Assembly: GCA_027039465.1 (NCBI GenBank)
Contig: JALWEA010000263.1
Location: forward strand, 1-39,999
DNA length: 39,999 bases
Reading direction: 5' to 3'
Origin: Calditrichia bacterium
GTDB taxonomy: Bacteria > Calditrichota > Calditrichia > Calditrichales > Calditrichaceae
Shown: positions 1 through 39,999 of the stretch, one piece after another
How positions within the stretch are numbered: position 1 is the first letter of the stretch
Layout of the letters: each line of letters begins with the position of its first letter
The notes under the pieces: model-generated
What the model was told of the DNA's origin: nothing
Seen by the model: the letters and a program-made list of their open reading frames with translations, nothing else
The model's database searches: none
Made by a program: the position numbers and the translations under genes

Positions 1-2
1 AC

Positions 3-1319
3 ACGGAATGGTGGAAAATCGCCCGCCATCTAAATCGTGTGGAACTCATTCCCATGATTATTAAAGGGAAAATGAACCCTTTAACCGATTTGGTCGGCAA
101 TGTCTTACTTTTTATTCCTTTCGGCTTTTTTGTGATGCTTTATTATTTGGCGCAGCATCGGCCTAAAAACGGATTACGCATTACGATTTGGGGAATGCTG
201 TTCAGTTTGAGCATTGAAATATTGCAAATCGGTTTCCGTTATCGCACGCCTTCCACCACGGATGTAATTATGAATACGATCGGAACGGCAGTCGGTGTAA
301 TTAGCGCTAAAATCTATTTTCGTTATTGGGCTGCGCGTGTGCAGCGCTTTATTGAAATGACGCTTGAAAACGAACCGATCACATTGATTTTAATTCTGAT
401 TATTTTAGTCCAGTTTTTCGGCTCATTGTTGCCTTTTAACGTTACCATTACGGTTTCGGATTTAAAGCGTGCTTTGGCTCATGCCAACATTCAACCTTTT
501 GGCGTAAAACCCCTCGGCCTTTTATTCGGCGCTTCGCACAAATACGCTGCTAACATGACATTTTCAAAGACAAAGTTCTTTGGTAATATTATATTCTACG
601 CTATTTACGGTTATTTGACGATGTACGCTTATTTTCAATATTGGCGTCAACGTAAAGAAGGCAAATGGATTTTGTTGGCATTGCTCATTTTGTACTTTCC
701 GTTACTAGAGATCACGCAATTTTTCATTAAGTCGCGTACCAGCGATATCAATGACGTGATCAGCGGTTATTCGGGCGCTTTTTTCGGTGTGATTTTATTC
801 CTAGCCGTCAAAAAAGACGAATGGTTTACCGGCCTCAAAACAATCCGATTAAAGCACTTTATTGTACCTGTTGCCCTGTATTTGTTTTACATTTTTTACA
901 CCGGATTAAGTCCGTTCCGTTTTACCACGGATTTAGCCGCCATTCGACCGAACCTGAAAATTCACGTTTTGGTTCCTTTTTATGCTTATTACAAAGTAAC
1001 CTCTTTGTGGAATATTTATGATTTGTTGGAATCGTTTTTTATGTTGATGCCGCTGGGTTTTATTTGGGCGTTGATAAAAAACAAAGACGGTGTTTCCAAA
1101 CGGGCGGAAATGCAAGCCTTGTTTTTGGGACTTTTGATCGCCTCGTTCATTGAATTAGCCCAAGTCTTTTTACCGACGCGCACCGGCGAAATCACGGATG
1201 TAATTATGATGACTTTCGGCTGTTATTCCGGCGCATGGTTCTATCGCTATTATTATGAACATTATTTGGCGCGGAATGCATTTATTCGTTCATTGACGGA
1301 GGGGAGGGAAAAGGGTTAA
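3..1319 (+). CDS. VanZ-family multi-pass membrane protein with about three VanZ-like repeats; 5' end truncated by the window
   Basis: The frame is open from base 3 (TEWWKIARHLNRVELIP...), so the GTG at 39 is probably internal. VanZ-type motifs recur three times: GNVLLFIPFGF / IEILQ..R..STTDVIMN, LEITQ..SRTSDINDVI and IELAQ..RTGEITDVI. Confidence 0.8.
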   Translation, partial: TEWWKIARHLNRVELIPMIIKGKMNPLTDLVGNVLLFIPFGFFVMLYYLAQHRPKNGLRITIWGMLFSLSIEILQIGFRYRTPSTTDVIMNTIGTAVGVISAKIYFRYWAARVQRFIEMTLENEPITLILILIILVQFFGSLLPFNVTITVSDLKRALAHANIQPFGVKPLGLLFGASHKYAANMTFSKTKFFGNIIFYAIYGYLTMYAYFQYWRQRKEGKWILLALLILYFPLLEITQFFIKSRTSDINDVISGYSGAFFGVILFLAVKKDEWFTGLKTIRLKHFIVPVALYLFYIFYTGLSPFRFTTDLAAIRPNLKIHVLVPFYAYYKVTSLWNIYDLLESFFMLMPLGFIWALIKNKDGVSKRAEMQALFLGLLIASFIELAQVFLPTRTGEITDVIMMTFGCYSGAWFYRYYYEHYLARNAFIRSLTEGREKG

Positions 1320-1340
1320 GAGTTACAAGTTAAGGGTTAA
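1313..1340 (+). repeat. Degenerate 7-bp tandem repeat (RRGTTAM x4) starting in the vanZ stop codon region
   Basis: gggttaa gagttac aagttaa gggttaa read directly from the sequence. Confidence 0.6.
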
Positions 1341-1409
1341 TAGGAAAATCGTTATTCGTTAATTGGAAATCATTGTTTGTTCACCCGTTCTTTGATGTGA
1401 TTCCCCAGT

Positions 1410-1537
1410 CTGTCATTCCGAGTCACGCTCTTGCGTGAGGAGAAATTCCCTCCAAAGCAGCACCGGCCTTTTGATTGAGAAACAGTTCAAATATCGTTAA
1501 AGATTGCTTCCCCGCCTCAGGCGGGTCGCAATGACAG
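1410..1537. repeat. About 128-bp palindromic REP/MITE-like element with terminal inverted repeats and two internal hairpins
   Basis: ctgtcattccga (1410-1421) versus tcgcaatgacag (1526-1537) is an 11/12 inverted match. Internal hairpins are tcacgc-tctt-gcgtga (1423-1438) and cccgcct-c-aggcggg (1511-1525). Confidence 0.65.
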
Positions 1538-1590
1538 TCTTTTTGGATAACAATTTTACCCATTCGACCATTTACCATTTAGCCCACTTC

Positions 1591-1669
1591 CGCTTAACGC
1601 TTAACGAATACACGAATATACGAATAACGAAAAACCAGTTCCTAATTCCCGGTTCCAAGTTTCCAAATC
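1591..1669. repeat. Run of degenerate 7-8-bp tandem repeats just downstream of the nhaC-family gene
   Basis: cgcttaa cgcttaa cgaataca cgaatata cgaataa cgaaaaa, then ccagttc ctaattc ccggttc caagttt ccaaatc. Confidence 0.6.
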
Positions 1670-1673
1670 CCGC

Positions 1674-3158
1674 CTAACTCAACAGCCCCAAAACCAAATA
1701 CATCAACGCTGCCACGGCACCGGCTAAAAGAGCATACGGCAATTGGGTCTTAACGTGATCAATATGATCGCTGGCGGAAGCCATGGAAGAGATGATGGTC
1801 GTATCCGAAATAGGGGAGCAGTGGTCGCCGAAAACGCCACCTCCTAACACCGCACCGACGGCCAAAGGAATACTGACATTCATGGCTTGTGCCATTGGTA
1901 CCGCAATGGCCATCATGATGGCAAACGTACCCCATGATGTTCCGGTGGCAAAGGCGATAAAACAGGCCACCAAAAAAATAATAACCGGAACAAAATGCGG
2001 ACTTAACCAAGTTTTAGCCACTTCGGCGACGTAAACACCGGTGCCCAATTCCCGGCACAATTTACCGATGGCAAAGGCTAACATCATCAACAAGGCCAAC
2101 GGGATTAATCCGCCAATGCCTTTAAACAAAAGATCCATCAATTCCTGAAGCTTAAAGATTTTTTGCGAACGGTACAATATGGCCGCTACCAAAAGCGCCG
2201 TGAGAACCGCCCACAAAACCGCTTGCGATCCCGAACCCTTGCCGATGGCATCGAACAATACTTCCAAAAATGGCTTCCCCTCGGTTGAACCCAACTGTTG
2301 CCAACCGGAATAAATCAAACCGACGGGCATCATTAAAACCATGGTTGCGATGGGGATAATCATGTTGCGTGCCTTGGGCTGCACGCCTTCTTTTTTCTGC
2401 ATACTAACCACTTCATTCGACATCATGGGCACGGCATTATCGGCAATAACCTTGCCTTCTTCGATGGCCCGCTTTTCCGCTTTTCTCATCGGGCCGATAT
2501 CTTTTTGTAAAATTATAACCAGTAAGACCGCACCCATGGCCAAAAACGGATAAAAATTCAAAGGGTAGGCCTGCACCATTATTCTAAAGGGATCTTTCAG
2601 CCCTTGTGCTAATAACAAGCCCATAATGTAAGCGCCCCAGGCGTTCAGAGGAATCAAAATACAGGTTGGCGCCGAAATGGAATCGGCGATGTAAGCCAAT
2701 TTTTCTCTAGGAATTTTCATGCGATCGAAAATCGGACGAAAAATAGAACCAACAGTCAGGACGTTAATACTTGATTCCACGAAAATCATAACGCCGGTGG
2801 CCCAGGCCAAAAGCTCGACCACGCGACGGCTGTTTCCCGCGTGACGTTTTTCAATATATTGTAAAAATCGGTTAATATAACGAATAAAGCCGTCAACGCC
2901 ACCGGAACGTTGGACGTAAGCGATGAGAGCACCAACCAAGGAACTAAACATAATGGTGCGCGTATTGCCCGGTTCTTTAAAAACATTAACCAGCGCTTCA
3001 ATGGAAGCTAAAGTACCGCTAAAAAAATTCCAATCATTTAAAATAACCCAACCGATCCATACGCCTAGGAAAAGAGAAATAAAAACCTGCCGCGTTTTAA
3101 TGGCTAAAAGAATGGCGACTAACGGGGGAAGCAAAGACCACAATCCATAATGATCCAT
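1674..3158 (-). CDS. Na+/H+ antiporter NhaC-family (ion transporter superfamily) protein
   Basis: 494-aa hydrophobic ORF with family motifs WSLLPPLVAI, REKLAYIADS, FATGTSWGTFAI and GGVFGDHCSPISDTTIISS...DHVKTQLPYA. Confidence 0.88.
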   Translation of the reverse strand: MDHYGLWSLLPPLVAILLAIKTRQVFISLFLGVWIGWVILNDWNFFSGTLASIEALVNVFKEPGNTRTIMFSSLVGALIAYVQRSGGVDGFIRYINRFLQYIEKRHAGNSRRVVELLAWATGVMIFVESSINVLTVGSIFRPIFDRMKIPREKLAYIADSISAPTCILIPLNAWGAYIMGLLLAQGLKDPFRIMVQAYPLNFYPFLAMGAVLLVIILQKDIGPMRKAEKRAIEEGKVIADNAVPMMSNEVVSMQKKEGVQPKARNMIIPIATMVLMMPVGLIYSGWQQLGSTEGKPFLEVLFDAIGKGSGSQAVLWAVLTALLVAAILYRSQKIFKLQELMDLLFKGIGGLIPLALLMMLAFAIGKLCRELGTGVYVAEVAKTWLSPHFVPVIIFLVACFIAFATGTSWGTFAIMMAIAVPMAQAMNVSIPLAVGAVLGGGVFGDHCSPISDTTIISSMASASDHIDHVKTQLPYALLAGAVAALMYLVLGLLS

Positions 3159-3381
3159 TTGGAGCCCTTTCAGAGAGAGATAATTTGGTTTTTACAAACT
3201 AATTTTAATGGGCATAAAAATATCTTTTTCTGCAATTCTTTGCAAAATTAATTTTGTGGGAATCCTATTGGGCGGTGGATGCAAATATCAAATTTTTTAA
3301 TATTCCCTTTCGCTTAAGGCATTATGAGATGGATGCCTTTCGAACGTTTGCGTATCCTTTCAAAACAGTTTTTAGAAAAAT

Positions 3382-3410
3382 TTGACATTTCCCATCGAAT
3401 TCATTAAAAT
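3382..3410 (+). promoter_or_regulatory. Sigma70-type promoter for the alginate locus
   Basis: TTGACA (3382-3387), a 17-bp spacer and TAAAAT (3405-3410), upstream of the regulator RBS. Confidence 0.8.
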
Positions 3411-3416
3411 CCGATC

Positions 3417-3435
3417 TGTAATACATCATACAAAT
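3417..3435 (+). promoter_or_regulatory. Candidate FadR/GntR operator 1, overlapping the predicted transcription start
   Basis: TGTAATACATCATACAAAT contains the palindrome TGTA-A-TACA and two TMATACA heptamers; a closely related motif recurs at 4195-4220. Confidence 0.65.
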
Positions 3436-3447
3436 TTTGAGGTGAAT

Positions 3448-4173
3448 GTGAACTACGCTTTTAAACCGATTAAAAAAGCCGCAACGTTGAGTCAGGAGAT
3501 TCAGGAACGGATTGAAAAGGCGATCCTTGCTCGTGAATTTTTACCCGGTGAAAAATTGCCGACCGAACATGAATTGTGCGAAATGTTCGGTGTCAGTCGC
3601 ACGGCTTTACGCGAAGCTTTGCAGATGTTAGGTGCCAAAGGATTGATTTCCGTAAAAAAGGGCAGCGGCATTTACATCGAAGACTATTCGCCTCAAAATG
3701 TAATTCAACCCATGCGCCTTTATCTGGAACTGAATTTTGACAAAAGTTACATTTTACAGCTCATTGAAGTCCGCAAAATTATCGAACCTCAAGTTTGCAA
3801 GATTGCCGCGCGAAATCGTAGTGAAGAAGATGTGCAAAAATTGGAAAGAAATCTTCGGAAATTTAAATCAAGCAATCCCATGGATTTCCGGCAGGAAGGT
3901 GAACTGGATCGGGAATTCCATTTAATTATTGCCAATGCTTCGGGCAACCGTATTATTCCCATTATTGTAGACCCTATCTTTCAACTGATGCCCAAAATTC
4001 GCACGCTTGTTTATGCACAAATCGACAAAGCCAAAAGCGCCGCTTTTGAATATCACGATTTGATTTTTAAAAGTATTAAAGAACAGGATGAAGAGAAAGC
4101 CTATTATTACATGACCGAGCATTTGCGCATTGCCGAAGAACATTCGAGAGCCATTATTGAAAAAATAAAATAA
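3448..4173 (+). CDS. FadR/GntR-family transcriptional regulator (winged HTH plus FCD domain)
   Basis: GntR HTH LPGEKLPTEHELCEMFGVSRTALREAL; FCD motifs DREFHLIIANASGN and MTEHL. The start is placed at GTG 3448 after GAGG (3439-3442), because the track's TTG at 3382 is the -35 box. Confidence 0.92.
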   Translation: MNYAFKPIKKAATLSQEIQERIEKAILAREFLPGEKLPTEHELCEMFGVSRTALREALQMLGAKGLISVKKGSGIYIEDYSPQNVIQPMRLYLELNFDKSYILQLIEVRKIIEPQVCKIAARNRSEEDVQKLERNLRKFKSSNPMDFRQEGELDREFHLIIANASGNRIIPIIVDPIFQLMPKIRTLVYAQIDKAKSAAFEYHDLIFKSIKEQDEEKAYYYMTEHLRIAEEHSRAIIEKIK

Positions 4174-4194
4174 AATTTTTTTGTCCGAAAAATA

Positions 4195-4220
4195 TGTAAT
4201 ACATAATACATAATACAAAT
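4195..4220 (+). promoter_or_regulatory. Candidate FadR/GntR operator 2, upstream of the SDR gene
   Basis: TG-TAATACA-TAATACA-TAATACA-AAT has the same flanks as site 1 with one extra heptamer; it is followed by GGAGG and the ATG at 4235. Confidence 0.62.
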
Positions 4221-4234
4221 AATCGGGAGGCATT

Positions 4235-5002
4235 ATGGAAATTCAATTGAAGAATAAAACAGCGATCGTAACCGGCAGCATTCAGGGCATCGGATTGGCT
4301 ATTGCCAAAATTTTAGCCCAAAGCGGCGCTAATGTGGTAATGAATAGTCGCAGAGACGGAAACGTCCTGCAAAACAGAGCCGAGGAAATTGCTTCCGAAA
4401 CAGGCGCAAAAGTAAAAGCCGTCTTAGCCGATGTAACCAAACGAGACGAAGCTCAGAAGTTAATCGATGCCGCAATGAGCATGGGATCGACCATTGACAT
4501 TTTGGTTAATAATGCAGGCGGGTTGGTCAAACGCGTTCCGGTTGCCGAATTCGATGAACAGCATTTTCAGACCGTCATGGATATTAATGTAAAAAGCGCC
4601 TTTTTGATGTCACATTTGGTAATGCCGTACATGAAAAAACAAAAATCCGGCAAAATCATCAATCTTTCTTCTCAAGCTGCCCATGACGGCGGCGGTAACG
4701 GTGCTGCGGCTTATTCGGCCTCCAAAGGCGCGATCTGGACTTTTACCAAATCCTTAGCCAAAGAATTAGCTTCCTTTAAAGTCAATGTGAATTGCGTTTC
4801 ACCGGGATTTATTGAATACACTTCTTTTCACGATACGTTTACGCCAAAAGAAGTACATGAAAAAATGCCTTCCATTATCCCGTTGGGTCGAACCGGTACT
4901 CCGGAAGACGTGGCGAAAGTCACCCTGTTTTTAGCCTCCGATTTGGCGGACTATTTAACCGGGCAATCCATTGAAGTTAACGGCGGTCTTTACATGCCCT
5001 AA
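4235..5002 (+). CDS. SDR oxidoreductase, probable DEH (4-deoxy-L-erythro-5-hexoseulose uronate) reductase producing KDG
   Basis: TGSIQGIG Rossmann motif, LVNNAGGLV and catalytic YSASK. It lies next to PL17, exuT and kdgF as in known alginate operons; the substrate is inferred from context. Confidence 0.85.
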   Translation: MEIQLKNKTAIVTGSIQGIGLAIAKILAQSGANVVMNSRRDGNVLQNRAEEIASETGAKVKAVLADVTKRDEAQKLIDAAMSMGSTIDILVNNAGGLVKRVPVAEFDEQHFQTVMDINVKSAFLMSHLVMPYMKKQKSGKIINLSSQAAHDGGGNGAAAYSASKGAIWTFTKSLAKELASFKVNVNCVSPGFIEYTSFHDTFTPKEVHEKMPSIIPLGRTGTPEDVAKVTLFLASDLADYLTGQSIEVNGGLYMP

Positions 5003-5018
5003 AACGGGAGCCTAACGC

Positions 5019-7211
5019 ATGAAAAAAATTCTGCTTTTCGTTTTTCTTTTTAGTTTTTCAACCGTTGGTTTGGCCAAGCCCATTGAACATCCCTGTTTGT
5101 TCATTTCGAAAAGGGGTGCATCCGAAATCCGGCAAAATTTAGACCATCTTCCTTTATTGCGGAAATCATTTTTGGAAACTAAAAAAATGGTGGATGCGGC
5201 TTTAAAACATCCCATTGAAGTTCCGCCACCAGGCGAAGCCGGAAGTTATTCCCATGAACGGCACAAACAGAATTATCGCGAAATGCGTGCCGCAGCTCTG
5301 TTGTTCCGGATTACCGGGCAGGAAAAGTATGCGCGTTTCATCCGCCGCATGTTGTTGAAATATGCCAGAATGTACCCTACGCTCGGTCCGAGTCCTTATG
5401 CCCATAACCAGGCGCCAGGTAAAATCTTTCATCAGATGCTCAATGAAACCGTTTGGCTGGTCAATACCGTACAGGCATACGATTGCATTTACGATTGGTT
5501 AACGCCCGAGGATCGTGCTCTGTTTGAAAAAAATATTTTTATTCCAATGGCACAATGGTTCACCGTGAAAAACGCCAGGGAGTTCAACCGCATTCACAAT
5601 CACGGCACCTGGTCGGTAGCAGCCGTGGGCATGCTGGGTTTGGTTATCGGAAATGACAATTATGTACAGGAAGCGCTTTACGGCACTAAAAAGGATGGCA
5701 ACGGCGGCTTTTTAAAACAGTTGGATTTGCTTTTTTCGCCGGACGGTTATTATATGGAAGGTCCTTATTACATTCGCTATGCGTTGCGTCCGTTTTTCTT
5801 ATTTGCCGAAGCCTTACAGCGCAGTAAACCGCAGCTTAAAATTTTTGCCTATCGGGACAGCATTTTAAAAAAGGCCTATTATGCGGCCATTGAAACGACC
5901 TTCCCGGACGGCGTTTTTCCACCGATTAATGATGCCTCGCGCACGATGAACGTTGAAGCGGTCGGGGTTGTAATTGCCAACGATATTGCCTATTACCGTT
6001 ATGCCTGCAATAAAGAACTATTGGGCGTAGCCAAAATGCAGGGACGCGTTATTCTGAATGATTGCGGTCTGGCTGTGGCAAAGGATTTCGGAGACGGAGG
6101 AAAAATTGACATTCCGCGCTGGAAAAGCATTGAATTTCGCGATGGTTCCGACGGTAAACAGGGCGGTCTTGGAATTCTACGAACAGGAAAGGGCGCTGAT
6201 CAAACAATGTTGCTAATGAAATACGGCGTTCACGGCAAAGGACACGGACATTTTGACGAACTCCATTTCATTCTTTACGACCACGGGAATATGGTCGTTC
6301 CCGACTACGGCTTTGCGCGTTGGATTAACATAGAGCCTAAATTCGGCGGTCGCTATTTGCCGGAAAATAAGACCTATGCCAAACAAACCATTGCCCACAA
6401 CACGGTAACTGTTGATCAGACTTCCCAAAACAAAGCCAACAGTAAAGAGGCCGATAAAGTTTCCGGCGAACGCCATTTTTTTGACGCTTCCAACCCGCAA
6501 GTGCAAGTGATGAGCGCCAGGGCAAATCATTGTTATCCAGGCGTAAAAATGCAGCGTACCATGTTTCTGATTGCCGATTCTTCGCTCTCTTATCCTTTTG
6601 TGGTGGATCTTTATCGCCTTACTTCCGAAACGCAACATACTTATGATTATGCGCTTCATTATTTGGGTCAATTTATTACGACAAATTGGAAATACGTTGC
6701 CCACGACAGTGCACAATTCCCGTTAGGTAAACAATACGGTTATCAGCATTTGTGGAACGAAGCAGAGGGTAGCGGTAACGAACCGTTTCAATTTACCTAT
6801 CTTTACGGCGGACGCTATTATTCTTTTTTAACGGCCGCCCAACCACAGGCGCAAGTCTTTTTTACCCGCATCGGCGCTCATGATCCAAATTTTAATTTGC
6901 GAGACGAGCCTGCGGTTATTCTGCGTGTCCGAAAAAAAGATTGTCTGTTTGCTTCGGTCATTGAGCCGCATGGTTATTTTAACGAAGCACAGGAGAGTTC
7001 CGAGAACCCGTATCCTTCTTTTAAAACCGTTAAAATTATCGGCAGCAATCCGCAAGGTTCTGTAATTGAAATTACGGCAAAAAGCGGCAAACGTTGGCGG
7101 ATCATGGTTACCAATCAAAAAGCGGATGCCCGCAAACAGCATCGGTTAAAATTCGGTGGTAAGGAATTTACCTGGGTGGGAAACTTTAAAGTTGTAACTC
7201 TTAGCAAATAG
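5019..7211 (+). CDS. PL17 exo-oligoalginate lyase (alginate lyase plus heparinase II/III domains) with signal peptide
   Basis: PL17 motifs HERHKQNY, QMLNETVW, RIHNHGTW, YYMEGPYY, GHGHFD and KFGGRYLPEN...QTIAHNT; signal peptide MKKILLFVFLFSFSTVGLA. Confidence 0.92.
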   Translation: MKKILLFVFLFSFSTVGLAKPIEHPCLFISKRGASEIRQNLDHLPLLRKSFLETKKMVDAALKHPIEVPPPGEAGSYSHERHKQNYREMRAAALLFRITGQEKYARFIRRMLLKYARMYPTLGPSPYAHNQAPGKIFHQMLNETVWLVNTVQAYDCIYDWLTPEDRALFEKNIFIPMAQWFTVKNAREFNRIHNHGTWSVAAVGMLGLVIGNDNYVQEALYGTKKDGNGGFLKQLDLLFSPDGYYMEGPYYIRYALRPFFLFAEALQRSKPQLKIFAYRDSILKKAYYAAIETTFPDGVFPPINDASRTMNVEAVGVVIANDIAYYRYACNKELLGVAKMQGRVILNDCGLAVAKDFGDGGKIDIPRWKSIEFRDGSDGKQGGLGILRTGKGADQTMLLMKYGVHGKGHGHFDELHFILYDHGNMVVPDYGFARWINIEPKFGGRYLPENKTYAKQTIAHNTVTVDQTSQNKANSKEADKVSGERHFFDASNPQVQVMSARANHCYPGVKMQRTMFLIADSSLSYPFVVDLYRLTSETQHTYDYALHYLGQFITTNWKYVAHDSAQFPLGKQYGYQHLWNEAEGSGNEPFQFTYLYGGRYYSFLTAAQPQAQVFFTRIGAHDPNFNLRDEPAVILRVRKKDCLFASVIEPHGYFNEAQESSENPYPSFKTVKIIGSNPQGSVIEITAKSGKRWRIMVTNQKADARKQHRLKFGGKEFTWVGNFKVVTLSK

Positions 7212-7219
7212 GAAACGAT

Positions 7220-8503
7220 ATGGCTAAAATCAAAGGTCTTCGTTGGTGGATTGTAACACTGGTTGCTTTGGCTACGGTGATTAATTACATCGATCGCAGT
7301 GCGCTGGCCATCATGTGGCCCAATATCAGCAAAGATATCGGCTTGACCAAAATCGACTATTCCCGTATTGCCATTACTTTTACCATTGCTTATGCCATCA
7401 GTCAAAGCCTGTCCGGCAGATTCTACGATTGGGTGGGTACGCGCATCGGGTTTGTTATTTCCATTATTGTTTGGTCGCTCTCGGAAATCGGACATGCGGT
7501 TGTCAGCACGGTTTTGAGTTTTGCTGTTGTACGGTTTGTACTGGGACTGGGTGAAGCGGGCAACTGGCCCGGGGCTACCAAATCCAATGCGGAATGGTTT
7601 CCCATTAAGGAACGTGCTTTTGCACAAGGCATTTTTAATTCCGGCGCGTCCATCGGATCCATTATTTCGCCGCCCTTAATCGCCTTTCTTTATTTGTGGG
7701 TCGGTTGGCGCGCAACGTTCGTCATTCTCGGCGGCCTGGGTTTGTTGTGGATTATTCCCTGGCTATTTGTGTACAAAGCTCTGCCCAAAACCCATCCGTG
7801 GTTGAGTGAAGAAGAACGAAAATACATTTTGGAAGGGCAGAAAATTGACGGCAAAGGCGAAGAAGATGGCAAGATTTTAAGTGTCGGACGCCTGTTGTCA
7901 TTCAAACAAAGCTGGTCGGTACTGGCCTCGCGCTTTTTCCTGGATCCGATTTGGTGGCTGTTTGTCTATTGGCTGCCCATCTATTTGGCGGACAAATTCG
8001 GTTTCAACATTAAACAAATCGGACTATTTGCCTGGGTACCTTACGTAGGTGCTGCACTGGGAGCGCTTTCCGGAGGCGGCATTGCGGGCTGGTTCATGCA
8101 CCGCGGTAAAACCTTGGATCAGGCGCGTAAATGGTCGATTTTGTCGGGCGGCATCATCATGTTGCCCGCTTTATTATTGACGGCTTACGCGGCCAAACCG
8201 ATTATTGCAGTTTTATTGATCGCATTTATTCTATTCGGATTTCAGGTCTCGATCGGTAACATTCAAACCCTGCCGAGTGATTTTTTTGTGGGTAAAAATG
8301 TGGGAACCGTTGCCGGAATGGGCGGAACGACGGCGGCCATCGGAGTTATCATTACGACCTATTTGGTGCCGCTCATTACCAAAACTTCCTACATCCCGTT
8401 TTTTATGTTAGGCGCTGCTTTGGTTCCTTTGGGAATTTTTAGCGTCTACTTTTTCGGCGGGAAAATACAACGTATTCAAGCAGGAGTGCAAGAAGATGTC
8501 TGA
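7220..8503 (+). CDS. exuT: MFS hexuronate transporter, ExuT-like
   Basis: LRWWIVTLVALATVINYIDR, GEAGNWPGATK..AEWFP..ERA.AQGIFNSG and RFFLDPIWW motifs, with about 12 hydrophobic segments. Confidence 0.88.
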   Translation: MAKIKGLRWWIVTLVALATVINYIDRSALAIMWPNISKDIGLTKIDYSRIAITFTIAYAISQSLSGRFYDWVGTRIGFVISIIVWSLSEIGHAVVSTVLSFAVVRFVLGLGEAGNWPGATKSNAEWFPIKERAFAQGIFNSGASIGSIISPPLIAFLYLWVGWRATFVILGGLGLLWIIPWLFVYKALPKTHPWLSEEERKYILEGQKIDGKGEEDGKILSVGRLLSFKQSWSVLASRFFLDPIWWLFVYWLPIYLADKFGFNIKQIGLFAWVPYVGAALGALSGGGIAGWFMHRGKTLDQARKWSILSGGIIMLPALLLTAYAAKPIIAVLLIAFILFGFQVSIGNIQTLPSDFFVGKNVGTVAGMGGTTAAIGVIITTYLVPLITKTSYIPFFMLGAALVPLGIFSVYFFGGKIQRIQAGVQEDV

Positions 8504-8834
8504 TTCGTATCACATCAAAGATGAACAGGTAAAATGGGAACCTGCCGGCGAAGGAATCGAACGGAAAATCATGGGTTACCAACCCAACTTAATGCTGGTC
8601 AAAGTACATTTTAAAAAAGGAGCCGTCGGATACAAACACACCCATCCGCACGAACAGGTTTCGTATGTCCTTTCCGGGAAATTTGAAGTGGAAGTGGATG
8701 GAAAAAAAGAAATACTAAAAGCGGGCGATGCCTTTGTAATTCCCGCAAATATTGAGCACGGAGCAGTCTGTTTGGAAGACGGGATTTTGATCGACACTTT
8801 TTCACCGATGCGTGAAGATTTTTTAAATCCATAA
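8496..8834 (+). CDS. kdgF: KdgF-like cupin (unsaturated uronate ring-opening/tautomerisation)
   Basis: 112-aa cupin with HTHPHEQVSYV...HGAVCLE.G.LIDTFSPMREDFL; overlaps the exuT 3' end by 8 nt. Confidence 0.88.
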   Translation: MSDSYHIKDEQVKWEPAGEGIERKIMGYQPNLMLVKVHFKKGAVGYKHTHPHEQVSYVLSGKFEVEVDGKKEILKAGDAFVIPANIEHGAVCLEDGILIDTFSPMREDFLNP

Positions 8835-8859
8835 ATCCATTAAAGTAAAAGGAGAAGTT

Positions 8860-11800
8860 ATGCGACGTATTGCTTCAATTTTTCTAACATTTTTGCTCTT
8901 GGGGATGTTCTTAGGAGCAAAAACAGGATTTAGTCAAACCGTTCATTATGTGGCGGCCGGAACGGATGTATTGAAGGCAGCCATCGACGCTGCCGCTCCT
9001 GGCGACATTATCGAGCTAACCACGAGCGGCGGGGCTTATTTGTCCAACGATCAAATTGTGCTGGACAAAGATTTAACCATTCGGGGCGCTGAAGACATTG
9101 AAGCAAAACCGATTTTGGAATACATCGGTACTTCAACCGGCGCCTACATGTTTAAGGTGACCGGTTCACCGAAAATTGTTTTCCAAAATCTGGAATTTAA
9201 TGGCGACGGCACGGCGGATGGTGCGGCGGCCAAAGCCAAATATGCTTTGCGGTTGGATAACGGCGATTCCACCGGAACGATGAACATAACCGTTTCGGAT
9301 TGTAATTTGCACGATTTTAATGAAAAGATAATCAAACCATACAAACTGTGCGGCATCGATTCGTTGATCGTCAAAAATACCATTTTGCACGACGGAGCCA
9401 AAGAAGGCGTAACTCTGTATTCCGGTTCCACCAGCGATCCCGCCGTGTACATGAAGTACGCTGAATTCACCAACTGTACGTTTTACGGATTTGTCCGTGA
9501 AGGTATTAAAGGCGATACCAATCCCAATACCAAAGTGCGTGTGAATCATTGTACCTTTTACGATTGCGGCGGCAGCTCCAAGGGTATGATCTATTTTGAC
9601 GACATGACCGATGTGGAAGTGAAAAATTCTTTATTTGTGCACAATGGCTATTCCAGCTACTTCAGCCGCTTCGAATCGGCGGATAATCAATTCAATCACA
9701 ATGCGGTTTGGGACGTGAGCAGTTGGAAGGTCTCCAATGCCACCGTTTCCGATACGCTACATGCCGATCCCATGTTTAAAGATGCGGCCAACGGCGATTT
9801 TACCTTGGCGGATAATTCGCCGGTCTTGGGCCAGGCCGATGACGGCCACGCCATGGGCGACTTACGCTGGGATCCGCAATACTTGCAACCGAAAGTTATT
9901 CAGTTGGAAGCCGGTACCGATGTGCTTAGTGCGGCCATTTCTTCGGCCAACCCTGGAGATACGCTGGAATTGGTAACCAGCGGCGGAAAATATTTGTCAA
10001 CCGGTCAGATTGTAATCGACAAAGACTTAACCATCCGCGGTATGGAAGGATTGGAATTTAAACCGATCCTTGAATACGTCGGCACATCCACCGGCGCTTA
10101 CATGTTCAAAATTGTCAATTCACCCAAAGTAACTTTTCAAAATTTGGAATTCAATGGCGACGGCACGGCGGACGGTGCCGCGGCCAAAGCCAAATATGCC
10201 TTGCGCCTTGATAACGGCGACGTGAACGGCTCCATGCAGGTGCGGGTCATGGATTGTAATCTGCATGATTTCAATGAAAAAATCATTAAGCCCTACGCCA
10301 ACTGCGGTATTGACAGTTTAATCGTGCACAACACCACTTTTCACAACGGTACCAAAGAAGGCGTTACTCTTTATTCCGGGTCTTCCAGCGATCCGCAGGT
10401 AAATTTGGATTATGCGGAATTTTACAATTGTACTTTTTACGGTTTTGCCCGCGAAGGCATCAAGGGCGATACCAATCCCAATACCAAAGTGCGTGTTAAT
10501 CACTGTACCTTCTACGATTGTGGCGGCAGCTCCAAAGCAATGATTTATTTTGATGACATGACCGATGTTGAAGTCAAAAATTCATTGTTTGTGCACAACA
10601 GTTATTCCAATTATTTCAGCCGCTTCGAATCGGCGGATAATCAATTCCATCACAACGGCGTTTGGGACGTGGTTAGCTGGAAAGTTTCAAGTGCCACGGT
10701 TGCCGACACCTTTCATGTGGATCCTCTTTTCAAAGATGCGGCCAATGGCGATTTTACCTTGGCGGATAATTCACCGGTGCTGACGCTGGGTGATGACGGC
10801 GATGCCCTTGGCGATTTGCGTTGGGCGGCGCATCCGGGTCAATTCCGGTTGAGTGTTTATGTGAACGGCAACGGTTCCGTTAAAGCGGATCCGGCCGGCC
10901 CGTATTATGACCCTGGAACCGTTGTAACCTTAACGGCAACTCCGGCCGACGGTTGGAAGTTCACCGGTTGGGAAGGCGATGTGACGGTTTTTCCGCCGGA
11001 TAATCCGGTAGCTACGGTAACCATGGATACTAATAAAGTTGTGCGGGCCAATTTCGAAAGTCTGGCACCAAAACACACCGTCACGGTTGAAGTGGAAGGC
11101 ATCGGTCATGTGGAATACAATCCGGAGCCTTTGGAAGGAAATCGCTACGACGAAGGAACGCAGGTTACCTTGACGGCCGTGCCTGATTCGTCTACCTGGG
11201 AATTTGTCGAATGGACAGGAGATACTACTTCCACGGATAATCCTTTAACCTTTACCGTGATGAATGACATGAATTTGACGGCGCATTTTCGCAGTACATT
11301 GCCGCAGGTTACGCTGGATATCGATACGGTCGGTCTCGGCGGGGTCACGGTATCGCCCGAACCGATTTTCGGTACGTATGATACGCTAACCACGGTAATT
11401 CTGACCGCGACACCCGTACCGGGATGGGAATTCACCGGATGGACGGGCGATTTGGTCAGCACGGAAAATCCCGATACTTTGGTACTGAACGGAAACAAAC
11501 ACGTGATTGCCAATTTCGGCGAAATTCAAACCGGCACCCATGTGCTGGAAATCGACACAACCTGGGATTTACATGATGCGGTTGAATATGCTAATAATAA
11601 TTCGCATATCGATACCATCATGCTCATGACCACCGGTACGTACACATCAACTTCCACTGCGGATGTGGCCGTGCTGAAACCGGTAACCATTATGGCAAAA
11701 CCCGGCTTGCCGGAAAAACCGATAGTAACCAACAGTGATCCCGAAGGCGCCAATTTGGATATCTTCCGCGTTTTTGATGATTTTACTTTGATCGGTGTCC

Positions 11801-13077
11801 GGTTGGACGGCGGAAGTCCTAAGAGCCAGGGAATGAAATACGGCATTCGTCTGCGCAATTATTCGAACGGAGATACGGTACGTTGGGGTACCAATATTAC
11901 TTTAAAGGATTGTGATTTTGTAAATCTCTATCAGAAAAAAGATGTGAAGTACGGCGACGGTCATGCTTTCAAAATCGATAAGAACGTTCGTGCCGGTGTG
12001 GTTAAGATCGAAAATTGTACGTTTGCCAATATCGGTTACGAAGCCATTCGTATTTCGGACACGGAAAAGTGGCATACCGATCGTTCGGTGGATAGTCTGA
12101 TCGTGCGCAACTGTACATTCACCAACATCGATGCCGAGTGCGTGCGTTATTATTCGGACAAAGACACAACCACCAAAGATGCACCGGTTATTTTGGAACA
12201 CATTACGGTGAACGGTTCGGCCACACGTGCTTTCTACCTTAAAAATAGCGGCGGCGCTGTCGTGCGCGACATCATCATTGCCAACAGCCGACTTTCCGAT
12301 GTGGGACGCGATGCGGATTTGATGGATGCGCAGGGTAAAGGCACGGTCGTCAGCCATATTGATACGTTTAATGTGCGCGCCGTTCCCATCAAGTCGTCTA
12401 AAGGCGGCATGGTGGATACGACCACCGTTTGGGGCATCGATCCCAAATTCGAAGATGCCGCGAACATGAATTACACCTTAATGCCCGAATCCCATTTGTA
12501 CGGCCTGGCGCATGACGGTAAGGCGTTGGGTGATTTACGCTGGGCGACCAAGACACCCGTCAGCAAGTTACTGACCATCATCATTGAAGGAAACGGTAGC
12601 GTTGAACTGAATCCGCCGCCCGTGGGCAAAACTTATGATCCGAATACGGTCGTTCAAATGACTGCCGTGCCCGATTCCGGTTATGAATTTAAGGAATGGA
12701 AAGGTGACGTTACGGGTACGGAAAATCCGGCTTCGGTGACTATGGATGACAACAAAACCGTTACGGCCGTTTTTCAATTAGGTACCGGTATTGACGACGG
12801 CCAGAATGTCCCGTTAAAATATGCGCTTTACCAGAATTTTCCCAATCCGTTCAATCCTTCAACCACCATTGGATTCGATTTAAAAGAAGGCGGTCGGGTT
12901 ACTTTGGAAATTTACGATGTATTGGGACGTAAAGTGGCTACGGTTATTGATAAACGCATGAAAGCCGGTCGTTACAAAATTGTCTTCTACAGCCCGAAAT
13001 TGTCATCAGGCGTTTATTTTTACAAAATTAATGCCGGAAAATTTTCGGCTATTAAAAAGATGTTGCTGGTTAAATAA
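8860..13077 (+). CDS. Large secreted modular protein: signal peptide, two tandem beta-helix (DUF5123-like) modules, three InlB B-type repeats, a third beta-helix module, a fourth B repeat and a T9SS-like C-terminal domain
   Basis: GGAG RBS; NCTF/HCTFY Asn-Cys ladders. Modules end in DP.F.DAAN...TL...DG.A.GDLRW, B repeats read G.GSV...P...Y..GT.VTLTA.P..GW.F.GW.GD, and the C-terminus reads YALYQNFPNPFNPST...LSSGVYFYKI...KKMLLVK. Confidence 0.85.
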   Translation: MRRIASIFLTFLLLGMFLGAKTGFSQTVHYVAAGTDVLKAAIDAAAPGDIIELTTSGGAYLSNDQIVLDKDLTIRGAEDIEAKPILEYIGTSTGAYMFKVTGSPKIVFQNLEFNGDGTADGAAAKAKYALRLDNGDSTGTMNITVSDCNLHDFNEKIIKPYKLCGIDSLIVKNTILHDGAKEGVTLYSGSTSDPAVYMKYAEFTNCTFYGFVREGIKGDTNPNTKVRVNHCTFYDCGGSSKGMIYFDDMTDVEVKNSLFVHNGYSSYFSRFESADNQFNHNAVWDVSSWKVSNATVSDTLHADPMFKDAANGDFTLADNSPVLGQADDGHAMGDLRWDPQYLQPKVIQLEAGTDVLSAAISSANPGDTLELVTSGGKYLSTGQIVIDKDLTIRGMEGLEFKPILEYVGTSTGAYMFKIVNSPKVTFQNLEFNGDGTADGAAAKAKYALRLDNGDVNGSMQVRVMDCNLHDFNEKIIKPYANCGIDSLIVHNTTFHNGTKEGVTLYSGSSSDPQVNLDYAEFYNCTFYGFAREGIKGDTNPNTKVRVNHCTFYDCGGSSKAMIYFDDMTDVEVKNSLFVHNSYSNYFSRFESADNQFHHNGVWDVVSWKVSSATVADTFHVDPLFKDAANGDFTLADNSPVLTLGDDGDALGDLRWAAHPGQFRLSVYVNGNGSVKADPAGPYYDPGTVVTLTATPADGWKFTGWEGDVTVFPPDNPVATVTMDTNKVVRANFESLAPKHTVTVEVEGIGHVEYNPEPLEGNRYDEGTQVTLTAVPDSSTWEFVEWTGDTTSTDNPLTFTVMNDMNLTAHFRSTLPQVTLDIDTVGLGGVTVSPEPIFGTYDTLTTVILTATPVPGWEFTGWTGDLVSTENPDTLVLNGNKHVIANFGEIQTGTHVLEIDTTWDLHDAVEYANNNSHIDTIMLMTTGTYTSTSTADVAVLKPVTIMAKPGLPEKPIVTNSDPEGANLDIFRVFDDFTLIGVRLDGGSPKSQGMKYGIRLRNYSNGDTVRWGTNITLKDCDFVNLYQKKDVKYGDGHAFKIDKNVRAGVVKIENCTFANIGYEAIRISDTEKWHTDRSVDSLIVRNCTFTNIDAECVRYYSDKDTTTKDAPVILEHITVNGSATRAFYLKNSGGAVVRDIIIANSRLSDVGRDADLMDAQGKGTVVSHIDTFNVRAVPIKSSKGGMVDTTTVWGIDPKFEDAANMNYTLMPESHLYGLAHDGKALGDLRWATKTPVSKLLTIIIEGNGSVELNPPPVGKTYDPNTVVQMTAVPDSGYEFKEWKGDVTGTENPASVTMDDNKTVTAVFQLGTGIDDGQNVPLKYALYQNFPNPFNPSTTIGFDLKEGGRVTLEIYDVLGRKVATVIDKRMKAGRYKIVFYSPKLSSGVYFYKINAGKFSAIKKMLLVK
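8938..10824 (+). repeat. Intragenic tandem duplication with a 954-nt (318-aa) period
   Basis: Identical stretches at a 954-nt offset: ggcgataccaatcccaataccaaagtgcgtgt (9511 and 10465) and ttcagccgcttcgaatcggcggataatcaattc (9661 and 10615). GDLRW ends at 9870 and 10824. Confidence 0.9.
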
Positions 13078-13089
13078 GGCCATGTTATG

Positions 13090-13118
13090 AGAGCAGAAGC
13101 ATTGTCTTCTGCTCTTTT
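13090..13118 (+). terminator. Hairpin with short U-tract after the 1405-aa gene (partial terminator or mRNA-stabilising stem)
   Basis: agagcagaag-cattgt-cttctgctct followed by ttt. Confidence 0.65.
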
Positions 13119-13148
13119 CCACAATTATCCGTTAATAAGGAATATGGA

Positions 13149-13805
13149 ATGAGCAGAGAGGAAATTGTTACCAAAGCCGAACAGGCGGGTATTGTTGCTG
13201 TTATTCGTCTGCATGACGGCCAATCCGTTTTGCCGGTGGTTGATGCTTTGCTTGCGGGCGGGGTTTTTGCCCTTGAGGTTACGATGACCGTTCCCAATGC
13301 CATCGAATTAATTCAAATGCTTTCCCAAAGAAAGGATGATCGAATTCTTTTGGGGGCAGGCACGGTGGTAGATTTGGAAACCGCCAGGAATGTCATCGAT
13401 TCCGGCGCGGATTTTATTGTGAGCCCGGTTTTAATTCCCGAATTAATCCGTTTTGCCCATGAACATGAGAAACCGGCCTTTATCGGTGCCTTTTCTCCGA
13501 CGGAAATTTTCCAGGCCTGGCAACAGGGAGCCGATGTGGTTAAGGTTTTTCCGGCATCGCGCCTGGGTGCAAAATATTTCAAAGACATTCACGGCCCGCT
13601 GCCTCAAATTAAATTAACTCCTACCGGAGGCGTCAATCTGGAAAATGCGCAAGAATTTATCCGTAATGGCGCCAGCTTTTTGGGCGTCGGTACGTCTTTG
13701 CTGGACAAAAAATTAATTGCCGATGGCGATTGGCAAGCGTTAACGGAGCGGGCGGCCAAGTTCAAGCAGGCCGTTGAGCAGGCACATAAGGAATTGGGAG
13801 GATAG
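13149..13805 (+). CDS. eda: KDPG/KHG aldolase (Eda/KdgA)
   Basis: IVAVIR, LEVTMTVP, GAGTV, GADFIVSP, VKVFPA and PTGGVNLEN motifs. Confidence 0.93.
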   Translation: MSREEIVTKAEQAGIVAVIRLHDGQSVLPVVDALLAGGVFALEVTMTVPNAIELIQMLSQRKDDRILLGAGTVVDLETARNVIDSGADFIVSPVLIPELIRFAHEHEKPAFIGAFSPTEIFQAWQQGADVVKVFPASRLGAKYFKDIHGPLPQIKLTPTGGVNLENAQEFIRNGASFLGVGTSLLDKKLIADGDWQALTERAAKFKQAVEQAHKELGG

Positions 13806-14831
13806 ATGGAAAAGTCCTTTGTTACCTTTGGTGAAATCATGCTACGTTTGGCTCCTTTTAATAAAGAACGTTTCGTGCAAGCCGGTATTTTTCAAGCGAC
13901 TTATGGCGGTGGTGAGGCCAATGTGGCGGTTTCGCTGGCTCTTTTGGGGAATAAAGCGCGGTTTGTAACACGCTTGCCGGATAATCCGCTCGGGCAGGCC
14001 GCTTTGAATTATTTGCGCGGCTTTGGCGTAGACACAACTATGATCGTTAGAGGCGGGCCGCGTTTGGGCATTTATTTTTTGGAGCATGGCGCTTCCATCC
14101 GCCCTTCAAAAGTGGTGTATGACCGTGCGCATTCATCCATGGCGGAAGTACAACCGCAGGATTTTGATTGGGAGGTCATCTTCGGCGATGCCCATTGGTT
14201 TCACATTACGGGCATTACGCCCGCTTTGAGCCCTGTGTTAGCGGAGATTAGTCTGACGGCTGTGCAAAAAGCCAAAGAGAAAGGGCTGACGGTTAGTTGC
14301 GATCTGAACTACCGCAAAAAACTGTGGACGCGTAAGCAAGCAAATAAAGTTATGAGCAAACTGGTGCAATTTACGGATTTGATTATCGCCAACGAAGAAG
14401 ACGCTGCCGACATTTTCGGCATCGAAGCGGAAACAACCGATGTTACTTCAGGACATTTGGATGCGGAACATTACAAATCGGTGGCGCGGCAGCTTAAAGA
14501 AACAGGCAAAGCGGGAATGGTTGCCATTACGCTGCGCGAGAGCCTTTCCGCGTCCGATAATAATTGGTCGGCCATGTTGTACGACGGGCGGGAATTTTTC
14601 TTCAGCCGCAAATATGCCATTCATTTGGTGGATCGCGTGGGCGGCGGGGACAGTTTCGGCGCCGGATTGATTCACGGTTTAAATAAATTTTCGGACAAAC
14701 AAAAAGCATTGGAGTTTGCCGTGGCTGCTTCCGCATTGAAACAAACCATTCCGGGAGATTTTAATTTGGTCACGGAGGACGAGGTTCTGAATATTGTTAA
14801 AGGCGATTTATCCGGACGGGTGCAACGTTAA
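13806..14831 (+). CDS. kdgK: 2-keto-3-deoxygluconate kinase (PfkB family)
   Basis: TFGEIMLRL, GGGEANVA, DLNYRKKLW and VDRVGGGDSF motifs; the ATG directly follows the eda stop codon. Confidence 0.92.
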   Translation: MEKSFVTFGEIMLRLAPFNKERFVQAGIFQATYGGGEANVAVSLALLGNKARFVTRLPDNPLGQAALNYLRGFGVDTTMIVRGGPRLGIYFLEHGASIRPSKVVYDRAHSSMAEVQPQDFDWEVIFGDAHWFHITGITPALSPVLAEISLTAVQKAKEKGLTVSCDLNYRKKLWTRKQANKVMSKLVQFTDLIIANEEDAADIFGIEAETTDVTSGHLDAEHYKSVARQLKETGKAGMVAITLRESLSASDNNWSAMLYDGREFFFSRKYAIHLVDRVGGGDSFGAGLIHGLNKFSDKQKALEFAVAASALKQTIPGDFNLVTEDEVLNIVKGDLSGRVQR

Positions 14832-14840
14832 CGGGTTGGA

Positions 14841-17132
14841 ATGATTTCCATGATTTCTAAAAATCGAAATAAATATTTAGTAACGATTTTAATTGCCTTT
14901 CTCTTGGGGACATTGGGTGCCGCGGGAGCCGTCTTTGCCAAGGCAACGCCCAGGGACGATTTTTTCAAGCGTTTTTCTCTTCCCGATAACCGTTCTATTT
15001 TGCAGAATTTGATTCCGGCCAACGATACATTGAAATCCGTTAGGGCGCTTCCCGTGCAAAAGGCAATGCCGGAATTAATGCGCTATTTAAAACAAAAAGC
15101 GGCCACGCGCTATTATTTTAATTGGCGGAATTTCCGGGCACGGATTCAGGCCTATTTCAATACCTTCCCGCAGGAGAAACAGCGAACGCTGCGTTTGGCC
15201 CGCGAGATGATGGAACGTTTTCCGGCAAGTCCGGCATGGCAATTGCCTATGAAAGATCGCCACGGTCAACTTATTACGGCCTATCAATTCCGTCATTTAG
15301 CCAGGCAAAGTAAATTGCCGCAAGTGGTTTTAAGCTATTATCTGCAAAACAAAGAACAAGCCTATTTAAATTATTTTTTGAGTCAGGTGCGAAGTTTAAA
15401 CAAGGCGTTTCAGAACGGTAAAGTGGAAGAGGGCGGCAATGCCGTTTACGAAGTCTTCCGTGCCGGGAAACGGATGCACCACTGGCTTTTTGCGCATTTT
15501 GCTTTTCTATCCGATAAAAATTACACCTGGCAAGATCAGTTGTTATTATTGCGTACTTTTTTACACCATGGCGCTATTTTATTCGCGGAAACAAAAAAAT
15601 ATCATCCTGGCAACCACCAAACACGAGGCCTGGTAGCGCTTTTTGAAATTTCGGCTCTGTTTCCGGAATTTAAACCGTGCATCCAGTGGCGCAGGCATGC
15701 TCTTAATCTGTTACTTGAGCACATTAAAAATGAAGTCAATGCCGACGGCTTTCAGTTCGAGCGCAGCGAACATTATCACAAAGGCGATATTGAGAATTAT
15801 TTGCGGGTCTACCAACTTGCGAAATTGAATCATATTGTTTTGCCTGCGGAATTTGAAGAAAAATTTAAAGCCATGTTCAACGCCCTTGCCCAATTGGCTC
15901 TTCCCGATGGAAATTTACCGGTTCTGCAAGACGACACGGATGGGGGCTCGGATGTGGAAGCCGATTTAAAGGAGCCCATGGCCGTGGGCGCGATGGTGTT
16001 TTCCGACGGTTTGTTTCGCTACTTTGCAGGGGAAAAGTGGCCGCAAAGTTTTTATTGGTTGTTAACAAATAAACAGTTGCAAGAATTCAAAGCGTTGCCG
16101 AAACAAGCGCCAAAATACGGCTCATTGGCTTTGAGGCAAACCGGTTACTACGTGATGCGCGACGGCTGGGACAAGCAAAGCAATTACATGATTATTTCCG
16201 CCGGGTTGGAAAAGCGCAAACCGGATCATCAGCACGGGGACATGTTGGGCATAATCGGTTTCTCCCACGATACGATGGTTTTACCGAATTACAAAGTGCA
16301 TTACAATCATCCGGATTATTCGTACCTGAAGAATTCATGGGCGAAAAACGTGGCCTTGGTCGATAGCCAGACCCAGGGACGTGACTGGTTGGCAAATCGA
16401 GGCGGATCGGGATTCGGGAAGTGGAAAATTCTACCGGAGCCAAAGGTAATGTGCTGGCAAAGCGGTGATTCCATGGACTATTTTTTGGGCTCGCATAACG
16501 GCTTTTGGAATTTAGGCGTGCGTTATTTTCGGGACGTGCTGTTTGTCAAACGTCATTTTGGGCTGGTTGTCGATCGATTTCTGACTAACGGCAGGCATAT
16601 TTATCAACAGGTTTGGCAAGGGAAGTTTAAGAGAGTAAATGCTCGGCACCTGAGCCGAACATTGAAAGATGGCACAGAATTCCATCTCATTCAGTTGCGC
16701 AACGATGCCTTCACGGTTAACCGGCACCTTTTCGGCGAACATCAAAATAACGTCTTTCAAATTCCGGCTTCGGGTAATTACGATTTTATTACTTTGATTT
16801 TTCCCGGAGAATTGGTACAAAGAGGCGGTTCCGTTTTTGCAAGCAAAAGATTTACTTTCGAACAGGCAACGGAATGGAGTCCGTCGGCCAAGGTACAGTT
16901 TAAGTTGCAAGCTTTAATTCGAAAAAAACAGCAGCCTTATTTGTTGATCGGAGTCAACGCCATTCGTTCGGATAAGCAAGTTTTTTCTTTTACACAACCG
17001 ATTCATTTGCTGATCGTAAACAAACAGTCTCATAAACTGACATTGCGTTTTTACGGCAGCAAGCAATCGGCTTTTGAGTTTAACACGACTAAACCGCCCG
17101 CGTGCGGCGGACTCGTGCAGATTAAAATTTAA
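14841..17132 (+). CDS. Heparinase II/III-like polysaccharide lyase with signal peptide; PL family uncertain (PL12/PL39-like fold)
   Basis: GNHQTRG, DGFQFERSEHYH, GYYVMRDGW and DHQHGD motifs are typical of alpha-toroid plus beta-sandwich lyases. The start may be 14841 or 14850. Confidence 0.72.
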   Translation: MISMISKNRNKYLVTILIAFLLGTLGAAGAVFAKATPRDDFFKRFSLPDNRSILQNLIPANDTLKSVRALPVQKAMPELMRYLKQKAATRYYFNWRNFRARIQAYFNTFPQEKQRTLRLAREMMERFPASPAWQLPMKDRHGQLITAYQFRHLARQSKLPQVVLSYYLQNKEQAYLNYFLSQVRSLNKAFQNGKVEEGGNAVYEVFRAGKRMHHWLFAHFAFLSDKNYTWQDQLLLLRTFLHHGAILFAETKKYHPGNHQTRGLVALFEISALFPEFKPCIQWRRHALNLLLEHIKNEVNADGFQFERSEHYHKGDIENYLRVYQLAKLNHIVLPAEFEEKFKAMFNALAQLALPDGNLPVLQDDTDGGSDVEADLKEPMAVGAMVFSDGLFRYFAGEKWPQSFYWLLTNKQLQEFKALPKQAPKYGSLALRQTGYYVMRDGWDKQSNYMIISAGLEKRKPDHQHGDMLGIIGFSHDTMVLPNYKVHYNHPDYSYLKNSWAKNVALVDSQTQGRDWLANRGGSGFGKWKILPEPKVMCWQSGDSMDYFLGSHNGFWNLGVRYFRDVLFVKRHFGLVVDRFLTNGRHIYQQVWQGKFKRVNARHLSRTLKDGTEFHLIQLRNDAFTVNRHLFGEHQNNVFQIPASGNYDFITLIFPGELVQRGGSVFASKRFTFEQATEWSPSAKVQFKLQALIRKKQQPYLLIGVNAIRSDKQVFSFTQPIHLLIVNKQSHKLTLRFYGSKQSAFEFNTTKPPACGGLVQIKI

Positions 17133-17167
17133 ACATTGCCAAACACACAACAATCGGAGGGTGAATA

Positions 17168-19996
17168 GTGAAAATTGGGATTCGATTCACGTTGTTACTG
17201 GCGGTAATACTGTTCGTTTTAAAACCGGGTTTTGCCGGAAATACGGGAAAGTTAGCCGGTATCATCACCGACGCCGAAACCGGCAAACCCTTGCCGGGCG
17301 CTAATATTGTGATTTCGGCCCGCTGGGAAAACGGGCAGGAAATTCCCTTACGTGTGCCGGCCGGTGCCGCCAGCGGTTTGGACGGTAGTTACTACATTTT
17401 GAATTTACGGCCGGGCTTTTACACCATTGAAATAAGTTACATCGGTTACCGTCCGAAAAAATTTACCAAGGTGGCCATTACGGTGGATAAAACCACGCGT
17501 TTGGACGTGGCTTTGCAAAGCGAAGTGTACAAGGGCGAAACCATTCAAGTGGTAGCCTATCGTCCTTCGCAAGTGGAAAAGGATTTAACGGCCACCAAAC
17601 AAGTGTACAATGTGGAAGATGTTCAGTCCATTGCCGGTGTTGCCAATTTGAATGACATTTTGCAATTACAGGCCGATGTGGTGGATGACCACTTTCGGGG
17701 CGGGCGCGTTGGCGAGGCTTCCTATTTGTTCGGCGGCGGACTGATCGTTAATCCGTTAAACAACCGACGTGCGTTTAGTCCCATTGTAACCGCTTTGGAA
17801 CAGGTAGAAGTTTACACCAGCGGTTTCAGTGCCGAATACGGGAATGCACAATCCGGGGTTGTGAATATGGTACCCAAAGAAGGGGGCAGCCGTTGGCAAA
17901 GCCGTTTGGAAGTGGCAAGTACGTTACCCTATTACAAAACCTGGCAGGGAAATCCCTACGATCCCAAAAATTTGTATTTCAATGCGTTGCTTTCTCATCT
18001 GGACGAATGGATGAAAGAAAATCCCAACAATCCCGGTAAACCGTTGTATGATTTGGGCTATGGTTTCGGGCCGACTTATTTGCCCGTACGTATTGTTTGG
18101 CCGCCGGTTTTTTACACCCGTGACGATTCGCTTAAAATAGCCGGCTTGGGCCAAATGGCCTATTTTCAGGCTTTCCGGGAAATCGGAATGGCAACGCCAA
18201 AAGCCATGGATACGCGTCTCGATTTTACGACCGGCGGGCCGTTAACGGAACACTCGACCATTTTTATGGCCGCACGGCAAACCACTTCCGCGCCCATTGT
18301 ACCCATGCCGAATCCGCAAACGGATCGACAAATGTTGGTAAACTGGGCGTATCGTCCTCATGCCACGGATAAAGTAAATCTGACCTTTTTAATCAATTTA
18401 AGTAATACCTACACGTTGAGTAATTTTTTGCGTTACATGTTCGATCGCTCCATGAATGCCTTGTACAATCAATCTTTAACGCGGCAATACGGCGTAAAAT
18501 GGAATCATGTTTATTCGCCGTCTACCTTCTCTAACATTCAGTTAAATATTTTGGATATCAGCAATAAGCAGCGCATCGAGTTGGTGCGACCAGGAGAGTT
18601 TTACGAACAATATTCCAACGGAACCAATTGGACAAACTACACGGCGCCTTCCAATCACCGGATCGGACAACCTTCGGATGATTTCGGAAATCAGAATACA
18701 CGCACGTACAGTCTTAAGGCCAATATGAGCAGTCAGCTTAATAAGTTCAATTTGGTCAAAACAGGCTTGCAGTTTTACTACTACGATGTCGATGTGAACA
18801 TGGATATGAATATTACCACCAAAGGCAACTACCGCAAGGTTAAGTTTAATGCCTTCCCGTATGAAGGCGCTTTATTCTTGCAGGACAAAATGGAATTTGC
18901 CGGTATGATTGCCAATTTGGGTTTGCGATTCGATTTTTATCAACTGAATACGAGTTATTACGGCGATCGATATTCACCTTTGCGGGAACCGAATTTTAAA
19001 ATCCGCACCAAACTTTACAGTCGTTTGCAACCCAGAATCGGCATTTCCTTTCCGGTGTCCGAACGGGCGGTATTTCATTTGAATTACGGTACTTTTACCC
19101 AACGCCCGAATTTCAATCAGTTGTTTTACAATCAGATTACGCTTAACAAAGATGTGGATGTGTTGGGTAATCCGGACTTGAAACCTGAAACAACCAACGC
19201 TTACGATGTGGGTTTGGTTTACGGCTTGCCTTTGGGATTTCGTTTGGATGTGAGCGCCTATTACAAAGATGTTAAAAACTTGGTGGAAAGCGCCTATTAC
19301 AAAGACAAGAATTTCGAAGAATACCGCACCTACATCAATCGCGACTACGCGGATATCAAAGGATTTCATGTGAATCTGGAAAAAATCGGGCGCGGATGGC
19401 AGGGCTACATTCGCTACAATTACGAATCGGCCAAGGGAAAGAGCAGTAACGATTTGAACGCGCCGGTTATCTATTTCGAAACGCCTGATCCCACTTACGG
19501 ACACGTAAAATTACCCAAGCCGGAAGATGTGTATCTGGATTACGATCGCACGCACAAGCTGTTGTTGAATGTTCGTTACACCACGCCCGAAAAATTCGGG
19601 CCTGGCATTTTGGGGCAGCATCCTTTCGGAGCGTTTACGATCAGCAATACCTATCGTCTGATGACCGGTCGGCCTTACACCTGGGATGAAAGCGGTCAGG
19701 GGCTACGGTACAACAAGCGCACACCCACCGAACATGATTGGAGAATGCGCCTGCAAAAGAAATTCCGTTTCGGCGGAACACGCATGACCTGGTATTTGGA
19801 AGGCTTCAATTTACTCAACGAAAAAGTGTACAACTATTCCAGAACATTTAACGACGAACGGGAAACCGCCCGTTGGGAGCAGGGACAAAATGTTTTGATT
19901 TACAACGAATACGCGCCTTACACTACGAGTCAGGCTATTTACCTTTTAAGCAACCAACCGCGTCATTATCGGATGGGCGTAATTTTTGAATTTTAA
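17168..19996 (+). CDS. TonB-dependent receptor with an N-terminal carboxypeptidase-regulatory-like domain (not SusC type)
   Basis: GGAGG RBS with GTG start; GKLAGIITDAETGKPLPGANI; plug motifs HFRGGR and SGFSAEYGNAQSGVVN; barrel motifs LQPRIGISFPVS and GNPDLKPE; terminal Phe. Confidence 0.9.
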   Translation: MKIGIRFTLLLAVILFVLKPGFAGNTGKLAGIITDAETGKPLPGANIVISARWENGQEIPLRVPAGAASGLDGSYYILNLRPGFYTIEISYIGYRPKKFTKVAITVDKTTRLDVALQSEVYKGETIQVVAYRPSQVEKDLTATKQVYNVEDVQSIAGVANLNDILQLQADVVDDHFRGGRVGEASYLFGGGLIVNPLNNRRAFSPIVTALEQVEVYTSGFSAEYGNAQSGVVNMVPKEGGSRWQSRLEVASTLPYYKTWQGNPYDPKNLYFNALLSHLDEWMKENPNNPGKPLYDLGYGFGPTYLPVRIVWPPVFYTRDDSLKIAGLGQMAYFQAFREIGMATPKAMDTRLDFTTGGPLTEHSTIFMAARQTTSAPIVPMPNPQTDRQMLVNWAYRPHATDKVNLTFLINLSNTYTLSNFLRYMFDRSMNALYNQSLTRQYGVKWNHVYSPSTFSNIQLNILDISNKQRIELVRPGEFYEQYSNGTNWTNYTAPSNHRIGQPSDDFGNQNTRTYSLKANMSSQLNKFNLVKTGLQFYYYDVDVNMDMNITTKGNYRKVKFNAFPYEGALFLQDKMEFAGMIANLGLRFDFYQLNTSYYGDRYSPLREPNFKIRTKLYSRLQPRIGISFPVSERAVFHLNYGTFTQRPNFNQLFYNQITLNKDVDVLGNPDLKPETTNAYDVGLVYGLPLGFRLDVSAYYKDVKNLVESAYYKDKNFEEYRTYINRDYADIKGFHVNLEKIGRGWQGYIRYNYESAKGKSSNDLNAPVIYFETPDPTYGHVKLPKPEDVYLDYDRTHKLLLNVRYTTPEKFGPGILGQHPFGAFTISNTYRLMTGRPYTWDESGQGLRYNKRTPTEHDWRMRLQKKFRFGGTRMTWYLEGFNLLNEKVYNYSRTFNDERETARWEQGQNVLIYNEYAPYTTSQAIYLLSNQPRHYRMGVIFEF

Positions 19997-20012
19997 AAAG
20001 TCGGGGTGAACA

Positions 20013-22235
20013 ATGACAGGAAAGATGGTAAACACAATAATCTTAATTTTGCTTGGCTTTTCGTTAAGTCAGGCTCAATTGGAGTATCGCATTCATAACC
20101 GCGGCATGTTGCAGGAAACCGAATTTAACGACGGCACCATCGGCCGCCCGTGGCAAACGGGTGAGGCCGGTAACCGGGCAACGACTCCGGTCATGGAATG
20201 GCCTCCCTATTCGGCAGCTATCGTTAAAGGAATTGAATACAGCGGGCAACACAATATTTTAGGCGCCGGGATGTACATGGCAGCCAATTTGGACGGTAAA
20301 CCGGGAAAAGACAATCGAATTTATGCGTTGTGCGGCGGGGTAGGAGCCAGCTCGCCGGAAAAGGTGGTCGGTGTGTGGAGTTTTCCTATTTCCATGGAAG
20401 AAATCGACAACTATCCCGTTTTGCCGAACGGCGATTTGAATCCCGATTATAATCCGGACGAAGCGGAACAGATTATTATTGCCAAATGGGCAACACCGCT
20501 TGGAGTTACGGTAACACGTACTTCACGTCAATGGAGCTATCCCGATTACGATGATTTCATTATTTACGAATATGAGCTGGATTACAACGGAGACACCGAC
20601 GGCGATCCTTCCACCATTGAACAAACCACGACTTTAAAAGATTTTATGGCGTTGTTTATTTACGGATTTGCGCCGTCCATGTACGGTTACCAGCGGGTTT
20701 ATCAAACCTGGAAATATAATGGCGGAATTTACCGCGGTGATCAGAATACGTTTTGGGATGCGGATTATTGGTTGGCATTTAATCTGGATTTGCGCACCAA
20801 TTTGCGGGACGAATGGGCCAAACCGGAACCGGATTTCGATCTGTTTAAATATCAGGCGGAAACCGGCTATTTGGGCGGGGGCTTGTTAAGTCCGCAGGCG
20901 CCCGGTTATTGCATCCTGTATTACGATACCACGCATCTGGCCATTGTCGATCCGAATAATCCGCAACGCAACGAATCGGAGGCGGTGAACATTTTGCGTA
21001 CGGTGGCCGGTGAATATTTTGAAATCGATGAACACGGGCACATCAAGCAGCCCTGGTCCAATAAAGTAAGTACGGGCAATACCCGCAGTTCCAAGATGAA
21101 AGACATGTCCATTAATCCAGACAATCGCTGGAGCGGAGTTTACAGCGAAGGCAGTACCACCTGGCCTGAAGTACCCAGCCCGCGTTGGTACGGTCGGGCG
21201 GCTTTTAATTATCGGCAAAGCGTGGATGCCGGACAAAAACACACGGTGTTCGGGCCGTACACTTTGCACCACGGTGACAAATTGTATTATTCCATTGCCG
21301 AAGTCATTGGTTACGGAGCGCAGGCCGGCAAGCGCGTGGAAGGCGGTCCGGCTGTAAACGGCGTTTTGCATCAATGGAACCGACTGCCGTCCTGGGATCG
21401 TCCGGTAGTATTTAACGGCAAAAAATACACCGAGATGGGTTACCTGACCGAATACGGATATCCGGACTATGTTAATTCTTCGGTGCACAATGTGCAACAG
21501 GTGGCGGAAAAAGCCTTTGAAGCTTACCTGGGCCACAAACCGACGATACCGGTTTGGCCGGAGGATAATCCTCGTCATGGTGTTTATACCATTCCCATTC
21601 CGCCTCCGGCACCGGCCATTACCATCGAAAATACGCCCAAAGCCGAAGTGCGCATTCAATGGGGTCCGCAAGTTGAAAAATTCGATGTACCTCGCCTGAC
21701 CGATAAAGTGGATCATTACAATGTCTACCGAAGTGTGATGGGCATGGGACCCTGGAAGTTGCTGGCTTCCATTCCCGTGGGCAAAATGCAAGGCGATCAT
21801 TACGAATTTTTGGATACGGATCAAAAGTTCAAAATCGGGGAAACGCGTTACTATGCCGTAACCTCGGTTGATGCCAACGGTAACGAAAGCGGTAAAACCA
21901 ATTTAACCAAACATCAAAAAAACGTCGGCTCCGTGGAAAAGTTGAGCAAAGTTTATGTGGTGCCGAATCCGTTTGTTTTGCGTTCCGGCTATACGGGCAG
22001 CGGCGAAGTGGCCAAGAAAATCGGTTTTTACAAATTGCCTCGCCGTTGCACCATTCGCATTTTTTCCTATGCCGGGCAATTGGTGCAAACCATTGAACAC
22101 AACGATCCGATCTATTCCACCGAATGGTTTCAAATGACGCGCAACGGACAGGACATTGCCTCGGGGATTTATTTTTACGTGGTTACCACGCCTGGCGGCG
22201 ATCAAACCAGCGGTAAATTTATTGTGATCAAATAA
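20013..22235 (+). CDS. Secreted aromatic-rich hypothetical protein with an FN3-like domain and a variant C-terminal sorting domain
   Basis: Signal peptide; FN3-like segment IQW...YNVYRS...YYAVTSVD.NGNES; C-terminus VYVVPNPF...IRIFSYAGQLV...IASGIYFYVV...KFIVIK. Confidence 0.75.
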   Translation: MTGKMVNTIILILLGFSLSQAQLEYRIHNRGMLQETEFNDGTIGRPWQTGEAGNRATTPVMEWPPYSAAIVKGIEYSGQHNILGAGMYMAANLDGKPGKDNRIYALCGGVGASSPEKVVGVWSFPISMEEIDNYPVLPNGDLNPDYNPDEAEQIIIAKWATPLGVTVTRTSRQWSYPDYDDFIIYEYELDYNGDTDGDPSTIEQTTTLKDFMALFIYGFAPSMYGYQRVYQTWKYNGGIYRGDQNTFWDADYWLAFNLDLRTNLRDEWAKPEPDFDLFKYQAETGYLGGGLLSPQAPGYCILYYDTTHLAIVDPNNPQRNESEAVNILRTVAGEYFEIDEHGHIKQPWSNKVSTGNTRSSKMKDMSINPDNRWSGVYSEGSTTWPEVPSPRWYGRAAFNYRQSVDAGQKHTVFGPYTLHHGDKLYYSIAEVIGYGAQAGKRVEGGPAVNGVLHQWNRLPSWDRPVVFNGKKYTEMGYLTEYGYPDYVNSSVHNVQQVAEKAFEAYLGHKPTIPVWPEDNPRHGVYTIPIPPPAPAITIENTPKAEVRIQWGPQVEKFDVPRLTDKVDHYNVYRSVMGMGPWKLLASIPVGKMQGDHYEFLDTDQKFKIGETRYYAVTSVDANGNESGKTNLTKHQKNVGSVEKLSKVYVVPNPFVLRSGYTGSGEVAKKIGFYKLPRRCTIRIFSYAGQLVQTIEHNDPIYSTEWFQMTRNGQDIASGIYFYVVTTPGGDQTSGKFIVIK

Positions 22236-22253
22236 AGGAGTTGGAGAAATAAA

Positions 22254-23252
22254 ATGAAAATACGGACTATTGTTTTATGGGCATTACTGGCCGTCTCGCC
22301 CTTGCTGGCCTTCGAAAAAGTCGGTACAACATCTTTCCAATTTCTGAAGGTGGTGGCCGATGCCCGTTCCATGAGTATGGCCGGGGCTTACACGGCCGTA
22401 GTAGATCGCTCCGATGCCGTTTTCTGGAATCCGGCGGCGCTGACGCGTACGGAAAGTCCGGATATAAGTTTTTCATACATGAATTACTTTCTTGACGTAA
22501 AGCATGTTTCGGCTTCGGCTTGCATTCCGCTGGGTGTTTCCGGCACGCTCGGTTTCCAGTTTATGATGGCGGATTACGGAAAAATCGACGTTACCCGAGT
22601 TGATGCATTGGGCTTTGTAAACGGAGAATACAATCCGGGGCTAACCGGAGAGACCATTAATCCTTATGCGGTGGTGGCGGGCGTTTCGTATGCCAAACGT
22701 CTGACGCAAAAATTCTCTTTCGGATTAACGGCCAAATTGGCCAGAGAAGATATGGATTTTACCAGTCCGTATGCCAAAAATCAAAAAAATTACGAAGTGG
22801 CCCATAATGCTTTGATGTTCGACGCCGGTTTGTTGTACAACACGGGTTTTCGTTCCATCCGTATTTCGGCCACGGTACGGCATTTCGGGCCGGATGTCAA
22901 ATATATCGATCAATCCTATCCTTTGCCGCAGATGATGAATATCGGGGTATCGGCCAATCTGTTTGCAGACGATCAGGCTCTGTTCTTTCATACCGGCCAT
23001 CAACGATTGTTGTTCGCATTTGATTTGGTGCAGGCCAGAGATTACGGCCAACAATATAATGTGGGAATGGAATATTCGTTTCGGAATATAATCTTTCTGC
23101 GCGGCGGATATCGTATTAATTACGATACCGAAGGATTGGCTTTGGGATTCGGTTTGCATTTTAAAGATTATCGAATCGATTATGCATTTAATGATTTCGG
23201 CTCGTTTTTGGGCCATGTTCACCGTTTTTCGATTGGCATTAATTTGAAATAG
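22254..23252 (+). CDS. PorV/PorQ-family outer-membrane beta-barrel
   Basis: Signal peptide followed by FQFLKV...ARSMSMAGAY.AV......VFWNPA, the PorV/FadL-type N-terminal signature; amphipathic strands ending in HRFSIGINL. Confidence 0.8.
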   Translation: MKIRTIVLWALLAVSPLLAFEKVGTTSFQFLKVVADARSMSMAGAYTAVVDRSDAVFWNPAALTRTESPDISFSYMNYFLDVKHVSASACIPLGVSGTLGFQFMMADYGKIDVTRVDALGFVNGEYNPGLTGETINPYAVVAGVSYAKRLTQKFSFGLTAKLAREDMDFTSPYAKNQKNYEVAHNALMFDAGLLYNTGFRSIRISATVRHFGPDVKYIDQSYPLPQMMNIGVSANLFADDQALFFHTGHQRLLFAFDLVQARDYGQQYNVGMEYSFRNIIFLRGGYRINYDTEGLALGFGLHFKDYRIDYAFNDFGSFLGHVHRFSIGINLK

Positions 23253-23266
23253 TTTGGAGTAAAACG

Positions 23267-24763
23267 ATGAAAAAATCCACAATAATGATTTTTTACCTAA
23301 TGGTTTTCGGAACCGCAACTCTGTTTGCCCAGCACCGCGGCGATCTGTTTTCGTTTCAGGGATTGGATGAGACGGTTGACGGAGGGGCGCAATCCATGGC
23401 CATGGGCGGGGCCTGGACGGCCATGAGCGGTCGCCTGGACAACCTATTCCATAATTCCGCCGGATTGGCTTTGATAAAAAAGTGGACAGTGTCGGTCAGC
23501 GGGAATTATTACAAAAAAGATTGGTGGGAAAATCAGGCTTACCGGCCGGATCGTTATTTTGTTACCCTGCCTTTCTATCTGGAAGGAATGTACGTACCTG
23601 ATCCAAAGAACAACGGGGTTCTGGATCGTGATCTGGCATTGGATTCAAGTTATGTGGTACATCCGCCCAAAGACGGCGGCAAGCGCGTGGATAGCAAGGA
23701 AGCGGCAGATTGGACGCGCCAAAAATCAGCGCCCGTTTTTAACAATATCGCTTTGGCTGTTCCGTTACATTTACTGGGACGGGATTTGGTGCTGGCGGCT
23801 TCTTATCAGCAAAAGTTAAATTTTTTGGATTTTGATCGAGACGACACCTATTTGGTGCCCATGCTCGGCACCAGCCTTTATCAGGGCTTTGTGGCGCGCA
23901 TGAACGGCAACGATACACTTAATCTGAAATGGTTCCAATATCAAAGGGAACGCACAGGCTCCCTGCATTCGGTGCACGGCGCTTTGGCCGTTAAGGTAAC
24001 CAAACAACTGAGTTTGGGACTTGCCTTGGATTACACATTTGGCACGAGCACGGATGAGCTCCGGCTTATTAAAAAAGGATATTTCGGTCTGATCGATGAA
24101 AATAAATTCTTTTTTACCTTCGATACTCTGAATCATTTGGAAAACGGGAACTCCGATTTTAAAACCTTAAACAGCGCAATTGGTTTGCAATACCGGTTTG
24201 AGCATGTAACGATTGGTATCAATGTTAATTTACCAAGAACCATTACACGCAACTGGCATTACACCGTAAGCGAGCAAACGGCAAATTCCGTTAGCAATAA
24301 AAAAACGTCAGGGCAAGACCGCCTTGAAATTCCGGCCTCGTATCGCTTTGGTTTGGTTTTCAAACCGATAAAAGCCTTTACCTTTTCGCTCGCGTATGGC
24401 TTTGCGCCTTATAATCAAAGCAAAGTTACATTGGGACAAGCCGATAGTACCTTTCAAAAATGGCCCGATCAACACGCATTGATGGGCGGCCTACGTTACC
24501 AAGCTACCGATTTTTTGGCATTAATGGCCGGTTATCGTTGGAAAACCGCATTATTTGGACCGGATGGTGTTGGCTTTAGAGACCGTGGCCCTGATCAAAC
24601 AAGCATTTCATTTGGCAGTCAATTTTCGTTCGGTTCTTTGGGCAGCGTTATTCTTGCTTTTGAAACCAAATCGATGAATTACCATGACACCTATTTTAGC
24701 AATACCAATTATGCGACCGAAAAAATGCAAAATTTTATCATACAATATGTTTATCAATTTTAA
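23267..24763 (+). CDS. FadL/OmpP1-like outer-membrane beta-barrel
   Basis: Signal peptide; GAQSMAMGGA.TA......LFHNSAGLA hatch motif; alternating beta-strands; C-terminal YVYQF. Confidence 0.7.
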   Translation: MKKSTIMIFYLMVFGTATLFAQHRGDLFSFQGLDETVDGGAQSMAMGGAWTAMSGRLDNLFHNSAGLALIKKWTVSVSGNYYKKDWWENQAYRPDRYFVTLPFYLEGMYVPDPKNNGVLDRDLALDSSYVVHPPKDGGKRVDSKEAADWTRQKSAPVFNNIALAVPLHLLGRDLVLAASYQQKLNFLDFDRDDTYLVPMLGTSLYQGFVARMNGNDTLNLKWFQYQRERTGSLHSVHGALAVKVTKQLSLGLALDYTFGTSTDELRLIKKGYFGLIDENKFFFTFDTLNHLENGNSDFKTLNSAIGLQYRFEHVTIGINVNLPRTITRNWHYTVSEQTANSVSNKKTSGQDRLEIPASYRFGLVFKPIKAFTFSLAYGFAPYNQSKVTLGQADSTFQKWPDQHALMGGLRYQATDFLALMAGYRWKTALFGPDGVGFRDRGPDQTSISFGSQFSFGSLGSVILAFETKSMNYHDTYFSNTNYATEKMQNFIIQYVYQF

Positions 24764-24776
24764 ATAGGAGGAAAGC

Positions 24777-26411
24777 ATGAGACGCATTATTTACCTTGCA
24801 ATGGCACTGATGGTGATTTTTACCGGTGTGCCGAAATTATGGGCCTCGCATATTGATGTGACCGATCAATATGATCTTAAAATGGCCCTTGATTACGCCG
24901 CAACCGCCAATATCGATACGATCTTCCTGACAACCTCGGGTGGAGTTTATACGACGACCGATACCATGGCCTTGTCGGTTCTGGAACCGTTGGTTATGAT
25001 GGCGGCGCCTGGTTTGGCTGAAATGCCGATTTTAACCAACAGCGATCCGAATCAAAAGGTATTGGATATTTTGCGCATTTATGCGGATTTTACCGTGGAA
25101 GGCGTTATTTTTGACGGCGGAAACGATGTAAGCCACGGCATGAAGTATGCGCTGCGCTGCGACAACGATCCGACGCGAGGCTACACCGTTGATCCGGATG
25201 CGGATATTACGGTGAAAAATTGCATCTTCCGCAATTTCTATCAGGATAAAGATCCTACCAAAGACGGACATGTGTTCAAAGTGGCCAAGGTAAAAGTCGG
25301 TACGGTGCGTTTTGAGAATTGTTTGATCGATGGCACGGGCTACGAGGCCATTCGACTTTCCGACACGGAAAAATGGAAAACCACCAAAACATGCGATTCT
25401 TTGATTGTGGAGAACTGCACTTTTACGCGCTGCAATGCCGAAGGTATTCGTTTTTATGCCGACAAAGATACTTCCACAGCCGACGCTTACGTGCTCTTGC
25501 AACATTTGACTTTTTACAATACCGCTACGCGTGTCATGTTCATAAAGAACAACCAAAACACCATCGTTCGGGATATTATCGTTGCCAATTCGCGGCTCTC
25601 CACACACGGACGGGATGATTTTATCATGCAAGTGCAGCAGAAGGGTTCTACCATCAGTAATGTGGATACCTTCCAAGTGACTACATTAGACGGAACGTAC
25701 GACAGAGATAAGTTAATTTATGTGGCAAAGAACGGCGGAAAGGGTACGGATAAGAGCACCATTTGGGGATTCGATCCCAAATTCAAAGATCCGACCAATT
25801 TGGATTTGACCTTGATGCCGACCTCTCATGCCTATTTTGCCGGACATGACGGCAGCGCACTTGGCGATTTAAACTGGGCAAAGGAAACGCCGACGGTTAT
25901 TCCTTTTAGTTATGAAATTCAAGGAAAAGGGCAGTTGCAATTTGATCCGCCATTACAGGGACGCAGTTATGATCCGAACACAACGGTAACGGTCACGGCT
26001 GTCCCGGATTCCGGCTGGCAATTTAAAGAGTGGCAAGGGGATTTGACCGGAACGGATAATCCGGCTTCCATTACGGTGGATGCGGCCAAACACATTACCG
26101 CCGTTTTTGAACAGGCTACTGCCATCGGAGACGGGCAAATGGTGGTTCGCTCTTTTGCCTTGCAGCAAAACTATCCAAACCCGTTTAATCCGCAAACCAC
26201 CATTCAATATTCCATTCCGCAAAACAGTTATGTGCAATTAACCGTTTATGATCGCAACGGCCGTATTGTGCAAACACTAGTAAATTCGATTCAACAAGCC
26301 GGTACTTATCGCGTTCGTTTCGCGCCGAAAAATTTAGCCACCGGTGTTTATTTTTATCGCTTGACCGACGGCGTACACCATGCGGTGCATAAAATGTTGT
26401 TCATTAAGTAA
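24777..26411 (+). CDS. Secreted beta-helix (DUF5123-like) protein with a B-type repeat and T9SS-like CTD; paralog of the C-terminal third of the 1405-aa protein
   Basis: AGGAGG RBS. It shares TNSDP, GMKY, DGH.FK, GYEAIR.SDTEKW, DSLIV.NCTFT and RDII.ANSRLS with 11539-12543; CTD LQQNYPNPFNP...LATGVYFYRL. Confidence 0.85.
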   Translation: MRRIIYLAMALMVIFTGVPKLWASHIDVTDQYDLKMALDYAATANIDTIFLTTSGGVYTTTDTMALSVLEPLVMMAAPGLAEMPILTNSDPNQKVLDILRIYADFTVEGVIFDGGNDVSHGMKYALRCDNDPTRGYTVDPDADITVKNCIFRNFYQDKDPTKDGHVFKVAKVKVGTVRFENCLIDGTGYEAIRLSDTEKWKTTKTCDSLIVENCTFTRCNAEGIRFYADKDTSTADAYVLLQHLTFYNTATRVMFIKNNQNTIVRDIIVANSRLSTHGRDDFIMQVQQKGSTISNVDTFQVTTLDGTYDRDKLIYVAKNGGKGTDKSTIWGFDPKFKDPTNLDLTLMPTSHAYFAGHDGSALGDLNWAKETPTVIPFSYEIQGKGQLQFDPPLQGRSYDPNTTVTVTAVPDSGWQFKEWQGDLTGTDNPASITVDAAKHITAVFEQATAIGDGQMVVRSFALQQNYPNPFNPQTTIQYSIPQNSYVQLTVYDRNGRIVQTLVNSIQQAGTYRVRFAPKNLATGVYFYRLTDGVHHAVHKMLFIK

Positions 26412-26467
26412 ACAAGGAAAGACATTCGCACAGGGATGTGTTATTTTTTTTAATTAATTTGGAAAAG

Positions 26468-26503
26468 ATAATTAGGGCTTTGGCTTAAAGCCCTGATTAT
26501 TTA
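26468..26503 (+). terminator. Intergenic hairpin between the 544-aa gene and PL6 (probable terminator or stability stem)
   Basis: ataattagggcttt-ggctt-aaagccctgattat forms a 14-bp stem with one G-U pair, followed by an AT-rich tail. Confidence 0.65.
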
Positions 26504-26517
26504 TATTACCATTCGGG

Positions 26518-29232
26518 ATGCGGAGATTAGGAGTAACATTGAAATCAATCATTCTTTTCCTCATTTTTAGTTGGACTTTGGTAGCGCAGGCGGAAACGAT
26601 TCTTGTTAAAAATGCACAAGAGATCAGTGACCATCTCGGTCAGTTACTTCCGGGCGATACGTTAATCATGCGGGATGGCTATTGGAAAAACCAGCGTATC
26701 GAATTCAAAGGGCAGGGTACTCCTGAAAATCCCATTGTACTTAGAGCACAAACGCCTGGTCAGGTCTGGATTACCGGGAAGTCTAATTTACGCATCGGCG
26801 GGCAGTACGTGGTTGTGGACGGAGTTTATTTTGTCAACGGTTACAGCCCGGACGGCGGGGTGATTGAATTTCGCGACGCTTCCAAGCATGCGGCCAATCA
26901 TTGTCGCCTAACCAATTCGGCCATTGTGGATTTTAATCCGCCCAGCAAAAGCACCGATTACAAATGGGTTTCCTTGTACGGCCAATACAATCGTGTCGAT
27001 CACTGTTATTTTGCCGGGAAAAATCATCAAGGTACCACATTGGTCATTTGGATGTCAACAACGCCTAATTACCATCGCATCGATCACAATCATTTCGGGC
27101 CAAGACCGGAATTGGGTTCCAACGGCGGTGAAACCATTCGCATCGGCACCAGTGATTATTCAATGTACGACTCTTATGCAACGGTTGAATGGAATTATTT
27201 TGAACATTGCGACGGCGAGATCGAGATTATTTCCAATAAGTCCTGCAAAAATACTTACCGTTATAACACATTTGAATCATGCAAGGGAACGTTGACCTTA
27301 AGACACGGGAACGCTTGCAGTGTGTACGCCAATTTCTTTTTCGGAAACAATTCGGATCACACCGGGGGCGTACGCATTATCGGAGAGGATCATCGTGTTT
27401 ACAATAATTATTTTCAGGATTTGCAAGGGACGGATTATCGGGCAGCCATTTCCATGATGAACGGTGTTCCGAATTCGCCGCTTAATAGGTATTTTCAGGT
27501 AAAGCGGGCAAAAGTACTGTTTAATACCATTGTGAATTGTTATGAACCTTTGGTGATTGGCGCCGGAGCCGATGACGAAAAAACGCTTCCACCCAAAGAT
27601 TGTATTATTGCCAATAATGCGATTCTCTCACCGTATAATCACCCGATTGTTACGTTTGTTTCTCAGCCGGAAAATATGACGTGGGAAGGTAATATTTTTT
27701 ACGGACCGGATCCTGGTTTTGAAAACATTACGGGAATTACAGTGCAAGATCCCTTGTTGCAACTTTCTGCCGACGGATTGTATCGCCCGAAGGAAAGCAG
27801 TCCTTTAATCGGTGCATCGCAGGACACATTTTCCTTTGTCACTATGGATATGGACGGGCAGGTCCGTACGGATCCCAAAGATGTCGGGGCCGATCAAATC
27901 AGTACCGACTCCGTGACGGTTTATCCCTTGAAAGCGGGCGATGTCGGCCCGAGCTGGTACCCTCCGCAATCACCTCCTGTCCCGGTTGTTCAGGTTCGGG
28001 AAGGGAGGGATTCCTTGCAAGCGGCCATGGAAAAAGCGGATGACGGGGATATTATCGAGTTAATTAGCGACGGCGGCGTGTACAGCTTAAGCGCACCCGT
28101 TTCCATTGATAAAAATATTACCATTCGTACTAAAACCGGTTTGGCACAATCTCCGAGTATTGTACCTGCAACGGGAATCGACACCTTGAACGCTTTATTT
28201 CGCTGGACGAATGCACGACAATTACGCCTGCAAAATCTGATTGTAGACGGGCAAAACAAGGTAAGAAACATTTTTGAGAATGGAATAAAACATGTGGCTT
28301 TACAGTGTGATTCCGTTACAATCTTTAATACGGGCTTCGATTCAAGCGGTGCGATCTTTTTTGCCTTCGCAGGGAGTTTAATTGACACGATGCAATTTGA
28401 AAATTGCTCTTTTTTTCATGGGCGCGGACACGGATTAGTGGCCAACGGCGAGGCGCAGGGCAGCGGGCTTTACAACATCGGTGTTCTTAAGTTGGAAAAT
28501 TGTACGGCTTGGGACTATGCGCAATCGTTTTTGGATGTTTACGGCGGCGATGACATTCCTTTTACTCCTTGCCCTCAAATTTCCGTTAACCATTGCACCT
28601 TCCATGCCTGTGCTATTGATGGCGGCGCTGTAATCGATGCGGATCAGGTGGATTTTACCTGGATTAAAAATTCGATTTTCAGCCAGAGCAGTCCCGAGCA
28701 AGCAGCTCTGAAAATATATGGTCAGGCAGCTTCGGTGGACTACTGTGATTTTTACGCTTCCGGTTCCGTTGAGTTGTTTCGCGAAGCACAAAAAGGTAAT
28801 CATATTTATCAACTTGATCCGTTATTCAAAGATGCCGATCAAGGGGACTTTGGGTTGCAGCAGAATTCTCCGCTTTGGGCCAAAGCGGATGACGGTACGG
28901 CGCTTGGCGATTTGCGCTGGACCGGGCAAGTTATGGCTATTGGTGACAGGTCGTTTACGTCCGTTGCCGAACGGTGGAAGATATTAAGCAACTATCCCAA
29001 TCCGTTTAACGGTCAAACAACCATAGGATTCGTAAGCCCGTTTACGGGAATGGTGCATTGGCAGGTTTTTAATCTTCGGGGGCGTCGCATAACGCAAGGC
29101 CGTTTTTCCGTACAAAAAGGTCAGCTTTTACATTGGAACTGGGATGCCGGAAATTTGGCTTCGGGAATTTATTACTTGACGGTGGAAGGCAAATCGGAAC
29201 GGTTTGTAACTAAAATGATTTTAGTGAGGTGA
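26518..29232 (+). CDS. PL6 alginate lyase (chondroitinase B-type beta-helix) plus a second beta-helix module and a T9SS-like CTD
   Basis: PL6 motifs NGGETIRIG, GEIEIISNKS (catalytic Lys), LTLRHG (catalytic Arg) and GGVRIIGEDH. The second module ends DDGTALGDLRW and the CTD reads NYPNPFN...LASGIYYL. An alternative start is TTG 26539. Confidence 0.9.
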   Translation: MRRLGVTLKSIILFLIFSWTLVAQAETILVKNAQEISDHLGQLLPGDTLIMRDGYWKNQRIEFKGQGTPENPIVLRAQTPGQVWITGKSNLRIGGQYVVVDGVYFVNGYSPDGGVIEFRDASKHAANHCRLTNSAIVDFNPPSKSTDYKWVSLYGQYNRVDHCYFAGKNHQGTTLVIWMSTTPNYHRIDHNHFGPRPELGSNGGETIRIGTSDYSMYDSYATVEWNYFEHCDGEIEIISNKSCKNTYRYNTFESCKGTLTLRHGNACSVYANFFFGNNSDHTGGVRIIGEDHRVYNNYFQDLQGTDYRAAISMMNGVPNSPLNRYFQVKRAKVLFNTIVNCYEPLVIGAGADDEKTLPPKDCIIANNAILSPYNHPIVTFVSQPENMTWEGNIFYGPDPGFENITGITVQDPLLQLSADGLYRPKESSPLIGASQDTFSFVTMDMDGQVRTDPKDVGADQISTDSVTVYPLKAGDVGPSWYPPQSPPVPVVQVREGRDSLQAAMEKADDGDIIELISDGGVYSLSAPVSIDKNITIRTKTGLAQSPSIVPATGIDTLNALFRWTNARQLRLQNLIVDGQNKVRNIFENGIKHVALQCDSVTIFNTGFDSSGAIFFAFAGSLIDTMQFENCSFFHGRGHGLVANGEAQGSGLYNIGVLKLENCTAWDYAQSFLDVYGGDDIPFTPCPQISVNHCTFHACAIDGGAVIDADQVDFTWIKNSIFSQSSPEQAALKIYGQAASVDYCDFYASGSVELFREAQKGNHIYQLDPLFKDADQGDFGLQQNSPLWAKADDGTALGDLRWTGQVMAIGDRSFTSVAERWKILSNYPNPFNGQTTIGFVSPFTGMVHWQVFNLRGRRITQGRFSVQKGQLLHWNWDAGNLASGIYYLTVEGKSERFVTKMILVR

Positions 29233-29235
29233 GCA

Positions 29236-31158
29236 TTGAAGCATTTTGCATTCTTTCTAACGCTGGGCTTTGTCTTTTTTATTAATGCCATTGTTCAGGG
29301 GCAGGAAACATGGCAATCGAAAATTGTATTCTACAATGATGACGGTCATTTGCAGTACGTACGGGATTCGCTGGGAAATGTCATTCCTGATTTCAGTTAT
29401 GCCGGTTACAAAAACAGTGATGAACCTATTCCGGATGTTCCGGTTGTGCTTAGTATTGAACCCGTACAAGGTGACAATACCGCCCACATTCAGGCCGCCA
29501 TCGATTCCGTAGCAGCCATGGCACCGGATTCCAACGGATTTCGCGGAGCGCTTTTGCTTAAAGCGGGAATCTATCCTATTTGGGGAACAATTTACGTGGA
29601 TGAAAGCGGCATTGTGCTGCGCGGCGAAGGCGATGACGCAGATTCAACGCAAAACACGATTATTGTGGCCAAAGGGAATAGTCCCAAGCAGAGAACCGTA
29701 CTTGTGGCCGGAGGTAATGACGAAACAAAATGGCGCGATATGGTGCCGGGAACCAAATCGTACATTACGGACGATACCGTTTTGGTCGGTTCAAGAACTT
29801 TTCATGTACAAAAACCGAGTTATTATCATGTAGGTGATAACATCATTATTTTCCATCCCTGCACGGATGAATGGCTTCAGGCTATTGATTACGGGGGCAC
29901 GCATTCCAACGACCCGGACGCAGAGCCAGGCGTTGATGTTCCCTGGGAGGTAGGCAGCCAACCCATTGTGTACAACAGATATATTAAAAAAATAGAAGGT
30001 GACGAAATTACCATTGATGCGCCTCTTTACAATCATTTTATTAAAGCGCAGGCCAAATCTTATGTGTACAAATATTTGCGTCATAAACTTAAAACCAATA
30101 TCGGCATCGAAAATTTGCGTATTGATATTGAAACAGTGGGCGGTACCAATGAAAACCATGCCTGGAACGGCATTGATCTGTTTTTGATTGAAGATGCCTG
30201 GGTGCGGAATTGTACGGTTTTGCATTTCGGCGAATCGGGTTTTCGGACACATACGGCAACCCGTGTTACTATAGAAAATTGCAAAGCTTTGGATCCGGTA
30301 TCCAAAATAACCGGCGGACGGCGTTACAATTTTGAAGCTTATACCGCTTCTCAGCAAATTTTGGTTAAAGAATGTTTGGCGACCAACGGTCGGCACCATT
30401 ACATGTCCAACGGAACTTCCTGGGCTAGTGATATTGTATTTTTGAATTGCAAATCATCGGGGGCGTATGCTTCCAGCGAAGGACATCGGCGTTGGTCACA
30501 AGGGTTGCTTTACGACAACCACAAGGAATTGGACGGTCCTCGGCCCGGTTACAATCCGCGATTGTTGGGTTTGTATTGCCGTGGCTACTACGGCACCAGT
30601 CACGGATGGGCCGCTGTTCATTCGGTGGCCTGGAATTGCGATGTGGCGCAGGGTGATTTGATTGTGCAGAAACCGCCCACAGCTCAAAATTACGCCATTG
30701 GTTGCAAAGGAAAACGCATTACCGGCAAAAAACCGCCGGCTTCTTTTGACGAGCCTGAGGGTTACATTGAAGGAAGTAATAAAGACGGACTCTATCCGCA
30801 ATCATTGTTTCTGGCACAGTTAACCGAGCGACATAATGCAACGGGTATTAGGAATGATAATCGCAAAATGGCGTTACCCAAAACAATCCGTCTGGTTCGT
30901 GCTTATCCCAATCCGTTTAATCAGCAATTGACCTTTCGATTCGATATAAGCAGCAGCGAACGCGTGCAGTTGCGTATTTTTGATATTGCGGGAAGGCTGA
31001 TTTATACGCGGAATTTCGGTTTGCTATCCGGCGGCAGTCATGTTTACCATTGGGGCGGAAAAGATTCGTCCGGATTGGATGTGGGAAGCGGTATTTACTT
31101 TTTGCAATTATCCGTTGCTGCGCAAAAAGAGACGGTTCGCGTTTTATTGATCAAATAA
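29236..31158 (+). CDS. Secreted pectin-lyase-fold (beta-helix) protein of unassigned family with an FlgD/T9SS-like CTD
   Basis: TTG start after GAGGTG; signal peptide; IPDFSYAGY, GDNTAHIQAAID, SGIVLRGEG and GIENLRI motifs; CTD AYPNPFN...WGGKD..G..VGSGIYFL. Confidence 0.75.
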   Translation: MKHFAFFLTLGFVFFINAIVQGQETWQSKIVFYNDDGHLQYVRDSLGNVIPDFSYAGYKNSDEPIPDVPVVLSIEPVQGDNTAHIQAAIDSVAAMAPDSNGFRGALLLKAGIYPIWGTIYVDESGIVLRGEGDDADSTQNTIIVAKGNSPKQRTVLVAGGNDETKWRDMVPGTKSYITDDTVLVGSRTFHVQKPSYYHVGDNIIIFHPCTDEWLQAIDYGGTHSNDPDAEPGVDVPWEVGSQPIVYNRYIKKIEGDEITIDAPLYNHFIKAQAKSYVYKYLRHKLKTNIGIENLRIDIETVGGTNENHAWNGIDLFLIEDAWVRNCTVLHFGESGFRTHTATRVTIENCKALDPVSKITGGRRYNFEAYTASQQILVKECLATNGRHHYMSNGTSWASDIVFLNCKSSGAYASSEGHRRWSQGLLYDNHKELDGPRPGYNPRLLGLYCRGYYGTSHGWAAVHSVAWNCDVAQGDLIVQKPPTAQNYAIGCKGKRITGKKPPASFDEPEGYIEGSNKDGLYPQSLFLAQLTERHNATGIRNDNRKMALPKTIRLVRAYPNPFNQQLTFRFDISSSERVQLRIFDIAGRLIYTRNFGLLSGGSHVYHWGGKDSSGLDVGSGIYFLQLSVAAQKETVRVLLIK

Positions 31159-31171
31159 AGAAGGAAATAGA

Positions 31172-32356
31172 ATGAGTGTTTCTTCCAAATTCTTTTTTTT
31201 AATTTCATTCGTTTTTTTATTACTGCTGTCATCTTGTAAATCCAAATTTAATTTACGCCAAATTGAAAAAGGGCGCGTATTGTGTCAGGCAAATTTTGCT
31301 TTGCGTGAAATTCCCATTACAATCACCGCTTTTCCTTGCTCTCGCAGCGCCGGAGACATACACGAATTCTATTCCGAAGGCGATTATTGGTGGCCGAATC
31401 CCAAGAATCCGAACGGGCCGTATATTCGCAGGGACGGATTGAGTAATCCCGATAATTTCATTAAACATCGCCAAATGCTCATGCGCCTAAGTTATTATGT
31501 TCCCGCTCTAACCGCGGCTTATCTTTTGACGAACAATAAAAAATATGTGGCAGCCGTTGAGAAGCATTTAAAAGCATGGTTTATTGATCCCGATACCAAA
31601 ATGAATCCCAATCTGCTGTTTGCACAGGCCATTAAAGGACGTGTGACCGGCCGAGGTATCGGTATTATTGACGGTATTCATCTGGTTGATGTAGCCCAGG
31701 CGGTACGCGTGTTGCATAAATGCCGCGCTATTAACGATGATGTATTTCGGCAGGTTCGGGATTGGTTCCGGCAATTTTTGCACTGGATGACAACGCATCC
31801 GTACGGTATCAAAGAACGCGATCACGGGAATAATCATTCCACCTGTTGGGCCGTTCAAGTAGCTGCCTATGCCCGCCTGGTCGGGGATAGTTCGCAATTG
31901 AATTACGTGCGTCGAATGTTTAAAACTGTGCTTATTCCTCAGCAAATGGCTCCCGACGGTAGTTTTCCGAAAGAACTGAAACGTACCAAACCTTACAATT
32001 ATTCGCTTTTTAATTTGCAGGCCTTTACCGTTTTAAGCGCATTGGCTTCCAAAAACAATGACTTGTGGTATTTTAAGTTGCCGGATGGCCGCGGATTGCA
32101 GAAAGCGGTGCAGTTTATGTTTCCGTACATTAAACACAAGTCGCGTTGGCCGTTCGGAAAGGACGTTATGTACTGGGATCAATGGCCGGTACGCGATGTA
32201 ACACTTTTGTTTGCGGGATTTAAATATCACAAGCCGGAATATTTACGGGTGTGGCGCAAATTACCGGCCGATCCTACCGAATATGAAGTGTTGCGAAATT
32301 ATTTTGTAAGGCAACCGCTGCTGTGGCAGGAAGAGTTGGGGGATAATTCGAAATGA
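31172..32356 (+). CDS. Alginate-lyase-domain lipoprotein, PL38-like
   Basis: Lipobox LSSC; FYSEGDYWWPNP...PYIRRDG, WF.DP.TKMNPNL, GIID, NNHS and RTKPYNYSLFNL motifs. Confidence 0.82.
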   Translation: MSVSSKFFFLISFVFLLLLSSCKSKFNLRQIEKGRVLCQANFALREIPITITAFPCSRSAGDIHEFYSEGDYWWPNPKNPNGPYIRRDGLSNPDNFIKHRQMLMRLSYYVPALTAAYLLTNNKKYVAAVEKHLKAWFIDPDTKMNPNLLFAQAIKGRVTGRGIGIIDGIHLVDVAQAVRVLHKCRAINDDVFRQVRDWFRQFLHWMTTHPYGIKERDHGNNHSTCWAVQVAAYARLVGDSSQLNYVRRMFKTVLIPQQMAPDGSFPKELKRTKPYNYSLFNLQAFTVLSALASKNNDLWYFKLPDGRGLQKAVQFMFPYIKHKSRWPFGKDVMYWDQWPVRDVTLLFAGFKYHKPEYLRVWRKLPADPTEYEVLRNYFVRQPLLWQEELGDNSK

Positions 32357-32393
32357 TAATGTTGAATACGTTGAAGATGAAGGCATTCATTTA

Positions 32394-32461
32394 TTTCGGA
32401 CTGATTGCTATCAGTCCGAAACGCCGGTTGTCATCTGACTGATAGCAATCAGTCAGATGAC
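32394..32461. repeat. Pair of related palindromes in inverted orientation (REP/BIME-like)
   Basis: tttcggactgat-tgct-atcagtccgaaa (32394-32421) and gtcatctgactgat-agca-atcagtcagatgac (32430-32461); their 18-bp cores are exact reverse complements. Confidence 0.8.
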
Positions 32462-32507
32462 CGCAACGCTTTGCTTATTCTGTCTGTTGCAAATTTAGGA
32501 GATTTCC

Positions 32508-33767
32508 ATGCGTTATTTGATCGCTATCCTTTTAATAGTCGTCATTTTATCTTCCTGCGGGAAAAATGTTAAAAATGTAAAAATAACCAATACGCTTGAC
32601 ATGGAAAGAAAAAACGCCCTGGTCGTCTTAGACTTTGCTCGATTGTTCCCTAATTTTTCCGTTACTAAAACAACCCGTGTATCGGTCCTCAATAACGGCA
32701 ATCCGATACCGACTCAATGGTCTTTTGATCATCGCCTGATCGTACTCCTTTCCTTCAAACCGCACGAAACCAAAACGCTTTCCGTTAGCCTAAATAACGG
32801 TGTGTCAAATAAATCGACCCAACGTGCCCATGCTGAAATTTCCATCCGTAAAGACGCTGAATTCACTGGAAAAAAATGGGTCGGCGGCCGATTTGTCAAT
32901 GTCACAAAATGTACGGTTGACAAAAAACATTTCATTCACGACGCGCTTATTCGTTACGAAGGGCCAGGATTGGAATCGGATAAAATCGCTTACCGCATTT
33001 ATTTGGATAAACGCAATGCCATGGATGTTTTCGGTAAAAAAACATCGAAAATCATTTTGCCTATTGTAGGACACGACACTTCCGCAACCTATCACGAAAT
33101 GAACACGTGGGGCATGGATATTCTGAAAGTAGGCCCAACCTTTGGCGCAGGATCGTTTGGGCTTTTCCAATGTGATTCGTCCTTAGAACGTAACCTGAAA
33201 AACCATCGCATGGCAGCGCTTCCGAAAATATTGCAACCTGAAAATACGGATAGTATGATTTGCACTATTCTTGAAGACGGCCCGCTGCGCGCTGGCTTTC
33301 GTATTCTGTACAAAGGTTGGAAAATCGGCAATCAAAAAGTGGATGTCGCGGCAGAACATTTTATTCAGGCCGGAAGCTATGTTGTTCGGAATGAAATCGA
33401 ACTTTTAAACGGGCAAAATATTGGAATGGCCTTTGGAATTATGGAACCGCCAACATGTTCTTCTTATGTTTTTACCGAGAACGGGTATTGGAAAAACGTG
33501 CTCGGCATTCATTCGTTAGCCGGTGATTCTTTGACCGTATTTTTCTATTTCAATCCGAAAAATGTAAAGGGATATGACGCCCATCTTGACGGGAATAGCG
33601 TTGTAATGGCGCCTTCCGGAACACAAAAAATTACATTTTGGTCCGGCGCACTTTGGCAAAGTAATTTTAAAGGAGAAAACTTTAAAAACGTTTGCAATCG
33701 ATTTGCAAAGGAAGAAAGTGCATGTTTGGCCAATCCGTTGCGTGTTGAGTATCCGCTTACCAAATAA
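32508..33767 (+). CDS. DUF4861-family lipoprotein
   Basis: AGGAG RBS; lipobox LSSC; YEGPGLESDKIAYRIYLD.RNA.DVFGK and YH....WGMDILKVG motifs. Confidence 0.75.
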   Translation: MRYLIAILLIVVILSSCGKNVKNVKITNTLDMERKNALVVLDFARLFPNFSVTKTTRVSVLNNGNPIPTQWSFDHRLIVLLSFKPHETKTLSVSLNNGVSNKSTQRAHAEISIRKDAEFTGKKWVGGRFVNVTKCTVDKKHFIHDALIRYEGPGLESDKIAYRIYLDKRNAMDVFGKKTSKIILPIVGHDTSATYHEMNTWGMDILKVGPTFGAGSFGLFQCDSSLERNLKNHRMAALPKILQPENTDSMICTILEDGPLRAGFRILYKGWKIGNQKVDVAAEHFIQAGSYVVRNEIELLNGQNIGMAFGIMEPPTCSSYVFTENGYWKNVLGIHSLAGDSLTVFFYFNPKNVKGYDAHLDGNSVVMAPSGTQKITFWSGALWQSNFKGENFKNVCNRFAKEESACLANPLRVEYPLTK

Positions 33768-33785
33768 AAAGGATGATTGAAAATC

Positions 33786-36700
33786 ATGACAAAACGTTTA
33801 TTACTTCTTATTTTTGTTTTTCTGCAATTCGCACATTCTCAACCGACTTTTGATGCTGCCGTCAAAAAAGTGGCCGATCGGGTCTGGCAGATGGAACAAT
33901 GGCGAGCCGGGCGTTGGCAACTGTACACGGAAAACGGACAATGGAAATACCGTAAATCGGTTAATTGGTTGTCCGGATTTTTAGGGGGTGAGCTGTGGAA
34001 TATGTATCGTCTGACCGGTGATGAACGTTTCAAAAAGAGTGCATTGCATTTTGCCGGTTCATTGATTCCTTACGCCCGTAAGAACGACACGCACGATATG
34101 GGGTTTATTTTTTTACCAACCGTGGTACGCGCTTTTAAGATAACCGGAGATCCGAAATTTAAAAAAGCCGGGCTTCAGGCGGCTGAAATGTTATGGCGAC
34201 GATACAACCGCAAAGGCCATTTTATTCGTGCCTGGGGCAAATTGGGAACGTCAAAAAAAGCAGGCTGGAGCATCATTGATACGATGATGAATTTGGAGCT
34301 GTTGTTTTGGGCTTCAAAAGTGAGTGGGAATCCCAGGTTTGCCGAAACGGCTTACGCGCACGCCATAACCTGCATGAAACAACACATCCGCCCGAATGGT
34401 TCGTCGTTTCATGTGGTGATTTTTGATCCGCAAACAGGAAAAGTTCTAAAAAAACAAACACATCAGGGCGCCGCCGATACCTCCACCTGGGCGCGCGGTC
34501 AGGCCTGGGGTATTTACGGCTTTGCCACGGCCTATCACTACACCCGGGACGAACGTTTCTTGCGTTCCGCGCAACGCATGGCCGATTTTATGATTGCGCA
34601 CCTGCCAAAGGATGGGATTCCGTTTTGGGATTTAACCAATCCCGCCGGTCGAAATTATCGGGATGCTTCCGCCGGAGCAGTGCTGGCAGCCGGTTTGTAT
34701 CGCTTGGCTTCGCTGGTGCACAACGGATCCTTAATGTTGCGTTATCAACAAGTGGCTGATGAAATCATGGCCTCTTTGATAGATCGATACACGTTTTGGC
34801 ACAGTTCGCGCCCGGAGGAGCAGGGTTTGTTAATTCACCAGGTTTACAATTATCCCAAAGGCTGGGCTGTCGATGAATCCTATCCTGCGGGAGATTATTA
34901 TTTTACCGAGGCTTTGCTAACTTACCGGCAGCGTAAGCACTGGCTCAAACCCGAGGCCATAAGGCAGAAAATCAATTTGGACGCCGATTGGCTGTATTTG
35001 CCAAAGGATGTAACCGAACTTTCGGACTTATCCGCTTTTACCGGTGATTGGCAACGGGTGGATTTGCCGCACACCTGGAATCGCTTTGATGCAATGGACG
35101 GTGAACCTGGTTATCGTCGCTCGGGCAGTTGGTACAAAAAACGATTATTCATACCGCCTTCCCTAAAAAATAAGCAACTGTGGCTCTATTTTGAAGATGC
35201 CAATACCCGTTGCAAGGTATGGGTAAACGGCCGTTTGGTCGGAAATCATGTTGGCGGGTATTTGGGCTTTCGCATGAATATTACTCCCGCCGTTGCCCTC
35301 GGAAAAGAAAACGACATTTTGGTATATGTCTCCAATGCCTACAATCCCGATTTAATTCCGTCACAAAAATCCGATTTTTTCATTTACGGCGGGTTAACCC
35401 GTGATGTTTGGCTGGAAGTGCTTCCGCAAATTTTTATTGAAAAGATTTTAATCTCAATGCCGGAAGTTTCCCTGCATTCGGCTGCGACACAAGTAAAAAT
35501 GACGGTTTTTAGCCCTAAAAAACAAACGGTAAAACTGGACGTTCAAGTCATAGATGATCAAAAAAACGTCTGTTTACAAACAGTCAAAACAAGCGCATTA
35601 CAGACCGGTAGCAATGAAATTCTTGTGAACTTGCCGGAATTAAAAAATCCGCAATTGTGGTCGCCAAATGCGCCGCACCTTTACAAACTGAAGGCGGAAC
35701 TTAAAATAGGCAATCAAATTGTTGATATCTTTAGTGAAATATTCGGCTATCGTTGGTTTGAATTCAAAAAACACGGCCCTTTTTATTTGAACGGAAAACG
35801 TTTGCTGTTAAGGGGTACGCATCGCCACGAAGAACAAGCGGGTTACGGTGCGGCCATGCCCAATGATTTGCATCGCAGGGATATGGAAGCCATTAAAAAG
35901 ATGGGTGCAAATTTTGTCCGTTTGGCCCATTATCCTCAGGATCCGGAAGTGTATCGGGCTTGCGATTCCTTGGGCTTGCTTGTTTGGGATGAGCTTCCGT
36001 GGTGCCGCGGAGGAATGGGAGGCAAGACCTGGAAGGAGAACATCAAACGTTTGTTAAAAGAACAGATTTTGCAAAATTTTAACCACCCGTCAATTATTAT
36101 TTGGTCTTTGGGCAATGAACTGAATTGGCTGCCCGATTTTCCGAATGGCGGTAATGACGATTCGCTGAAAGCCATGTTGCGAACGCTCAATAGGATAGCC
36201 CATCAATTGGATCCTTCGCGAGTGACCGCCGTGCGAAAATACAAAGGAGCCGTGGGAATTGTGGATGTTTTTTCACCATCCATTTGGGCCGGTTGGTATT
36301 CGGGTGTCTACAAAAATTATCGCAAGGCATTGGAAAAATCACGGGAGGAATATCCGCGTTTCTTTCATGCCGAATACGGAGGCGCAAGCCATTTCGGAAG
36401 GCATGATGAACAGGTGATCACGGGCGAAGGTAAAATTGAAAAAAGCGGCTGGGAAGAAGATGAAGTGCAGACTGCGGTTAAAAACATTGCCCGCACTAGT
36501 GATTGGAGCGAAAATTATATCGTGGATTTGTTTGACTGGCATCTGCATGTTAGCGAGCAGCTTCCGTGGTTCACGGGATCCGCGCAATGGATTTTTAAAG
36601 ATTTCGGCACGCCGTTGCGCCCTGAAAATCCCATTCCTTATGTTAATGAAAAGGGATTAATGGATCGCGCCGGAAGGCCGAAAGACGCCTATTACGTTTT

Positions 36701-37313
36701 TAAAAGCTATTGGAACACCGACGATCCGTTTTGTTACATTGAATCACACACCTGGACGGATCGTTACGGGCCTAAAGGAAAAGCGCGGCAAGTTTGCGTT
36801 TACAGTAATTGCGGGCAGGTGGAATTGAAATGGAACGGCAAATCGTTGGGCATGCGTAAAAAAGATATTCGTAAATTTCCGGCCGAAAACTTGCATTGGC
36901 AGGTGCCGTTCGTTGAAGGGGAAAATCGTTTAATTGCCGTCGGTTTCAAAAACGGTAAACGGGTTGCCAGCGATACGCTATTGATTCATTATCGTTTTAG
37001 TCGGCCAAAGCCACCAGTGAAGTTAAAAGTGAACGCCCGGAAGGTTGGCGCGGCGCTTTTTCGCATCACGGTTTTGGCGGTGGATGCTAAAGGCAGAAGA
37101 AGTTTAAATTACAATAAGCGTGTCTATTTTAGCGCATTGCAGGGCGGTAAGCTGCAGGAAAATTTAGGCACTCCGGACGGCAGTTCGATTATTGAAATGT
37201 CCAACGGAAAAGCGCAGATTCTTTTTCGAAAATATCCCGATCAAAAAGCGGTTGTCGAAGTGCGTAATCAGGATTTTAAGGGAAGCTATTTGGTCTTGCT
37301 CCCTTGGCAGTAA
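33786..37313 (+). CDS. Secreted fusion of a GH88 unsaturated uronyl hydrolase (N-terminal) and a GH2 beta-hexuronidase-like hydrolase (C-terminal)
   Basis: GH88 motifs NDTHDMGF, IIDTMMNLELL, WARGQAW and RDASA; GH2 motifs LPHTWN, HVGGY, VRLAHYPQ, WSLGNE, GWY, AEYG and NEKG. It is a single uninterrupted ORF; the start is ATG 33786 or TTG 33777. Confidence 0.87.
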   Translation: MTKRLLLLIFVFLQFAHSQPTFDAAVKKVADRVWQMEQWRAGRWQLYTENGQWKYRKSVNWLSGFLGGELWNMYRLTGDERFKKSALHFAGSLIPYARKNDTHDMGFIFLPTVVRAFKITGDPKFKKAGLQAAEMLWRRYNRKGHFIRAWGKLGTSKKAGWSIIDTMMNLELLFWASKVSGNPRFAETAYAHAITCMKQHIRPNGSSFHVVIFDPQTGKVLKKQTHQGAADTSTWARGQAWGIYGFATAYHYTRDERFLRSAQRMADFMIAHLPKDGIPFWDLTNPAGRNYRDASAGAVLAAGLYRLASLVHNGSLMLRYQQVADEIMASLIDRYTFWHSSRPEEQGLLIHQVYNYPKGWAVDESYPAGDYYFTEALLTYRQRKHWLKPEAIRQKINLDADWLYLPKDVTELSDLSAFTGDWQRVDLPHTWNRFDAMDGEPGYRRSGSWYKKRLFIPPSLKNKQLWLYFEDANTRCKVWVNGRLVGNHVGGYLGFRMNITPAVALGKENDILVYVSNAYNPDLIPSQKSDFFIYGGLTRDVWLEVLPQIFIEKILISMPEVSLHSAATQVKMTVFSPKKQTVKLDVQVIDDQKNVCLQTVKTSALQTGSNEILVNLPELKNPQLWSPNAPHLYKLKAELKIGNQIVDIFSEIFGYRWFEFKKHGPFYLNGKRLLLRGTHRHEEQAGYGAAMPNDLHRRDMEAIKKMGANFVRLAHYPQDPEVYRACDSLGLLVWDELPWCRGGMGGKTWKENIKRLLKEQILQNFNHPSIIIWSLGNELNWLPDFPNGGNDDSLKAMLRTLNRIAHQLDPSRVTAVRKYKGAVGIVDVFSPSIWAGWYSGVYKNYRKALEKSREEYPRFFHAEYGGASHFGRHDEQVITGEGKIEKSGWEEDEVQTAVKNIARTSDWSENYIVDLFDWHLHVSEQLPWFTGSAQWIFKDFGTPLRPENPIPYVNEKGLMDRAGRPKDAYYVFKSYWNTDDPFCYIESHTWTDRYGPKGKARQVCVYSNCGQVELKWNGKSLGMRKKDIRKFPAENLHWQVPFVEGENRLIAVGFKNGKRVASDTLLIHYRFSRPKPPVKLKVNARKVGAALFRITVLAVDAKGRRSLNYNKRVYFSALQGGKLQENLGTPDGSSIIEMSNGKAQILFRKYPDQKAVVEVRNQDFKGSYLVLLPWQ

Positions 37314-37344
37314 ACATTGACCGATTTTGAGCTTAAATAAATAA

Positions 37345-37372
37345 GGGCAATTTCTGTGAAAAGAAATTGCCC
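37345..37372. terminator. Probable bidirectional terminator between convergent genes, ending the locus
   Basis: gggcaatttct-gtgaaa-agaaattgccc forms a perfect 11-bp stem with AT-rich flanks. Confidence 0.75.
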
Positions 37373-37402
37373 CCGTTTAAAAAATGGACTAAAAAAACCG
37401 TT

Positions 37403-38068
37403 TCAAAAATTAATCCCGAACACCACCTGCAAAATTTTGGCCGGTAGATTCTTCGAAACCGTGCCTTGATGGAACGGTGATGTCTGTTGATATTCGGGAT
37501 AGGCCATGTAATAGCGCACGCCTAAATTAATAAACGTGTATCGAACGCCGCCGCCTATACCATAGGCAAAAGCCTTGCCCAAGCTCATCTCTTCCTTGTA
37601 TTCCTTGAAGTCACCTTGAGTGATAGCATAATAGATATTCGGGTATTTTGAAAGTAACAATCCGCCCTGAATTAGACCGTAAATCGACAACATCGGTCCG
37701 AACGAGTGGGAGTGTGATATACCCGTCATAATCCATGTGGTGAAATAATTGTCCGCGGTTATTCCGTATTCCGAATGTTGATCTTGAAATGCGCCCGCTT
37801 TAAAACTATTATTGGTGAACGAAACCGATGAAATCCAATTAATATGGTATTTTGTGTATTGCACAAATTCTGCCATCAGCCCGATGCCATTATTGGCGAA
37901 TCCGGCTTTTGATCCCTTTGTACTGGAAAATTCACCCTGACTCAACATTACGCCGCCGTACAGGCCGAACCGATGAGTCGGCGCTTTTTTCTTCGGTGGA
38001 TTTTTAGCCAAAGTAACATCGAACAGTAAAAATACAATCATTAAGCTTAATGTCAGAATCTTTTTCAT
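37403..38068 (-). CDS. Small outer-membrane beta-barrel protein (OmpA/OmpW-like size), function unknown
   Basis: AAGGAGG RBS on the minus strand; signal peptide; Gly/aromatic alternating strands; C-terminal VVFGINF. Confidence 0.72.
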   Translation of the reverse strand: MKKILTLSLMIVFLLFDVTLAKNPPKKKAPTHRFGLYGGVMLSQGEFSSTKGSKAGFANNGIGLMAEFVQYTKYHINWISSVSFTNNSFKAGAFQDQHSEYGITADNYFTTWIMTGISHSHSFGPMLSIYGLIQGGLLLSKYPNIYYAITQGDFKEYKEEMSLGKAFAYGIGGGVRYTFINLGVRYYMAYPEYQQTSPFHQGTVSKNLPAKILQVVFGINF

Positions 38069-38283
38069 CTTACCTCCTTCGGATTAAAGCTACGCGTAAA
38101 TTGCATAATTTTTTTCTAAAGATCAACCGAAAGAAATCATTTAAAGCGCGTTTGTTAATGTTTAACCGGGAAAATTCCAATTAAGTTCAATGGCAGAATT
38201 TTATTATTTGCGTGTTGTATCTTTCAATTTTTTGTCGCAATCTAAAGGAGAAATTCGAGCAAAAAATGCAGGAGGGCTAAAGA

Positions 38284-39423
38284 ATGCGTATCGGATTCGT
38301 TAGTTCTTATCCGCCTGTGGAATGCGGCATCGCGACCTATTCCAAGTTTCTGACCGATGCCCTGCGCGATCTCCATCAGGATGTTTACGTGGTATCTCAT
38401 GTCGGGGGCGTTGGCAATCAGGTTTTTCCCGTTTTTGACTATGAAGATGAAGACTTGGCGCATAAAGCTTTTTCAACCATGATTCGTTTTACTCCGGATG
38501 TGGTTCATATTCAGCATGAATTTGGCCTTTACGGGCGATTTTACGGAATGCAGATTATCCCGCTGATTCTACGTTTCAGATTGAGCGGAATACCGGTCGT
38601 TACAACTTTGCATACGGTTTACCGGGAAATGGAAGACGCCCATCGTATTTTACTAAAAAATATTATTGCCAATTCCAATGAAGTCATTGTCCACGAGCAT
38701 TTCCAAAAAGAAGCGCTGCTGACTAATATCTCGGGGCTTTCGGAAGAGCATATTCATGTAATTGAACACGGCGCAAGAGAAGTGGAACCCGTTCCCAATG
38801 CCAAGCAAAAAATCGGCTTACCTGCCAATCGTAAAGTGATTTTGATGATCGGCTATTTTCGACCGAGCAAAAATTTCGAATTGATAATCCGTTTAATGCC
38901 GGAAATTATCAAACGCAACCCGGATGCTATTTTGGTTGTAGCCGGAAAAGTCCGGGGACAGGAATATCGGGACTATCGAACAAAGCTTTTTAAATTAATC
39001 GAAGAATCGCCGGTAAAGGATCACATTTTCGTTATTCGCGGTCAATTGGAGCAGGATGTGTTTGATACGATTTTATCCGCAGCCGATGTGGTCGTTCTGC
39101 CCTATAAAATAAATTCGCAAAGCGGCATTTTAGCCCATAGCTTATCTTTTGCGCGCCCGGTAGTTGTCAGTGAAAGCGGTTCGATGAAAGAAGTAATGAA
39201 ACGTTCCGGCGCGGGCCTGGTTTCCAAGGACGAGAAAGACTACGTTCAAAACATTACCCGGATATTACAGGATGAAAAATTGGCCAAAAAATTTTCCGAA
39301 AATGCTAGGGAATATGTGAAAAATCAAATTTCATGGTCCATTTCGGCCAAAAAACATTTACAAATTTACCAAAGCCTGCTTGAAGAACCGATTTTGGAAT
39401 CGCGTACGATTCGAGTGGAGTAG
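38284..39423 (+). CDS. GT4-family (GT-B fold) glycosyltransferase
   Basis: GGAGG RBS; SSYPPVECGIATYS, VVHIQHEFG, VTTLHT, GYFRPSKN and ADVVVLPY...QSGIL motifs. Confidence 0.88.
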   Translation: MRIGFVSSYPPVECGIATYSKFLTDALRDLHQDVYVVSHVGGVGNQVFPVFDYEDEDLAHKAFSTMIRFTPDVVHIQHEFGLYGRFYGMQIIPLILRFRLSGIPVVTTLHTVYREMEDAHRILLKNIIANSNEVIVHEHFQKEALLTNISGLSEEHIHVIEHGAREVEPVPNAKQKIGLPANRKVILMIGYFRPSKNFELIIRLMPEIIKRNPDAILVVAGKVRGQEYRDYRTKLFKLIEESPVKDHIFVIRGQLEQDVFDTILSAADVVVLPYKINSQSGILAHSLSFARPVVVSESGSMKEVMKRSGAGLVSKDEKDYVQNITRILQDEKLAKKFSENAREYVKNQISWSISAKKHLQIYQSLLEEPILESRTIRVE

Positions 39424-39435
39424 GGAGGTTACGCC

Positions 39436-39999
39436 ATGGAAAAACATTTGCTCAAGCCGTTCAAGCGTTACGAAAAAAATCCCATTTTGAAACGTGAAGA
39501 TATTCCGTACCCTTGTAATACGGTCTTTAATGCGGCGGCCGTTAAGTTTAAAGGAAAATATATTTTGCTTTTACGTGTGGAAGATTTAAGCGGTCACAGC
39601 CATTTAACGCTGGCCTATTCCGACGACGGCTACCATTTTGAAGTGGAAAACAAACCGTGGATCGTTCCGGCCAAAACAGGGCCGTTTGAAGTTTATGAGC
39701 GTTACGGAATCGAAGACCCGCGCATTACGCCGATTGACGGCAAATTTTACATCACTTACACGGCTTTTGGCCCGTACGGTCCGCGGGTCGGTATTGGCGT
39801 TACCGAAGATTTTGAACATTTCGAACGCATTGCTTTGGTGACCGAAGTAGACAATAAAGATGCGGTACTGTTCCCGGAAAAAATAAACGGCCGATACGTG
39901 ATGATTGACAGGCCAGGTGGCTTTGGCGGGGCGCGCGGTGATATTTGGATTCAATTTTCACCGGATCTGATTCATTGGGCGAAGCGCAGGTATTGTTGC
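39436..39999 (+). CDS. GH130-family beta-mannoside phosphorylase/hydrolase, 3'-truncated by the window and absent from the ORF track
   Basis: GGAGG RBS then ATG 39436. Manual translation gives RYEKNPIL...VFNAAAV...LLLRVED...SDDG...GIEDPRIT...YITYTA...NKDAVLFPEKINGRY...RP...IWIQFSPDLIHW. Confidence 0.88.
   Translation, partial: MEKHLLKPFKRYEKNPILKREDIPYPCNTVFNAAAVKFKGKYILLLRVEDLSGHSHLTLAYSDDGYHFEVENKPWIVPAKTGPFEVYERYGIEDPRITPIDGKFYITYTAFGPYGPRVGIGVTEDFEHFERIALVTEVDNKDAVLFPEKINGRYVMIDRPGGFGGARGDIWIQFSPDLIHWAKRRYCC

Follow-up and report, generated by a model that had tools for sequence, protein, structure and literature searches.

How does alginate reach the periplasm of a bacterium in whose alginate locus a TonB-dependent receptor stands without a SusD? 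Polysaccharide harvest by Bacteroidota is defined by the SusC/SusD pair, and the prediction of polysaccharide utilization loci (PULs) is seeded on that pair. The window analyzed here, a whole stretch of 39,999 nucleotides from a Calditrichia bacterium, had been described in an earlier note as carrying, inside an alginate locus, genes for a receptor, a CTD-bearing protein (hereafter X), a PorV-like barrel, a FadL-like barrel and a beta-helix CTD protein. All five open reading frames are found in that order on the + strand (Table 1). They are as tightly packed as the note had it, although the gaps (16, 18, 14 and 13 nt) span 13-18 nt rather than the 12-18 nt that it gave.

We find that the first four genes are a conserved SusD-free cassette in the alginate locus. 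Their products likely assemble into an uptake complex of the outer membrane, where X likely does the job of the SusD lid missing from the genome, capturing alginate for the importer. That X is docked on a private barrel as PorZ is on PorQ, and from there feeds oligoalginate to the receptor, is the explanation we favor, at somewhat better than even odds.

Table 1. Features of the cassette and its surroundings, with positions in the window
Feature	Positions	Strand	Basis
Upstream alginate pathway block	3382-17132	+	family-profile matches
TonB-dependent receptor, 942 aa	17168-19996	+	PF00593, E 1e-22
First extracellular loop of receptor (loop 1), large (~95 aa), helical	17924-18211	+	secondary structure of model
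Protein X, 740 aa	20013-22235	+	Sec signal peptide lacking a lipobox; no Pfam family except in tail
X N-terminal beta-supersandwich (galactose-mutarotase-like fold) and linker	20076-21596	+	AF2 pLDDT 90.5
X fibronectin type III (FN3) domain, predicted spacer arm	21597-21926	+	VIA Z, Foldseek
X C-terminal T9SS sorting domain, PorZ-like subtype, ending GKFIVIK	21930-22232	+	structure and profile matches
PorV/PorQ-family barrel, 332 aa, locus-specific paralog; predicted anchor of X tail	22254-23252	+	NF033709
FadL/BamG-like barrel, 498 aa, with large conserved insertions	23267-24763	+	PF03349
Beta-helix and DUF5123 protein, 544 aa, with ordinary type A CTD	24777-26411	+	profile search
Secreted enzymes downstream of cassette	26518-37313	+	family-profile matches

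Gene order and the absence of SusD

The upstream block encodes GntR, SDR, MFS and cupin proteins, an oligoalginate lyase-like protein (NF042990 645 bits, under the cut-off of 1400), a 1405-aa beta-helix CTD protein, a KDPG aldolase, a KDG kinase and a heparinase II/III-like lyase. Downstream of the cassette come a PL6-type lyase (PF14592) with a CTD, a 640-aa CTD protein, a PF05426 lyase, a DUF4861 protein and a GH88-GH2 fusion. In related genome loci the receptor lies directly 5' of X in 77/78 cases, the PorV-like gene then follows in 71/73 and the FadL-like gene in 69/71; the same three steps are kept in 51/52, 55/55 and 43/44 metagenome loci, which are partly redundant with the genome loci. 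Because the order is kept in 77 of the 78 related loci, chance is excluded as the source of the arrangement. The beta-helix gene is a usual, inconstant fifth member, a homologue of the 544-aa protein or of its 1405-aa paralog lying third downstream in 54/65 loci. An alginate-lyase homologue is present in 58/78 loci, many of which are cut by contig ends.

The triad of receptor, X and PorV-like gene had been expected to recur beside different CAZyme sets, and a synteny survey finds it widespread, at alginate loci, at pectin loci and beside other enzyme sets. In this genome alone, nine triads each lie on a single contig. In G006, a closed genome from the same genus, a PorV-family gene lies within 5 kb of 17/17 receptors of this clade as compared with 0/13 other receptors, and 16 of its 24 PorV-family genes over cut-off stand beside clade receptors. 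In a sister clade, at pectin loci, the four-gene order is kept and X is 36-38% identical; GH28, GH88, pectinesterase or PL9-type genes occur at 4/5 of these loci (22 neighbours scanned). In sister-clade X, 39-42 of 93 invariant polar or aromatic residues are changed, largely at the same positions, a pattern of substitution such as a specificity site would give.

A search of the locus with SusD profiles came back as empty as had been predicted, with Pfam SusD matches in 0/23 window proteins scanned (E<=0.01). Likewise, PF07980 and PF14322 have no match across the whole genome, which is 95% complete, and the B. thetaiotaomicron control was positive. SusD matches do occur in 29/78 genomes of the phylum (G024, G029, G054, G055 and G057 among them), and in some genomes SusD and the module are present together, which we count against the favored explanation.

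The receptor

The receptor consists of a signal peptide, a carboxypeptidase-regulatory-like N-terminal domain (PF13620), a plug (PF07715, weak) and a barrel (PF00593). Its AF2 model (pLDDT 84.7), from which 22 barrel strands can be read off, is matched by Foldseek to classic TonB-dependent transporters (Cir at E 5e-26); as modeled, it is a TonB-dependent transporter with plug and 22-strand barrel. Membership in the SusC/RagA family is rejected, given a TIGR04056 score of 39.7 bits against a cut-off of 368.25, and none of the receptors of the genome exceeds that cut-off. By its profile scores, the receptor belongs to a non-SusC clade.

Protein X: fold and tail

The proposal that X lacks a lipid anchor is borne out, there being no Cys within its first 40 residues, and its fold is other than that of SusD, the confident AF2 model being mostly beta and matching beta-supersandwiches instead of TPR. 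X has 501 homologues, the best 120 of which are 57-94% identical. The model predicts a beta-supersandwich followed by an FN3 domain and a PorZ-like tail. The N-domain reaches VIA Z 19.6 to 9ju0, 17.5 to 1lf6 and 17.4 to 4zle, all N-domains of GH15/GH94-type enzymes, and ~11-12 to mutarotase-like proteins (11.0-11.8) and a GH174 fucanase chain (12.4); it is predicted to be a glycan-binding module. Model residues 506-622 match FN3 domains at VIA Z 10.8-11.5, and Foldseek concurs.

A question arises: does X belong to a new enzyme family, tethered to the surface as an alginate lyase, epimerase or hydrolase whose catalytic beta-supersandwich trims or modifies chains beside the receptor, and is it no lid at all? 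The likeness to mutarotase-like proteins and to the fucanase would suit such a role, as would the conservation of X, the highest of the four genes (62% mean identity vs 54% for the receptor), and the persistence of the polar residues H7, R9, E41, R374 and E409 (mature numbering) across the alginate and pectin clades. The N-domain is also found in a fusion with an ordinary-tailed beta-helix that has no receptor gene upstream (L053; P0271 by Pfam content); since this receptor-free fusion exists, and in L053 keeps 91/93 invariant residues, the domain appears able to act outside the cassette, which again suits an enzyme. Enzymes of the GH15/65/94/116 type, however, have a catalytic (alpha/alpha)6 barrel that follows the beta-supersandwich. 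Their N-domains are the top fold matches of X, whose model has short helices only, then FN3 and tail, with no counterpart of that barrel, and X as an enzyme of this type is rejected. Against an enzyme stand also the family libraries (Pfam and NCBI profiles), with no match outside the C-terminal tail, and a search of solved structures by sequence, with no relative. Moreover, an X-tailed protein of an unnamed family accompanies receptors near GHL10, GH5/GH3 and CBM20-type genes too, as would be expected of a general transport partner more than of a single enzyme. We regard an enzyme as unlikely.

For the tail, the only listed structural match is PorZ (5m11; Z 11.0, rmsd 2.6, 86 aligned, 28% identity), accompanied by a partial match to NF052228 (E 1.5e-8). 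TIGR04183 gives 24.1 bits, narrowly over its cut-off of 23, PF18962 gives no match, and the subtype is separable from ordinary type A; a type B tail is rejected, PF13585 (CHU_C) reaching 20.6 vs 27. An HMM of the subtype sets 18 X-type tails in the genome apart from 163 ordinary tails and sorts the genome's own PorZ into the X-type class. A receptor adjoins X-type tails in 10/18 cases vs ordinary tails in 8/163. Given that the X tail is PorZ-like, the closest precedent for its anchoring comes from PorQ-PorZ, not from the shuttling of ordinary cargo by PorV.

The two companion barrels

PorV is the barrel that binds T9SS CTD cargo. The 332-aa barrel is, on profile evidence, a member of the PorV/PorQ family (NF033709 188 bits vs cut-off 90; profile match to solved PorV 6h3i_F, E 1.9e-15), and is neither housekeeping PorV (NF033710 67 bits vs 250), housekeeping PorQ (NF033711 90 bits vs 220) nor PorP/SprF (TIGR03519 35.6 bits vs 90.55). 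Its earlier designation as a locus-specific PorV paralog stands, the housekeeping copies of PorV (NF033710 252.9 bits) and PorQ (NF033711 221.9 bits) being distinct and located on contigs C124 and C49; SprA, PorU and a PorZ-like gene are likewise encoded elsewhere in the genome. The 498-aa barrel matches PF03349 (E 5.6e-9) and 9hiv_F (E 1.3e-6). As BamG it is rejected (NF053685 51-56 bits vs cut-off 250), and the genome's best BamG match (C231, 157 bits) is likewise below the cut-off. Among the loci examined the FadL-like gene occurs only in the alginate and pectin clades, and its product is likely a scaffold next to the PorV-like barrel.

Co-divergence within the cassette

Among the nine paralogous triads, the divergence of X follows that of the receptor (Mantel rho 0.77, p 0.0003); for the tail and its own PorV rho is 0.22 (p 0.17). 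Because the tail does not track PorV here, a strict private tail-PorV pairing is unsupported. In 67 orthologous sets, partial correlation is 0.80 between receptor core and X N-domain, 0.40 between X tail and PorV, and 0.60 between PorV and FadL. One divergent subclade supplies most of the co-divergence: minus 10 rows, receptor-X stands at 0.50 and tail-PorV at 0.22, with median differences of 0.07 (previously 0.39) and 0.06 (previously 0.13), respectively; co-divergence is, besides, expected of adjacent genes anyway. The X N-domain co-diverges with plug, loop 1 and barrel of the receptor (r 0.69-0.81) and hardly with the periplasmic N-domain (0.28-0.31). Loop 1, whose divergence follows that of the X N-domain (r 0.80-0.81), is a candidate docking site for X.

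These patterns bear on a second alternative, by which X is a barrel-anchored glycan binder, SusE/F-like or adhesin-like, that concentrates alginate without receptor contact, the genes being linked for co-regulation only. The receptor-free occurrence of the X domain fits it, as do an X-tailed gene in G006 (L166) that lies ~4 kb upstream of its receptor, non-adjacent, and, as weak evidence, a search for fusions of the receptor with X or of PorV that found none; the near-invariant adjacency of receptor and X argues against it, as does co-divergence that spares the periplasmic N-domain while reaching plug, loop 1 and barrel, and we hold it to be improbable. The last alternative, very doubtful in our view, casts both barrels as temporary helpers in export or assembly (a private shuttle at SprA, or an aid of the BamG type to the large-loop receptor), with X then released or LPS-attached: PorV is described as a shuttle releasing cargo (PMC10994853) and BamG as a FadL-family barrel of the Bacteroidota BAM complex (PMC12611786), which the 498-aa protein weakly matches, the X tail lies just over the ordinary type A cut-off and tail and PorV lack co-divergence among paralogs, but the genome encodes its housekeeping PorV and PorQ, and a stronger match to BamG, at other sites, most of the 163 ordinary cargo proteins have no private barrel, and the X tail is classed with that of PorZ, which is described as staying uncleaved (PMC11285876).

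Discussion

In the explanation that we favor, the docked lid, X would pass the inner membrane via Sec and the outer membrane via SprA. Its PorZ-like tail would avoid cleavage by PorU and remain on the co-encoded barrel, like PorZ on PorQ, and FN3 would serve as an arm positioning the beta-supersandwich above the receptor loops. The beta-supersandwich would bind oligomers freed by the CTD-bearing lyases of the locus, the receptor would take them in, and in polyuronate versions the FadL-like barrel would be an accessory scaffold.

More tentatively, and with the chances somewhat against it, Calditrichota, Ignavibacteria, KSB1 and Marinisomatota/Fidelibacterota may take up nutrients by another general lidded design alongside SusC/SusD. 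In it, every receptor would be paired with a beta-supersandwich lid that is exported by the T9SS, hinges on an FN3 arm and is fastened to a PorV/PorQ-family barrel of its own; in polyuronate versions the FadL-like protein would be added, making a three-barrel complex, and the T9SS would lack a recognisable PorM/PorN motor. If the cassette is the counterpart of SusC/SusD in these neighbouring FCB lineages, it would fill a gap in outer-membrane uptake for sediment and vent organisms with >100 T9SS-tailed proteins and few or no SusD genes. It would also be a new marker for substrate prediction, the alginate and pectin clades differing at defined residues, and PorV/PorQ barrels would have been multiplied into private anchors. 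In PULDB, susCD pairs are the starting point for predicting PULs (PMC5753385), so cassette loci would seed no PUL there. A passage of PMC11285876 leaves undetermined the features that separate cleaved from uncleaved tails, and the module is a test case for what makes a T9SS tail uncleaved. Our literature search found no description of a receptor-X-PorV module.

How does the cassette compare with known systems? BamG, described as a pillar on which a surface protein docks (PMC12611786), is like the 498-aa protein a FadL-family barrel; the latter falls far below the BamG cut-off and travels with alginate and pectin cassettes. In type B systems (SprB-SprF, PG1035-PorP) a cognate, co-encoded PorP/SprF barrel is described as anchoring its cargo on the surface (PMC9143113, PMC12618676), and the passages of PMC12618676 draw no link to TonB or SusC. 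The cassette shares the co-encoding of barrel and cargo, whereas its barrel is of the PorV/PorQ family and the X tail lies under the CHU_C cut-off. PorQ-PorZ and PorV-PorU resemble the cassette in that a PorV/PorQ-family barrel goes with cargo bearing a PorZ-like tail, and the PorZ tail is described as uncleaved and anchored by PorQ (PMC10947112, PMC11285876). Unlike PorQ-PorZ, the cassette pair is multiplied, the body of X is unrelated to PorZ, and housekeeping PorQ, PorZ, PorV and PorU lie elsewhere. With SusC/SusD (RagA/RagB) the cassette has in common a receptor gene followed by a dedicated secreted-partner gene amid a CAZyme locus, the presence of numerous paralogous pairs in one genome, and partner residues that vary with the neighbouring enzymes. 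It differs in a receptor far under the SusC cut-off, in an X that has no lipobox and no SusD Pfam match and is a beta-supersandwich instead of TPR, and in the inclusion of a third, PorV-family gene.

Results

The cassette and its locus

The receptor, X, PorV-like and FadL-like genes and the beta-helix gene behind them lie where the earlier note had placed them, all on the forward strand. They are closely spaced as it had said, with measured gaps of 16, 18, 14 and 13 nt in place of its 12-18 nt. The same-strand run around them encodes an oligoalginate lyase-like protein, PF14592 and PF05426 lyases, a cupin, an SDR, an MFS protein, KDG kinase and KDPG aldolase, which together we take to be the usual alginate set. 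Scans of the window for sigma-70 promoters (35 against 33.4) and terminators (28 against 30.4) remained at chance level. None of the 23 window proteins scanned matches a SusD family, as had been expected, and the genome (4.58 Mb in 681 contigs, 95% complete) gives no match to PF07980 or PF14322; no receptor in it passes the SusC cut-off. Homologues of the 1405-aa protein, the 544-aa protein or both accompany most alginate cassettes, and both are without named function.

Coordinates of features in the window, in protein X and in related loci
Feature	Sequence	Position	Description
VanZ-like protein	window	39-1319	contig start; three VanZ-like stretches, weak DUF2279 match; unrelated to the cassette
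Same-strand run	window	3382-37313	GntR regulator (3382) to GH88-GH2 fusion (37313)
1405-aa protein	window	8860-13077	several beta-helix/DUF5123 units homologous to the 544-aa protein
Cassette and fifth gene	window	17168-26411	
544-aa beta-helix protein	window	24777-26411	
Beta-supersandwich	X, mature	1-507	matches N-domains of GH15/65/94/116 enzymes; best Z 19.6, rmsd 3.4, 264 aligned, 9% identity
FN3 domain	X, mature	508-617	
PorZ-like tail	X, mature	619-719	PorZ-tail match, Z 11.0, 28% identity
Receptor-free fusion	L053	9908-14203	X N-domain and FN3 fused to beta-helix and ordinary tail
150-aa ORF	C147 (same genome)	7050-7502	between receptor and X of one triad; transposase-like by eye
Rotamase/SurA-like genes	L155, L156, L158	2-1384, 1-1359, 5481-7007	beside three triads of the same genome (C325, C343, C643)
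PorV-family neighbourhoods	C114, C61 (same genome)	2-15583, 2731-16983	PorV-family gene directly 3' of a 4721-aa protein; sprA has a tailed protein of 492 aa and a tandem pair of PorV-family genes nearby

Conservation across genomes

The cassette is real and widely conserved. An X alignment retrieved 78 genome loci, and in 77 of them the receptor is the first same-strand gene upstream of X; the PorV-like barrel is the next gene 3' of X in 71 of the 73 loci having downstream sequence, and the FadL-like barrel then follows in 69 of these 71. Exceptions to the order are the receptor-free fusion L053, a locus with assembly gaps (L066) and one with a 1.1-kb gap, where our ORF filter retained an antisense frame (L018). 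The loci are labelled Calditrichota, Ignavibacteria, KSB1 and Neomarinimicrobiota/Fidelibacterota, and some Bacteroidetes or Cytophagia; in 58 of the 78, BLAST matches one of four window lyases. Likewise, 60 metagenome loci, partly redundant, hold the receptor (51/52), the PorV-like gene (55/55) and the FadL-like gene (43/44) in order. All 78 phylum genomes give matches to X, mostly to its tail; among the matches listed, alginate-type X is found in 15 of them and sister-clade X in 5. SusD matches, one to three each, occur in 29 of the 78 genomes and in none of the eight within the genus, and SusD and the cassette can coexist.

The sister clade of pectin loci retains the four-gene order. Of 93 invariant polar or aromatic residues in the N-domain it changes 39-42, and the altered positions are largely shared. 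Among 22 selected neighbours from its five loci, GH28 is present in four loci, some with GH88, pectinesterase or a PL9-type enzyme, the fifth having none. A second alginate-linked subclade (L069-L072, L075) shows joint divergence of receptor core and X N-domain. Both alginate-linked versions are present in some genomes, L025 and L071 even sharing one contig, and perhaps serve different alginate blocks.

A general triad

The suggestion that receptor, X-tailed protein and PorV-family gene recur beside different CAZyme sets holds within the genome itself, where nine contigs carry the triad next to GHL10, GH5/GH3, CBM20-type and also peptidase genes; contig ends truncate several more. The order is receptor-X-PorV in seven of the nine, one with a 150-aa insert, and the barrel lies upstream in two. 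Pfam names none of the partner bodies, and only two show HMM-detectable kinship with the N-domain of the window X. A profile built on the tails of X orthologues outside this genome splits the tails of this genome into 18 X-type and 163 ordinary ones, placing PorZ, and not PorU, in the X-type class. Receptors adjoin 10 of the 18 X-type versus 8 of the 163 ordinary tails, and a PorV-family gene lies within 3 kb of 10/18 versus 7/163. In a closed genome of the same genus (G006), a PorV-family gene is found within 5 kb of all 17 clade receptors versus none of 13 others, and X-tailed genes are present in each of the three clade-receptor regions read out. Among the cassettes examined, the FadL-like barrel is restricted to the alginate and pectin clades, and some others have two smaller unnamed genes in its place. 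In a further conserved cassette type (L088-L091), the receptor, X-tailed protein and PorV-like gene are followed by two unnamed genes (~275 aa and ~225 aa) and by type A cargo genes, two or three in number.

Receptor, barrels and secretion genes

The 942-aa receptor, whose matches are classic TonB-dependent transporters, is modelled as a plug and 22-strand barrel; an Ig-like domain forms its N terminus, and the first loop of the model is helical and 95 residues long. The 332-aa protein is a PorV/PorQ family member; it is neither the housekeeping PorV nor PorQ, which are encoded on contigs C124 and C49, respectively. At E<=1e-20, a search of longer proteins returned no fusion of the PorV-like gene. 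The FadL-like protein of 498 aa is weakly BamG-like, and was rejected as the BamG of the genome because the best BamG match is elsewhere. For this comparison we take structure chain 9hiv_F, named only 'outer membrane protein' in the database, to be BamG; BamG itself is treated in the accessible part of PMC12611786.

The genome encodes SprA, PorV, PorU and PorQ, and a PorZ-like gene scoring 256.8 bits (cut-off 260). GldM (PorM) and GldN (PorN) gave no match in the genome, and none of 56 phylum genomes had a GldM/PorM above the cut-off, two showing partial C-terminal matches; the positive controls of these searches gave no signal either. The T9SS of this genome and its relatives may be without the known motor.

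Protein X

X carries a signal peptide without cysteine. It has 501 homologues, with family names confined to the tail. Neither sequence nor profile searches among solved structures gave it a significant match; in the ESM Atlas, X gave only unnamed or tail-annotated clusters, and its N-domain no named match. The model is confident (pLDDT 90.5, pTM 0.90). Its first domain also gives weaker fold matches to mutarotase-like proteins and a GH174 chain. Given the modelled fold of beta-supersandwich, FN3 and PorZ-like tail, X is not a SusD, and a remote SusD was rejected on the same ground. Complex prediction for the receptor (mature 219-804) with X (mature 1-414) scored 0.19 and 0.07 versus a mark of 0.32, for two chains cut to fit 1000 residues together and with controls unfolded, and carries no weight for or against contact.

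Co-divergence

X tracks its receptor among the nine paralogous triads (rho 0.77, p 0.0003), and the X tail does not track its barrel (rho 0.22, p 0.17). Dereplication of 91 complete quartets and the window left 67 orthologous sets, in which the X N-domain tracks the receptor plug, loop 1 and barrel, and the tail tracks the PorV-like and FadL-like barrels. Removal of 10 rows lowers the partial correlations from 0.80 to 0.50 for receptor and X N-domain and from 0.40 to 0.22 for tail and PorV, with PorV-FadL still at ~0.6; a rate shift in one subclade largely accounts for the signal. Judged by eye, FastTree trees of the receptor-X block and the tail-PorV-FadL block (49 rows) agree for the most part, each showing 10 label changes, and cassette swapping is therefore rejected as the main cause.

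Discussion

On balance, we consider it somewhat probable that X, docked on its barrel, offers the receptor a sandwich that binds polyuronate. X would be exported via Sec and then SprA, and its PorZ-like tail would remain bound to the co-encoded PorV-like barrel; the FN3 domain would be the arm on which the sandwich reaches the receptor. The ordinary CTD lyases of the locus would cleave alginate outside, and periplasmic and cytoplasmic enzymes would complete its breakdown.

Is X a surface enzyme instead? Putative catalysis of this kind seems unlikely, yet conservation is higher in X than in the receptor, and the N-domain of X has a life outside the cassette. The L053 fusion has no receptor upstream and retains 91 of the 93 invariant residues, thus implying a cassette-independent role, which suits substrate binding or catalysis, both putative, more than pure docking. 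Its beta-helix resembles the 544-aa protein of the window. P0271, the one X match in a fusion search of longer proteins, is similar by Pfam content (beta-helix/dockerin/CTD), and P0148, like these two, bears an X N-domain in a protein with an ordinary type A tail.

It is rather doubtful that X is a binding protein acting independently of the receptor. The co-divergence agrees with a function common to receptor and sandwich, and with one common to tail and barrels, and is not proof of contact. That the barrels are transient shuttles or assembly helpers and X is released appears improbable; PorV is described as a shuttle in the accessible part of PMC10994853. Of the two halves of the prediction, anchoring of X on the barrel, common to the presenting, surface-enzyme and receptor-independent readings, has the stronger support and the lid role the weaker.

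The cassette is apparently undescribed. Searches of the open-access literature listed no paper describing it or joining Calditrichota with T9SS. The accessible text on the Caldithrix abyssi genome mentions TonB only for B12 and thiamine uptake (PMC5317091). Available portions of other reports report that Melioribacter roseus has a true SusCDE operon (PMC3534657) and note susCD in Ignavibacteriae (PMC5753385).

Taken together, the cassette varies the design of receptor plus surface partner with T9SS parts. It likely works in a manner similar to SusC/SusD, but falls outside that system by SusC and SusD membership tests. The predicted anchoring of X on its barrel resembles the PorQ-PorZ pair, as presented in the accessible parts of PMC10947112 and PMC11285876, and likewise the pairs of type B cargo with cognate PorP-SprF, as far as the available text of PMC9143113 and PMC12618676 describes them.

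Follow-up and report, generated by a model that had tools for sequence, protein, structure and literature searches.

A Recurrent GH88-GH2 Fusion in a Polyuronate Island of a Calditrichia Bacterium and Its Putative Role in Beta-Glucuronan Oligomer Breakdown

The window analyzed here, the whole stretch of 39,999 nucleotides from contig JALWEA010000263.1 of a Calditrichia bacterium, carries a gene in which a GH88 domain is fused in frame to a GH2 domain. We demonstrated that this fusion is real and recurrent, and sequence comparisons supported the assignment of its GH2 domain to the uronidases of the PmGUS/BuGUS-3 beta-glucuronidase clade. In conjunction with the gene neighborhoods, these comparisons suggest a putative route from a lyase through GH88 to a glucuronidase, acting on beta-glucuronan oligomers, which we consider moderately probable. 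The features concerned are as follows.

3382..8834, plus strand: alginate block with GntR, SDR, PL17-like oligoalginate lyase, MFS, and KdgF-like cupin genes (domain/model searches)
13149..14831, plus strand: Eda-type aldolase and KdgK-type kinase (domain/model searches)
14841..17132: PL12-like gene
26518..29232, plus strand: PL6 (Chondroitinas_B) secreted lyase (domain search)
29236..31158, plus strand: protein of 640 aa ending in a FlgD-Ig tail, found in 10/15 fused loci; its Atlas look-alikes are named pectate-lyase-like
31172..32356, plus strand: PL38 lyase of the EGDYWWP clade with a lipoprotein-type N-terminus, two genes upstream of the fusion
32508..33767, plus strand: DUF4861 protein, N-terminus of lipoprotein type, located between the PL38 gene and the fusion gene
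33786..37313, plus strand: GH88-GH2 fusion, 1175 aa (Pfam domains, full-length homologues, structure model)
33858..34940, plus strand: GH88 domain (Pfam PF07470, alignment to UGL, conservation among homologues)
34953..37310, plus strand: GH2 domain of the PmGUS/BuGUS-3 clade (R712, H715, N777-E778, W834, Y838, E863, W935, R945, N954-x-K956; clade-specific R741, R817, W834)
37343..37374, no strand: 13-pair hairpin, a candidate terminator by pattern match alone, between the fusion stop and the converging gene

The Fusion Gene Is Authentic and Widespread

The reading frame, starting at 33777 (TTG) or 33786 (ATG) and ending at 37313, contained no internal stop and encodes 1175 aa counted from the ATG. 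Pfam placed GH88 at aa 44–334, above the cut-off, and the GH2 set (N, Ig, and TIM domains together with DUF4982) at aa 441–1061, in agreement with the intact in-frame fusion described in the first-pass annotation. The motifs named there were located at D104 (THD, nt 34095), D165 (IID, nt 34278), E778 (GNE), E863 (AEYG), and N954-x-K956 (NEKG, the N-x-K-G motif), and the catalytic residues of both domains together with NxK were invariant in 120/120 of the homologues listed. At least 120 homologues were recovered, and among the matches listed all were full-length fusions, with query coverage of 94–100% and identity of 49–97%. Moreover, the domain junction near 34940–34970 was bridged by contigs from two other runs of a single study, X2 (34567–35260) and X3 (33700–35502); run X1, which may be the source of the assembly, was kept apart. 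Thus, an assembly artefact was ruled out, and the two checks that had been proposed for recurrence and for the junction both came out in favor of the fusion, which occurs in many marine and sediment bacteria.

The full-length structure model had a pLDDT of 89.8 and a pTM of 0.87, with a linker of approximately 10 residues between the domains. The protein begins with a signal-peptide-like stretch, no C-terminal sorting domain was found in it, and a periplasmic location is likely. The result of the promoter scan did not exceed chance (22 vs. 17.3 ± 4.1), and no entry carrying the fusion gene was found in the RNA data listing.

The GH2 Domain Groups with Beta-Glucuronidases

Two beta-glucuronidases, PmGUS and BuGUS-3, were the nearest solved relatives of the GH2 domain by both sequence and fold, with 598 bits and a TM of 0.91 (of target) for PmGUS. 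All ten key hexuronidase positions (E, N-E, R, H, two aromatics, Y, R, and NxK; PMC12243196 Table S3) were matched, by E863, N777, E778, R712, H715, W834, W935, Y838, R945, and N954xK956, with W834 being Trp as in the GH2_8 example. R741, R817, and W834 were present in 101/101 ingroup sequences (support 0.94) versus 0/28 of the BuGUS-1-like GH2 outgroup, and these three residues and the tree grouping place the domain within the PmGUS/BuGUS-3 clade; counted along the alignment, R741 and R817 are R391 and R466 of BuGUS-3. The uronidase nature proposed in the first-pass annotation was thereby supported. Its suggestion of a beta-mannuronidase fared badly: the domain carries R712-L-A-H715, with the Arg and His in 120/120 of the homologues listed, where the GH2_13 and GH2_17 mannosidases have R408/W410 and R387/W389. 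Because His takes the place of the mannosidase Trp, the R-x-W pocket was ruled out and a beta-mannuronidase is unlikely. The label beta-galactosidase, given to homologues in some sources, was ruled out by the uronate motif; every NCBIfam beta-galactosidase model fell below its cut-off, as did the beta-glucuronidase models. D530 and W935 were invariant among the homologues listed, and may contribute to C4 selectivity. Some GH2_4 enzymes act as both glucuronidase and galacturonidase. In a check on CAZy GH2_2, the PDB codes searched were absent from the supplements of the 2025 paper on GH2 subfamilies.

The GH88 Domain Retains the Catalytic Set of Unsaturated Glucuronyl Hydrolases

The GH88 domain matched PF07470 with 61.7 bits, compared with a curated cut-off of 26.6, and the solved UGLs (1VD5, 3WIW, and 2ZZR) with E of about 1e-60 to 1e-63. 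D104 and D165 aligned to D88 and D149 of the Bacillus GL1 enzyme, and a UGL D88N mutant chain in the PDB differed exactly at the position aligned to D104. The pocket residues W61, H103, W150, H209, Q227, W235, R237, W241, and Y354 correspond to UGL W42, H87, W134, H193, Q211, W219, R221, W225, and Y338 (UGL numbers counted along the alignment), whose roles we assume to carry over to this domain. Catalytic and pocket residues were kept in 119–120 of the 120 homologues listed. As for the (alpha/alpha)6 barrel of the family, the model was all-helical over aa 22–384, and GH2 matches took up the whole list from the fold search. The fused lineage has a loop of its own with the consensus YNYHKxWGVDE, in which K358 occurred in 112/120 of the homologues listed.

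A Constant PL38 Partner and an Unfused Counterpart of the Cassette

The most informative neighbor of the fusion is the PL38 gene two genes upstream, which was absent from the first-pass annotation. A PL38 of one clade lay one or two genes upstream of the fusion in 16/16 fused loci, a constancy that fits the earlier proposal that the two domains act in sequence on lyase products. The DUF4861 gene sat between PL38 and the fusion in 4/16 of these loci and was fused to the GH2 in locus L106.

The same cassette in unfused form surrounds BlCUL1, the PL38 cellouronate lyase of Bacteroides luhongzhouii, which cuts beta-1,4-glucuronan with 31.1 U/mg on cellouronate and 3.7 on alginate (about 12% side activity), shows no activity on hyaluronate or chondroitin sulfate C, and yields mainly unsaturated di-glucuronate (PMC12423752). 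The authors of that paper anticipate that the partner is an exo-lyase, and the locus is not described there (PMC12423752). We mapped the published primer to a locus with the order HTCS-GH88-GH2-PL38-BlCUL1-SusC-SusD, taken from metagenome contigs rather than from the type strain. The four enzyme genes were whole or nearly whole in 6/20 BlCUL1 loci; the other 14 ran off the end of a contig or carried frameshifts, and no other arrangement was found in the stretch covered. The GH2 in this locus scored 1340 bits to PmGUS and shared 40% identity with the window's GH2, and the PL38 adjoining BlCUL1 grouped with the window's PL38 (support 0.85; 48% identity). The window's PL38 shares 34% identity with BlCUL1 itself and lies outside its clade; BlCUL1-clade genes adjoined 5/15 fused loci. 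The fused GH88 is a lineage of its own, apart from the GH88 beside BlCUL1 (37% identity; tree); two distinct GH88 lineages pair with the window's GH2 clade.

Unfused cassettes also occurred in Flavobacterium-type genomes, whose GH2s are the nearest flavobacterial relatives of the window's GH2 (52–56% identity); this GH2 clade was present in 16/300 sampled genomes of the Flavobacterium phylum. For 17 of the 24 such loci the genomes, which are kin and not independent, were tested, and 15/17 gave no match to PL6, PL7, PL17, or PL38. In 11/24 loci a lyase was present whose top fold match, on a par with heparinase I, was the PL20 glucuronan lyase (Z 18.3, rmsd 3.1, 209 aligned); sequence searches against the PDB gave nothing useful for it. 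This PL20-like gene was missing from the locus in five Flavobacterium-type genomes, with no full copy elsewhere in them.

The Fusion Resides in an Island with Alginate-Type Genes

In the window, the fusion shares a same-strand run with PL6, PL17, KdgF, SDR, KdgK, and Eda genes; the PL17-like gene (5019–7211) scored 644.7 bits with the oligoalginate lyase model, below its cut-off of 1400. By gene context alone, the SDR may be a DehR-like DEH reductase, and Eda and KdgK probably form a lower pathway for KDG common to either polymer. The co-occurrence of fused homologues with PL6/PL17, another proposed check, was borne out: an alginate-type gene was found in 11/15 fetched fused loci and PL17 in 14/15 fused-carrier genomes tested.

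KduI was the next gene downstream of the fusion in 6/16 fused loci and was found in 33/33 carrier genomes tested. Among 60 relatives, KduI was present in 9/10 carriers versus 11/50 non-carriers, and the link of PL17 was as tight (9/10 vs. 7/50). Because KduI directly adjoins PL17 in four relatives that have no fusion, its value as a marker is compromised, and we no longer count it as conclusive evidence that the substrate is a glucuronate. We did not find kduI in this genome (95% complete, 681 contigs), in which kduD begins at the edge of a contig (C55).

Proposed Route and Its Alternatives

In the route that we favor, PL38 would cut the glucuronan polymer and leave 4,5-unsaturated ends; the GH88 domain (D104/D165) would hydrate the unsaturated end and release 5-keto-4-deoxyuronate; and the GH2 domain, with E778 as acid/base and E863 as nucleophile, would then strip saturated GlcA units singly. 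N954, K956, R945, and Y838 would hold the carboxylate, and R741, R817, and W834 may hold the next uronate. The products would reach KDG via KduI/KduD, and also via UxaC/UxuB or glucuronokinase. The island around the cassette would be one for polyuronates, alginate among them, with uptake and KdgK/Eda likely in common. This reading draws on the GH2 clade, the PL38 partner in every fused locus, the BlCUL1-type unfused cassette, and the genomes without the four lyase families, as well as on the KduI linkage, the scarcity of sulfatases (7/94 loci), and other fusions of the same parts (GH2-PL38 and lyase-GH88-PL38 in locus L057). Counted against it are the tie of fused copies to alginate genes, the kduI result in this genome, the separate GH88 lineage, the position of the window's PL38 outside the BlCUL1 clade in a family whose members also act on alginate and GAGs, and the five Flavobacterium-type genomes without the PL20-like gene.

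The same chemistry, an unsaturated glucuronyl hydrolase followed by a beta-glucuronidase, might instead be directed at a GlcA heteropolymer, such as a hyaluronan/chondroitin-like polymer, a GlcA-rich brown-algal fraction, or ulvan side units, which we regard as unlikely. Akkermansia and Roseihalotalea PL38s cut hyaluronan and chondroitin, the GH88 substrates described in the portions of the literature covered are GAG disaccharides, the window has the PL12-like gene, and this genome has nine sulfatase matches and one GH20. BuGUS-3 reportedly accepts sulfated heparan oligomers. However, no sulfatase or hexosaminidase gene was found in the window and no PL8 in this genome, BlCUL1 is inactive on both such polymers named above, and the conserved cassette is without enzymes for a second sugar, with no GH20 or GH89 among 99 scanned of 211 rarer neighbors.

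A hydrolytic arm for alginate beside PL17, in which the fused GH88 lineage would be re-tuned to the erythro-configured, C2-epimeric unsaturated end, with or without the GH2 domain releasing mannuronate, appears improbable to us. In its favor are the close association of fused copies with PL6/PL17/KdgF, the separate lineage of their GH88, KduI beside PL17 in relatives, the alginate side activity of BlCUL1, and the alginate lyases among other PL38s; in addition, a Verruconatronum GH88 operon is upregulated on alginate, and its authors take GH88 to act on alginate oligomers, with no enzyme assay in the section of that source covered. However, the GH2 domain retains the His near C2/C3 that is Trp in mannosidases, 15 genomes with no match to the lyases tested carry its nearest flavobacterial relatives, the island already has a PL17-like exolyase, and the literature matches for mannuronidase or guluronidase, judged by listing, concerned pectin oxidation. 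Thus, of the substrates offered in the first-pass annotation, glucuronan is favored, and alginate found no support from the GH2 clade, the cassette beside BlCUL1, or these genomes.

A fusion that serves co-expression and co-localization alone, with a separate substrate for each domain, is most unlikely: the split order GH2-PL38-GH88 in two genomes (G031 and G038), the incongruent GH88 and GH2 trees, and the 20/79 unfused GH2 loci with no GH88 nearby (some on short contigs) would agree with it, but two GH88 lineages pair with the same GH2 clade, GH88 was kept in 59/79 unfused loci, and the linker is short within a confident full-length model.

Significance and Comparison with Known Systems

If the glucuronan reading is true, it names the step left open by the BlCUL1 paper, namely hydrolytic use of unsaturated di-glucuronate with no exo-lyase; the PmGUS/BuGUS-3 clade would gain a natural polymer substrate; the upkeep of a dedicated cassette would suggest that beta-glucuronan is a common enough polymer in soils, sediments, vents, and guts; and GH88 and PL38 genes in alginate islands should be annotated as alginate enzymes with caution. 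Cellouronate and alginate are commercially accessible, and the question is directly testable with one protein.

In the literature searched, to which most subscription papers, bioRxiv supplements, and CAZy/PULDB listings did not belong, we found no mention of a GH88-GH2 fusion and, judged by listing, no paper on the topic joining GH88, GH2, and PL38; the 2025 paper on GH2 subfamilies does not mention GH88 in its main text or in two of its supplements, and the parts of the GH88 literature covered held no report of activity on the unsaturated GlcA-GlcA bond. The parts, GH88, PmGUS-type GH2, and PL38, are known; their combination appears to be new.

The UGLs of Bacillus GL1 (1VD5), Pedobacter (3WIW), and Streptococcus (2ZZR) have the catalytic aspartates and pocket residues in common with the fused GH88, but are single-domain, whereas the fused lineage has its own loop. 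PmGUS (PDB 6D7J/6DXU) and BuGUS-3 (PDB 6D1P) share clade, fold, and active-site set with the window's GH2, down to the Trp-for-Tyr swap and the pair of additional arginines; they are, however, stand-alone gut enzymes without an N-terminal GH88, with 37–38% identity in structural alignment. GH137-GH2_8, which acts on rhamnogalacturonan II, likewise has its GH2 glucuronidase C-terminal to a second glycoside hydrolase module, but with another partner and substrate; because its modules act on different side chains, a relay between GH88 and GH2 is not to be assumed from fusion. The BlCUL1 locus resembles the window in its neighboring GH88, PmGUS-type GH2, and PL38 of the window's clade, and differs in its unfused genes, SusC/D, different GH88 lineage, and lack of alginate genes in the 20 kb seen. 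Finally, the lyase-only route of Brevundimonas CUL-I and CUL-II, as described in the part of the source covered, shares the polymer and the PL38 first step with the route proposed here; however, it ends by an exo-lyase, whereas the window's route would end by hydrolysis, with half of the carbon as free GlcA.

An Intact and Recurrent GH88-GH2 Fusion

The stop-free open reading frame of the fusion encoded 1175 aa, within which Pfam delimited both domains:

33786-37313, + strand: GH88-GH2 fusion
aa 44-334: GH88 domain
aa 441-1061: GH2 domains

By alignment, the catalytic D88 and D149 of the Bacillus GL1 unsaturated glucuronyl hydrolase corresponded to D104 and D165 of the fusion, and the GH2 catalytic and uronate motifs described in the first-pass annotation were present as claimed (E778, E863, and N954-x-K956). 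Among the best 120 of 1828 matches, the fusion recurred near full-length in all 120 homologues (query coverage 94-100%, identity 49-97%), with these residues invariably kept. The in-frame joining of the domains was also recovered in contigs of two other runs from one study, which spanned the GH88/GH2 junction. Where taxa were named among the matches listed, the homologues came from Ignavibacteria, Marinimicrobia/Fidelibacterota, and Bacteroidetes, with a single label of Caldisericaceae. The nearest two named loci among these carried the labels Caldisericaceae and Caldithrix, and each was 69% identical to the fusion. Hydrothermal vent metagenomes constituted the majority of labelled datasets containing the fusion sequence. 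The AlphaFold model of the full-length protein (pLDDT 89.8, pTM 0.87) suggests a fixed arrangement of the two domains, and speaks to arrangement, not to channelling. Both domains belong to known families; no published mention of a GH88-GH2 fusion was found in the searchable literature, the coverage of which excludes key papers and CAZy listings.

The GH2 Pocket

PmGUS and BuGUS-3, two solved GH2 beta-glucuronidases, were the best solved relatives of the GH2 domain, both by sequence and by fold. At all 10 of the ten pocket positions tabulated in Table S3 of PMC12243196, the fusion carried the hexuronidase residue, and the first aromatic of this set was Trp, as in the GH2_8 example. His715 sits where both mannosidase subfamilies in that table carry Trp, which argues against beta-mannuronidase, an option initially offered for this domain; the same paper assigns all C2-modified activities to a different GH2 group. 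The clade markers R741, R817, and W834 occurred in 101/101 ingroup and 0/28 outgroup sequences, and we infer that R741 and R817 may contact a second anionic sugar.

Gene Neighbourhoods

In the window, the gene order was PL6, a 640-aa secreted protein, PL38, DUF4861, the fusion, and a hairpin. We surveyed 94 distinct loci, namely the 80 best-scoring of 609 candidates and 14 others from a 300-genome sample, with two duplicates removed. The alginate setting first noted for the window proved common, since alginate-type genes occurred in 11/15 fused loci, together with PL38 (15/15), KduI (5/15), and sulfatase (1/15). The 79 unfused loci, which carry the same GH2 clade, contained GH88 (59), PL38 (28), alginate-type genes (14), and sulfatase (6). 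With the G001 locus added, PL38 lay one or two genes upstream of the fusion in 16/16 fused loci, and KduI was the immediate next gene in 6/16.

In two genomes of the same genus (G001 and G002), the fusion was followed by kduI, kduD, uxaC, a glucuronokinase-like gene, a TRAP transporter, uxaE, and uxuB. The same block lay on another contig (C55) of the window's genome, beginning with kduD at the contig edge; kduI was looked for in this genome and not found. The glucuronate block (C55, about 1-15000; loci L083 and L001) held uxaC, uxuB, uxaE, and the glucuronokinase-like gene, as well as galU, gnd, and a nickel-dependent putative hexonate epimerase. Because of this epimerase, and because no uxuA was found in the genome, there are hints of a mannonate-to-gluconate epimerase route replacing the dehydratase.

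Further features were observed in the window and the compared loci (L numbers):

39-1319: open reading frame at the beginning of the contig, containing three VanZ-like stretches; unrelated to the fusion
14841-17132: PL12-like protein within the alginate island, distant kin of heparinase III (E 7e-20)
17168-24763: conserved block without SusD (TonB-dependent receptor, 740-aa protein, PorV/PorQ-family protein, OMPP1-like protein)
29236-31158: conserved secreted 640-aa protein, in 10/15 fused loci
L057:7652-15808: adjacent PL12-like lyase-GH88-PL38 (1518 aa) and GH2-PL38 (1192 aa) fusions
L106:7966-11253: GH2-DUF4861 fusion
L113:4683-7865: GH29 fucosidase-GH88 fusion, adjoining PL38 and a GH2 of the clade of the window's GH2

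Several island proteins bore T9SS-like or FlgD-Ig tails. The 640-aa protein had no Pfam catalytic domain, and its Atlas look-alikes bear pectate-lyase-like names; it is possibly a new lyase or epimerase. The GH29-GH88 fusion could point to a fucosylated glucuronan.

A Flavobacterium Cassette Apart from Alginate

In Flavobacterium and close relatives, 24 unfused loci had the gene order HTCS, SusC, SusD, GH88, GH2, an optional lyase (11/24), and a BuGUS-1-like GH2. No match to PL17, PL7, PL6, or PL38 was found in 15 of the 17 such genomes tested, and five genomes lacking the lyase in the locus had no full copy elsewhere. The lyase was modelled as a jelly-roll with a PL20 glucuronan lyase as top fold match (Z 18.3); since heparinase I tied with it and an alginate lyase scored just 1.5 lower, this likeness is only a hint of glucuronan lyase activity. 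L010:13919-14806 and 15 relatives form an unclassified jelly-roll lyase family (weak PF14099 match), a candidate bacterial glucuronan lyase; the structures nearest to its model were heparinase I and the PL20 glucuronan lyase.

Candidate Targets of the Fusion

We consider it rather probable that PL38, GH88, and GH2 act sequentially on glucuronan oligomers. PL38 would generate unsaturated oligomers, from which the GH88 domain would free 5-keto-4-deoxyuronate, and the GH2 domain would take off the remaining GlcA units, the products feeding KDG and glucuronate catabolism. For the unsaturated disaccharide GH88 alone would suffice, GH2 being required for longer and saturated ends. PMC12269599, PMC6712278, PMC9498756, and bioRxiv 10.64898/2026.05.19.726164 provided general background.

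A GlcA heteropolymer is an unlikely target. BlCUL1, a PL38 of Bacteroides luhongzhouii, is a demonstrated beta-1,4-glucuronan lyase whose product is unsaturated di-glucuronate; its activity on alginate is 12%, and it does not cut hyaluronate or chondroitin sulfate C (PMC12423752). Two points weigh against the glucuronan reading: PL38 is polyspecific (PMC11890756, PMC13027841, PMC11790493, and PMC9029943), and the fused GH88 forms a lineage separate from Bacteroidota GH88s, so that specificity is not transferable from them.

Alginate itself as the target appears still more doubtful. A further point against the glucuronan reading is the close association of the fused form with alginate genes: PL17 was present in 14/15 fused-carrier genomes tested and, among 60 relatives, in 9/10 carriers versus 7/50 non-carriers, with KduI in 9/10 versus 11/50. 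The unsaturated end that alginate yields is erythro, whereas the known GH88 substrate is the threo end, its epimer at C2. A GH88 is assigned to alginate oligomers in PMC13274419 from expression data alone. As kduI directly adjoined PL17 in four relatives without the fusion (G045, G049, G051, and G055), KduI is not a specific marker; this adjacency also poses the question of whether KduI/KduD can handle the alginate monomer as well. Returning to glucuronan, proximity to alginate genes may reflect shared uptake and a shared lower pathway on mixed polyuronate detritus. Unrelated substrates for the two domains are very improbable.

Comparison with the BlCUL1 Locus

The published forward primer for BlCUL1 matched 20 metagenome loci, 6 whole or nearly whole and the remainder cut or frameshifted; the gene at the primer site also ended in the translated reverse-primer sequence, as compared by eye. 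The locus order was HTCS, GH88, GH2, PL38, BlCUL1, SusC, and SusD, and a partner enzyme for BlCUL1, its identity left open, has been postulated (PMC12423752). PDB 3NFV, labelled an alginate lyase, is likely a glucuronan lyase because of its close kinship with BlCUL1 (L127:9944-11146; 710 bits). The GH2 of the BlCUL1 locus was closely related to PmGUS (1340 bits) and shared 40% identity with the window GH2; the second PL38 of the locus was 48% identical to the window PL38 and fell in the same group.
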